Below the pieces are notes generated by a model. The model worked only from the letters and a program-made list of their open reading frames with translations. It had not been told where the DNA came from and made no database searches. A stretch of DNA of 64,000 nt from Lophium mytilinum (Eukaryota): NCBI GenBank assembly GCA_010093605.1, contig MU004193.1:124001-188000 (forward strand), in the 5' to 3' direction. Position 1 is the stretch's first letter. Every line of letters starts with the position of its first letter. This document shows, piece after piece, positions 1 to 64,000 of this stretch. The position numbers and the translations under genes were made by a program.

Positions 1-264
1 GAGTTGAGGCCTAGTCGTAGCGCGAGGGGTGAGATGCAGTCTGCATGATGCACATAGGTGGTTTGAGTTGGAGATGCTGTCGTCGCGTATACCAAGGCGA
101 TACCGAAAACTAGGGATTCCAAAATGCGATACCCATAGAAAGATGATGAGGCAATAATTTTATTGAATGATGTTCGAATACAGTTGGCGTTGAAGCACGT
201 GAGAATCCACTCACAGCAATCCCCGCATCATCGAAGCAGGCAGTCTGCTTGCCTGCCTCCAGCT

Positions 265-1959
265 CTACCTCCTCCTCACCCGATCCCCACTCGCCTCCTT
301 AGTCGCCTGCGCCGCAGCTTCAGGCCCGAGATCCAACCTCAACTTCCTCAACCTCTCCGTAATAGCCGCCTTCTTCACCATCTCCTCATCATACATCTTA
401 TCCAGCTCCGCAGCCCTCTTGAGCATCTGCTGGCGCAGCCCTTCCTCTTGATCCTGCGTCGCGAGCGACTCGCCACTACTACTGACAGGCAATTGAGCGC
501 TGCCTTCGCTCGGCGAGATCGCCTTCTTCTTGCCTTTGACAATGTGCGCCCCCCACTGCGCAGCGCACTGCTTGGCGTCCTTTAGGTAGTCGAATTGCTG
601 CTCGGAGGTGAGAACTTGGTAGAAAGCTTCCAGGGGCTCGTTGAACTCGACCACCTCGAGTAACTCGGAGCGCACGAAGCCTTCTCTCTTTTGCTTCTCC
701 TTGGCAGCCTCGTCGCCGTAGGGCTCGAGCTGGAGGAAGTGGTTGCGGTATTGCGGCTTCTCGTTGCTGACGGGTTGGAAGAAGAGGCGGATGTCAACTT
801 GGAAGCCGCCCCAGCCGGTTTCGGTGATCTCGTATGGCGGGTTCTCGTAGGCTGGATGTGACATTAGGCAAGGTTCAAGTCTTGTGGTGTGGGGGGAGGG
901 TACCTCGTAGAGAGGGGCTGTAATCAGGATGGATCTTGAACGTGACCTTGTTCAGCCAGGTGCGCATGTCCGGCTGCCCTTCGGGGTGGCGTATGTATAT
1001 TGACCATCGCTTGGTGTGCTGCTCGGGGATTGAGGGGTCGCGCTTCGGGTCGCCTACGGGGGGGAGATCCGTGGCCTCTGAACCGATGACTGCGAGACTT
1101 GTTAGATGGGACTCGAGATGGAGGGAGACTGAAGACGTACTGATGTTGCGACTGACGCGCCTTTCCTGGAATGAAGATTAGTTCCGTTTAGCATGACCAA
1201 GTAGCAAAGTGACGTACCTTGACACGCTTGTTAGTAACAGGTGGCATATTGACGGTTTCCTTGAGAGTTTCTTTTCGCACAGGCTGTTTAAGAGCTGTCT
1301 TCGGAGCAGCCTTGGGAGCTGCCTTGGATATCGCAGGAGGCTTCGTAGCTGGGCGAGGCTGAGGGGTGGGCGTCACACGTGCGCGAGGGCGAGCAGCGGG
1401 GGGAGCTTTGGCGGGCAGAGGCGATGGGTGCTTGTCGGCCGGTGTCGCTGGCTGAGAAGATGAGCCGTTCGTCTCCTGCCCTCCGGACTTCCTGCGACGT
1501 CCCAGTGGCTCAATGTAGCGGGAGGTAAATGTGCTCTCTAGCTCTCTGTCGAGGCGGCTTTGCTTGGGACGCGATGCAGCATCACTATGGGGAGCTGGCT
1601 GCGTCGGCGCGGCTGGGGCTGGTCCGGGCAACGTGGCGGTGGGGAGAGCGTTCGACTGGCTCGTCCTGGGGTTCAAGGTGAGTATTAGCAGTTCTAGAGC
1701 CCCCCAAGAGCCGTGGGCGATGCGAGGGAATGATGGGTATGGGTTGGATGGATTGGCTCGGAAGGGTGGATGGAGCTGTGCGGTGCCGTGGTAAGGTGGA
1801 TTGTGTGTGTCCAAGAATCCGGATTATAACGTACGTGGTCTCTGTAGCTGGGCGTGTATCATGACTGTCGTTCCCCGAGGCTTCTGTGATGTTGGAGTAC
1901 GATGGAGGTGGTCGAGCATCGGAATGCCTTTTCGAGTCGCGCTGGTCGTCGGATGCCAT
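265..1959 (-). CDS. YAF9: YEATS-domain protein Yaf9 (NuA4/SWR1 subunit), multi-exon, with a possible N-terminal extension
   Basis: Spliced reading gives MPPVTNKRVK-ERRVSRNI-IIGSEA...HTKRWSIYIR...WLNKVTFKIH...AYENPPYEITETGWGGFQVDIRLFF (YEATS signature). GT-AG introns at 852-903, 1090-1140, 1166-1217. The conserved-looking start is ATG 1247; an upstream ATG at 1959 joins in frame via intron 1666-1834. Confidence 0.9.
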
Positions 1960-2080
1960 TTTTGACGCCACAGCGCGGCCCGACTTTTCGGCTGGTCTGT
2001 TCCTGGTCGGATCGGCCCGATGTTCTTTGGTGTGGTGATGTCAAGATCCCAACTCACACAATGCCTCAAGAAACTCAACA

Positions 2081-3152
2081 ATGGCTCAAGCGGTGAAGAG
2101 GAAGCTGGTTGTCTGTGGAGGGAATGGCTTCTTAGGTCAGTACCAATGCACTTGTCATGCAGAGTTTGCCGTTTCCATCTCAATTGCTTGCTGATGCTTG
2201 ACCCTCAGGAAGCCGCATCTGCAAAGCTGCCACTGCCCGGGGCTGGCAAGTCACTTCCATCAGGTGAGGATCACTCAATTGCACACTGCTTGAAGATACC
2301 ATAGCTAATGATGCTGTATAGTCGTTCTGGCGAACCCACCTGGTCCTCCGTAACCTCCTCGCCCGACCCCCCTCCGTGGTCGCAATCCGTCTCGTGGCAG
2401 AAGGGCGACATACTCAACCCCACCTCCTATACCTCTCACCTGGAAGGCGCCGATGCCGTAGTGCATTCGATGGGGATTCTGCTAGAAGCTGACTACAAAG
2501 GTGTGCTGCAAGGGAAAGAGTCCATCGTGAGCGGGCTACAACGCGCTTTCAGCAGCACAAAAGGCGGCAGCCAGAACCCGCTCGACAGGAAAGAGGGAGA
2601 GCCGTTGAAGCCGCAGGAAAAGGATGGCCAGTTGACGTATGAGCTGATGAATCGTGATTCGGGTATGAAGCCTGATGCGCACCCCAAAAATTTGAAGACG
2701 GCGGAGGCTGATTGGAGTTATGTCTAGCTATTGGCCTCGCCAAAGAAGCCTCGGCGCATAAGGTCCCTTCGTTTCTCTACATCTCAGCTGCGGGCGGCGC
2801 CCCAATCCTCCCAGGCCGCTACATCACCTCGAAACGCGAGGCCGAAGCAACCATCACCGCCGCGTTCCCTTCGATGCGGAGCATATTCATCCGTTCCCCG
2901 TTCTTGTATGACTCGTCGCGAGGGTTCACGGTCCCCATGGCTGCCATTACGGGTATGGGCGCGATGGCGAATTCGCTGGTCGGAGGAAAATTGACATGGT
3001 TGATGGGTGCTGGAGGCATAAAACCGTTGAAGGCGGACACGGTGAGCGAAGCCTGTGTCGAAGCGCTAGAAGACAGCGCCGTCAAAGGGCCAGTGGAGGT
3101 GCCGGAGATTGAAGCATTGGGGACGAAGGCGTGGAGAAAAGGTATGCTGTAA
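2081..3152 (+). CDS. COQ11: NAD-dependent epimerase/dehydrogenase, Coq11-like atypical SDR (multi-exon)
   Basis: N-terminal KLVVCGGNGFLG Rossmann motif, then AVVHSMGILLEADYKG, TYELMNRDS, YISAAGGAPILPGRYITSKREAE. Exons are joined by GT-AG introns. Confidence 0.8.
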
Positions 3153-3713
3153 GATCACGCCTCTGACACTTTGTGTAGACGTTGTACTTCACTCCTGTAA
3201 TCATAGGTTTAGCTCCTCCACGCATAGAATTGGGAGGCTTCCACCCGACTTAATCAATATAGACCTTGGCTATCCCAAATTCTCGTCTCACGACTGCTCT
3301 TCAAGCCGATGAACTTGGCATGTTGAAATGGATTGCCGTGCTAGGTCTGTACTGAAATGGTCACTTTCGTGATATACGTAGGTATACAACTTCCAACGTC
3401 ATTGGTCACTTACGCCTGCTGCAATAGCACCTTTGGTAGTCGTTAGAGTAGCATAAATGTTCCTCATCAACTTCGCGCACCACGTTCGGTCATCTAAGGT
3501 GTCCGCCGAGAAAGTACAACCAGGACTCAAGTAATGCCAACCCGTTTGCGTTCAAGCAAAACAAAACGAAAATGGAACATCCCGTTGGATAACAACAATC
3601 ACCTGCGGGAATCAATACCGGTAGCAACTCAGAGCTCTCGTATCCATAACATTCAGATGCAGCGTCCTACCCATTCAACACACAATTCAATCACCCACTC
3701 TTCCACAACCCCT

Positions 3714-4503
3714 TCACTTCTTCAAACTCTCCAACAACTCCTGACTCTCCTTCGACTCGGCCATCAAATCCCGCCCCGGCTTCCCAAACCTCCGCGCATG
3801 CTCCTCCACCTTCTCCCCGCTCTTAATAACCTCGTAATTATACCCAATCGTCATCTGCAGCGTCTCAACATCGATAAACGCCAGCTCATCCGGGCGGATC
3901 TTCTCCAGATACTCCGGGTCCTTGAACGCGTCCTCGAAGGTCGCGAAATCGCGAACGTAGGCGTCGGTGAAGCCGTCCCAGGGCTGCATGTCGCGGCCGG
4001 CGGCTTTGGCCATGGCGGCGCCGAGGGCTTTGGTTTCGTCGGTTGTGTGGGCCTGACGACGTTAGGAAACTGGAGGGGGGAAGTGGCACGCTGGGTATGA
4101 AAAACGTGGCACACTCATCAAGATCTGTGGTTTGCGGTCGTGTGTACAACTGTCTGCCACTGCTTGGAGCGCTTCGACAAGTTTCCAGATAGCCCAAAGC
4201 TGAGAGCTTCTACCGGTTTTACATTTCTGGAAGTGTATTGAAGACCTACAACTAGCGGCAGACATGTGTATAAGGCAGAATGAGCGTTGAGTGTGCCACC
4301 TTTTGCATGCCCCGCGTGAGTGGGTAGGGATGGGCGGGGAGAAGGGGAAGTACTTGAACGTATTCAACGACGCCGTGCCGCATCATGAAGTCTGTGCAGA
4401 GCGGGCCGTGGACTTGGGTCCAGTATTGGTAGAATTCTTCTTTTGAGACGCCGGGTTTGCGGCGGATGAAGGAGGAGATGCGGATGAGGTTTTCGGAGGC
4501 CAT
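3714..4503 (-). CDS. EthD-domain (dimeric alpha-beta barrel) protein
   Basis: Exon 1 MASENLIRISSFIRRKPGVSKEEFYQYWTQVHGPL; intron 4053-4353 (GTACTT...CTAAC...CAG); exon 2 AHTTDETK...WDGFTDAY...DPEYLEKIRPDELAFID. Confidence 0.85.
4087..4318. mobile_element. Fold-back MITE, family A copy 1, inside the EthD intron
   Basis: 31-bp TIRs: CACGCTGGGTATGAAAAACGTGGCACACTCA (4087-4117) and TGAGTGTGCCACCTTTTGCATGCCCCGCGTG (4288-4318). Flanked by direct repeat AGTGG (4082-4086, 4319-4323). Similar to 26720-26965 and 33138-33227. Confidence 0.85.
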
Positions 4504-6180
4504 ATTTACTAATTGATATAGGCTAGTCTGATATTACGATCTACACGGGGTATCAAGATATTGAAAGAGTCGACCAGAAAAGTGGATGGCAGGGCGGGAT
4601 GTCGTCTCTTATATCAATAGTCTAATCCGGAAAAAGCTACCCGATTTCGGGGTTCTATTCTTCCTTACTGCAATGGAGTTGATATCCCCGCGAATGCAGT
4701 GCCAAGACACGGTCTTTGAAGACCGGATTGCCCTTCCTGCCTACGATTGGCTGCGTGTCTTGACGCGTTTCTTAATGTACCTGCTTTTGGCACGATGGCT
4801 CAGCTCACGTGAGCATCACGTGCTCTGCTTCTGCCGAACTATAAATACCTCGGGCCTTGCAGCGATGCTTCTTGGAAGGCTGCAGAAGTGTGAAGTGTTC
4901 TTACTGATCAAAATGCAGTCCAATATCTCCCAATGGAAGTGGAAAGAAATCTGCGGGTAGCATATCAGATCAAACACTGCAGATCAAACACTGCGATGGT
5001 TGGTGGTGGGAGATCGGGCCGTGCGGATCGATAAAGAGTGAGGGTTACGAGGGCGATTTCTGCATGATGAGAATGTCTCTGTCTTGGTAGGTACAATCAC
5101 TCAGTCAGTGTTGCTCAGCGTCTTTCCACGATCCTTCTGGAGGAAATTAATGGTATTCAATTTATATTATCAGCATCGTCGTATGCTGGTGGGTAGCAGC
5201 ATGCGCAATTAGTTCCCAAAGGCCCCATGTGTCGATGAAACGGGAGTGTTTTACTCAACCCTCCAGTCCCAAACCCCAATTCTCCATCAAGCCTTTGCCA
5301 TCAATTTTTCAACGACCGCACATGTGGTGGTGGTGGTGGTAATGTTGAAGTCCCAAATGCCAATCTGCCTGCCTATGAAAGTTCTAGAGTCTAGGCGAGC
5401 TTTTATATCCATAAAGATGAAGTCTCGGAGGTGGAGTTAATCCTTCCGAGTTCCCGTGACTTCACGTGACTCATCCAAAGTCGGATCGTAGCCACTGTGC
5501 CACTTACTTCAGTGATAGAAACAAAGGGAATAGCGGGTTTGCATTGCTGCCTGGAACCTTCTTAATGACGTATGAAAGTTGCTCGAATTTCCGACCTTGC
5601 ATCTGGTTCTCGGGATTCGGCTCTCTTTTCGTTTTCTCCGGCAGGACGACACCTGGTTACAAAGCAACCCTGGAGTAGCAAATCCCCGGTACAGTTACGA
5701 TCAACATCCTCTTAAACATCAGGCATACCCACCTGGGCAAACGCTCCTATATCATATGTCCCTGAGAAAATTGTGATGTCAGCAATAACCTCTTTGGGAC
5801 AAGCTGACCTAACCAAAGTCCATTTCCGTTTCCGCTTTCGATCCTGAGCGCTTTTAAAACCGAGCAGTGACTAAGTATTCTAGCCCAAGCTTGTGGCTAT
5901 GCAAGCCCGAGCAATCCTGGGCAAGCCAGCCTTACTAGTCGCCCGAATCTGGAATATGCCTAAAACCACCCCTTCATCAGCGAAACGTCCGCATCCACGT
6001 GACTTAGCTGGTGCGTTGTAGGCAGCAGCCACAAAGTGGGGTGTCAGCCGCATGATAATTCAACCGACTACATATAAAAAGAAAACAAACCGCCTCGCTA
6101 TTGAATACACATTTGCCTCCAACACTCTCAACTATTCCACCATTCTCTTTGGAAAGACACACCTGCCCCCCATACTCAAA

Positions 6181-6675
6181 ATGGTCGACCCTACACCTAA
6201 CGACTACGCCAACTCCGCCGAGTTCAAACGCATCGCCCACTGGTCCGAATTCGGCCAAAGAGGAGAACCCCCAACCGAACGCGTGACAAACTCAGAATGG
6301 AAGCAAACGCATCCCTTCGAGAAGCCTGTCACCTCCAAATGGAACCAACCGATCCCACGCGCCATGCTGCCTAAACTGCTCAACGGGTTTCAGCCGTCTG
6401 CGATGGAGGATAAGTGGTTCGTGTACGCCGACGGGCCAGATGCGGAGGGCAATGCTGTGTTGCACATGCATCGAAGTTGGACAGGCTTTAAGATAGTGGA
6501 GGCGAAGTTTGTTATTCAGTTGGACGAGGATGGGGGGTTGAAGGAGGAGGATGCCTGTTTTACGGAGATTGTGTGGGAGTCGGATAGTGAGCGGATTAGG
6601 GGGCATACGGATGAGAAGGCGAAGGAGACGGTGAAGGGGGTTTGTAATTGGTGTATGGGGGTTCAACTTCCGTGA
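6181..6675 (+). CDS. Conserved-type fungal hypothetical protein (FQPSAMEDKWFVY...LHMHRSWTG motif)
   Basis: Intronless ORF with protein-like composition; likely ATG at 6181 following TATAAAAA near 6073. Confidence 0.7.
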   Translation: MVDPTPNDYANSAEFKRIAHWSEFGQRGEPPTERVTNSEWKQTHPFEKPVTSKWNQPIPRAMLPKLLNGFQPSAMEDKWFVYADGPDAEGNAVLHMHRSWTGFKIVEAKFVIQLDEDGGLKEEDACFTEIVWESDSERIRGHTDEKAKETVKGVCNWCMGVQLP

Positions 6676-7591
6676 GGGACGTGTGCTTGGCTGGAGAGAC
6701 TGTTGAGGGATATGCTTCTAGCGACCGAGACTTGTACCTCCCAAGTACGGGGAAATAAGGAAGGCTAGAATAGTTGGCTGTGGTGAAGAGAAAACCTCCG
6801 AGGATGGTGCACGCATGCACCGTTCCGAGGTTTTGTGACTGAGTAAAACCCTTTTCTGGTGATGCAAGCTTACGTTTCTTGTGTTTGTCGTCGCGAAGTT
6901 TGAAATCATTCTTGATAGATGCGTCTTTTCACGACGAAATGCTACCGAATGATATGGCAGGCATAGGTCTGCTTCGAGATAAGCCAAGATCTGCCATTGA
7001 GGGATGTATTTCTGCAATGTTGGATGAAAAAGCACGCCCCGTTTAAGATTAGGGGGACCGGAAAATAAGCGATATCATAATATGGAGCTCCAACATGCAA
7101 CGATACTACACACCCCAAAGACGATGAAAGTAGATATCTTCGCTCGCCGTGAACGTGCCTCTGCTGAAGTTCTTAGGGTGAAACTGTGGCGGTGCAGACG
7201 GACCTGCGCGCGAGCTGAACCTTCCAACGATACGGTGCTAATCGAATGGGGAGTTATTATACGCACTAGTGTCTTAGGCCCAAAGTTCCAGCTTATTCTG
7301 ACGACCAGGTTTATTAATAGGTCGGAGAACCTCAACTCCACCATTTCCTATCATCACCGCGAAAGGATTTCGGATCTGACTCGCAATTCTCATCCGTTGG
7401 ACACAGGAATTTGAAATCAAGGCTCAAATCGAAGGATCCCACCGGACCAATCTCAACGCATCAGGAATCGGAACGGAAATAAAAGGAACTCATTTCCCAC
7501 ATCTCAAGTTCATCTCTTTATACACACTTCATCAAAACCACAAACCCATCCTTCTCTCCGCCCCCAAACCCCCCAAAAGAACCCTTCCACA

Positions 7592-8740
7592 ATGCCCCCC
7601 ACCCGCATCGGCCTCGTCGGCCTCTCCCCCAACGCCATCTCCGCCTACGCCTCCACCGCCCACCTCCCCTACCTCACCCACTCCCCCCACTACACCATCA
7701 CCGCCCTGTGCAACTCCACGCTCCCCTCCGCCCGCACCGCCATCGCCGCCTACCACCTCCCCGCGAGCACCGCCGCCTACGACTCCGTTGCCGCCCTCGC
7801 CGCCGACCCAAACGTCGACCTCGTCGTCGTCTCCGTCAAAGTCGGCCTCCACGCCGCCCTCGCCGCCCCGGCTCTCCGCGCGTGGAAACCCGTCCTCTGC
7901 GAATGGCCCCTCGGCATCAACAGCACCGAAGCCGCGCAACTCGCCGCGCTGGCCGCTGAGAACGGGGTCAAGACGTATGTTGGCGCGCAGACCCGCTTCT
8001 CGCCCCCGGTCGCGGCGTTGCGCAAGCTGCTAGCCTCCGGCGCGATCGGGGAAGTGTTGTCGACAGATGTAACGGCGACGTTTGGCCCGCCGATCGAGAT
8101 CTGGATGAAGAGCGCGGACTTCTACCTCGATTTGAAGAGCGGGGGCAATCCGTTGGCAATCCGGTTCGCGCATTTTGTGGATGCGTTTTGCCATACGCTG
8201 GGGGAGTTTGAGGGGTATGATTCTGTGTTGAAGACGAATGGGAAGAGCGTGAAGGTGTATGATATCACGATGGGGGAGATGGCGACGGTCGCGAAGGAGC
8301 CGGAGAGTAAGCCGTATGAGACGATGACGAGGACGAGTCCAGATGAGATCCTGCTGCACGGCACGCTCGCCGGGGGCGCGGTGGCGGGGTTGCATTTCCG
8401 TACCGGCGAGAAAGAGATTGATGGTAGTTCGTTTAAGTGGACGATTACGGGGACGGGGGGGATTGTGCAGGTGAGGCAGAGTGAGACGATTAACTATATG
8501 CAGGATGGGAGTGTGCGGATTCAGATGCGGAAGACGGGGGGCGAGGTCGAGGAGGTGGAGGTGGAGTGGGAGGATGATGTCGCGGGGATTTATGGGGCGG
8601 TGTCGAATCAGGCGAATACGGGGAGGTTGTATAAGGCGATTGCGGAGGGGAGGGGGGAGGAGGTGATGAGCTTTGAGGGGGCGGTGGCGAGGCAGGGGTT
8701 GATTGATGGGATGATTGCGCAGGCGGAGGAGAAGGCTTGA
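7592..8740 (+). CDS. Gfo/Idh/MocA-family NAD-binding oxidoreductase (Gal80-like)
   Basis: RIGLVGLS Rossmann start, DPNVDLVVVSVKV..H, KPVLCEWPLG motif; 382-aa intronless ORF. Confidence 0.9.
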   Translation: MPPTRIGLVGLSPNAISAYASTAHLPYLTHSPHYTITALCNSTLPSARTAIAAYHLPASTAAYDSVAALAADPNVDLVVVSVKVGLHAALAAPALRAWKPVLCEWPLGINSTEAAQLAALAAENGVKTYVGAQTRFSPPVAALRKLLASGAIGEVLSTDVTATFGPPIEIWMKSADFYLDLKSGGNPLAIRFAHFVDAFCHTLGEFEGYDSVLKTNGKSVKVYDITMGEMATVAKEPESKPYETMTRTSPDEILLHGTLAGGAVAGLHFRTGEKEIDGSSFKWTITGTGGIVQVRQSETINYMQDGSVRIQMRKTGGEVEEVEVEWEDDVAGIYGAVSNQANTGRLYKAIAEGRGEEVMSFEGAVARQGLIDGMIAQAEEKA

Positions 8741-9233
8741 AGGAAGGCTTGAAGGGGTGGGTTTGGGTTGGTAGTGCGCAATATCGCTACCTATTTGTAG
8801 CTTTTATATGATTTGGATAGACAACATATGGTCACTGCTCTCAAGCTCCTCAAATTCTCACATCTCATCTAGATCTATAGGAGTCCACTTAAATCAGCGG
8901 CAAGAATACAGAATGGCCATCAGTGTAAGTAAGAAGTGGTGGGCTTGGTTCTGGTCCTTCGTCATTATCACAGATGCTTCAATGCACCGTTAAAAACATA
9001 AATTGAACTGAATCTTGTTGGTTTGGATTGAATTTCATCAAATCCAACCATCTACAGAAGCCGCTGCGCGACCACAGACTGCACTACGTCCCGTATTAGA
9101 GAGGCCTTCAGCAACTACGACTCGAAGATGAAGTAGCACACGGAGATTCCTATTAGTTGATTGTGCACATCATCTCCTCCGACGATAGGGCCCCAATGGT
9201 AGGAGGTCGACGGTCCGAATTCCTTCCACTCTC

Positions 9234-11258
9234 TCACATGAACTCCCTGAGAACCCTCACCAGAAAGCCCGGTTCGTCTTGCTCCACAGGTGGCTCTGCA
9301 TCGTCTGGTCCTGGCGCAGCTTCGGGTGCGGGTGCTTGTGCAGGCTGCTGATCGATGACTAGCGCAACTAAATTTCGAAGTGCCACTACGAAAGGGGGGT
9401 CTAAGCTAATCCAGTCATAGAATTCCCCAATCCGCATGTGCGCTACGTCCTGTGCTTGTATTCCGGCGGCAACAGCAGCGGCCACAGCAGCATCACGAAA
9501 GGTGGCCATCGCTCGGTCAAGCGCATGCGGATCCCCAGCATGTAGCTCTGCGAACGGCGGCTCTAGAGCTGGTCCTAGGTTTTCCAATGGTAGGTGTGCA
9601 GCTGGCGCTTCGAGCTCAAGGCGATTCGCAACAGCTTCGACGACTTCTGCAATCTCTCGCGCATCTGGGGGAGGTATTGCTGGCGCGAGTGCCTGGAAAT
9701 ACCGACGAACAATCTCGGAGCCATCGTTGCGAAGGTTCGCACCGCGCACGCCGCGGTTGAGGCCGTCCATGAGAGTTCGTTCCACAACGTGCTCGAGGTC
9801 GTGGTCTTCATCGGCGGGCTGCGGAACTTGTTCGAAGGCTCTGGCAGGCTGGTTGGGTTGGAGTACTCTGAGGAATGCAGCTCTATGGATCACGGGCATC
9901 GGATGTTCTACTGCAGCGGGCAATACAGGTCCGAGGTCTGGCATGTTGTCGTCCGGGAAGTCGTCTACAAGCTCTGGGGGCTCTTGGGGGTCTTCTGGCT
10001 CGGCGGCTTGCGCAGGAGGATCATCAAGTTGGGCTGGAGGTTGCACAACAGCGGCGGGGTGGAGTTGTGGAATGATATCAGGTTCCTCGCCGGGGACTGG
10101 AATGATAATTCGCTGAGCAAAGTTGAGGGGCCCCCGTGGGGGTGGGCCAGGCGGATGAGCCTGTTCAGCTAGGTCTAGCCTCTCCCTGAAGACTCTAATC
10201 GCGCCCTCTGATTCCAGAATCCGCTGCCGTAAGTCTTCTCTCATGGCGTCGTCTTGCTCAATAGCCAGTTGATGCACCCACCCGGCTCGTTGTTGTTCCT
10301 CCCACTGGATTTCTCGCCGTAGAAACTCTATACCATTCTGGGCCGGATCGCCAGGCAGCAAAGCACCCATAATCTGGTGCAGAGCCGCCGCGGGGATGAA
10401 CGGCAGATGAGGCTGGTGGTCGTTAGGATGAGGAGGCAAAGCTGGCAGGGGAATCTCTTGTTGCCAGACTCCCATGAACTCGTCTTGATCTAGCATGGCG
10501 GCCTGATTAGGGTCATCCCGAAAGAACTTCGTCGAACAATATGGGCAGCAGTTTCGTGGACGGACACTGCCGGCCGGGATGTCGCAAAACCATCGCTTGA
10601 GGCACATATGGCCAGCCGCGTGCCCACACGGGAGCAGAATGGCAAGTTCGGGGGTCTCTCCTTCATTTTCGATGACGCCAAAGACGTTCTTGCAGATGAA
10701 GCAGTCTGTAGGGGGCTCGCCTAGAGTGTAGGTTGCCAAGTTGAGATAGTGTCTCGTGCCGACTGAGAGGTAGTCGCCGAAGAATGTGTCGCGGTCAGGC
10801 AGATCCGAGTCTTGGTCGTTGGCTGCGTCAAGTGGTGCAACAATTTGTGGCATCAGAACGGCCTCGGCGGCTCCCCCAGGTATGTTCGCCATATGTCCAG
10901 CGGCATCGAGATGTCCTGGTAGACCAGCGCGTCCCAGGTGGAAGACGATTGGCGGATTCAACCACCGGATACCTGGAAAGTCCTGCGGAACCTGCCATTG
11001 CCTGCCATCCGCCCCCTCGGCATCGAGCGCTTGCTGGGGCCTCGCGAGTGGAGGCTGTGGATCGAGTGGTGGACCAAGGGGTGGTAGTTCGTCCTCGTCC
11101 TCCGGACGCGCCTGAGGATCACCGTCTTCCACAGTCGGACGCCGTGGATCAAGTGGCGGACCAAGTGGTGGCGGTTCGTCTTCGTCTTCCTGCTGCGCGT
11201 GTGGATCTTCATCCTCCACAGTCGGACGCGGTGGCATGCGTGGTAGGTTGTCAGCCAT
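9234..11258 (-). CDS. RING-finger protein with long low-complexity Pro/Asp/Glu-rich regions (putative E3 ligase); 3' end may extend via an intron
   Basis: CFIC...LPCGHAAGHMCLKRWF...CCPYC zinc-ligand pattern in a 674-aa ORF. Confidence 0.75.
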   Translation of the reverse strand: MADNLPRMPPRPTVEDEDPHAQQEDEDEPPPLGPPLDPRRPTVEDGDPQARPEDEDELPPLGPPLDPQPPLARPQQALDAEGADGRQWQVPQDFPGIRWLNPPIVFHLGRAGLPGHLDAAGHMANIPGGAAEAVLMPQIVAPLDAANDQDSDLPDRDTFFGDYLSVGTRHYLNLATYTLGEPPTDCFICKNVFGVIENEGETPELAILLPCGHAAGHMCLKRWFCDIPAGSVRPRNCCPYCSTKFFRDDPNQAAMLDQDEFMGVWQQEIPLPALPPHPNDHQPHLPFIPAAALHQIMGALLPGDPAQNGIEFLRREIQWEEQQRAGWVHQLAIEQDDAMREDLRQRILESEGAIRVFRERLDLAEQAHPPGPPPRGPLNFAQRIIIPVPGEEPDIIPQLHPAAVVQPPAQLDDPPAQAAEPEDPQEPPELVDDFPDDNMPDLGPVLPAAVEHPMPVIHRAAFLRVLQPNQPARAFEQVPQPADEDHDLEHVVERTLMDGLNRGVRGANLRNDGSEIVRRYFQALAPAIPPPDAREIAEVVEAVANRLELEAPAAHLPLENLGPALEPPFAELHAGDPHALDRAMATFRDAAVAAAVAAGIQAQDVAHMRIGEFYDWISLDPPFVVALRNLVALVIDQQPAQAPAPEAAPGPDDAEPPVEQDEPGFLVRVLREFM
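11058..11229. repeat. Two-copy 87-bp coding tandem duplication
   Basis: Units start at 11058 and 11145 (TGGATCRAGTGGYGGACCAAG); encodes RPTVED..P.A..EDEDE.PPLGPPLDP twice. Confidence 0.85.
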
Positions 11259-12109
11259 TGCAACGAAGTTGCTGGTGTAGCACTAGTTACTGATAGCGAG
11301 AGTCGTGTGATGATGTGAGATGGCGGAGGAAAAAAGGACGGCGGTGGAAGGAGAGGTTGCGACCTTGAGGTTGAGTGCAAGTGCCAAGCCGAGCCGACGG
11401 TGGTGAATGCGCGGGATCACAATGTGTGCTGGGCAGGAGCAAGGCGGCACCCTGCAGCAGTTCAACACTGTCTGAGGTGGCCTAGGAAGCTGTCAGGTTT
11501 GCCAAAGCTGGTATTTCAGTAACAGCAATAGCCTACTGGAGGGCCTCGAGCGCTCCTAAACTAGGGTACGCAAGAATAGCGGGTGTACCTCACGGATTTT
11601 GGTGCGTCCCTCACTTTTGCCGATCGAAAGAGGATGCACGTTCGACGTTTCCAAGACTAGGGAAGTCGTGGAGCACCTTAGGCAGCAGTGAACGGGAATA
11701 TGCATATAAGAAGACTTAGATGTCGTCGTCTGATGACGCACCACGTCAGGTGAAATAACGCGAAGTTCTACCTACAATTGCACTCTCGAGGCAAACTTAC
11801 AAACAATGTTGCTCCAAGATTTCGTAGCAATCGGTTGATTTCTATATGCTGTATGCAACTGATTCCCCCCATCGGGATTTTTCTAAATGCTGTTCGTAAG
11901 TCTGGCCAATCAGCGCTCAGCTCCATAGAATGCCCGTGTTGACGATGAAAATGCCAGCGCGCAATCTCTGATTGGTCATGCTTTTCCTGAATGCTGCTGG
12001 CAAAGACTGGTGTCGGTTCATTGCGAGTGCCAGCGCGCAAGCTCTGTTGGTTGATGTGAACCAATTGCATCCACCCGAACGAGCCTATAGCCATCTCCTC
12101 CTTCCCGGG

Positions 12110-12807
12110 ACTGACTGGAACTCCTCCGTTATGGGTAGGCAATATTGCACTAATCTACTCTTCTTTCAGCCTGCTCCGGGTTCAGCCACTTCTCTTCATC
12201 TATCTTAAAATTGATGATATTCTTATCCTTCTTTATAGCCTGTTAAATTAGCTTGTTTCTAAGAGGTTACCGACTACGGGGCTTAAGAGTTGTGACTATT
12301 AAAAGCTCTACTTTGGCAGCTTCAGCGACAATCTGCCAGGCGCTCCTTTACCCTCTCTGGGTACTTCTTCATGATCTAGATATACAGCAATACTCTCAGT
12401 ATCCTTCCGCGTGAGGTCTCTATTTCTGCCTCGAGTTTCAATAGTATTGTGCGTGGTTTAGTATTGTGTTAATGCGACAATCCGCTGCTAAGAGCGCTCG
12501 GCGATGATGGTTGCTTTTTGTATAGTAGCTGGAGGAATAGCCCTGCCTATTAATTGGCCAAAGACGTTGGCGTAGAGAACGCCGGTGCCAGCATCGTGGT
12601 GCTATTCAGGAGGTGGAGAGAAGTGTTTTGCCCGCAACTTTCGGGATACAGGCTTCTTGATAACTCGGGCCATCGTTGGCAGTTGGAAAGGGGTGAAGTT
12701 GGGTACGAATTGGTGGAGTTGTGAGTGTTGCTTTGATCCAGGGGCATTGTTTTGATGGGGTGCGCACGGTGCCTGATATCGACACCTTTTTCGGCGCCGA
12801 AGGCACC
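12110..12807 (-). mobile_element. Truncated, degenerate Tc1/mariner-like transposase N-terminal remnant
   Basis: From ATG 12673: MARVIKK...TTHNTIETRGRNRDLTRKDTESIAVYLD...W QIVAEAAKVEL...DKNIINFKIDEEKWLNPEQAERRVD*, with several TAG/TAA stops and a frameshift. GRxR motif and an AT-enriched, RIP-like stretch. Family assignment is from recall only. Confidence 0.5.
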
Positions 12808-14533
12808 TACAGATTCCAGTCAATGGTCATAGGAGGGCCGTAAATGGTCTCGATTACAGCTTCTCGCCAGATTCCCCATTTCATATCGAAAAATTCCAAG
12901 TCGAAATTGTCACGGTTTTTATAATCTTGCCGCCGTCCTTGATACGGATCCGATGGCCTACCATCATCATAATCAAGATCAGTGCCATCCATCATAATCT
13001 CGTGAATTTCCCGATACTTGGTTGAAAGAACCGAAACCCGTGAAAACTTAGGGCTTGCTAGGGCCGCACAGAATGTGGGTAATGGCTGGCTCCATATAAA
13101 TGCATATGTGAAAATGATCTTGATATGCAAGTCGAAGCGGCCATGATTTTGAATGTTTGAGATGAGGAGCAGCCATTGTCCATAATCAGCTTCTTCAGGA
13201 GAATCGTAGCCGTCTATAAGGAGAAACCGCATATGGCATAGGTGATGCGGTGGAATCTTAGTAAAAGCTTCCCATATACGTTTCACGGATCGGGCGCTGA
13301 TGTAAAATTTATAGCGGCTGTGAAACGTTTCGACAGCGAGGTCGGATATATGACGACTGATGGTGAACAGTGCAGCCGCGTTGCGGTTGCAAACACAAGT
13401 ACTTGAATACTGCACAAGTTTCCCTCTATTGCAGATACATTTGCAGCACGGCATGGATGTGTTGCACGCCCAACAGCATCCATTTGGCATGGCTTCAGTC
13501 ATACCGAAGCCAGCCAGTCGTATGCCGCGGGCGTCTGTGCTGATATTATGGAATTTCTCGACGCCGTTTGTGAATACTAGGCCGGTGTGCGATAGAACCC
13601 TCAGTTGGACCTCTACTGGCAACTTCAAGAAAGGAAAACTGGCGTCGGAAACCCGTTTGTTCGTGTGTATTGTAGGAGAGGTTCTTGTCAGATTTTCCAC
13701 GGTGGATTTCAAGAGCCTCCACATTTCTTCTTTGGAGCTCTCCGGAAAATTGCGATGGTTTCCAAGTTTCAGCCGTAAATTACGGACCCTTTGTAACCGC
13801 TGAAGGGAAGCTGATACGACCTTGGCGGTACGCAAATCTTTAACGTAGCACTCGACGCCGAGGTCGAGTTGGAAAGGCGTGCAACGCATGCTCAACAACG
13901 CGCATGCATCTTGCCACATTCTCTCACACCGACGAAAGTAGTCGCAGTGTTTCCCAGATATACTCGAGATAGCCACTCTTGAATGCATGACAAAAACGTG
14001 CAGGAATCTGATGGCAGCAAGGGTTCGATGGCTGAGTTGCGAGAAATGCCGCAAGCCCCACGGGTCGTGTGAAGCCAAAGCGAAGGTGTTCTCGCCACAG
14101 AGTATATCCGTGTCCTCATCGTGGAATTTGCGACAGCTGTGAAGGATGGATACTGGCAAATGTCCATGCCGGCATCCATAAGGCATAGTTTTGTCGCCGC
14201 TCCGAAGGACTTTCGAAATCTCAGAGCCGCCCCAGCCCTTTTTAAAAGTCCCATCCCATTTCTTTTCAATCCGGTTACGCTCCGCATGGAATAACTCGTT
14301 AGCATTCCACCTCAAACAACTATCATGGAGAACCATGGGTCTCGCGAGAAGGGTGCGGATGATCTCTTTTTCCCAACTACTACTAGTTCTACGGCTCTGT
14401 TCGTGCGTAAAACTAATCAGCTACAACCGCACTAGCCCAGCTTCCCGAAAGATCTTGCTCGAAGCTGAGGCGGAAGTCCATACAAGGAGGCTGGTCGTTC
14501 GTGTAGAGTCTCGTGGTTCATCGTGGGAGCCAT
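12807..14533 (-). pseudogene. Disrupted gene with two F-box-like (DUF7730/2EXR-type) repeats
   Basis: ATG 14533 gives SLYGLPPQLRA, then a 1-nt frameshift near 14455 (KIFREAGLVR) and an in-frame TAG at 14421-14423, continuing into ORF 12807-14336 (ILCGENTF; FPFLKLPVEVQLRVL; Cys-rich segment). Confidence 0.65.
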
Positions 14534-14632
14534 CTTTCTACTGCTGGAGTAGATGAGCGTCCAGAAGGACAGAGGGTCGTGATAAATGCTGGCAAGAGCG
14601 CCAGCCTCCGACCAAGGTGGTGGTGTAAGGTA

Positions 14633-16788
14633 GAAGTGGCCACGGGCTCGTGCACGCTACCACCTCGTGCACGGTTCTCTTACCCCTCACCGCCCTTTCT
14701 CTTAAGCTTTAAACCTCTATAACTTTATTAATTTTAATCTAAATAGCTTTAAAAGAGGCTGTAATATAAGCTGCATTTATAGAGCTTAATTTATACCCGG
14801 AAAGAAAGTTTATAGATATTGCGGCGCATTATAGAATCTACTATAGTACTCTCTCTAAACGCTATAGAGAGAAGACTAGAAGTAAGGCTAAGGAATATAA
14901 TTCTTAAAAGCTACTAACTTCTAGCTTAACTATAGCTCTTATTATATATATTAATAACCTCTTAGAAAAGGGGCCTACCTTTTATATATTAAATACTTTA
15001 AAATCTAGCCTAGAAAGTAGCTAGAAAAATACTAGGAATTAACTAGACTTTATATTTTATTAATTAGAATTCTAAGTAGCTTAAATTAAAATACCTTCTT
15101 TCTATTAATAAATTATAAAAAAGGGCTAATTCTACCCTCTACTATAGCCTCTACTTTAAGCTATTAGGCCGGAAGATAAAGTAATATAATATTAAGCTAG
15201 AATATAGCTATAATATAGATAAAAAGGGATTTCTTATTAGGTAGATAAAAAAAGCTTAAAGAATCTTTAGTAAGCTAGTATTACTTAAAGAATCTTTAGT
15301 AAGCTAGTATTTAAGTTAGAAAGAATATAGAATATTATATAGAATAGAAATAGAGAGTAGATTACTATAGTAGTAGCTATTTATACTAATAAAATAGTAC
15401 TTTCTCTAATACTAATTTATTAAGCTATAATAAATAATATTTAAGATATATAGCTTTAAGATTTTAAGCCTAATAAATAGTACTATTTCTTTACCTCTAT
15501 ACTAAGCGGCTAGACTAATAATAAGCTAGGCCTTATTTAGTTAAAGCTCTTTAATTACTAGATAAAAGAGAAGGCTAGAAGAAATTAAAGGCTATTAATA
15601 ATTAATAGCTATAGTTTATATATTAATATAAAGTTTATTAACTTTTATAATAAGAATAAAATTCTTCTAGTAATATACCCCCTCTATTTAACTTACTAGC
15701 TTTAGCCTTTAGATATCTCTTTCTTCTTCTCTCTTACTATTTACTATAGTAATAAATTAGCTTAATTTATAATAAATTATAAAGGTTTCTTATACTTTAT
15801 AAAGTATAACTTCTTTAGAACCTTTTAGGTAGTATAGAAGAAGACTATAATACTAAAGAATATTACTAGTAGATAAAAGAGAACTAGTATATATCTATAG
15901 AAGCTAGCTATAGTATTAGATTAATTTTAAGTAAAAAAAAATAAAGATAAAGATAGGCTATTATCTAGTAACTTAACTTAGTTAGCCCTTTTAGTAGGTA
16001 ATTAGAAGTTAATTAAAATATACCTAAAATAGGTAGTAAACGCTATATTTAAATTCTTAGCTAGAAGAAAAGTAAGAGCTCTTACTAAAGATATTTACTA
16101 GCTTATAGCTACTAATATTCTTCTTTAAAGCTATATTAGGGGCTATTAAGAAGCCTTTAAAATAAAATAAAGAAAGAGAATATAGTAGAAGAACCTCTTT
16201 TAAATCTTAGTATCTAATAATAGAGGAAGAGCTATAGTCTATTTACCTAATAAGATATAGTAGGCATATAAGCTTTACTAAGAAAAGAAGGACTCTAAGG
16301 CTTATAATATAGCTACTAAGATAGAGAATAAGAGTATAGCTTAATTAAAGCGCTCTACTAAAATTACTAGGTAAAAGATTACTAAGAATACTAAGAATTT
16401 TAATATATACTAGATATAGAAAGATAAGAATTAATATAGAGCGGCTAAGTAGCTTAAAGATAATAATAAAGTAATAAAGAAAAAGAAGAAGATAAAGTAG
16501 ATTATATTTACTATTTCTAAGAAGCCTATAGTTAAGGAGAATATTAAGGTAGAAGAGGGGGTATTAAAATTATTATCTAGCCGGCCTTAAAGAATTTAAT
16601 ACCCGCCTAAAAGATATAAGAACTCTATAATTATTATAGAATAAAAGAGTAACCTTAAAAGGTTCTTCTTTTTAATTCCTAATTAGTTCCTGTAAAAATT
16701 TAGTAAATGTATAATATTTTAAAGTTTATAATGCGTGCTCGAAGAACCGTGCACAAGCTGGTAGCGTGCACGAGCCCGTGGCCACTTC
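14633..16788 (+). mobile_element. Full-length RIP-inactivated pogo/Fot1 (Tc1/mariner superfamily) DNA transposon
   Basis: 46-bp TIRs at 14633-14678 and 16743-16788 (2 mismatches); TA TSD at 14631-32 and 16789-90. Very AT/TpA-rich interior with relics of DDE_1 motifs: YNIDKKGF, SG*TNN, RLLIINSYSLY, YPLYLTY*L*PLD. Confidence 0.95.
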
Positions 16789-18619
16789 TAGGTGAACAGC
16801 AGGAAGAAGCGAAGCTACTCTCCCGCCTTAGGTTGTGGCGGTCTCTAGCGTAAGATTGTGGCGGGAAGCTGCTTAGTAGGTAGGTTATTGCGGTGTAGTG
16901 CCAGGTGTGCGGTGTTGTGGTATTGCGGCATCTCATAGGTAGGCACGTAGGTAAGTTAAAGCTCCTAAGGTGGCCAAAGCTAGAAGGCTTGGCAGGCTTA
17001 AATAAATTAGTGCGTACCACCCGCTCCTGAGCCAATCTGACATCTCCGCTAGAAGTCCGATAGAATCCACCCTCCAACGCTCTTGAGTCTAGGGGATCGA
17101 CTAGCGTGCCAAAAGCGTGGCTCCTCAGTCTACAGAAAGAACACGGACATATATTCTAACGTAGCTCATCTAGAAGCGAGAAGCGAGCATTAGTATGTGG
17201 ACGGTTATAAATTGCGAATCTCCACGATACAGTTGGACTCATGAGCTCGTGCTTGTTTCTAGAGTTCTCCCAAGCGACCGGCGCCTGCCCCTGTGGAATT
17301 CTCGATATCTGGTTGATTTTCGGATGACCTGCACGTGATCTACAGATTCACCGAAGAAACGATTCTCTACATAGATCTAGTGCATATAAGGCCTGCACGG
17401 GCCACTCGTACGTCTATATAGGCTACCTAGATTCCTACATAGTATCGACATTTATTGTTCTCAAAATCTCTTACATCACGTGATCGAAACGTCCCGCCCG
17501 TATTTAGGCCGCTGTCATGCCCGTTCTACTAGCCACCAACATAGCCATGAGATATAGATTGTGTCCTTGGTTATTGCACAATTAGAACTTGGGTATTTGA
17601 GATAGTAAGCAGCATTTCAAATGCATCGTAGTCCTCAGGCTAACACCATCCATCGAAGCCCCCTTTGGATCTTGAAACGCACTCATGCAAAAAATACTAT
17701 TGAGGACTGGGCTCTTAGCATACCTCGCAAACTCCACCCCGCTGCGTTTGAGAAGAGGCATAATGCAACTTTGAAGAGTGCCACATGTTGAGAAATGGAG
17801 ATCCACAGACATGTGCGAAGAACGCCAGATTGCGGGATTCCAACGCGATCAAGGTGAGGCTGCTCATCCTCAATATCGAGTGCCAAAAGCGGGGACCCGA
17901 GATCTTGGCTGGGCCGTGATCCAAGATACGGCCCAACTTCCCCTCGCCATACGATCAAGAAAGCAGCGTGCTGCAATGGAAAAAAATCGAGGGTAGTGCG
18001 GGGCCTTTTGCATATCTCAAGCCAATTGATGAGAGTAGGTTCATGCATGGCTGTCTCAAAGATCTCAGCCTGATGAACGAGGGCTTAGTCCGACCGAATA
18101 GAGTTCAGCCTCGCGGCTCTGAAAAGGCCAGACCCTGCAAATACATCCAATAAAATCGAGAGACGTTCATCAGCCTAAATTTCTTTTTTCAATCGTCGAT
18201 AAGCTGAAGCCAGAATCTGCAACAGTGTCGGGGAGCCTTGCATGTTTGGAGTCAGATGCGCGCGGGAAGACCTCAGCCTCGTGGATCTGAACGCAGCCTC
18301 GCCCGTACCCGGTTAGAACGAATGCAAATATTGAGACATGGAACACCTTCTGCAGCTCGCAACCGATGTTATCGACCTGCAGTCCTGCAGAGCTTCTGCG
18401 CATTCGCTTCTTCTGAGTCCCAACCCTGCCCTCACAGATGATATCATCATTGAACCTACACAGAAGCTAGCCAGTCTAGACGGGCCACCCCAGAGCCGCA
18501 AAAGCTCGACTTGATTACTAGAAACGATGAGTCTTCAGAATGTCAGATTCCATTCAGTCCTCGCTAGTAGCCATCATTACGCTTCAATTGCTTTACGGTC
18601 CGGCGCCGTTTACATTTAG

Positions 18620-21600
18620 ATGACTACAATGGCTGGCTTAGACGATCCATTCGTCGATGATCAAAGCCATGTAGCACACCTTCCCTTGGAAAAGCACACG
18701 GACAAGGGATCCCGAGCCGAAGGTTTCGAACCGCGTGAAAATGGAAGAGCTTTGCCAAATAACGACCATGAAAGCCGCCTCAACGCTTCCCACTGCCTCC
18801 GCGAAAAACTCTCGAAAATCCTAGAGGCTCATCCAATTGGGTTAAATCCAGAAGGTGTCTACCTCCCAGAGGATGAAATTGACAAACTTTTCAACGAAGA
18901 CGCGATCCAGAGTGTGCATGACGGCGGGCTGGACTCCCGACTGGCCGAATATATGGCGGACCATGCGAAGAGGACATTTGCAACATTGTTGCAGGTCTTT
19001 CCCGACTGTAAAGCTCGTCAGCAAGCTATGGAAGCTCTCAAAGCAAACAACTTCACCGATAACGAGTTGCCGTCTCTTGAACTTACGTTGTGTTATTGTT
19101 ATTGCCGCCCACGCCGTGATCGCACTTGCAAACACTATTTTCCAAGCGACAAACCTTGGGATACTGACTACTTGAAGGACTTCAAACTCAAACGATGGCG
19201 TTTCCTTGTGCCCAAGTTTGAAACCAACATTTTTCTTTACGAGTTCGACAAAAATCGACTGCTACCTTTCACAGAAAAGGTGCCCGGTGGAGAGATATCT
19301 AGCGGCCATTTTAGCGACGTCGCGATTGTAGAGATGTTGGCTAGCAAGCAAGACAAAGACAACATTTCAGAAAAGACAATCAAGGTGGTGTTGAAAACCC
19401 TCAAAAGAATCGGCGACCCCGGATACATTATCGAGACAGAATGGCGGCGCGAGGCAAAAGCGCACAAGCAAATGAACGGAAGCAGCGACAACATCATCCA
19501 AGCATATGCCGCAATCCGACAAATTGCATCACAACCGCAGAACGATGCATTCCATCTTGTGCTGGAGTGGGCCGATGGCGGAAACCTTCATGATTTTTGG
19601 TCCGAAAATCCCCTTGCTCAACTCGATCACCTGCATGTCGAGGAAAGCCGCCAACGCGTCAAGGAAGTACTGGAACAGCTTTGGGGATTATCACAAGCTC
19701 TGGAGCGAATGCATACTACCAGCGTTCAACGAACGCCTGGGAATAGCAGACGCGGCTCGGCAACATCTTCTCCAGTACGCTCGCCGGAGAGAGATGAACG
19801 TAGGAGAGGAGACAGTCTTGACGCTAGCGTAGCGTATTCAGATCATTTTTCCCTGCCTACATTCAACCTAGAAGCCACAGATGACGTAAGGCCGGATGAA
19901 GCAGTGCTTAAAGTTTCGGTTTCTGCTCCCGACTCGGCAAGCCCGGAGGTAGCTAGTTCTTCAACATTGACGCGAAGACGGACCGGTTTCACTGCAGAGA
20001 ATTGGCGTCACGGCGATATCAAACCAGAAAATATATTGCGTTTCAAAAATGGCAATTATCTAGGTGTTTTGAAGATCGCCGATTTAGGAAGAGCGCAGCA
20101 GCATTTGTTTGTGACGAAGATGAGGGAGACTAAGGAGAAGGAGTTGTGGACCACAAAATGGTATGAACCACCAGATCTCGAGGAGAAAAATCACAAGCAG
20201 GCTCAAGAGAAAATTTCACGCTTGTTCGACATCTGGTCTATGGGTTGCGTTATCTTCGAAGCTGCACTGTGGATGCTGTATGGCTATGAATCTTTCGGCG
20301 CTTTCGTGCGGGCGAACAAACTGTCTGCAGGAGAGCTAGGTGCGACACCATACTGGAAAAAAGGACAGCGAGGCGACTACGAACTAAGCGGTGCGGCCAC
20401 CAAGTGGATGAACTATATTTTGGAGCACGATCCTGAACGCAATGGCGCTATCGGTCACCTCGTCAAGTTAGTGAGAGACAGACTGCTCCAGATCCGCCTG
20501 CCTCTAGACTCGGATACCTACACGCCGGGGTTCCGTACAAATGCAAAAGACCTGAGGGAGCAGCTTCGTATGATCATCGTAGAGACCGAGAAAAGCGAAG
20601 AGTACTGTTTCAGCGGTGCTGATCGAACAAATGTGTCTCATCCGGACCCAGATGAGCTAAGCACAAACACATCGGCACAATCTGCAGGTCGTTCATCTTT
20701 GTCGCCTAACGATGCAGGGAAGAGGAGCGCGCCCGTGAGCCAAGGGCGAGGAACCGCAATAGCCATGCAGCGCGATTACTCTAACCGCATGGAAGATAAA
20801 TGGAAGACCCCCGCCGATAATGACTTCGTGGAGGCAAACTTAGCCAGCCGGCATTTCGTCGCTAGCGAGCCTGGTTTGTGTGAAATGTGCAAAAAAATCA
20901 ACATTTTGTCACCGCGTATCTCTTTTGATACGAGTGAGTTGGAGAAAAACTCAGATAATGAAGATTGTGATCTATGCGAGTTGGTCTGGAGCGCATCCAA
21001 GGATCTAGACCTCACGAGCCATAGCCGCATTTTATTGATACGATTAGCAAGCGATTTTGTCTTCGAAGGCACCAAAACAAAGAAAGTCTTACGGCTATGC
21101 CGTATGACAAGCGGTAAGCATGGAGAGTGCATCATGATGCTCAATCTAACAAGAACGATAGGGACTGTGCAGGACGCAACAATCCCGATAAGTGCACCAA
21201 GTATAGGATCTCCAAGAACTACTTTTGACATCGAATTGCCAAAAGCATGGCTAAAAGAGTGTGACCTCAAGCACGGCGGTACTTGCGCTCCTAGGCAAAG
21301 TAATCAGGTGCTACCTAGAAGGCTCATCAATGTCGAAAACCGGAAGAAGCCAAAGATCATAGATACAGCAGAGCTAGCATTAGTTCCAGAGAAGACCGAA
21401 TATGTTGCACTCTCCCACAAGTGGGGCCACATGCCTGAGAAGGCCGTAACAACGACAAAGAACATTGTTCAACGCAAGGAAAAGATCCTAATAAAAGAGC
21501 TCCCAGCTAGCTTTCTAGATGCGATTGAATTCACGTATGCCCTCAATTGCACCTATCTTTGGATCGATTCTCTCTGCATCTTACAAGGCCCGGATGGCGA

Positions 21601-22743
21601 TTTCAGTGAGCAAGCAGACACGATGCAAACGACCTTCAGCAATGCGTACTGCGTTTTAGCCGCTTGCAGTGCTGAGAGTGCCACGGATGGCTTTCTGAAA
21701 GATCGCGAGCCACGATGCGTCAAATTTGGCGATGTCTTCGTTTCTGCAGTCACTGATGATTTTGAGCGGGACGTCCTCCACAGTCCTCTCAACAGCCGCG
21801 GGTGGGTCTTACAGGAGCGAGCACTCGCGCGTCGAACCATCTTCTTCACAAAAACCCAAATGTATTGGGAATGCAGTGACGGCATCCGCTGCGAAACCCT
21901 GACAAAACTCAAGAAGTAAGAGACGAAATCTTTTAACAATGCGAGCATAACTAACACCCATTGCGTAGCGATAAAGCTGCGTTCCTCGGTGATTCAAACT
22001 TCCCCGATTACACGATTGGACCGCAGAGTTCCGTAGGGGAGCAGATCGCTCTTATCATCGACTTGTTCCAGCGATACACTAGACTAGAGTTTTCGCATCC
22101 GGAAGACCGACCTATCGCCATCGATGGACTCATGGACAGGCTCAATGTCGCATTCAAGACGAAAAGTCTCGCAGGGCTTTTCGAGACATTCTGGGGTCGC
22201 TGTCTACTCTGGCGGAAGGCTGACGGCGCAGTACCGATGAAGAAGATTCTGGGTGGAACACACACTCGTAAAATTCCCCCGACCTGGTCGTGGATGGCCT
22301 TTGAGGGCGAAATCTCTTTCATCGAGCCTGGAGGCGGGAAAATCGATTGGAACCGCGCTGATATCATCCTGCCTGATATCATCCTGCCATCCACCACTCG
22401 CGCCCCAGTTTCGTGGCTCAGAACGAGTCATCGAGGTGATGTTGTGGCGATCCGGGCCAAGGCGTTTAAGTTTGAAGACGCCGGAGACACTGTAGATGCT
22501 ACCGATCGCCAGGAGTTCTACGATGGCGGCAAGGAACTTCCGAGAGCCTTGACGAAATGTGTGGTCATCGGCAGCGAGAAGCCGCATGTCAGCAACACTG
22601 ACAGGAGAATGCACTATGTAATGATTGTTAGGGCGATCTCAAATGCTCCTAACGCGGCGTCTTACGAGCGTGTTGGTGTTGGATATATGTTGGGGAAGTT
22701 CATTGGCCTAAGTCGTTCCCCTCTTGATGTGACGATTGAGTAG
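18620..22743 (+). CDS. Protein kinase-HET domain fusion protein (TOL-like HET)
   Basis: Kinase motifs SSGHFSDV, VVLK, REA, LEWADGGNL, HGDIKPENIL, KIADLG, DIWSMGC. HET motifs LPRRLINV, YVALSHKWG, YLWIDSLCILQ, PLNSRGWVLQER. Introns 21114-21161 and 21916-21968; C-terminal PTWSWMA and YERVGVG. Confidence 0.92.
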
Positions 22744-23243
22744 TTTTAGGGTGATGGCGGTATGTAGTTCAATGGCACCTGTCAGAGTTTCCCCGCCTAT
22801 CTGCTATCTGCATGCGCTAGAATACTCAGGTCATTCTACAACTACCACTCTCCACAGTTTCGAAGAGCGGCGCGCAATACCCAAGCGTCATCCTACACGC
22901 CGATGCTCGGTGTCGCTATGGCTGAAGACTAGCAAGATGTGCACAGCTTAGTACTCAGACGCGCCGAACGTGCAACACCAGAGCTAGGAAGAGCTGCTGG
23001 CAATATTGAGGTACGAGATCCAAAGATGAGTTCTAATGTAAGAACCAAAAATATATTCTTATGTTACAGAATGGTCGGCATGTTTGCCCGAATACTTAAG
23101 ATGTGTTTCCAACCACGCGACTCTATAATGTTTCTAACTCAAGATATCGATCTGCAAGGAAATTCGTAAAAGTCCGCGCTTGAACGTACGGGATGTCTAA
23201 ATTAGAGCAACAGAAGATATTAGGATAACACTCGCAACGATCA

Positions 23244-25023
23244 TCAATCTTCGTCCGTGTACGGCACCGATGCTGCACCACCCTGATCTCCGCGACCAAC
23301 ATCCGGCACGGCGGAAAGATCACGCAACGAGATGCAATACGTGATAGCCAAGACGGGTACAAACAAGACCGCCGAAAGCAGGAATGGCATCCCCAACCAC
23401 GCATTCCCGAGCTTCATTCCCCATCTAAAGAACTGCGCGATGAGTGGACCGGAGATCAGCATGCCGCAATTCTCTAGGATAGCGACGACGGCGAAGAGGC
23501 GGCCGATGTCTTTGCTCGCCTGGCCGCCGACCATGAAGACGGCGATGGAGCGCATGGCCATGCTGAAGCCGGTGCCGAAGGTGTAGAAGATTAATCCTGG
23601 GGAGGTTAGAGAGGATAAGATAATGGTGGGGGAGAGACTTGCCCCAAATAAGGATGGCGGGAGTGAAGGAGAAGCCCATGATTAGGAAGGAGAGGACTGT
23701 GAATGCAACGCTGCCACGCGATATCCAGAGGTCGCCTCGCTGGGGCGCTAGCTTCATCCATTTGAGGAGCAGCATGCTGATTCCGGGAAGGATGACGATT
23801 AAGGTCAGTAGGTTGAATCCCGCACGGAGCGAGTTTAGCAACGAAGCCTGTTCAGATATTAGATGGCGAGGAGCGGATGATGGAAGGAGTTCGACGAACC
23901 TGTCGTATAGTCCACCCATACCGCTTTGAAGCATATCGAATGACAAGATCTTGGGATTGTCGTGCTAAGCGGTTGACGAGGAAGGTGAAGACGACTAACG
24001 TAAGACTTAGATCCCTCTTTAAAAAGTGCAAGGCTTCTCTAAGGCGATGGATCTGGTCCTTAAAACCATGACCATGGCCTTTACCCGAGGACATGGAAGC
24101 TCTCTCGGTCAGATCATCCGCTTCATCCTCCAGTCTGTCATCGCGACGCTCTGGTTGGTCCCGGCTGTGTAAAGTCTCTGGAAGAAAGCAGGCGAGAACG
24201 GTCGCAAGTGCTGATACGGCGGCGCCTATACAGAAAGGCAGCCAATTCCCATACTGCATGAGTGCGAAACCTATAGCTGGAGCAATTACTTCAGCTAGCA
24301 GTAGTGTGGCTGCAACGTAGAAGAAGATTGTGGTCCTGCAAGCATCAGATTTGAAGTCATGTGCAGATGGAGTTCGCATACCGTCTTTCCGGGGGAACCA
24401 CATCGGTTAACATGGTGAAGACGGTTGCAACGGCTACTTGAGATCCTCCACCAATCATCATGAAGATAGATGAGAACCATGTGAGCTTCAATGGAAGCTC
24501 TAGGTAGCCTAGTGACGGATGAGCTCCTGAACCAAGTGACGTGAGCGCGGTACTCACAAATGAGCATTATCCACAACACGGACAGCTCCAATCCCAGAAA
24601 CCCCAGAACAAGTATCCATTTCCTGCCATATTTATCCGCCAATGCACCATACGGGACCGCAAGAAGTATGCCAGGTATTGCGTCGAACAGATCCTGCCAC
24701 CCAAAAACCATGGCCACGGTGTCCTGCACCTCGTTTATCTTGCACAATTGCTCCGGCACAGTTCCATTCCTAATTTGACTCGGGTCGGTATCTTGGTAGA
24801 ATCGAAGACAGATAGAGGACTCATAGAGGCGGGTTCGAGCGGGATAAAACATGAAGTTTCCGAGGTCCACGATGAAGATGGCGAGGGCGCCAATTACGGC
24901 GACCAGTATCCATGGCTTCCGGTGCTTTTGAGCAGAGGTAGAGGTTGAGGTGGGTGTACGCGGGAGAAGTGGGGTGGTGGAGGAGTCGCCGTCGAAGCTG
25001 TCTTGGTCGCGCGGTGAAGCCAT
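23244..25023 (-). CDS. MFS efflux-type transporter (multi-exon)
   Basis: MASPRDQD...VPEQLCKINEVQ...PYGALADKYGRK; hydrophobic exons joined by GT-AG introns; ends GMPFLLSAVLF...PYTDED*. Confidence 0.88.
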
Positions 25024-25658
25024 GGTGGACAGGATGGATTGCGCTGGAGGGGTCCCACGACGATATCTATTCACAAAAGAAAGAGGCGTCGTGGCAGACG
25101 ACGTGGACTCGGTGACATGCTGGCAACGTTCTGCTGCACGTAGTCGCACGCCCTATGTTTTGGGGGCTGGGGCCGTGAAGGAGTTCGGCATAGCCCTGCG
25201 GAGTTCCAGCATTCAAGCCGAGACCCCTGCCAAGCATCCCAGCGGCCCAACGTCATGCCTGGTGTTGAGCTCTATCTCAACCTTCATCATTTCATCAACT
25301 TTCTCTTCAAAATGTCGCATTACACTGCAGTAACAGTATCACTCTAGAGAGCTCTTTGTCTAGAGCAACTGTATGCTCCGTTCATCATCTTCTACTTTCT
25401 CGCTCTCACCACCTCCCTATCGCGGCTAGGCTTCCCGAATTTTATCCTCCAATCTCCACAACACTTCTTTAATCCTCTCGCGTCAGCATGTCTTGGTACC
25501 GCTTTTGGCCTATCATATTTCTCGTGTACTTGAAGCTTACGAATCTCTTGATTCCGTTGCATATTGAAAGTGTTCAAGTTAGTTGTCCACATCCAATCCC
25601 ATCAGGCAGCAGCGAAACGCCCTGTCTACACACGCAAGCTCGATACGCGGTCAACTGC

Positions 25659-27466
25659 TCATGCCTCCAAGACGGGCCCAGTGACAACCTGAGAACCTTT
25701 CTCGAGCCTATGGCTATCCAACCCCTCGCTTTGGCTACCGGACTCGTCAACGACGTCCGAACTATAGCTGGTCTCCCGCACTTGTGTGAATGCAACCCAA
25801 GCTAGAGACGGAATGGAAGCGAAGAAAAGTCCGGTATTAATCGCACACGCCGCATCATAATTAATATCCAAAGCCGATACAACGAACCCAAACGTCGACC
25901 CTACGCAGCCGACTGTGTTGATGACGGCCGCCAAAAACGATGTCTCATTCAGATCATTAGTCAGAGTACCCGAGAGCCAGTATTGATACGTCGTGATTCT
26001 GTGCGATATAAGCAACATGTCATCATTGGAACGCATCGAAATAAACGGCGTGCAACTTACAGAGGATCCGAAGCGCCCCACAGAGTGAACAGAAACGCAC
26101 CGAGACCGTACCCATCATTAGCCCAATCCAGCGTCGGCATGGTCTTGGTGTAATGCGCCTGGAGAGCCTGCCCGAGAATCCACGATGTCCCCGACGTGAC
26201 CAATATGATGCCAAATCCCACCCTCGCGCGTGTCTTGCGCGAAAACCGTCTCCAATCGAGGATCTGGCCCATCAGCAAGGCAGACAGTAGACCAACGAGA
26301 TAGAAGACAGTCGAGTTGAGAGCGCGCGCTCGCACAGTGAAGTAAGCGAAATTAAATTGCCACTGATATGACAAAAACCACTGCGAGTAAAGGTAGAGTG
26401 GGAAGAGCGATAGCAGAGCCGGACGCTTGAGTATCTTCTTTAACACGCTGAACTCCTTACGGATCGACGGTTGCTTCTTCAAGACGACTTTGCGGCCGTC
26501 GGTGCGCTGGACACGCGAGGCCGAGGGGAGAAGAAGCGCAAAGGGGAAGCCAATGGTCATTATGGTCATCAGGACGATGTAGGTTGCATTGTTGACAGAG
26601 CCGCGCCAGGACTTTTCGAGATTGAGGGCTAGGCTTATGATGCCGCCAATCGAGGCTCCGAGGGCTTGCAGGCCAAATTTGACGGACACTGATCAGAATT
26701 AGCATGTTGAATTGAGCGGCCCGCTGGGCATGAAAAGATTGGCACAGTAAGCAAGCACTCTGTTGTGTACGGTTGTGCGTACACCTGTCTGCTACTGCTT
26801 AGAGTGCTTCAACAATTTTCCATGTAGCCAAGCTCGAAGGCCCATCTGTTTTACATTTCGGGAAATGCATTGAAGCACCACAAGCAGTGGCAGACAGGTG
26901 TACACACACGGGACCGCACGAGACAGAACACTTGCTGAGTGTGCCACCTTTTCGTGCCCAGCGTGATAGTGTTAATGGAGCTCTTACTTGCTACTCCTTT
27001 CCGGTTTTCTTCAGAGTATCCTAGCAGGATGGCGCCGCTCGAAACCCACAGAAATGCGGCTGAGATACCAAGCAGCGCTGCTCCGAAAAGAAGCAGCCAA
27101 TTGGTCCCGAAGCGATCATTGCAGTACAGCCCGGCTGCATAGGGTGTATATCCAAGAGTTCCAATCTAAATTTCTCCAGTCAACTTCTCAACTTTCCCAA
27201 AGCTACGTGAATAAACTTACTAGCAGGGCATACCTCGGCGTGATGCGGTTAGCCACCGCTCCTACGATTGGACTGGCGACGGCGAGTACTCCAAACACGA
27301 TTGCGTTGGCAGCATTCGAGATGTCCGGGCTTGCGCCTCCTCCTGCTCCCATGCCATTGAGGGCGCCGAAGATCCCGGGACAGGTGAAGGCGGTGGCTGC
27401 AACGCAGAAAGTCGCGAATATGGTGGATTTGTGCCACTGCACTGGGAACTTTTCGTTAACAACCAT
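25659..27466 (-). CDS. UNC-93-like MFS transporter (multi-exon)
   Basis: FTCPGIFGALNGMGAGG, YSEENRKG, VQRTDGRKV, YFTVRARALNS, YQYWLSGTLTND motifs; includes the enlarged intron 26689-26987. Confidence 0.88.
26720..26965. mobile_element. Fold-back MITE, family A copy 2, inside the UNC-93-like intron
   Basis: Ends CCCGCTGGGCATGAAAAG... and ...CCTTTTCGTGCCCAGCGTG. Internal inverted arms 26780-26800/26882-26902 (20/21) and 26804-26812/26870-26878. Colinear with 4087-4318. No clean TSD. Confidence 0.85.
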
Positions 27467-28342
27467 GTTGAAGATGCAAACAAAGAGACGTCAAGAGCGG
27501 AAATCCAATGCTATCTCAACCATGCCATTTGGTCCGTGGTGAGAACCTACTCCCGTCGTCTTTATGAAGGTGAGCATGCGGTCCAGACTCGCCTTACTCG
27601 CCGTCGTAAAGACGTATAAACGCACCCACTTCTCGTCATTCCCTAGCATCTAGGATAACGTACTAGACTATACACCCGTCCGTTGTCCGTAGGAGCGGCA
27701 CTTCTCCATACAGCTTGTATGATTGGTTACGAATCATGCCAGTGGAGCCGAGAGAAGGCTGCAAACTGCCGAGCCCTGCGGAAGCTTAATGGGACCTCGT
27801 GCAACTCCATCTTCCAAACGACCAAGACGTCCTCTAACACACGAGAAATGGCGCTAGATTGATAGGCGATTAAGAATGATTCGCTGCTTGAGACATAAAC
27901 TCCCCTGCCCTGATTCGTCACTGTGGGGTTTGATCGCGTGCCTGACCGACACCTTCGCATACGCGAGGTTCAACCGCAGAAAACGTACATAGTAGAAGTA
28001 GACACAACATGCACAGCAGCGATTGGCGTATTCGATATGCCGGCGCGAGCTGAAGAATCTAGTGGGAACCATACTAACGCGACATTCTTACGGGGGCTTT
28101 CAAGACGTGCTTTTTCGTGCTCTTTCGTCTACAAACCCACATTAAAGACCCTGATATTCGGCTTCAGCGCTAATTCCTTGAAACGTCTATCTTCGATACT
28201 TCCCGGACAAAGGGCCCTAACGAGTCAAGAAAACCCAAGAGTGGTGGTTTGGCTGTACTCGCCTGACTTTTGTCGAGCACCCTAAGGATGCCATAAAACC
28301 ACCTTTGAACACCACGCAACGGCGCCAACCCCATCCACAACC

Positions 28343-29923
28343 ATGACAATCTCCAACCTCCCCTCCGCCGACCTAAAAATCGCCATCATAGGCGCCGGTC
28401 CCGCCGGCCTCGGCGCCCTAATCACCCTCTCCACCCTCCCCTTCGCAAGCGCAACCATCTACGAAAAAAAACCCTCCGTCTCAGAAATCGGCGCCGGCAT
28501 CAGCATCCAGCCAAACACATGGCGGATGCTCGAGCGCATGGGCGCCGCGGAAACCCTACGAAGCTCGCCGTTCCATCGGGCAGAGGATGGGCATTACACC
28601 CAGCACCGGTGCGTCAAACACCCCAAAGAACCTTACCAAACCAGACTGGATTAAGGTTCTGACTATTCCATTCCCTACTGCAGCAACGGGAGAACCGGGA
28701 AGCTGGTAAGCGCCCAATTCGACTCCGCCGGCACGCCTGCTGCGCACCAGCACGCGCGCTGCCATCGCGGCGTCCTCCAGTCTGCTTTGCTCAAACGTGT
28801 CGACCCTGCGCGCGTAAAAACGGCGCATAGACTCACCCACATCACGCACCTCCCAAGCGGCCGCATCCACCTCGCCTTCGACAACGGCGCTACGGATGAA
28901 GTGGATCTCCTGATCGGCGCGGACGGCATCCGCTCTGTCGTGCGCAGCGTTGCGTTTCCGGAGCATCGCATCGCTTACACAGGTCGGACGTCGTACCGGA
29001 CACTTGTCCGCGCGGGGGATGTGGCGAAGATCGAAGGAATGGAAAAGGAGAAAGAGGTAGTGGCGTTCTGGCATGCGCCGGGGGGCAGGTGGGCGTATAC
29101 GTGTAACCTCGGGGACGGCGTGTTTGAGATCACGACGATGGTGAGGGAAGGAGGGGAGGGGGTAGAGAGGGTGAGCTGGGGGAAGGATGTTGCGGCTGAG
29201 AAGATGATTGAGCATTTTGCGGTATGTATACTTCTGTTTTCGAACGGCGAGATAGTGTGTAAAAATTCGTGGACTGACTCGCGATGGCTGACTCGACCAG
29301 GACTTTCATGAGCCGGTGAAGGGGGTGTTGAGGCTTGCGGAGAAGGTGCAGCAGTATGCGCTCTTCGCGGGCACGAGATTACCTAAGGTACACATCGGGG
29401 CTATCGCGCTGATGGGCGATGCGTCGCACCCACTCTCGGGCGCTTTCGGAAACGGCGCCGGGTTCGCGCTTGAGGATGCGTACGTTGTTTCGCAGTCTCT
29501 CTTGTGGGCGCACGAGCGGAACAAGTCGATACAAGAAGCTTTGCAGCTCTTTGATAAGGTTAGGTCGCCGCATTATGAGAGGCTTTATGCTGTTTTGGAT
29601 GGGTATGCGGCGACAGCGAAACAACTTGAGAATCCAAATCTGCATTTGAGCTTCGATGAGGAGGTCGCGGTCTTAGTGACGAGCAATTGGTCGGGGGTGA
29701 ATAATTGGATGCACTACTATGATGTGAGTTTGATCTGGGTTTTCGTGGAAGGGGTCTGCTAATTGGAAGTTAGGTTGCGAAAGCGTTCAGTGAGATGATT
29801 GAGGATTTAGATAGGAAGGATGCTGAAAAAAGCGCTGGAAATCGAGATGTGATTGAGAGGAGAGCGAAGAGTTTATTAGATGGGAATCTAGAAAATTTGG
29901 TCGTCGAGAAAGCGAGATTATAG
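28343..29923 (+). CDS. FAD-dependent monooxygenase (salicylate hydroxylase-like), 3 introns
   Basis: KIAIIGAGPAGL, EIGAGI, DLLIGADGIRSVVR, LMGDASHPLSGAFGNGAGFALED. Confidence 0.92.
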
Positions 29924-30073
29924 GGCACCACAACAAGGCTTACTGGTCCTGACCAAATCGATACTAGAATCCAAGATCGGTCGTTTAGATGCATACAGAA
30001 CCAGACCTTCGGGCACGTCTAATATGCTCGCTTATTCATATCTGGTTTCTGTTTACTCGTCACGTCCTCCGGA

Positions 30074-32766
30074 CTACGGACGCATCACGTTAGAGTCGGC
30101 AATCCACGCGTCCCATTGCGCCCAGTTGATCGCCTGGGTAGCACTGCCATCCACACCGTGCCCTTGGGCTACTAAGAAATCCAGGTCCATGTCCATCACA
30201 GCGTCCGAACCGCCCACGCCGCCGTCATCAAGCCCGTTGATGAACCAAAATGGATCCTCTCCAGAGGCGCCGTTGGTTTGAGTCAGATCCGGGTAGTGTG
30301 GGGTTGTGCTTTGCTGAAGATACGTCGAGTCCAGAGTATCGCTCAGATTGATGATTCCAGCATCCAGCCTCGGGCCCATGGTGTGAGCGTTTGCCTGGTT
30401 GTGGCTCTCTGGAGCTCCAGATCGAATGGCCTTTGCATCTCGCGCTTGTCTTTTGGCCTTTGCGACCTCGCGTAGCTGGCGTAGTTGTAGTATGAATCTC
30501 GGTGTTGGCGGAGATGCGTTTGCGGTTTGCAGTGCAGCTTCGCGATCACTGAATGCTTTGAGACAGAGATTGCCTATAGCAATGTTAATAGGCTTCTTTG
30601 TGTCGAGCACCATATCTGGGGTGTTTCCGTAAATGTTGGCAATGAGTTGCCATGCCTTCTCGGCGTCTACCATGAGTGGCTCGACTCGGAGGGTATCGAG
30701 GACGTGGATGATGGCGTGCCATTGCTGGAAATATGGCGCGTGCCATGAAAACTTCTTGAGCTGGGGATTGGACTGCAACATATTGTGCTGCTCGAGAAGC
30801 TTCATGGCGATTTCCCAACCCCATTGACGCTCGGAGAGGGGTGTTTCTTCTATGCTGGCCCATCTTCGGGGGTGGTGTGTCAGGAAGCGAATAACGTTCA
30901 AGGCAAATCGGGCCACAAGCATGGACACGAGATGCAGCGGCTGTGACGGGTCGCAGTATCGGAGGTATTTCGTTTCGAGCATTTCCTCGAGCTCTCTGAT
31001 AGTGGCATCCATGTCTATGCTTTCGTTCCCTAGTGTATGGACGCCCCAGTCACTCAAAGTCTTTCCTTGCTCCCGGAACTTGGCGACACGGACGGCCGCG
31101 AAGTCGGTAAATTCGTATCTCAAGACAACAAAGACGAGATCTGTCAACTTGCCGGACTCGGATACTAGTGAAGGCACGCCTGGGTAGAGCTGGTCATCGT
31201 TGACGTTGGTCGGCCACCTCGTGCTTTCGGCACCAATATCTAGATCTCGAAACTTGGCGAGGCCACATAGTTCAGCGGTGCGGAAGTCGTGCGTCTTCAG
31301 CTGCCACCAGATGCGTCGCCGCATCTCACTTTCGAACGGAGGCAGACCGAGATATGATCCGTCGCGCTCAAGGCCCATACCTTGTGCGATCCGTACAGCC
31401 ACGCCAGTCAAGGACCAAACAGCACGTGGTTCATAGACATCTCGCACCGAGAGGATATGAAGAACTAACGCTTGAAGGACAACGAGGTTGGTGGTTCCCA
31501 TAAACTTGGCTCGCGACAATGCAACTTTCGTGGCCGAGTTGTACCGTGATAGTAGGATCTTGCGAGGCTCGCCGAGTCTTTCTTCGCACTCTTCATCCTT
31601 CAGCGACATGACGGCCACGCTGTAGATAGCAAAAACGAGTGCTTCGAAGCTCCGTGGTATGGTCCCGATACTGCTTGCAGCTTTTTGGATCGCCGGTCGT
31701 AACGTAGGGACGTGCACGATCTTCGTAAGAGGATCGATGTTCTCCACGAAAATTTGCCATAGTTGAAGTATCCGTTCGGGCGGCGGATGGCGGGACCTAG
31801 CGTTTGACTTTTGTTGACTACTGAGCAGAAATCTGAAGTCGTCATCGGATGCTTCTAGGTCGCTCGAATCATTTGAATAGTCCTCAAGAGTATCCTGGGG
31901 ATCGTTCGACTAATGGTGCTATTAGCGCTCATTTCAGATTAATACTCCATATCCCTTGGCCACTCGCATTTGATTCTGCGGTTTCGATAAAGATGCAACC
32001 AATAGGAAACTTTGAGTAATAAAAACTGCAGCGAAACTTTTGATCAACACACGCCCCGTAGGCTTATCGTAAACAAGCTTAGTACCGTTTGAGTTTTTGT
32101 AGTACAATATAAAAGACGGGAAAAGGGCAATGTTAAAAAGGCTAAAAGGTTTGCAAGCCACCCCAAATGGTGTCAGACTGCCGCTCTATGTTTAAGGGAA
32201 AGTCCGGGCGTTGTGGCACGACGGGCTAAGGGATATGTAAGAAATCTACTAAAGCTACTCACCTCGTCTACCACTCTCGTCCACAGATTACTAGGTAGAT
32301 CTTAGCGAATGGTCATAGACAAATAGTGCTAAGGAACCCACGTTTCGACAAACTTAAAGTTCTCGGGGCTTTGTACTGCCTGCGTCATGTGGTTCGATCG
32401 GCTCGACTCGATCTCAATACAAAAAGGGCTCTGCAATTGCAATTCTTTGGTAGTCGCTTCCGCTGGGTGACTCGATCCGCTCCGAGGCGCAGAGTCGGGA
32501 GTGTCTGGGAGCTTGTTTAGGTCAATGCCCTGCGCCTGAAGTAATGCTTCGTAATGCTTAAGTCGGTCGGTCAAGATCTGGTCGTTGATACGCCTCCGTC
32601 GTTTTCGAGGTGGCTGGGAGTGGTTGTAAACGCAATCAACTTTATGCTTGACACACGCGCTGCATGGGATTTGCCGGTCGCATTTGACTTTTCGGTCGGC
32701 GCATCGGATGCAAGAGAAGGTAGGCCTACTAGGGGCGGTCGAGGAAACGGAAGCTAGAGTCTCCAT
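30074..32766 (-). CDS. Zn(II)2Cys6 transcription factor with fungal-specific TF domain
   Basis: SCIRCADRKVKCDRQIPCSACVKHKVDCVY; micro-exon NLWTRVVDE; NIDPLTKIVHVP, AVRIAQGMGLERDG, EMRRRIWWQL, PTNVND. Confidence 0.93.
31948..32237. mobile_element. MITE family B inside the TF intron 31910-32262
   Basis: TIRs CATATCCCTTGGCCACTCG and CGACGGGCTAAGGGATATG (16/19). TA on the right flank, TC on the left. AT-rich interior. Removing it leaves a normal ~60-nt intron. Confidence 0.65.
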
Positions 32767-33137
32767 GATATATTATTGGAGCATTGAAGCTCGCGATGAT
32801 GAAGACGGGAGTCGACAAAGAGTCGAGAATAGTTGCAGAATGGTTATGTCATCGAGGTCACCACTTTATGCGCGCTACCAGGCCTACCCATGTCCACGAC
32901 GCCCTTGAAGGCAGCATAACTTCTATCCCGCCCTCTATGAAACTTATACAGAAAGTGGTTGGGTGTACTCAAAGGGCGGTGTAGGATAGTATTAGCGAAC
33001 TATCTCAAAAAACGTTGGAAAAGAAGCCTTCGCGAAAGAGACTGTTTCGCCCGTCCTAGCGTTCTTCGGCCTTTTATGACCAGCGGCAAGGACTTTTCAA
33101 ATGCAACTCTATAGCACTCCCAATTCGGTATGACTAA

Positions 33138-33227
33138 CTTTGGAATATCTGGAAACTTGTTGGAGCACTCCAAGCAGTAGCAGATAGGTGTACACGCAAC
33201 CGCAAAAACATCTCTTGATGATGTGCC
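33138..33227. mobile_element. Partial family A MITE (copy 3, reverse orientation) in the divergent promoter
   Basis: TATCTGGAAACTTGTTGGAGCACTCCAAGCAGTAGCAGATAGGTGTACACGCAACCGCAAA aligns by eye with the reverse complement of ~4110-4200. Confidence 0.75.
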
Positions 33228-33485
33228 TACGTGGCTTTTGATTGGTCGCTCGGGTTCGGGCCTCGGACGCCCGAGCATTTAGAGAACCCTCCCCCAACTG
33301 AGAACTCTCAACCCACATCGTTTTATTCATACTGCTCCGAAGCCGACCCTTCTTTTCTCCGACTGAAGCTCAGCTAGAAGCTATTTAACTATGGCAGTAC
33401 TCAAATCAAAGTTAGAACATCTACCTTCTCAATTCCTCAAGGGTTTTATCATTTTTTCTCCTTTTCTATCGCATTCAAGCTCGTG

Positions 33486-34742
33486 ATGCACGTTTTGATC
33501 AGCGGAGCGGGCATCGCTGGGCCCACGCTGGCATGGTTCCTAGCAAAGACCGGAACGCGCGTTACCCTGGTCGAGAAAAGCCCCTCCCTCCTCCCCAATG
33601 GGCAGAACGTCGACATCCAAGGCAGCGCACTCACAATCATCCAGAAGATGGGACTGTGGGAACAAGTTCGGCGTTTCAACACGACTGAAAAGGGTACCAA
33701 GTTCATCAATCCAACGGGACAGCCATTTGCATCCTTTCCGATCACGGAGGGCCCAGGAAAGAGTGTCAGCCTCACTTCGGACTGCGAGATTCTTCGTGCA
33801 GACTTGGCAGCGATCCTCCACGATGCGACGAAAGATCATCCGAATGTGAAGTACCTGTTTGGTACCACAATCAAGGATGTCGTTTCGAATGGCGATGACT
33901 CTGTCAGGGTCGAATTGAGCAATGGGGCAGTACAGGAGTTCGACCTCTTGGTCGCAGCAGACGGCCAGTGGTCAAAGGTGCGAAAGCAATGCTTCCCTCC
34001 GGAGAGTGTCAAAGTCCTCCACAAAGGCAATTACGTCGCCTACTGGACCGTTCCCCGCCTACCCAAGGACAACGACTGGTGGAACGTCTACCTAGCTCTT
34101 CCATCACGATTCATCAGCATCAGACCCGACCCACACGGTACTATCCGGGCTCTGTTTTCTCTAATGCCCTGTAATAGCGGCCAAGAAAAGATATGGATGG
34201 AGGCATCCAAGGGTGACCGACAAATGCAGGAAGCGCTCCTCAGAAGGGAGTTCGGAAACGCAGGATGGCAAGCGAAGAGGCTCTTGAACGCCATGGATCA
34301 GGCGCCCGACTTCTACTTCCACGAAATCGCACAGGTCAAGATGTCCAAATGGTTCTCCTCTCGCGTCGTTTGCCTAGGAGATGCCGCCTATGCTCCGACG
34401 CCGCTTACAGGAATGGGCACTACGCTGGCCATAATCGGGGCCTACGTCCTTGCCGGCGAACTGAGCAAGCTCGGCGACGGCGAACACCCGTCAAGGGCGC
34501 TCGAGGGTTACGAAAGCGTCTTTCGCCCATTGGTTGACGAGATGCAGCAGATACCTTTCTTCTTCCCGGCTATTGCCCATCCCGAGACGGCATGGAAAAG
34601 ATGGCTGATCCAGGCCTTGGTTTGGGCGTTCTCCAAGGTCCTGGCATTTCCATGGCTGGCGACAAAACTCGGCAACGAGGGTAATAGGGAGAACTTTTCC
34701 TTGCCAGAGTACTCAAGTTCTGATTCAAAGGGTACGAAGTGA
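33486..34742 (+). CDS. FAD-dependent monooxygenase/oxidoreductase, intronless
   Basis: HVLISGAGIAGP, GQNVDIQG, EILRADL, FDLLVAADGQWSKVR, VVCLGDAAYAPTPLTGMGTTLA. Confidence 0.93.
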   Translation: MHVLISGAGIAGPTLAWFLAKTGTRVTLVEKSPSLLPNGQNVDIQGSALTIIQKMGLWEQVRRFNTTEKGTKFINPTGQPFASFPITEGPGKSVSLTSDCEILRADLAAILHDATKDHPNVKYLFGTTIKDVVSNGDDSVRVELSNGAVQEFDLLVAADGQWSKVRKQCFPPESVKVLHKGNYVAYWTVPRLPKDNDWWNVYLALPSRFISIRPDPHGTIRALFSLMPCNSGQEKIWMEASKGDRQMQEALLRREFGNAGWQAKRLLNAMDQAPDFYFHEIAQVKMSKWFSSRVVCLGDAAYAPTPLTGMGTTLAIIGAYVLAGELSKLGDGEHPSRALEGYESVFRPLVDEMQQIPFFFPAIAHPETAWKRWLIQALVWAFSKVLAFPWLATKLGNEGNRENFSLPEYSSSDSKGTK

Positions 34743-36080
34743 AGGATGAAAGTGTAATCGGCGCCGAGGGGCCACCACCGTAATCTTTGTAATAGTATGT
34801 GATTCTACACATGTTTTATTCTGCACGTGATAATGCATGCCCTCAGCAGTACAAATAGGACGTTGGCAACTGGCTTTTCCTCAAACTCTGACGAGACGCG
34901 CAAGATCCTCTGGGATCGAAAGCAGATGCTGCAGAGAAAAATGGAGTGCGGAAGGAGAGATCGTGCAAAAGTATTGCAATCTTCTTCTATGGTGGGGGCG
35001 GGAGTTGTGGCTCTGCAGCGCAATGTACTGATGATGCTCCTCCCCACTAGCCATTGCTATTGGAGGCCATTATCTTCTGCGTTGGAAACAGATCACTATC
35101 TTCCACGAATCATACCTCGAATAGCCCCTTCGAACGCTCACAATCATCATCACAGCTGTTCAAATGCACCGCAACTCCTCCACCATCACAACCTTCCATT
35201 CTCAGTTTTGTTACCAACCGGTCGACACCACATGTGGTCGAAAGCAGGGCGTTGCTGATCCGGTCGTTAAACCATTTTGCTATCCATTTTTGATAGAACC
35301 CCCCAAACAATACTGTAAAGAAGATTCTGGCATTTGAGAGAGCTTTTATACTTGAAGGAATGAAAGGAATTGAGGCCGGGGCGTCAGCACGTGAGAATAA
35401 CCTTAGAGCTATTCAGGTACGCATCGGAATTCGTATTCCAAATATCGAATCCTCAAGTTCCAGATTATTGCGCCTATATGACGGGAAGCTTGCTATGTTC
35501 TTTGATGGTTCATAGCGGAGAAGCCGCGGAGAGGAAATATGGGCGGTTCACTGCTTTCGCAAAACGAGCCTAGAATGCCTAGGATCTCGCCGATATATCC
35601 CTTACCAAGCTATGAACCGCCCGTCTCAAATGATCTCCAAGAGACCTTTCGCGCATACTCGATCGATTCGCAGAGTCCGGAAGTTCCCAGGCGGAAGACG
35701 TCGTTCGTTGCCTACGACGAAGCCTAGAACGGTGAGAAACAATAGCTGAGACCCCACCCAGATGCTCACCGACTCAGTCTGGCCTGCCGCCCAGTTTTGC
35801 TCACGATTCCTATCATTAGCACACTCTCGATTATAGATTTGAAGATTTGATAAGTTTGTCTTGGCTTCACCATATCGGTTACTAGTCCCCAGCACTGCGC
35901 AGAAGTGCAAACTCGAGCGGGGTAGCAGCTGACTCTCTAGTGAGATATCAGTGGGCTCGACAAGATATCGAGCCCGCTGCCGTAAGACTGATATTGCTAT
36001 CAGCCTTCGATTTTTCAGCAATCGGCAATGTCGCCTCTTGCAAAACCGGGATCAAGTGGCAATGATGCCGCTTGTCAGTT

Positions 36081-36275
36081 GGGAAAGCAACCGGCTGTCG
36101 CCTTATGCAAACTGGGAAAGCAACCGGCTGTCGCCTTACGGCTGTCGCCTTATGCAAATTGGGAAAGCAATAGGCTGTCGCCTTATGCAAATTGGGGAAG
36201 CAACCGGCTGTCGCCTTACGGCTGTCGCCTTATGCAAATTGGGAAAGCAATAGGCTGTCGCCTTTTACAACTTGA
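36081..36275. repeat. Minisatellite: 33-bp unit with 14-bp internal duplications, forming an 80-bp higher-order repeat
   Basis: GGGAAAGCAA(CC/TA)GGCTGTCGCCTTATGCAAA(C/T)T units start at 36081, 36114, 36161, 36194, 36241; degenerate units on both sides (~36018-36370). Confidence 0.92.
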
Positions 36276-36381
36276 GAAAACAATGGACTATCGCCACTTG
36301 CAACAACAGGAAAACAATTGAAAAGCAATCGGCAAAATCGCCTCTTACAAAAGCAGAAAAACAATCAGCATCGAAGACAAC

Positions 36382-37236
36382 CTACTGCTCCTCGGCGGCT
36401 TGCTCTCGCGCCTTGTACTCAGCCTTCGCCTTGGCCTTAGCCTTGGACTGCGAGATTGGCTTTTCAGCCAGTTCGGTCAAGCGGTAGAGACGAAGATCGG
36501 TATCGCTCTGCGATTCCAGACGACCGTCGGTGAACAACGTGCGCTTTCCCACTTCTTCGTACTCCTCAAGCTCGCGTTTCTCCGGCTCTTCAGCTTCACG
36601 TTGTCTGCGCTCGGCTTCCAGCCTGTCGCGCTCCTTGTTATGCCGCTCGCACTGTTTCTACAAAGCCCGCTCGAACGCTCGCTCGTTCGCCATGCGAGCC
36701 GCATTCTCCCTGAATTGCGATTGGCGTCTTTTGGCTCGCTCGATCGCATCTTCGTCGTACCGACTCTTGATGATCCGCACCTCGCTCGGGGTCAGCGCGC
36801 TCAAATCATGACGAAGGCGACACTTTTCGGGATTGCGATCGTCCAGAAACTGAGCGGTGCAGCCGCACGCGGTTGGTGTGAGGAAAGCTGTCAGAAATTC
36901 GTTGGCACAGAGACCGTGAACGTCGAGCGCCTGGATCGCGCCGGGTATGAACGTCGTGCCTACGTCCTGTGGCTCAGGCGTGACCGGGGTAGCTCGCTCC
37001 TGTGGCGAGGCGGTGTTCGTAACGGCAGAGGTGGATGACTCTGCTGCGGACTGGTCTTTCATCACGACGTCTCCGCGACCTGAGGTCGAGGACTCTCCCG
37101 TCGTAGCAACGAGCGCGGCCCGCTCCTCAGCCTCTCGAGCCAGCCGTGCGACCCTCCTGGCGTTGTTGGCCGCATTTCTCTCGTTCCGCGCCAGGATGGC
37201 GGCGCGGATTTCTCTGCGAGCCGTTTCAGTCACCAT
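36382..37236 (-). pseudogene. Orphan coiled-coil protein with a CCCH-like Cys/His cluster and an internal stop
   Basis: MVTETARREIRAA...LCANEF...ACGC...KCRLRH...RAL*KQCERHNKERDRLEAERRQRE...AAEEQ*. TAG at 36658-36660 is followed by 91 more sense codons of charged sequence. Confidence 0.5.
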
Positions 37237-38811
37237 CTTCCTGAGGGTGGAGATTCCGATGGGAATATCGACAACACTTGACGAGATCGTAGGCGCTACG
37301 TGAAGTAGGATGTCGTGCAATCAAGAGTGCGGTGGGGGAAGATGAGTTGCTGGAAGAGCCCGACGCAGACGGACCAGTTAGATTACCTAAGTCTTGGTGG
37401 GCGCCAAGCCTTCAACGTCACGTGATACGCCTACTAGAATCTGTGCATCTATCATCGGCATTGTACGCTAAACGAGCCAAGAAGATATCTACCATGTTTA
37501 GATGCTTAGACACCAATCTTATTTCTTCTATCCGGACATATCTTCAAGTCTCTACCCAAGACCTCCATCCATTTTCATCAACATCAAAACTCCCAATATG
37601 CAAACCCCAATCCGCTTCTCGTCAAACTAAACAAACATTGATCCCTGCCGATTTTTCCGCATCCCAGATGCGTCCATCACTTCCAGCCAATTTGTTCACT
37701 GTCTTAAGGATGTTGGGGCTCCTTGGGGCTGGTGCGGCGAGGCTGGATGTGCTCAGGGGACCGCCAGAACATTCGGATTGCCGGAGATGTTATGAAGCTT
37801 ACCTAGATGCACCCGCAACGCGCTTCATTAGACTCTAGGATGTCGTCAGCCAACTTCCATGGGACGGAGACCACCCTGCGGAGCCTACCTCTACCCCCTT
37901 CCTGGACTTCTTCGCCAACAGCAAAGCCGAACCTAGAGAAGTAAGCGATAGATGTTGAGGATGAAAGCCATGACTTGCAATATCATGGGTAGTCATCCCC
38001 TAGAACCACGCAGAGGGAAAAGTACACTAAGGTACTCTAAGTTCACTTAGGGCGTTAGCCGTTTTCCAGCGCCAATAGCCTGATAGTGGAAAGCCTCAAA
38101 GCGAATGACTTAACTTTAAGTGGCGTTCGAGCTCTGACGCGAATAGTTCGACGTCAAAGGGAATCAAAGCGAATGACTCGACATTGAATGGTGGCTTTCA
38201 AAGAATTTCATCAGACTATTGCGTATTCCTAGACTCATAGAGCGGCATATTTTGACTTGGAGTTTGCTTCGTCAGAGTACAGTGACAGGCCATAAGTCTG
38301 GGCACACTGGTTCACTACCGCTGAGGGTCCCCCACCAAGTTTCCAAGATCCAGGGGTGATTCCGAGGTTTAAGCAGTGCAGATTAGGAAATCTCTTGACT
38401 AAGTGCTGGTTCAGCAACTAGGCTACCCCCAACAGTGGTGTCGAGTGGGCAATTTGGAGCCAAGCAGAATGAGTTGATATACCCAGACTTATGGCCTATC
38501 ATTGTACTTTCAAAGCGTGTATACTCTTATGCTAACTACCTCAGTTTTGTGGTTCCTGTTTGCTTACACTCTCAGTCACGGAGACCCTTCTACTTACTCA
38601 ACCGCATTACTGTCAGATTAAATCACTCCTCGAAGGATTCGACTGTCTTCATCGCTGTCCCGCCCGAAGTTCGACTTGATCCCAAAACTTCCACTACGCT
38701 CATCATTCTACTTTCGCAGGAGGGAGAAAGTGAAGTAGAACATTGCAAGCATTCGTGAATTCGTATCTACAAATACGTCTATATAAACACGAGGTAATGC
38801 CATGACGGACC

Positions 38812-40610
38812 TCACTCATACTTGGCCAAGAGCTCCTTCGCCTCAGCCCACTCACGGCGAATCGTGGCGGCATGCGCCGCGCTCCGGGGCTCTATATGAA
38901 CATTGAAAGGCAACGGCGATTGAGCGAGACCCGACTTGTATGCATGAACGTCGATGTCGATTTCCTCTCCAGTAACAGGATCCCGCGCTTTCGAGATTTT
39001 GAAAGCCCAGAGGATCTTAGCAATGGATCGCCACTGGTTGCGTTCCGCGAGATGGATACCAGGGCAGATTCGTCGGCCTGCGCCGTAGGTGTAGTGATCT
39101 AAAATCAGTCAGCCCAGTTTTCAAAGTGAAAAGAAAGGGGTGAATGTAGAGTCCTTACCTCGTCCTTCGTAGTCTCCACTGCCAGAGTAGGAGTCAGCCA
39201 GCCTTGAGAAGCCATCATATCGCTCTGGCCAGTATTCTTCGGCGTCCTTGAACTGAGCCGAATCATGGTTCAATGCCCTATCATCGATTAACGAGACGAC
39301 CACTTGTACATAGCCACAGGATACATACCAAACGGGAACAAAGACAGTTGACCCTTTGGGAATGAACATGCCTTCGTAAGTGTCATCTGCTTTGTGTTAG
39401 TCTCTTCTACCGTGAAGGTGTACTCGGTAGCCTTTACCTTCTCGAACCTTATGGGGAAATCCGACACTAGTGACAGGTCTCCAGCGTAATCCCTCCTTCA
39501 CCATGGCGTTGATATACGGGAGACTGTCGAAATCCTTCCAGGTAGGCGACCTATCCGACCCAATTTTCTCGTCAATCAAGGCTTGCGCTTTTGCTTGGAC
39601 ACGCGGGTAGCATGCCATAGCCACTATAAACGTCGAGAGCTGCGCCGTTGTCGTGTCTGCACCACCCTCAATCATCTCGCCGAGAAGGTTTTGGATGGAA
39701 TGCTCAGAAAGAATGTAATTGGGGTTCTTCTCGACCTCTACTAATAGAGAATCGGCCATGCACTCGCGCTTGTCGCCAACTGCGCGTCGTTTCCGCACAT
39801 CGTTTAGGGTTCCGCTCCATGCTACGTCCATCTTCTTGTTGACGCGGTAAGCTCGTTGCTTCCATGGAGCAAAGCGGGTTGGCCAGAGCTTGAAAATGGG
39901 GAAAACGTCTACAGGGGGGTTGGCTCCAGGTCCCATGGCTTCAGTCCACTCCTGCATAATGTCGAACACATTCGTCGCGTACGGATGGTCGATGGTAGGG
40001 GCTCGCTGGCCATAAGTAATGATGCCAGCGATCGAGGCAGTGGTCCGTTTGATATGCTCAATGAAATGTTCAGGGTCTTCGAGGAAGCCGAGCAGCAAGC
40101 ATTTCGCCTCTGCCTCTTGGATCGGAGAATGTTGCTCGTCGCATCTTCTGGGAGATAGTACTTGGGCCATTTGCTTGCGCTTTTCGCGCCATTCCGCGGT
40201 GTAGTCGTCGATAAGTGTGTGGTCCCCGCCTGTGAGTAGCCCTCCGACGTAGTCCGCAGGTCTGTCAGAGTAGATTGCTGACTTCTTATCGATCAAGTCC
40301 CGGACGGCTTTCCGATCGCATAAGACGATGATGTTTGTGGGACCGACGGTCAATGAGTAGATTTTGCCATATGTCTCAGCCCATTCCTTTAACCTGGTCG
40401 TATATTAGAATCGCGTCAAGAACACTATCGCGTCTGGGCATACTTCTTGTAAAACCCCTCGCGAGGGATCATCAAGGCATTCCCGAGAAACGGGAGCGTG
40501 GGAGGTCCTGGAGGCATATTAGGAAGCCGTTTCCCCATTTGACTCAGACGGTAGATGAGGACCACCACGCCGAGGCATAGCACCGCCGTCGTAGGTAGAG
40601 AAATCGACAT
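38812..40610 (-). CDS. Cytochrome P450 (resembles the CYP619/PatH-PatI type), multi-exon
   Basis: MPPGPPTLPFLGN, IYSDRP, EGGADTT, KEGLRWRP, PERY, DHYTYGAGRRICPG. Confidence 0.93.
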
Positions 40611-41421
40611 GTTGAGGTGTTGGAGACGATCAAGGAATGCTCCTGCAGGCTATCGCTGGATGGATTAGCGCGACTTTAGAAAGGAGAGAAGATGTGTGTC
40701 GTTTCATTAAGCGCTAAAGCAGTCTTTGAAGGCTTTCTGCACCAAAGTCACTGGTTCACGGAAAATGAGGGGGAATTCGCCCGACATAGCGATGTTCCCC
40801 CGTTCTCCCGATCCCCTCCCCCTCATTTCTTAGCCTGGATAGGAATGAGTAGCCAGACCCAAACAAGCGAAATGTCGAATCACCTCATAGAAAAAAGAAC
40901 TCAGTTGAGCTGACGTCTTCAACGCCAGGGCAAGAGCCATTCAGCATTGAACTCGGTGGAGCCCTCAGGGAGCAGATTCAGTCACGCTTCGGAGATTTTA
41001 TACCAGCAGTTCGCCCCGCTAACATCCCCGCCATTCTCAATGCCATGTGATCCTCAAATGGCAGTGATCAAACCACAGCATCTAGATATGTGTCTTATAT
41101 CTAAGCATCTTGATCATGTGGCCTGTCCTGCCTGCAGGCCTTACCCATTAGAGTTAAAGAACTTCGCTTATCTGACTCGACGAGGCCTGTGCTCCCAGCC
41201 TCCCCCCCATTCCCCTGTTTCCCCATTGCCCCGGTTTTTCCCCGGACTCAGGAATCTGGGGTCCCAGGGGGTTATTACGCCGAGCCTCGCATGCATAAAG
41301 CGCACCCAGGGACCTGGTATCGGATCTCGGGACTCCATCATTCTTGTTGCATCTGAGCGCTAGCAGGCCTTTTCCTTGAGAACATCGACACACTAGAAGG
41401 CTTCTTACGTGAAACACCACT

Positions 41422-43116
41422 ATGGCCGCCTCTGAGACCAAGGCGGAAGGCCACATGGCCGAGTTTATCCATGACGATGAAGCTCCGGAGATCCCAAAGC
41501 AGTCAAGGTTCCCGTCGCTCCTGAATTTCATGGTAGGTGTTCGAAATCCGCAAGGTTCGAAATGGTCTAATCGGCCCGTCAGATCATCATCGTGGCAGCA
41601 TCGTCAAGCTTCATTTTCGGCTATGGAAACAATGCAGCGGCAGGTTGTTTTGCTCAAGAGACGTTCATTGTCAAGTTCCTGAGTGGATCCAATGCCAATA
41701 CGATCATCGATGCGATCAACGCAATGTAAGCTGAAGGACTCCTTCACCATGGGCGTACAAGTCTCTGACATGAAACAGATTCTTCGGCGGAGGCTTCGTT
41801 GGGACGATTATCCAAGGCTACATTTCCGATGGCTGGGGCCGTCGTATCTGTGCACTCATGGCAGCCGTCCTCATGGCATTTTCCGGTGTCCTGGCCGCCG
41901 CGAGCGCGAACCCGGCCATGTTCATTGCTTCCCGTGCTATCACTGGCATTGCTGGCGGTATGATCATGGGGAACACGCCAGTGTACATGAGCGAAATCGC
42001 GCCCGCTCATACTCGTGGCCTCCTCGTCGGGATGCACGCCACCTGCCTGATCGTGGGATACATCGTCTGTGGAGTCGCCGCGCTGGGCTTCAACTTCGTC
42101 ACTCAGCCCATACAATGGCGTCTCCAGTTCATCCTGCTCACGTTCTTCTCTCTCGTCTGCGCCATCTCAGTTCTCCTCATCCCCGAGTCTCCCAGATGGT
42201 ACGTTGAGCAAGACAGGATCGAAGAAGCCTCGGCAATCCTGGAAAGACTCCATCGTACCAAAGCAGACCCATCTGCGATAATGGCTCGGGCGGAGATGGT
42301 ACAGATTGTGGCACAAGTCCACGCCGAAAAGGGCCTTCCTCACAGCTATTGGTATATCCTCAGCAACGCTCACCTCCGGAAACGAGCTTGGTGCTCAGTT
42401 GTACTCTTCGCTATGGTACAGTCTAGCGGCTTGTTAGTCATGTTCAACCTCATGCCTATACTATTTGCCGCGCTTGGATTCGATGCCCCTATGCAGCTTG
42501 GGCTCTCTATTGTCTGGACGACTGTTGCCCTGATTGGCGGCTCCGTGAACGCCCTGATCGTGGATCGCGTAGGACGAGTCAAGCTTCTCTGCATCGGCGG
42601 GTGCCTTTTGGTCATTGCAACGTCGATTCAATGCGCATTGCAAAAGACATACCTCCACTCGACCTACAAACCTGGTATCAATGCCAGCGTGGCCTTTTTC
42701 TTCATATTCATCATCTTCTACAGTTTCTCGGTCGACACAGTCGTCTACGTTTACAACGCAGAGATCTGGCCGACCCATTTACGGAGCAAGGGTGTGACCT
42801 TTGGCCTGGGATCCTATTTTATCTTCGGTGTCGTCTACAACAGCCCGGCCGCACAAGCGTTCGGCACGATCGGATGGAAGTACTATATCGTCTTTATCTG
42901 CATGACGGCGTTCTGCACGACTCTCATCTTGCTGACGTTCCCCGAGACCAAGGGGTTGACCCTCGAAGGTAAGCAGAATCAATTTCAGAGTCCCTCTTCT
43001 CCAAACCATCAGCTAATTGGGTGATAACAGAGGTGAATATCAAGTTTGGTGACAGCGTCGAGGTGTCCTTGAACGACATTCGACTGGATGACATCAAAGG
43101 CAAGCCAGAGGCTTGA
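41422..43116 (+). CDS. Sugar-porter family MFS transporter, 3 introns
   Basis: SDGWGRR, PVYMSEIAPAHTRG, QWRLQF, PESPRW, VDRVGRV, YNAEIWPTHLRSKG, PETKGLTLE. Confidence 0.93.
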
Positions 43117-43601
43117 GAATCATACAAGTATACATTAAGACGAAACCTGGCAGCGAGGCTCGGTTGGATGCTTGTTACTGCCGCTGATGATTGACTTTCT
43201 ACATAAATGCGAAAAAGCTCACGCAATGTTATAATTTATTCAGCAACTATCAAAGATCATCAATTTGAAATAGAGAATGCTTTCTGCATAGGGTGTTGCG
43301 CATTTTCATTGTGTCCCGGCTTTCAACGGGTGATCGTTACTAAAGCCACAACATCAGTGAAGGGAAAGGCGGCGAACGCGACAGGATGTCATCACGCAAA
43401 GTCTCAGGAGGCGTCACGAGGTAACCCACGAACAAAAGCCGCTTCTTACGCCACGGGAGGGCTATCGTTGGCGGGAGACGGACAAGATCTCTCCCCAATT
43501 TGAGCTCTTCGAACCTTTTAGATCAATTATGAAACGTTGCAATGCATGCTAGCTGACTTGCGTCTGATTTGTATGCAATTTCGCACTTGCTAACGGTGTG
43601 C

Positions 43602-44477
43602 CTACGAAGCGATACCGAGAGTGAACCCGCCATCTACAGGAAGAAGTTGACCGGTAATCCACTGACTACAAGGAAGACAGAAGAACATGACCGCGTCCGC
43701 GATATCTTGGGCCTTACCAAGGCGTGGCCAGGGGTTGATCTTCTTCCATGTATTGATGATGTTCTCATCCTCGAAGTTCACTCGCGAGATGCCAGTAGCA
43801 GTGATTCCAGGAGCCACGCAGTTGATGTTGATGTGATCTTTAGCGTGATCGATAGCTCCTGCCCTCGTGATGTGATTGAGAGCAGCCTTGCTTGCCGAGT
43901 ACGCGACCTCTCCCTTAATAGCCACATGTCCAGCACATGACGAGATGTTGACGATTCTACCTCTGCTACCCCATGTCTCATCCAGGTCATTCTTCTTGTA
44001 CAAGCTGATTGCGAGGCGACATGCCTTAGCCACACCGAGGGTGTTGACGTCGAAAGTCTTTTGCCACAGCTCATCCGTTTCGTCCACGAAGTCCCTGAAA
44101 GGCGAGGCCCAGTAACCGGCGCAGTTGATTAAGATATCTAGGCGGCCGAATTTCTGACTGCTTAGACCCAGAACCATGTTTTGAGGGGACGAGTCTTTGC
44201 AACTTACATCAATCGTTTCTTTGAATGCCTTCTCCACTTGCTTCAAGTCGCCCATATCCACCGCAACGAAAACAGCCTTTCCACCTAGTCCGATGATCAC
44301 ATCTGGTGTCGTGATATGCAGATCTGGCTCAAAGCCTTGCGGGTTCGCTTCTGCGCGCAGATCGCAACAAACGACGCTTGCGCCTTGCTTCGCCAGAGAA
44401 AGCGCACACGCCCTGCCGATGCCCGAGGACGCGCCCGTGACAAGGGCCACCTTCCCGACCAATTGCTTGTCCGACAT
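43602..44477 (-). CDS. Short-chain dehydrogenase/reductase
   Basis: GKVALVTGASSGIG, FGRLDILINCAG, IVNISS, YSASK, NCVAPG, ITGQLLPVDGG; one in-frame intron near 44154-44207. Confidence 0.93.
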   Translation of the reverse strand: MSDKQLVGKVALVTGASSGIGRACALSLAKQGASVVCCDLRAEANPQGFEPDLHITTPDVIIGLGGKAVFVAVDMGDLKQVEKAFKETIDVSCKDSSPQNMVLGLSSQKFGRLDILINCAGYWASPFRDFVDETDELWQKTFDVNTLGVAKACRLAISLYKKNDLDETWGSRGRIVNISSCAGHVAIKGEVAYSASKAALNHITRAGAIDHAKDHININCVAPGITATGISRVNFEDENIINTWKKINPWPRLGKAQDIADAVMFFCLPCSQWITGQLLPVDGGFTLGIAS

Positions 44478-44906
44478 TGAAAAGTACAAGCGTCTGAGAG
44501 AGTTGAGAAAGTTGTAAAAGCTCGATGTTCATCGGTTTGAAGAGGAGGTGCGGGGTAAAAACTGTAACCTGTAAACACCAAAGACCCTCCCCCTCCTTTT
44601 TATTAAACTTCCACGCGCGTGAAAGCTAGTCTAGCTCGAAGCATGTGGCCCAGATCAGCCGACTTTGATCCGAGATCTACCCCCCCACCGGAGACGTGCC
44701 GACATGCTGGGTCCCCCCTCACCCTATCTTGGCTTAGCCTGTGGGGTGGGACTCAGGTCCACTATTTTCCCCAGTCAATGCTCAATTTTCCCCCGAATCC
44801 ACTTTAAGCATTTGAAACTGATCCGAATCGTCACCGTCCTTAGTTCTCACGTATGACATTCTTGCAATTCTTAAAAAGTTTCTGAATAGCCCCTTTTCTA
44901 TCAATC

Positions 44907-45905
44907 ATGGAAGGTAGAGTATACGCTGTTACCGGTGGAGCATCTGGCATAGGGCAAGCTGTCGTTGTCCGACTGGCCGAGTTAGGTGCTCGCGGAATTG
45001 CCATCAGCGACGTGAATCTCGCTGGTCTTGAAAACACGAAAAAGCTGTGTACGGTTCCACCGCTCCCACTCAATATCGAACTCTTCATCTAGTGCTGACG
45101 ATCAAAGGCGAGGCTTCCGCGACCGAGATAACGTGCACAAAGGTGGATGTGAGCAAACCAGACCAGGTGGAAACATGGATCGAAGACACGGTCCGCGTGT
45201 TTGGACGTCTGGACGGCGCAGCTAATGTTGCCGGCATCGCTGCGGGTAAAGGAGACACCACATGTCAGAACATCGTGAGTCGAATCCCTTGGAATGGAGC
45301 GATGGATTGGTGACTCGTAATGGGAATAGAAACAAAAGGAGTGGGACACAATGCTGAGCATCAACCTGAACGGCGTTATGCACTGCATGCGCGCCCAACT
45401 GCCTCATCTTCCACGCCCAGGCGGCGCTATTGTAAACGTTTCCAGCACGTCGGGTCTGCGTGGCTTTCCCCATAATGCGGCATACTCAACGAGCAAGTTT
45501 GGTATCATTGGGTTGACCGAGTCGGCCGCTGGCGAGTTTGGGAAAGAGGGTATTCGAATCAATGCGCTTCTCCCGTGAGTTCATACCATGGAATTCAGAG
45601 CTAGCGGAGATAGTTACTGACAATTTTTGTGGCCTAGGGGACCAATTGACACCCCTCTACTTCGAGACCGTGCGGTTGAAGGAGGATTCGATGTAGAGGC
45701 GACAAGCGGTGCTACGTGCCTAGGTCGCACTGGTCGCCCGCATGAGGTTGCGAAAGTATTATGTTTCTTGCTAAGTGATGATGCTTCTTATGTCACCGGA
45801 GGTACGTTCTCCGCATACGCAAGATTGAAATCTTGATTCGATGTATAAGGATCTAACTCCAGCGAAGCACACTGGACGGTTGATGGTGGATACAGCGCCT
45901 GTTAA
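44907..45905 (+). CDS. Short-chain dehydrogenase/reductase, multi-exon
   Basis: YAVTGGASGIG, FGRLDGAANVAGI, IVNVSS, YSTSK, GIRINALLP, SYVTGAHWTVDGG (last exon requires the AAG acceptor ending at 45867). Confidence 0.92.
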
Positions 45906-46394
45906 AGACTCCGTCAATTGATTCATATTGCAATTGGGGCTTTCCTTTAAGTACCATGTGCATGAGATAGTCTAGTGGAAGGTCACGACTCCATGCAGGG
46001 CTACTACTTTTAGGGGACGTTTCGAGTAGCATGGGGATCGCGTTTGTAGCTACTTGAGGGTCACATTTTGCATCATAAAATTGGAAAATAGCAATTCTAG
46101 AATGTCCAGTTTTGCGATCTTGAATGCCTCTCTTCCTTAGCTTTTCGCCAAACGCGATAATAGTAGTTTTGTAATACCTCGTGCGCGATTCGTGTTGATT
46201 TTCCAAATCGTACGAGCGTAGCAAGAACCTCACCACTCAAAGCGGGCAACGGTCAAAGCCACCACAACGACAGCCCCGAAAACAGTCCGTCCGATGATCA
46301 TCATTGAGGGGTGCGTTTGAATACCGCGGGGAAGCTTATTTAAGAGCTTGTCGTTCCCCGGATTTCGGGAATCCATGTGCATCGACGTGACAAG

Positions 46395-48298
46395 ATGTAT
46401 TTCCTCACTGGTGTCGTGTTATTGCTATCTTACGGCCTCTACCGAGTGCTGAGCATTGGAAGACGGCACCCTCGAATGCCCCCAGGGCCCCCAACTATTC
46501 CACTTCTCGGCAATGCGCACCAGATTCCAAAGACGGGATTAGGAAAGCAGTAAGGAAACATAATTAGAGGGCTTCATGCCATACGTACATCTAACTTCTT
46601 CGTTAGATTCCGAACCTGGGCCGACAAGTATGGGCCGATATTCTCGCTCAAAATTGGCCCTAGAAATCTCGTGGTGGTCTGTGACCGGAAAGCCGCAAAC
46701 GCCCTACTAGATAAGAAAGGCAGCATCTACTCCGACCGACCGTTTGTCTACGTCACGAACTACATCACACATGGCGACCGTTTGACTATGGAGAACGCGA
46801 CTCCAGCATGGAGGGAGCAGCGTGCCATAGTCTCACGCAACTTGAGCCCGAAGCTGTTGGATGAGAAACATTTCCGAGTCCAGGAGGCTGAGTAGGCAAC
46901 CCCTGCGCCCTTTTCCTGAGCGAGCTGACTGATGGCCAAATTCAGAGCCGTAATATTCATGAACAACATCCTGAAGCAGCCGGAACGCATGTTTGATTAT
47001 GCTCGACTCTACACAGCATCAGTCGCAAGCACGCTGATATGGGGCCAGAGAACCCCAGATCTCGAATCTTTCTGGTACAAGGACTTCTACGAGCTCATGG
47101 ACTTGGTTTGTTACCGGCGATCTGTACTATCGAAACATTTAGCTGATAACCAACGTAGTGGGTGCAAATAGAAGAGCTTGGGGCGAATCCTCCCATCGAC
47201 GAGTTCCCTTTCCTGAAATACCTACCTGGGAACTGGAAGACACGAGCGGACAAGTGCCAGAAGTTGCAGACTGCTATGTGGACCAAAGCGAGAGCAATCA
47301 TCGATAAGAGAAGATCTGAGGGCGATAAGAGGGACTGTTTCATTGATACCAAACTTGACGACTACGAGGCCAAGGGGTTCCCCATGTCCCAACACGCGTT
47401 CAACTATCTCTTTGGGGTGTTGCTTGAGGCTGGAGCAGATACGACGGCCAACCAGATCTTGACAATCATCTTAGCCCTTGCCAAATATCCAGAGGTCGCG
47501 AAGCGCGCAAGGAAAGAGATTGATGCCGTGTGCGGAAAAGACAGAGCTCCACTGTTCTCGGACTTCAATGCGCTGCCCTACATCAACTGTATCGTCAAGG
47601 AAGGGATGAGGTGGCGGCCAACGTATGTTCTGTCTTACAAATACCTTCTTGTCATGTATTTAAAGCGCCGATACTAACATTCAAAAGTGCCTCCGCAGGC
47701 TTGCCCCATTTGTGCACTCAAGGTTCGTTTCCTCCCCCTTTCATGCTCCAACTCTTCAAAGCTAAAGACTGTTTGATCCAGATGACGAATACGAGGGCAT
47801 GCTCATTCCTAAGGGCACCACGGTTTTCCTCGGGGTCTGGGCTATGCATTATGACGAGAAACAATACCCCAATCCCAACGACTTCAATCCAGACCGCTAC
47901 CTAGGCTACCCGAAACTTGCGCATGACTATTCCGTTGGAGACTATAGCAAACGAGATACGTATGCCCCTTCAAAGCTTGGCATTCAAAACTGACGAGAAT
48001 GCAGTAATTACATCACTACGGCTACGGCGGCGGTCGTCGCATCTGTCCAGGCATGCATCTCGCAGAGCGGAATATGTGGCGTATTACGGCAAAGCTTCTA
48101 TGGGCATTTGATATCTCTGAGCCGGTGGACCCAGTTACGGGGAAGGTGACTTCATTGGATGTGGACGCATACAACTCAGCAGTGCTACTGTGCCCATTGC
48201 CCTTCAAGGTGAAAGTGGTGCCGAGGAGCAAGGAGCATCTCGCGGTTATTGAGCGAGAACTGGACGACGCTACGAAGTTCATGTCGCAATGGAACTAG
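46395..48298 (+). CDS. Cytochrome P450 (paralog of 38812-40610); last intron appears to be AT-AC
   Basis: MPPGPPTIPLLGNAHQIP, IYSDRP, EAGADTT, KEGMRWRP, PDRY, DHYGYGGGRRICPGMHLAERN. Confidence 0.9.
47956..48011 (+). other. Putative U2-type AT-AC intron
   Basis: CGA G|ATACGT...CTGAC...TAATTAC|AT CAC TAC restores R-D-H-Y-G-Y-G; the paralog has a GT-AG intron at the same position and phase. Confidence 0.7.
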
Positions 48299-49292
48299 AG
48301 AACATGCCAACCAGTTGGGCATGGGAGCAGTTAGGACTAGTGTTCAATATCGATAGCTCTTGCTGCGATCTTCTTCCGTGTGGAGTCAGTCTATAGGATA
48401 CCAACTCACCATCAATGTTCTTTCTACTTGTGGTTGCCGAGACGCGCATCGAACCCCAGACGAACCCAAATGAGAACGTGGTAACTATGCGCGGTATCGG
48501 ACTGCCTCGTAAGCTGAGGAGCGTCCTAGTCTTCGGCATTCGGTGGACTCGATTTAGAGTTTAGACCCTGGACTACCCCGCCCCCCCGTTCTGCCCCCCT
48601 GCCCCCCTCGTTTCTCCCCCTGTCCCGCCCCCACACCCGAGATCCGAGAACATACATAAACGCAGGGTTCCCACGAACCTTGCTAAGATCCCCCTCCCCC
48701 CCCAACTACAGCCGCGGCTTCAGATGACAACCGACCACAGACCAACTCAACCATGATCGAGTCTTCCCGCGATGTTTCCGAAGTAAATTTGAGCCCAACT
48801 CTGCGAATTTGCCTGGATACCGCAGTTGTACCGTCCGAAGCATTACCTAACACCATCTTCTTTTCGACGACAAGTGGCACTCATGGGGAATCGATCATCA
48901 TGCAAGAAATCCCCCACGATCTCGCTTCCGAATCTAGGACGTCGCTTGCAACCCACTGCCGGTGCTAGGCAATAGTCGAGTGTCCATACGAGTTTTCCGG
49001 CGAAAGAAGGCTAGCATACACACCACAGCGAGCTAACGGACCGAATCCATAGTACCAGAGCGAGGTAGAAAATCTTCCCACCGCAGATACACATCTGTTA
49101 TAGCATGCTCAGACTGGTTTATCGGACTGACTCCCGGACGGACAACGCACAAGGACATGACAGGGGTTCCCCAGATTCGAGTATAAGCTGCAGGAGGCGC
49201 AGCGAGAAGATGGGAGAATACATCCTGAACTTCACTTTCCAATTCCTCGTACCCTTCTCAGACCACCTCCCGACCCACGCACCACCGACATC

Positions 49293-50099
49293 ATGGGTTT
49301 TCACCGTCCAGCGTCAGTAACGCGCATGTGGGACCGTCTGGCTGAGTCGCGCTGGATGACGCCTCATGCCTTCCAATACTACTGCGCCGTCAGCGGTATC
49401 CTGTCTTCTGTCCTCTTCGGGCTGGGCTTCATCGTCGCGGACTTCATGCCCCCCATCAAACCATGGTGGACGGCCGAGCAAACCGCTCGCCACTACCAGA
49501 TCCACACCAACCGTGTCCGCGTCGGCGCCTCGTTGATCGTGCTCTCCGGCCTCTTCTACATGCCCTTCTGCGCCGCCATCTCGAGCCAGATGCGTCGCGT
49601 CCCGAACCTGCACTACGTCGTCCAACAGCTCCAATTGAGCGCCGCCGCCGCCGGTCTCTGGACCTTCATCCTGCCCGGCATCCTCCTGGCGACCACCTCC
49701 TACCGCCCTGAGCGCAACGTGGAAATCACACAAGCCTTGAACGACCTCTTCTGGATCTGCACACTGATGCCGTGGCCGACGTTCATGGTGCAGAACTTCT
49801 GCTTCTCCTACGCCATCATTATCGACCAGCGCAAGAAGCCTCTGTTCCCGAAGGAGCTTGCGATCTATAACATGATCGTGCCGTTCTTCTGGTCGGGCTC
49901 CACGGGTATCCACTTCAGCAAGTATGGCGCTGGTGCTTATAACGGGGGGATCAGCTTCTGGATGCTCGGTGTCAGCTTCTGCTTGCAGCTCATCATCGAC
50001 GCGATCTTCTTGATTCGTGCGATTCGGTCGGAGCCGGAGGGCGGCGAGCAGATTGTGGATATGTTCCCGAACAAGATTCAGAAGGATATTTCTGAGTAA
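49293..50099 (+). CDS. Uncharacterised multi-pass membrane protein of a family I recall from bacteria
   Basis: Intronless, GC-rich codons, ~6 hydrophobic segments; motifs FMPPIKPWWTAEQ, ISSQMRR, YRPER....LNDL.W, PLFP, AYNG.ISFW. Confidence 0.8.
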   Translation: MGFHRPASVTRMWDRLAESRWMTPHAFQYYCAVSGILSSVLFGLGFIVADFMPPIKPWWTAEQTARHYQIHTNRVRVGASLIVLSGLFYMPFCAAISSQMRRVPNLHYVVQQLQLSAAAAGLWTFILPGILLATTSYRPERNVEITQALNDLFWICTLMPWPTFMVQNFCFSYAIIIDQRKKPLFPKELAIYNMIVPFFWSGSTGIHFSKYGAGAYNGGISFWMLGVSFCLQLIIDAIFLIRAIRSEPEGGEQIVDMFPNKIQKDISE

Positions 50100-50944
50100 T
50101 TGGTACGGAATAAGGTACTCGCATGGCTTTGTTTATATCGGCACGGATGATGGATCGTGGACAGATGGCTAGCTATTGCTGGTTAACTGAGTCACTGATA
50201 CTCAACTAAAATGGATGAAGGAGGGGTGGTATGAAGGACGGGATGGGACGGAAGAAAGTATGAAGGAAGAGCAGCGTGGATCAAGAGTCGCATGAAGGAT
50301 GGAAATGGTGTTTAGAAACACGGTCGCTACTAGATAGTTTCGTTCTTCGTAATTATTTCCACGCACCTATTCCAATCGAGCATATAGTAGTAATCTGAGC
50401 TTTTGTTGACCTACCACCCCGTGTTCTACTCTCGCACTCTGAGTCTCGCTATGAGTTTGCCCCCGACCCTGTTGCGCTATGTTTCTTGAGAAGCTGGCGA
50501 CCCCGTGAAAGTTCGTTCGTTGAAGAGGCAAGTCGCGTAAGTTCCTGGCGGCGAGAGCGACATGAGAGCACACTACTGAATGCTGAAACAAGTACTGTCT
50601 CTACCGCTTGCGAGTGTCTTTGAGATTTATCTAGAGCCAAAGAAAGCTGATTGTGGTCAGGTTGCATTCACGTTCGCGGCACCCTTCACCTCCTTTTGTG
50701 ACTCTTGGGCGCCCTTACTTGTCAACATAAAACTGGTTCATATCAAATCAAGTTGACGAGCTACGCACTGTGTTCAAGGCCAAGTTCCTTGTATACCACA
50801 TATGGAGCGTCCTGCAAAATATATACAAGTTCTCAGATTTTCTATTTTACTTGTATTTGACATTCTTGCTACAAAAGCGTCATGTAGAAGCATAAAAAAA
50901 ATGTTATGTTCAAGCGTCAAAGAAAGCTATGACGGCGACGCTTT

Positions 50945-51815
50945 TCATTGCGCAGGTTTGAGTTCTAGGTGCCCATTGAACGCTTGTGATTCAAGCACCT
51001 GTGACTTGGCCGTGATCTTCTTGACATCCTCAAGGAACTTCGTAAAGGTGGCGGAGGCCTTGAAGTCGTTGTACGCACCCGTGTTCTTCGTTCTAACGGC
51101 GAATTTGAGTCAGCTTTATCAACGGCAAGCATTTTAAGTCTAATTCCAACACGAGGAACACGTACCGTAGCCAGAACGTAGCCATAGTGGGATGTCTGAT
51201 TTCTTTGAGAACTACAGCGCTCTGCACAGGCCCACTAGGGCCCTGAGTCCCCTTCAGGCCATCAGCGAATTCGACCAATTTCTTCAACAGCTCGGGGCGC
51301 TGTGCTTCCTCCGCAGTCCAAAAATGGTAGACCGAAACATGGCTGGTTTTCGAATCTCTATCAGGGTCGTCGGCGCGCTTGAGGAAACCGCCTTCAAGGT
51401 CATAGTGATGCAAATCGTAGTCGGGACTATCCAATCCCTGCTGGGTCTTGAGGAGTTCGTCGCCGTCTATCAGTTTTGTTTGGGCCTTGAACACATCCGT
51501 TTCGAAATGGCCCATGAAAAAGCCCACGGGATGTGTGTATCCCTCCAAGCCGATTATCGTATCGGTGTCTGGACCGAGGGAGTGGCCCCAATAGTAGGAG
51601 TCTCCCAAGCGTTCGTTAGCGGAGACGTCCACTAGTGACGTGATCCGGTCTCGCCACTGTCAGCACATTAGCGATGCCCTAGCCGTAACCTGACGTCCTT
51701 GGTGGAGTGATTATCTCGCGTCGAGGGTAGAAAACGAAACAGAAATCCTACGCACAATTGGAAGCGCCCCCTCCCTCGACTCGACGCGTGCTACTACATA
51801 AAATTTGGGGGCCAT
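50945..51815 (-). CDS. Dimeric alpha-beta barrel (ABM-like) protein, 2 introns
   Basis: MAPKFYVVARV...|WRDRITSLVDVSANE....SYYWG.......IIGLEGY......HF; final exon ends FNGHLELKPAQ*. Confidence 0.65.
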
Positions 51816-52162
51816 GCTAGCTGAAATATCGATATTGTGGTGGTAGGAGCAGAAGATGAAAGAAGCTAAATAGCGATTCGTACTAAAACCGCGACTCCAC
51901 CTGGCTGATGGTATTAGATAAATAGCTGATCGGACTAACTTCGTTGGCAGAACCCATCGAGGCTGTGTTACCCGTAGACACCTTTCCCCGCACATGACGC
52001 GAGTATATCGCCTGCTGAGGGTGGGGTTTAGACAACGAGAGCATCCAGGTGATACGCTACGAGCGAATCGGCATAATAATATTGCAAGGGCTTCGGACCG
52101 GAAGAATTTCGGTGCCTGCATCATGCAGTGCATTGTGAATCAGGTATCACGTGATATCGCTC

Positions 52163-52197
52163 CCCCTCGTTTGCCCCCTCGTTTGACCCCCTCGTTT
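52163..52197. promoter_or_regulatory. Triple CCCCTCGTTT motif upstream of the ABM-like gene
   Basis: Copies at 52163, 52175, 52188; the same motif occurs at 48604, and as CCCCTCATTT at 40819 and 40763 (reverse). Confidence 0.5.
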
Positions 52198-53024
52198 GAG
52201 CTCACTGGTGCTACACATACCTTTGTACGTCGCAGGGGGCAAGTGGAACAACATAGCCCAGGTAGCTATCCAGTCCTCCAGGGCGAAGAGCTGTAGCTTA
52301 TTTCCTAATCCTATCAGTCGCGTCACGATGTATCGCAGATTGAGGCTTCGAACTACTTCAGCTTCATGAGTATCCTGTACACGCACTGCAAGGCCAATAC
52401 TATGACCTAATTTTACGAGATTACTTAATTATTAGATACTAAGTTCTCTTTCTATCTCCGCGATGGGTAGGATCACGTGACCAAACCTCTACAACCTTCC
52501 TCCCAGATGCTCTACAGCTTCAAATGAACTCTACTGCGAGTGTTTCTAAATCGGTTTATCGATTATCCAAGCGCTCGGAAAAGCTGCTTCAGTTTATCCA
52601 GCTTCAACAACCTCCATCCTTATGCAGTCACCGAAAAAATGATAGGTAAAATCGAAGAGTGCGCATTCGCCAACGCACCTAGGGACACGGTATTCAGAGG
52701 TTCTATACCTCGATTAGATTGGTCCTCAACGCTCGGGTCAGTCCGCTGAGCAAAGAAAGCTAAGCTGAGAGTTTTGTTTGCAAAGACACCTCTGATATAT
52801 CAACTCCCTTTCCTCCAAACGTCTCATTCTCCGCTACATGCTCCTCCTCCTCATCATCATCATTATCATCATGATCAAATGCAAAATGTCTAGCGCTTCC
52901 TCCTACCCGGCACGTAAAGCATAAGCTAGCAATCACTTGAGAGCAAACCGCCCCTTGGCAAACTCGCACGACCGTTATCTATCTATAGGGTTCCATCAGC
53001 TTTCCAATGCTCACTTACTCCGCC

Positions 53025-53893
53025 ATGGCGCCAGCAACACGCTCGGCGACAAAAGCCGGCCGGTGTAACCAACCAGAAGAGTCTACACAAATCAAGGTAC
53101 CAAAATCTCCTCAGCCTACCACCGCATTAGCATATAAAACACTCATACAAGAACGCACAAGGTTCAGCCGCCCCTCCTCGCTCTCCCCCGCGAGCTCAGA
53201 GACATGATATGGCGATACACCATATCCACCAGCGCCGGCCGTATCCTAATAGACAGCTGGGCCTTTCCCCACTCTCCTATTTCCACTCTCTCGCCTACCT
53301 TCATCCCCCCCATCTGCCGCGTGAACCGCCAGCTCAAAGAAGAAGTCCTCCAAGCCCTCCTCACGCTCTCCAAGTTCCGCGTAACGAGTTGCGGCCGCAT
53401 CCCGTTCATGAAATGGCTCGCAACTTTCCCGAACAACGACGGCTTTGCGGCTGTGCGCCACCTCGACTTCAGCGACGTCTTCAGCGGCTACTGGAAATCG
53501 CAGCTGAGTCTCACGCTGCAATGCGTGGGGTTGCGGACGGTGGAGATGACGTTCCCGCTGCAGCGGTGCGTGGTGCCACCTGGAATGGCTACAGGGCGGT
53601 TCCCGATGCAACGGCCGGTCGAGGAGGGAGTGGAGGAGATTGTTGAGGAGAGGCAGTTGGGGGAGCTTTTGAGGTGCGAGAAGCTGGAGTGGGTGGTTTT
53701 GGAGTTTTGTACAAGCGAATTCCTCCGTTTACTGACGCTGGATGAGAGAGAGAGACTGGATGACAATATAACAGCGGTGGCGGAGTGGCTGGAGGAGGGC
53801 TTTTGGAAGCGGGGAATGAACACGTTTGTTCTCAAAAGACTTACTGGGGAGATGTATTATGGGACGTATTACACTGTCGATGGAGGTTCTTGA
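53025..53893 (+). CDS. F-box-like family paralog 1
   Basis: After a probable intron (~53097-53161): PLLALPRELRDMIW...PPICRVNRQL...WLATFPNNDGFAAVRHL...WLEEGFWKRGMNT. Confidence 0.75.
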
Positions 53894-54613
53894 AGCGGGG
53901 AAGGCATCTGTCGATCGAGGAATGGAGAAGTCTGGAGGGAAGTGAGAGAGGCGTTATTTAGTCTCTTCAACACGTAGCACCATTCACATTAATCTCTACT
54001 AACTCTTCTTGATCTTATCCAAGCAATGATAAGGTGCTAGTTTCGCCAGCGGGCGGCGCGAGTTTCGGTTTCATGCGTATAGAGAGTAAGATGATGCCAC
54101 AACCAGCTTTATTACTGACTATGACAATAGTGAAGCTAATGGGTTTAAATAAGGATGGCAGTTTCTAAGGGCCGTATCATCCAATGCCTAATTCATTAAG
54201 TCCAATTCGCCTTCTTCCGCGAATGTTTGAGTTTAGCAAAAGGAAGAGAGGACCAGCAAAAGAGTCTGTGATCGTTGAATAAACCTCGAATTTCGAATGC
54301 AGTCGCTTGCCAAACCGGCTTCCCCTCCCAGTGCACGACAAGGTTTCTCTAAGCCGCTCTTAGCAGTCGCTTTACCAGATTGAGCTAAGAGTCAGATCGG
54401 CTGCTTAAACCCGTATCCACCGACCCACAGGTGCATGAACCGAAGCCAATCATATTGCCGATAAATGGTATACCTCCCAAATCAACCGCCTGGTGTAATA
54501 AAGCAGAGATCACTCTAGCCCTTCTCAACTTCTTCCGTCCTTATCCCCTTGTCTGTGATTTTCGCTGAAAGACGTGAGACACGTTTGCAGAAGTCACACA
54601 AACACAGAGTACT

Positions 54614-55835
54614 ATGCGTTTTCTCTGCTTCCTTCTCCGCTGCTTTCTCTGCCTCATTCGACCATGGCTGAACTGTCACCTTTTGATAGCGGAATGTGGG
54701 GTCATGTTCTTCATCTTCTTTATGACTATATGTATCTTCTTACGTGCTATTTTTTTCCCGTTCCAACTTCTGTTCTGCTTCTTGGTAGAATTTCTATATT
54801 CGGCTATTAAGAGTTGCGTCCTTTTCGGTCTCGGCCTTCTCTTCTTCTGTGCATGCCTTCTTGGCCTCTGTGCATATTTTTTCATTGCTGCGGGATGCAT
54901 CTGGCTTGTAAGGAAAGCCCTGTATCTTGAAGATGGGATCTTGGTCCCGACGGCAAGGTGGTGGGCGGAGTTTTTGATAATTAATTGGGACGTGTATAGA
55001 GATAACGGAACATATACCGGTAAGATAGCCATATCAGTCGTTCTCGTTGTCAGGCCGTTAACGCGACGCCAGATTGTTTGAGCGAAGCTGATAGACTACG
55101 AATGGAAAGACCCTGGATCAAAGTGCCAATGATGGGCTGGACTCCTCCGGATTCCAGGGCGTCTGATGATGAGTATATGAGGCATCACCAGTCGACAGTC
55201 AATCCAAGAGACGTCGAGTACGAACCTAATCCAGTCATCCACGCTCATCTCCGCGGAAGGAATCTCCCAGGACCTCAATACAGGGACATTGGATTGGAAG
55301 AGCGACTAGAATCTCCGCCATTTCCTGAGGAGGAGGGTTGGTTTGGCCTAGGGGATGATAACTATCCGGGGGATGAAGAAACTTTACCCAATCTTATTGC
55401 CGATGTCTTGAATATGCCAGCTTCCACCAGCCTTCCACAAAATGGATTCACATCAAACATAACCACTACCAATGGGCCCGCAATGGCAATAGTTGAGTCT
55501 CCTCGTTTCCGTGCTCCTAATGCCCTATGACTTTCAGAAAGGCATATGAAAGAAAGCATGTTCTTCCCCGGTTAGCTAATTATTCATGACTGACACCCAA
55601 TAGCAAACACATCAATAGAAAGCATCTCCGACGCTATCAGTGCTCCCACAGTGATTGCGATAAGGCATTTAGTCTGAATGCGAATCTAGAGCGTCACATG
55701 AAGAGTTCCCACGGAGAGATAGTTGGTGCCGGAGGACTAACGTGTCCAAACCCATGGTGCAGATCCCCACAGAAGTTATTTGCACGAAGGGACAATCTAG
55801 AAAGACATGTTAGGAGGTGTCAGGTGGCAAGGTGA
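54614..55835 (+). pseudogene. Hydrophobic N-terminus plus three C2H2 zinc fingers, disrupted
   Basis: C-terminal FPCS*CPMTFRKAYERNKHINRKH, YQCSHSDCDKAFSLNANLERHMKSSH, CPNPWC...FARRDNLERHVRRC. Frameshift near 55505, TAA at 55518-55520, and a GC donor. Confidence 0.6.
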
Positions 55836-56407
55836 ACAAGAAGAGACAGTTTAGAGTCAATTGTCAAATATAAGAGAGTAGGGGTTGACTGTGGGAGGGT
55901 AGACCTTATTAGTGCTCTACTGTAAGAATGTGTTTTCAGGCTTAGCTTTTTTATATTCGATTAGGCACGGTAGAGGCTATTAATGCTTTTGCCGGATAGT
56001 CTTTCATTGTGCTATATGAAATACAGTGCACCATGCACATCGCAATAATCTGCTAGGTTACGGAACAATTTAGGCACGCTACGAAGAACGCCTTGTCCAT
56101 GTTAATTTACTGAGGTGATAGTGATAGGAAGGCAACGAGTAAAGGCATTAGGTAAGCGAGCGCGAAAAGTGGGACCGAGCCTGAGGCGACGGGCTTCTTT
56201 TTGGGTCTGTCTACGTTGAACCGCGCGCGATCTCCAAATTATTGAGATTCATTAGGCGTTATTCGAAGACAAGCTCCGAGCGACTGTACAGGTGCTCGTG
56301 AAATCGGCTTCCGATTTTTGCATTGGCGGAATGTTCCTAGCACGGACCTCCAAACGCTTGGCATAGGCTTTACCCAACTCGTTCTAGTGAGGCTGTAATT
56401 CATTACC

Positions 56408-58000
56408 ATGTCAGCACCTCAAACACGGCACCGATCCCCGATTCCTCTCCTGGCCCTTACCTACATCTCTCCACTGTCGTGCCGACGCGTCTCCACTCGC
56501 GGAGGCTTCAGCTTCTCGAAATCCTCAGAATACGATCCCAAATTACTCAAAATACAGCGTACCGGCATGGTTCTATCGAGGGGTTGGATCATCCACTCGC
56601 TGGAAGCGACGCCCGCTATCCTCACCGAAGAAGACATAACAACAGCCTCACTAGAAAAGATCACCGAATTCTACCAAGGAGTCAAGATGTTAATGCTCCT
56701 AAGACTAGGGGATTTGCCTCAGGACCTACGGGATGTCCTTATCAATCGTCCGGCGCTTGACTTCTATGGTATACTCTATGCAGCAGTTGATTCAGGGATG
56801 TACACGGATATAAGCTGGGTAGAGGAGTGGTCTCATGCAGTCACTGAAGTCAGTATCCGCATGCGCGGGTATCCCAGGGAGTTACGCAAGCAGATGAGGC
56901 TAATAGCCGATGCATCACGTACACCGTCAGGTCGGCAAGCCGTTGTTGAGAAAGAGAAGAGATCAGATACGGACCGGAAGTTCCTCTTTCTCGACCTCCC
57001 AGAAAAGATCAGAGACCAAGTGTATCGGCATCTGCTTGTCAAAGAGAGTATCATCATCTGTGATTGGGCTGCTGGAAGTGATGTCCAGAGCGTCAAGAGA
57101 CGGACGGATTATGAAGTGAGGGTTGGAAAAGAGCAGAGACGCACTACATATCAAGTCCGGGCTATAGGCAAGAAGCAGGAAATTGATCTGGCGATTATGA
57201 GGGCCAACAAGCAGATTGCAGACGAGTCTGCAAAAGTGTTCTATGGCGAGAACACCTTGCGGTTTCTGGGTATGCCATTACAAGCGAAACACCTCTCAAG
57301 ACTGACATGTCTCTTCAGGCTGTATGGACTCGGCTTTGTCTTTTCTCCATGATCACGCTCGACACTTCGATACGGTACAGCGGGTTGAGATTCGATATTC
57401 ATGCGACATCGCCGCCTCATTCAAGGGATGCTACAACATGACATGTCCTATCCCACTCGTGCCATACACCTGGCCTCATTCGTTCCGAAGACTGCAAGCA
57501 ACTACTTAGTTTCGTTTGCAGCTGTTCCTTGCTAACGCATCACTAGAGTCAACTTCCTCGTCCACTGCTCCCGAGGCCTTGTTGACTTCAAACTCATCCT
57601 CGACGACACGTTCTGGAAAGCCACCCCTTCGGATCTCAGTGATCCTCGAGGCTCCGCACGCACGGTCTTCTTCACAGACAACCTCTGCGACCCACCATGG
57701 GCAAAGAATTCCTCGCCGAATAAAGCCATCCAAAATTGCAATAGCCCCAAATTCGTCGCGCGGAATTTCTTGCAGCACATCGCTCGCTTGGGTGGGGTCA
57801 ATACTACACTAGACATCGAAGGCTGGGATAAGGACGCCGAACGACAGCGCTTTGCCCGGGAGCTGATGGATGTCATTGTGGAGAATACGCTGCAGAGGCC
57901 GTATCTGGCTGATGATGCGAAACCAGAGTGTGTTTGCCGGACACGGTTGTTGAAAGAGTCATGTATCTGGGATCGAGATGGAAAGGTTAGGAGACGTTGA
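56408..58000 (+). CDS. F-box-like/DUF7730-type hypothetical protein, multi-exon
   Basis: FLFLDLPEKIRDQVYRHLL, LAIMRANKQIADESAKVFYGENTLRF; downstream exons continue to 58000 (exact structure uncertain). Confidence 0.65.
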
Positions 58001-58463
58001 CATGGTTAGTTTTAGGTCCCCCGTTCCCGTTGAGTTTCTTTATCGTCAAGGGTCTGGCACCTATGTCTGATATTTCACAGGAGTCTGATATAATAGTGAA
58101 CTATTAGGCTAGCTACTCGAGTATACCATTACTTAGCTTCTACTCTTGTTTATTTGGCGCCACTGTGAGAAGATCTTCAGCTAGTAAATGTCGAGTCTGC
58201 GAGACGAGACCTTGGCCTCCAGCGCACCAATCTTTACGTCATGCTCGCCGCATCAAAGCCCATGAGGGGTCCCCCAAGCAATTGAAGATCGATCTGCCCA
58301 AATCTTCAGCAAGACGCTATAAAATCCATCCCATGCTACCGCAGCATCGCATCCCACCAACACCCGTCTCCATCACCATCCCCGCCCCGATCAACCTCTA
58401 GCGCTGCTTAGACTCATTAATAGTCCTCCACCGGAAGACCAATGCTTTCTCGCAACCATGTGA

Positions 58464-59357
58464 TCAGACTTTCGTAGTTAGGGAAAGCCTCACTGTCTGC
58501 GATTGGTGAAGATACGAAAGTTCCGTCACATGAACGATTGTCATTCTACCTCGCTCTCTGAAGCCCGTCTCTAGCCATTGCTTTAATGCTTAAGATGTGA
58601 CCCCCTCGTTTCTCCTCAGGTACATGTGCTCTAGCTTCTCCAGATCAAACAGACGGTGCAGCTGCAACCTCTCAAGGAAGGTATCGAACGGGATCAAGGC
58701 CTTAGCGTCCTCCGCAAAAGCCAGCCCGAGGGTGCGTAAGTTAGAGCAGCGCACCGCGAGGTCAATGTTTGCTTTATGATCGGATGTTGTCACGCGGAGG
58801 TGCCGCATAGCAGCGAAGCCTTCGTTGTCGGAGAACTGTCCGAGCCAGTTGCTGAACGCGCGAGCGCCGTTGTTGACATGGAAGAACTCGAAGCGGATGT
58901 AGGGGAGAGTGGCCTCCGTATAGAGCTGGCGATTCGCAAGGCAAAGATTCGGCAAAGAGATTTCGAACCGGCCGTCGGATGGATTGATGTGAGACCAGTG
59001 ATATGATATACCGTCGGAGGCGGCGGCGTAGGCGTATATCATGTCTCTGAGTTTTCGGGGTAGGGCGAGAAGGAGGGACTTGGTCCGCTCGATGGCTTCA
59101 AGATGCTCGGTTTCGCCGGCGGCTTTGCTCGCCAGGTGATAAGAATCCTTCGATGAAGTAGCTCCACGAGAGCTGTTCTTCAGCAATTCGAGTGGGGCAT
59201 GGTCAGAAGGAGTGTCTCTAGCTCTACCAGACACAATCTCGGTTCAATGGCTAAGACGCGCCGTGCTGAGTGACGGCGACACGGAGTCGGGGGGCTGCTT
59301 GGGATCGGTGGTACTAGTATTTGCCCTGGAAAGCTTTGGTGGTGTGGGTGGTGCCAT
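58464..59357 (-). pseudogene. F-box-like family paralog 2 with premature stop(s)
   Basis: LLALPRKLRDMIY...LPNLCLANRQL...WLGQFSDNEGFAAMRHL. TAA at 58590-58592 precedes the family motif LKQWLETGFRERGRMT; there is also an in-frame TGA near 59245. Confidence 0.65.
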
Positions 59358-59723
59358 GTTTGAGTGTAAGGAAGAAAGTTGGTGAGCGAATCTGTTGTTT
59401 AAATAGGGGCATGCGGTGCTGCTTGACTGAGAGTCCCAGGTACATTACCTTTCACGTGTGCGAGCAATCTTCTATCACAAATTCCACCGGTAGCTCCATG
59501 TGGACAGGTCGTTTGGTATAAAACCTTGCTATATCCCTACACTAATTTACCGCTGCCTAAGGAGCCTTATAGCGTTATCAGCACCCCGAATGACAGGTAA
59601 GGACTGTGTTTTAGACAATTAGTGAACTCGCAAGGCCACCTCAAACAGCGTCAGTGTGAAAGAAACGAATGATCACATTTGACTACTGGGCTGCACCTAT
59701 CTCTGGCCCCCATCCGTCAAATC

Positions 59724-60897
59724 TTATCCAAATTCCTCCCACAGATCCAACAATATGTTGTGACTTGTGTTCTCAACGGAAACATTCATCCCACGCTCGG
59801 TAAATCCTCGCTCCAGAAGATTCTTGATACCTTCCATAACGTCGACCGCTTCCGGTGTGGGGCCTCTGCGACGCTCGGCTAGGTCCTCTGCGTAGCTTCC
59901 GCCGTCGTTGTGTTCGATAGATGTGATGATATAGCGCAGCTTCACTTGTTCTAGATTCTTGCAATCGAAAAGCACGCTGAGCCGCAAATCGCTCCAGATT
60001 CTGTCCAACTCTGAGTCCTCTAACTTCTCTCTCTTTTCAGATGACCAGCCGAAATTTCGTAGTCGATACTTGAGTTTGATGTTGCGGATATTCGGGCAAC
60101 GTGCGACCAACTCGAGATTGTCAGGTTCGTACTCGACTCCATAGGACCCAGAGTATTCCTCATAACTCAGCTCACTGGACAGTTTAAGTTTACGTACTGC
60201 AGCGTATCCTTCGTTGTCTGGAAAGGAATGAAGCCATCCGCTCATGTCTCGTGCATCGGTGCAAACGTCTAAGACATTCTTCTCAATGAAAAAGGTGGAA
60301 GCCTCAACCCACAGCTGTTTGTTCACTAGACAGATGGGAGGTAAGAGTTTGGCCATGGAAAGGTCCCAGCCCCAAATCTCGACTGGGGTGTCGTACTGAA
60401 GGCCATTGACGTAACCGTAGATCATGTCACGGAGTTCGCGAGGCAAGCTGAGGAGGTGACACTAGATGTCGGGAATTAGCAATGCTCATGAGATATGGTG
60501 CTTCTTCCCATACCTTTTCAGGCTTGGAATCATCCATCTTGTCCGTTGAGTGTGGGTCAGCATCTGGTTTCGCCGCTACCTCGTTCTGTATCTGTTGCTA
60601 TTCAGTGTCAAATTCAATGATGCATAACAGCAAGCTTTGAACTACCTCGGTGGGCTCTGCTTCCTTGGCTTTTCCCGCATTAGGCGGGTCGGCGTCCGAA
60701 AGCAAACCTGTGTCATCATAGGCCTGTGGTTCCATTGTAGTCCTTATTGAATCGATTTCGAGTTCCGCGAAGGCAGTTGCGGTATCGAGGATGTTGAACG
60801 GCGTATCACCCCTCAGTGGAGGCTTGTCCGGTTGCTTTTCAGGCTTGCTCATGGTGCCAACGCCTTCGGGTGGCTTTGCTGGCGTAGCTGCATTCAT
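59724..60897 (-). CDS. F-box-like family paralog 3, 2 introns
   Basis: LLSLPRELRDMIY...LPPICLVNKQL...WLHSFPDNEGYAAVRKL...LFDCKNL...LERGFTERGMNV. Confidence 0.78.
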
Positions 60898-61184
60898 TTT
60901 TGGTGAGTGTAGGTGGAAGGGTTCTTGAAGGACCTCACTTGCAGATTTAAGCGGGTCGGTAGCTGCTGGTCACGTGGGGCGCTCTTTGATACTAGCTATT
61001 CACTAGCTATTTTGATCCCGGCGCGGGTAAAGACCAAGCATGCACAAAAGATGATGGAGGCTGGACTACAGATGTTAGTGTGTTAAGTCTAGCCTAGCCT
61101 CGATGTCCTCTCCAAGCTCAAGCCTCATTGCCATTCGTGCCAAAATTGACCACCCATCGAAGTGCAACAAAACACGCCATATCC

Positions 61185-62096
61185 CTAGACATACTCAATA
61201 CATATACGTGATATCTCGACGTGAGTCTTCATCCCCTGGTTCTTGAATCCTCGCTCCAAACATCCCATCAAACCCGCCACCATGTCTTCTGCACGAAGTA
61301 TGCCTGGCGTGGTTCTCATGCCTGCCCGTTCAAGAAAAGAACCCCGGTACCGGCATATCAGATCTACGTGGTCTAGTCTCTTGCAGTCGAACATCTTGCT
61401 CAGCTGCAGTTCCTCAAAAACCTCCTCTAGCGGCATAGCTACAAGCCGAGCTTCTAGCACAAAGACCGGACTGATGGCGCGGAGATTGGGGAGACGAGCG
61501 GCGAAGTGGAGGATCTCTTGGATAGTATTGTGCTGTTTCCCGAATATGTCTCCGATATGAAGATTACGCAATGCGGCGAGACCTTCATCGCCCAAGTATT
61601 CAATCCACTTCATGAAAGGGACTGCACTTAAAACAACGAATATTCTTGAGCGGATATAGCAGGCTGCGGCCTCGGTTCGTAGTTGCTTGTTGACGTTGCA
61701 GATTTGAGGGAGGAAGCTGGGCTGGAAGGACCCGGGGGAGAAATCTTGGCTAAGGACGTAGTCGGTGTAGTCACTGACGCCAATATTTCCCGGCTCGACA
61801 ACGTAAGAGTAGATTTCTTCGCGAAGTTCGCGAGGTAGACGGAGAAGAGGAGACTAGATGCACGATCTTAGTACTCCTGATGAGACATACGACGAGGGTT
61901 CAAACACCGTCATTGGCCCGGACTTTGCTCCTTCGGGGGTGTCGTTGGAGATCGCGCCGTTTGCACCTCCGACCTTTACTCCAGTCGCGCGTGGAGTACT
62001 GTGGATTGTGGATGTACCAACTGCCGTGGTCGTGTTGATACCTAGTGAAGGATATGCTGCTGGTGGCGCTGCCATGATGGAGTAGATTTCGGGCAT
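61185..62096 (-). CDS. F-box-like family paralog 4, 1 intron
   Basis: LLRLPRELREEIY...LPQICNVNKQL...WIEYLGDEGLAALRNL...MFDCKRL...LERGFKNQGMKT. Confidence 0.78.
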
Positions 62097-62602
62097 CGGC
62101 TGCTGTGAGAGGTATGGGGCTGAGAGGCGGGTGGGTGGCCGGGGTGGATCTACTTATAATCGAATAAAGAAATTAATCACGTGAGCAGAGCTTGATCTAA
62201 TGATCCACTCTTGCAATCGAAATTTCGGTTAAAATCCTGTCCTCCGGAACGCACCTCTGGGTACGGTCTTTCATAGCGATATCTCCTACTGACTGGTGTC
62301 GATCTTGCTGAGCACCGTTTAGAAAGACACAGCTCCAGTAAGTCCTACACATCAAAGCGTGAGTGTGGTGACAATGTCTCGAACATCAACTCCTTTCTGA
62401 ACATTAACTCTCGATCAACATGTCACGAGGCCCGTTGTCAAGCATTTTTCATGCTCTCACGAGTCTGGCTGTAGTTTCAAATACCATATACCATTCTGCC
62501 AACCATCTAAATGATACCATGGCTCTCAAGCGCGCCCACAGCTTCGAGCTATTAGAGCCTTTCCACTCAAAGAGCTTATTCAAGCGCAGCAATCCATCCC
62601 CC

Positions 62603-63025
62603 TCAACCCAACCCAACCAACAACCCCCCCACCACGCCCACCACCGGCGCGTACCCCCAATGCCCCCACTTGCCTCCCCCAGGGTGGGAATTCCTCGCCT
62701 CAAACCCCCTCACAACCCACCCATCCACCCCCGCCACCGCGCCCGCAGCGACCAGAATCCACCCCAGCGCTTTTCCGCGCGCAGCAGCGAGGATCGCGAC
62801 GCCCATGAAAACATCACGCGCGCCATAGATAACCAAGAGCGCGTCGAGGAGGTCAAGAACCTCTTTCGAAGCAGGTGCGGCAGAAGAGGTCGGCAGCGCG
62901 GGGTCCGGGAACGGGAAGAAAGTAAGCGAGTGCCGGGGGCGCAGCATGGCGTTTAGGCCGAAGGCGATGAAGAGGGGGCCGAAGAGGAGGGAGGTTGCGC
63001 GGAGGGTGGTGCGGAGAGAGGGCAT
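62603..63025 (-). CDS. Small membrane protein, DUF4267-like
   Basis: FGLNAMLRP, IYGARDVFMG, VAGVDGWVV, WGHWGYAP; four hydrophobic segments. Confidence 0.8.
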   Translation of the reverse strand: MPSLRTTLRATSLLFGPLFIAFGLNAMLRPRHSLTFFPFPDPALPTSSAAPASKEVLDLLDALLVIYGARDVFMGVAILAAARGKALGWILVAAGAVAGVDGWVVRGFEARNSHPGGGKWGHWGYAPVVGVVGGLLVGLG

Positions 63026-63708
63026 TTTTGGAGGGGTGGGTTTGAGGAGTTGTGTTATGTGGGCTTTTGGAAGGCGTGAGGTTGAGTGAGGTTTGGGTGG
63101 TCTTGATTGGGTTGAGGAGGATGCTTGGGGTTGAGATGGGGTTGGGAACTGGATGGGTGTTTATGTATTGAGAGTTGATGAGATTCGGGGTCCGCGGTCG
63201 CCGGGGCTGTCCGAGCGTCGCGGGAGCTGATTGGTTCGTTGGGTTTGAGGCTGGCGGAGGATGGAGTGGCGTTTAGGCAACAAGGGGAATTTTACTGTGG
63301 TAGCTAGGTGCGGAGTGATTGTGAGTCATCGGAGGGGAGTGTCGTAGTTTGCCTGGATTCTTGAGAGGTTCTTGAGAAGGACTGCTTGGATCGGTTCAAA
63401 CTATACTCGTTTAGCTTTTTGTTCGAGGATACATTATTTCATGCATTGATAAGGGGAAGAAACGGATAGGAATAGAAATGAATAATATGACGCGTCTTTG
63501 GGTGGACGGGTGAAGAGAAACCTTTACATCATCTATGTTATTTAATCCGAACAGCTTGAATAGTTTGCAGTGCAATTTACCAAGCAGCACACCGCAAGAC
63601 TACCCACAAAGACAACTTCCAGCGAATACTCCCCTGACTTTCCGTCCATCAATTCCATGGAACCCGGTCCATGCGTTTCGTTCACAAGCTCCATCTCTCA
63701 CCTGAACC

Positions 63709-64000
63709 TCACATCAACAACCCCACCAACACCGCAACACCGAGCGCAGTAGCTCCATACCCAGCCGCCGTCCTCCCTCCGGCAGCAGCCCCTTGAAAAG
63801 CTACAGTCGTCGAATTCTGCACCTCCGGCACAACCGTAAACCAATCCGCCGCCACCGGCCCTCCCAATCCAGCCGCCGCCGCAAACCTCCCAACGTCGAA
63901 AACAGTCCGGTTACTCGCCAGCCCCTCACCCTTCCCATACCCCTCCCAGCCCTTCGGCATCGCGAAAGGCGCCGATGAGGAAGGTTGCGAAAACGCAAGA
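63709..64000 (-). CDS. 3' end of a PEBP-like protein with a hydrophobic, GPI-like tail (truncated by the window edge)
   Basis: RTVFDVGRFAAAAGLGGPVAADWFTV followed by a small-residue spacer and ALGVAVLVGLLM*. Confidence 0.6.
   Translation of the reverse strand, partial: LAFSQPSSSAPFAMPKGWEGYGKGEGLASNRTVFDVGRFAAAAGLGGPVAADWFTVVPEVQNSTTVAFQGAAAGGRTAAGYGATALGVAVLVGLLM

Follow-up and report, generated by a model that had tools for sequence, protein, structure and literature searches.

Background

A small class of introns with AT-AC ends is of the U2 type. These “AT-AC II” introns are functional according to Sheth et al. 2006 (PMC1557818), who found 15 in human, 6 in mouse and 3 in fly. Natural examples are extremely rare, with 24 counted in five model genomes, and in both yeast and human a first-base change from G to A was rescued by a last-base change from G to C, “although less efficiently” (PMC1557818). 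For filamentous fungi, AT-AC II introns were “hypothesized” in xylanase genes (PMC1557818). In Fusarium graminearum, RNA-seq-supported AT-AC introns are listed for FGSG_08743 and FGSG_10073 (52 nt) (Zhao et al., PMC3577648, supplement file 4). AT-AC introns are rare in fungal annotations (Frey and Pucker, PMC7072748).

Here we describe such an intron in a stretch of 64,000 nucleotides from Lophium mytilinum, which we call the window. An earlier note, made from the sequence of the window, had proposed that a segment at 47956-48011 is an AT-AC intron in a cytochrome P450 gene. We conclude that this segment is very probably a genuine, inherited spliceosomal intron of the U2-type (“type II”) AT-AC kind, located in a functional P450 gene of this Dothideomycete.

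A P450 gene with an AT-AC intron

The gene and its relevant elements are as follows, with a slash marking each splice site and with “family” referring to the set of related introns described below.

46395-48298, forward strand: P450 gene with seven exons encoding 519 amino acids, open throughout (spliced model and PF00067 match)
46395-46549, 46607-46891, 46946-47105, 47159-47622, 47688-47722, 47782-47955 and 48012-48298: the seven exons, with the TAG stop included in the last
47782-47955, forward strand: exon 6, ending in ...DYSKR plus G (translation, Pfam)
47953-47961, forward strand: 5′ splice site GAG/ATACGT, family consensus GAG/ATAAGT (sequence and family comparison)
47956-48011, forward strand: AT-AC intron of 56 nt in phase 1, splitting an Asp codon as G/AT (sequence, spliced model and joint in an RNA contig)
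47990-47994, forward strand: branch box CTGAC, with its A 18 nt upstream of the final base of the intron (sequence and family comparison)
48009-48014, forward strand: 3′ splice site TAC/ATC, family consensus YAC/AYC (sequence and family comparison)
48012-48298, forward strand: last exon, encoding the (D)HYGYGGGRRICPG heme loop and the C-terminus (translation, Pfam)

The intron reads ATACGTATGCCCCTTCAAAGCTTGGCATTCAAAACTGACGAGAATGCAGTAATTAC. The remaining five introns of the gene are all GT-AG, namely GTAAGG..TAG (57 nt), GTAGGC..CAG (54 nt), GTTTGT..TAG (53 nt), GTATGT..AAG (65 nt) and GTTCGT..CAG (59 nt). When these five introns and the 56-nt segment are removed, 519 codons are open from the ATG at 46395 to the TAG at 48296-48298. 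The translations of the exons match the Pfam family PF00067 in order: exon 4 aligns to profile positions 192-336 (E 1.4e-21), exon 6 to 353-390 (E 1.9e-12) and the last exon to 403-441. Scanned alone, the last exon falls just short of the cut-off of 22.8 bits, with a score of 22.5.

P450 enzymes carry a heme loop with the motif FxxGxRxCxG, which includes the thiolate Cys. The product of AT-AC splicing ends ...SKRDHYGYGGGRRICPGMHLAERNMW... and reads ...DYSKRDHYGYGGGRRICPGMHLAERNMW..., and the sequence KRDHYGYGGGRRICPG is obtained only by removing 47956-48011. The corresponding heme loop, YGGGRRICPG, with its thiolate Cys is present only in this product, and is missing both from the public protein model and from the product of splicing at 47960-48004. 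The claim that the 56-nt segment has to be removed to build the heme motif is thus exact, as the spliced model yields the motif and no canonical alternative does.

Canonical splicing and the public gene model

Two canonical GT-AG pairs overlap the AT-AC intron.

47934-48067, forward strand: GT-AG “intron” of the public model, 134 nt, deleting 26 residues that include the heme Cys (its removal reproduces the length and C-terminus of the model)
47960-48004, forward strand: internal GT...AG pair, 45 nt, previously proposed as a competing splice, which shifts the frame (splice simulation)

A public Lophium mytilinum protein of 493 amino acids (P0004; Dothideomycetes, Mytilinidiales) matches exon 4 with 100% identity, and in it ...AHDYS is joined directly to RNMWRI.... 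Removing GT47934...AG48067 reproduces this model. As a true intron it is ruled out, because it deletes the heme loop. The earlier note had expected gene predictors to mis-model the gene, and the public model indeed drops 26 residues including the Cys.

Other ways of reading through this region do not restore the motif either. Retention of the intron halts translation after 436 amino acids. Splicing at GT47960-AG48004 leaves 11 extra bases, which shift the frame and result in a 473-amino-acid product that lacks the heme Cys; the frameshift and the loss of the Cys had been stated in the earlier note. If the acceptor at 48004 is used in the correct frame, translation runs into a TAA at 48005. Inspection of the sequence also argues against a twin intron (stwintron), as removing 47960-48004 first creates no GT...AG ends. 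Finally, from 48005 up to the Cys codon the inspected sequence is devoid of AG, and therefore no canonical acceptor can yield the heme motif.

RNA evidence

A contig of 698 nt from a soil metatranscriptome (run X1, record 2) joins 47955 exactly to 48012, an event scored as “skips 56, AT..AC”. The contig aligns to 47550-47622, 47780-47955 and 48012-48332 with 1, 5 and 15 mismatches, respectively. Given that it differs at 21 of 570 bases (about 96% identity), this assembled contig represents the RNA of a close relative, known from its transcript side. It derives from spliced RNA, because two upstream introns are also missing from it. The joint has 176 letters on its shorter side, and can slide by up to 2 nt.

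This slide arises from AT repeats on both sides of the intron, such that TA-CA or AC-AT borders, shifted by 1-2 nt, would fit the RNA equally well. We prefer the AT-AC borders because they are the only pair that is invariant in all 18 introns of the family.

The earlier note had suggested a search for RNA that spans the junction. The exact AT-AC joint occurs in the closely related metatranscriptome contig, whereas the run labelled as the same species (X2) is uninformative on expression, since it contains next to none of the words of the gene and only relatives that are less than 90% alike. Other X1 records, which begin at 48012 or 48014 or join 47848 to 48012, also come from relatives less than 90% alike, and were left out of the evidence. 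One X2 contig, covering 48010-48139, is preceded by ...GCTGACAACCCCAA. This hints at another intron ending in ...AC/ATCAC, whose 5′ end lies outside the contig.

Conservation in metagenome DNA

We scanned metagenome contigs with the pattern ASAYCAYTAYGGNTAYGGNGSNGGNMGNMG, in which the last exon may be preceded by AG or by AC. The scan found 33 loci, many of them on contigs of 30-316 kb, comprising 20 AC-type and 13 AG-type loci. In the 13 AG-type loci, which belong to other subfamilies, the coding sequence is unbroken across the site, and the AG corresponds to the end of an Arg codon plus the G of the Asp codon. A GT-AG intron at the site occurs in none of the 33 loci.

In 18 of the 20 AC-type loci, an intron starts with AT right after ...CGA or AGA plus G. 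These loci represent 17 distinct introns (L018 and L026 are the same), in which the 3′ AC is fixed by the search pattern and the 5′ AT is the independent observation. The other two loci, L001 and L003, have no recognisable upstream P450 exon and were kept apart from the resolved loci. L001 does have an ATAAGT...CTGAC...AC element, but an in-frame TAA precedes it. That the segment in the window is not a product of chance follows from 17 distinct, unrelated contigs with the same AT...AC arrangement at this codon.

The 17 distinct introns have the donor hexamers ATAAGT (11 introns), ATAAGC (2), ATGAGT (2), ATAGGT (1) and ATATGA (1). Together with the intron in the window, they form the set of 18 family introns to which the following counts refer. 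The upstream exon ends in G at −3, A at −2 and G at −1 in every case. Within the donor, A at +1, T at +2, a purine at +3 and G at +5 are invariant, while A at +4 and T at +6 each occur in 15 introns. The donor in the window, ATACGT, has a C at +4, which is its one departure from the major-class donor consensus. Introns range from 49 to 84 nt in length, and the A of the last CTRAY box is located 11-21 nt from the 3′ end in all 18. The 3′ end conforms to Y-A-C/A-Y-C, with A at −2, C at −1 and A at +1 of the exon invariant, and a pyrimidine at −3 in 17 of the 18.

We also ran a spliced alignment, indifferent to the terminal dinucleotides, of the loci against a relative whose gene model is clean. 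At the site in question, this blind procedure recovered AT-AC borders (with a slide of at most 2 nt) in the window and in each of the 10 loci that could be tested (9 distinct), and never a canonical pair. Among 21 intervals for the other introns of the same genes, GT-AG or GC-AG was among the top-scoring junctions in 12 (11 distinct). As to the remaining nine intervals, seven had no canonical pair in the top score, with several of them spanning two introns and a micro-exon, and two had no valid junction. Alignment with a single intron fails around this 35-nt micro-exon between two introns, and rows at query positions 356-368 were not counted.

These data bear on a further proposal in the earlier note: that AT-AC splicing competes with splicing between the internal GT (47960) and AG (48004), and that the ratio of the two switches the enzyme on or off. 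Both sites are present in the window, the donor GTATGC is plausible, and use of the GT-AG pair would shift the frame of the product. However, the GT at +5 and +6 belongs to the ordinary donor consensus (ATRAGT) and is found in 15 of the 18 introns. Moreover, no more than 7 of the 18 have an AG after the branch box and ahead of the AC, and its distance and phase vary, showing that the pairing is not conserved. A joint of the type 47959 to 48005 is absent from X1 record 2, the single informative RNA contig, which has the AT-AC joint only. We therefore consider this kind of control unlikely, and do not retain the proposal.

Annotated homologues

A set of 94 homologues, all with PF00067, was obtained, of which 82 were scored (those of 330-700 amino acids, with the window's own model left out). 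At the junction, 44 of these models read into the intron, 24 have a clean RDH[YF] and 14 are uninformative. The 44 read-through models span 20 genera, and each of them fixes A at +1 and/or C at −1 of the intron.

In the read-through models, D-K, D-E or D-N replaces D-H-Y after the conserved Arg (“RDK...”). Such residues imply that the Asp codon is G plus AY and that the intron starts with A-Y-A-A-R, which is what GTAAGT becomes when A replaces its first G. Similarly, where the last exon is entered as “...x-H-H-Y-G-Y-G”, the last intron base must be C rather than G. The Aspergillus turcosus model is a full in-frame read-through, RD-KWRLSTKHGSWLTSILH-HYGYGGGRRICPG, and the A. fischeri model is likewise a full in-frame read-through. 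The 44 include models from Lachnellula (Leotiomycetes), Fonsecaea (Eurotiomycetes), Coniochaeta (Sordariomycetes) and Myxozyma (Saccharomycotina, Lipomycetes). Some models contain in-frame insertions at the site (RDNLHHYGYG, RDKSSHHYGYG), which correspond to internal pairs used by the predictors; no RNA support was seen for these.

The earlier note had also recommended inspecting the intron in orthologues. The orthologue in Mytilinidion resinicola reads KRD-TYAPFKGWYSKLTS-MHLAERNMW, and RDKYP... or RDEYP... is found in five species of Lachnellula. Judging from these models, the AT-AC state is common to the closest orthologues, i.e., Mytilinidion and the five Lachnellula species, where the same state as in the window is implied. 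In the models and contigs, it further extends across a large P450 clade that covers four classes of Pezizomycotina and a Lipomycetes yeast. The heme motif is missing from all eight public models of the gene's orthogroup, including its own 493-amino-acid model.

The orthologues are also relevant to the idea that the Lophium copy is decaying or silent, such that relatives splice the AT-AC intron while productive splicing fails in the window copy, whose ATACGT donor is weaker. The strain's own transcript was not found in two runs, of which X2 is uninformative on expression. The C at +4, where 15 of the 18 family introns have A, could make this copy splice less well. Nonetheless, its seven exons are open and its heme loop is intact. 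The Mytilinidion orthologue, with over 90% protein identity, has the same D-T-Y-A-P as the read-through of the window, which implies that a second genus has retained the ATAC.TATGC start. In addition, the mRNA contig with 96% identity is spliced exactly at the site. A silent copy is thus very unlikely, and a functional gene with a spliced AT-AC intron is the reading we follow below.

Spliceosome class and proposed mechanism

AT-AC terminal dinucleotides are typical of U12-type introns, which are removed by the minor spliceosome. However, the U12-type donor ATATCC occurs in none of the 18 family introns, which have ATACGT, ATAAGT or similar donors instead. The U12-type branch box CCTTRAY is likewise found in none of the 18 within the last 45 nt. 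The family signals are of the U2 type (ATRAGT, CTRAC and YAC), and CTRAC is the usual fungal U2 box. Moreover, two surveys report U12-type splicing as missing from Ascomycota/Pezizomycotina (PMC2846911, PMC10639083). A U12-type intron is therefore extremely improbable, in agreement with the class assigned in the earlier note. From the motifs and the literature, we infer that the intron depends on the major spliceosome.

A sequencing or assembly error in an ordinary GT-AG intron, which nothing but the rarity of AT-AC introns favours, can be practically dismissed, as it would take two errors exactly at the first and last intron bases, with the same two letters present in 17 distinct contigs of other assemblies and implied by 44 independently annotated genomes.

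How the major spliceosome might process this AT-AC intron can be outlined from known biochemistry; what was seen here is how the intron is built, that it is conserved and where the RNA of a near-identical relative is joined. First, U1 would recognise GAG/AUACGU, which matches the ordinary fungal donor at all key positions except +1 (and, in the window copy, +4). The near-perfect consensus that remains probably offsets the A at +1, as in GC-AG introns. Second, U2 would pair with the branch box CUGAC (CURAC in the family). Third, the A at +1 would be tolerated in the first splicing step. Fourth, the second step could work because, with a C at the last position, the two terminal intron bases can again make their non-Watson-Crick contact, with A-C replacing G-G. 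In engineered introns with first- or last-base mutations, each change is reportedly harmful alone and the two suppress each other.

The AT-AC state is inherited rather than new and is likely self-perpetuating, such that no special function would be needed for its persistence. It probably persists because reverting one end alone, resulting in AT-AG or GT-AC, would break splicing.

GT-AG versions of the intron

The window contains a second, paralogous P450 gene with a GT-AG intron at the equivalent site.

38812-40610, reverse strand: paralogous P450 gene encoding 528 amino acids, with four GT-AG introns (model of the window paralogue)
39099-39158, reverse strand: GT-AG intron of the paralogue, 60 nt, matching the AT-AC intron in codon and phase (sequence)

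The junction of the paralogue is CGAG/GTAAGG...GATTTTAG/ATCACTAC at 39158-39099, which confirms the earlier observation of a GT-AG intron at the same place. A similar case occurs on the metagenome contig of locus L002. Here, a second P450 gene lies tail to tail with the AT-AC gene and has AGAG/GTAGGA...AAGCAG/ATCACTTC at the same codon. Among the 20 introns known at the DNA level at this site (the 17 metagenome introns, that of the window and these two), there are no mixed end pairs: AT occurs with AC, or GT with AG.

We built a FastTree phylogeny of 114 rows, many of them partial, with the junction columns removed. AT-AC evidence is spread through a clade of 91 rows and a clade of 8 rows. The GT-AG paralogue in the window has a long branch and joins at a basal polytomy; the GT-AG neighbour at L002 is inside the 8-row clade. 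These placements fit an old switch from GT-AG to AT-AC that would have been followed by at least one more switch, although the tree is not strong enough to tell in which direction the state changed.

The earlier note had interpreted the intron as a natural conversion from GT-AG to AT-AC. The AT-AC intron itself is upheld, but a change particular to this gene is not, as the state is common to the orthologues and to a large clade. For the same reason, any switch between GT-AG and AT-AC would have to be old, whichever its direction.

Implications

The intron kind is already known, as type II AT-AC, while its family-wide conservation appears to be undescribed in print. In the full-text literature, which leaves subscription journals and P450 nomenclature pages outside, we found no AT-AC intron in fungal P450 genes and no such family-wide conservation.

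With some reservation, we favour a broader reading, in which one intron position has been kept AT-AC by the major spliceosome in a large clade of ascomycete P450 genes (at least in Dothideomycetes, Eurotiomycetes, Sordariomycetes, Leotiomycetes and a Lipomycetes yeast), while GT-AG versions survive in neighbouring paralogues. The clade would then contain more natural U2-type AT-AC introns than any other known set, and would prove by natural covariation that the first and last bases pair. It would also present an evolutionary trap and a systematic annotation error that is as yet undescribed. If this is true, the trap would consist in the fact that reversion needs two simultaneous changes.

Standard predictors that allow only GT-AG or GC-AG introns mis-model the heme-binding loop in around half of the clade's public proteins; under the broader reading, about half of the public models would be stripped of the heme-binding Cys. 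In our sample, the catalytic heme loop is wrong in 44 of 82 deposited homologues and in 8 of 8 models of the gene's own orthogroup. Work that counts, classifies or expresses these fungal P450s on the basis of databases therefore obtains dead or garbled enzymes. A single rule that allows ATRAGT...YAC at this codon would mend the affected models. Many affected entries carry names that look like those of patulin or aflatoxin pathway enzymes.

Dozens of diverged copies in organisms that lack the minor spliceosome also form a comparative set for the features of the donor, branch site and 3′ end that enable the major spliceosome to use A...C ends. The same set could be used to estimate how frequently GT-AG and AT-AC switch.

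Comparison with known systems

U12-type AT-AC introns share the terminal dinucleotides of the P450 intron, but their donor and branch motifs are absent from the 18 family introns. FGSG_10073 of F. graminearum, compared here by its intron listing, provides a Pezizomycotina AT-AC intron in the same size range. The AT-AC II introns suggested for fungal xylanases belong to the same group of organisms and the same proposed class, but to a different gene family.

The engineered double mutants of yeast and human, with G to A at the first base and G to C at the last, have the same pair of changes as the P450 intron and are the source of the mechanism proposed above; they are laboratory constructs that splice less efficiently (PMC1557818), whereas the P450 introns represent a natural and long-lived state. 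The animal type II AT-AC introns, such as those in human SCN4A, SCN5A and TAF2, are alike in that a major-class donor with its G1 changed to A is combined with an ordinary branch site, and also in that their borders are conserved between orthologues (PMC1557818). The P450 introns differ from these in that the host is a filamentous ascomycete and in their size of 50-80 nt, and the AT-AC state is kept not in one orthologue pair but in many paralogues across at least five classes.

Paralogues with and without the AT-AC intron

Among the metagenome loci, which come from a DNA scan for heme-loop exons preceded by AG or AC, some paralogues bearing the AT-AC intron occur in pairs on one contig. L009 and L028 are separated by about 20 kb on one 316-kb contig, and L027 and L031 share a 146-kb contig. 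Because these pairs cluster on single contigs, they suggest that the AT-AC intron travelled along in a local duplication of P450 paralogues.

Paralogues with different intron termini also occur near each other. L002, a single metagenome contig, carries two P450 genes tail to tail, one AT-AC and one GT-AG (about 2012-2426, minus strand, versus 1129-1202, in oriented coordinates), and the same codon is interrupted in both. The window has the same arrangement, with mixed AT-AC and GT-AG paralogues about 6 kb apart.

The metagenome locus L001 retains an ATAAGT...CTGAC...AC element, 70 bases 5′ of its match, ahead of a heme-loop exon encoding RRMCSG, in which Ser replaces Pro. Since the upstream reading frame contains a stop and a search upstream found no P450 exon, its sequence is probably that of a decayed P450 copy. 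Another metagenome locus, L032, belongs to the same subfamily as L006, and the exon end ...RLASDYAGSPDFNNR is identical in both. L032 has no intron at the AT-AC site, nor any other across 314 codons. Either this copy has undergone intron loss, or its contig stems from a transcript.

Gene structure and surroundings in Lophium

Features of the window
18620-21919, + strand: protein-kinase domain and C-terminal HET (heterokaryon incompatibility) domain in one long open frame
30074-31909, - strand: fungal-specific transcription factor ORF
33378-34742, + strand: FAD-binding monooxygenase
41774-43024, + strand: MFS sugar-type transporter
43602-44528, - strand: short-chain dehydrogenase
47688-47722: exon 5 of the AT-AC P450, a 35-nt micro-exon flanked by introns of 65 and 59 nt
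48570-48700: C-rich low-complexity stretch with GCCCCCC and CCCCT repeats

Both P450 genes are found in the company of the transcription factor, monooxygenase, transporter and dehydrogenase genes, and this group (30074-44528) may represent a gene cluster for catabolism or secondary metabolism. The micro-exon 5 region is wrongly modelled in several relatives' public models as well, e.g., in Lachnellula arida ('...RWRPTFPIDDEYEG'). The C-rich stretch lies about 270 bases 3′ of the P450 stop codon.

Members in Lipomycetes yeasts

The P450 clade has members with 71-74% identity in Lipomycetes yeasts, namely P0025 (Myxozyma melibiosi) and P0011 (Kockiozyma suomiensis). The Myxozyma protein model reads RDKICPG, which is the signature of read-through into an intron that begins with AT. 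The presence of the clade in Lipomycetes means that it was either inherited from very far back or transferred from one subphylum to another.
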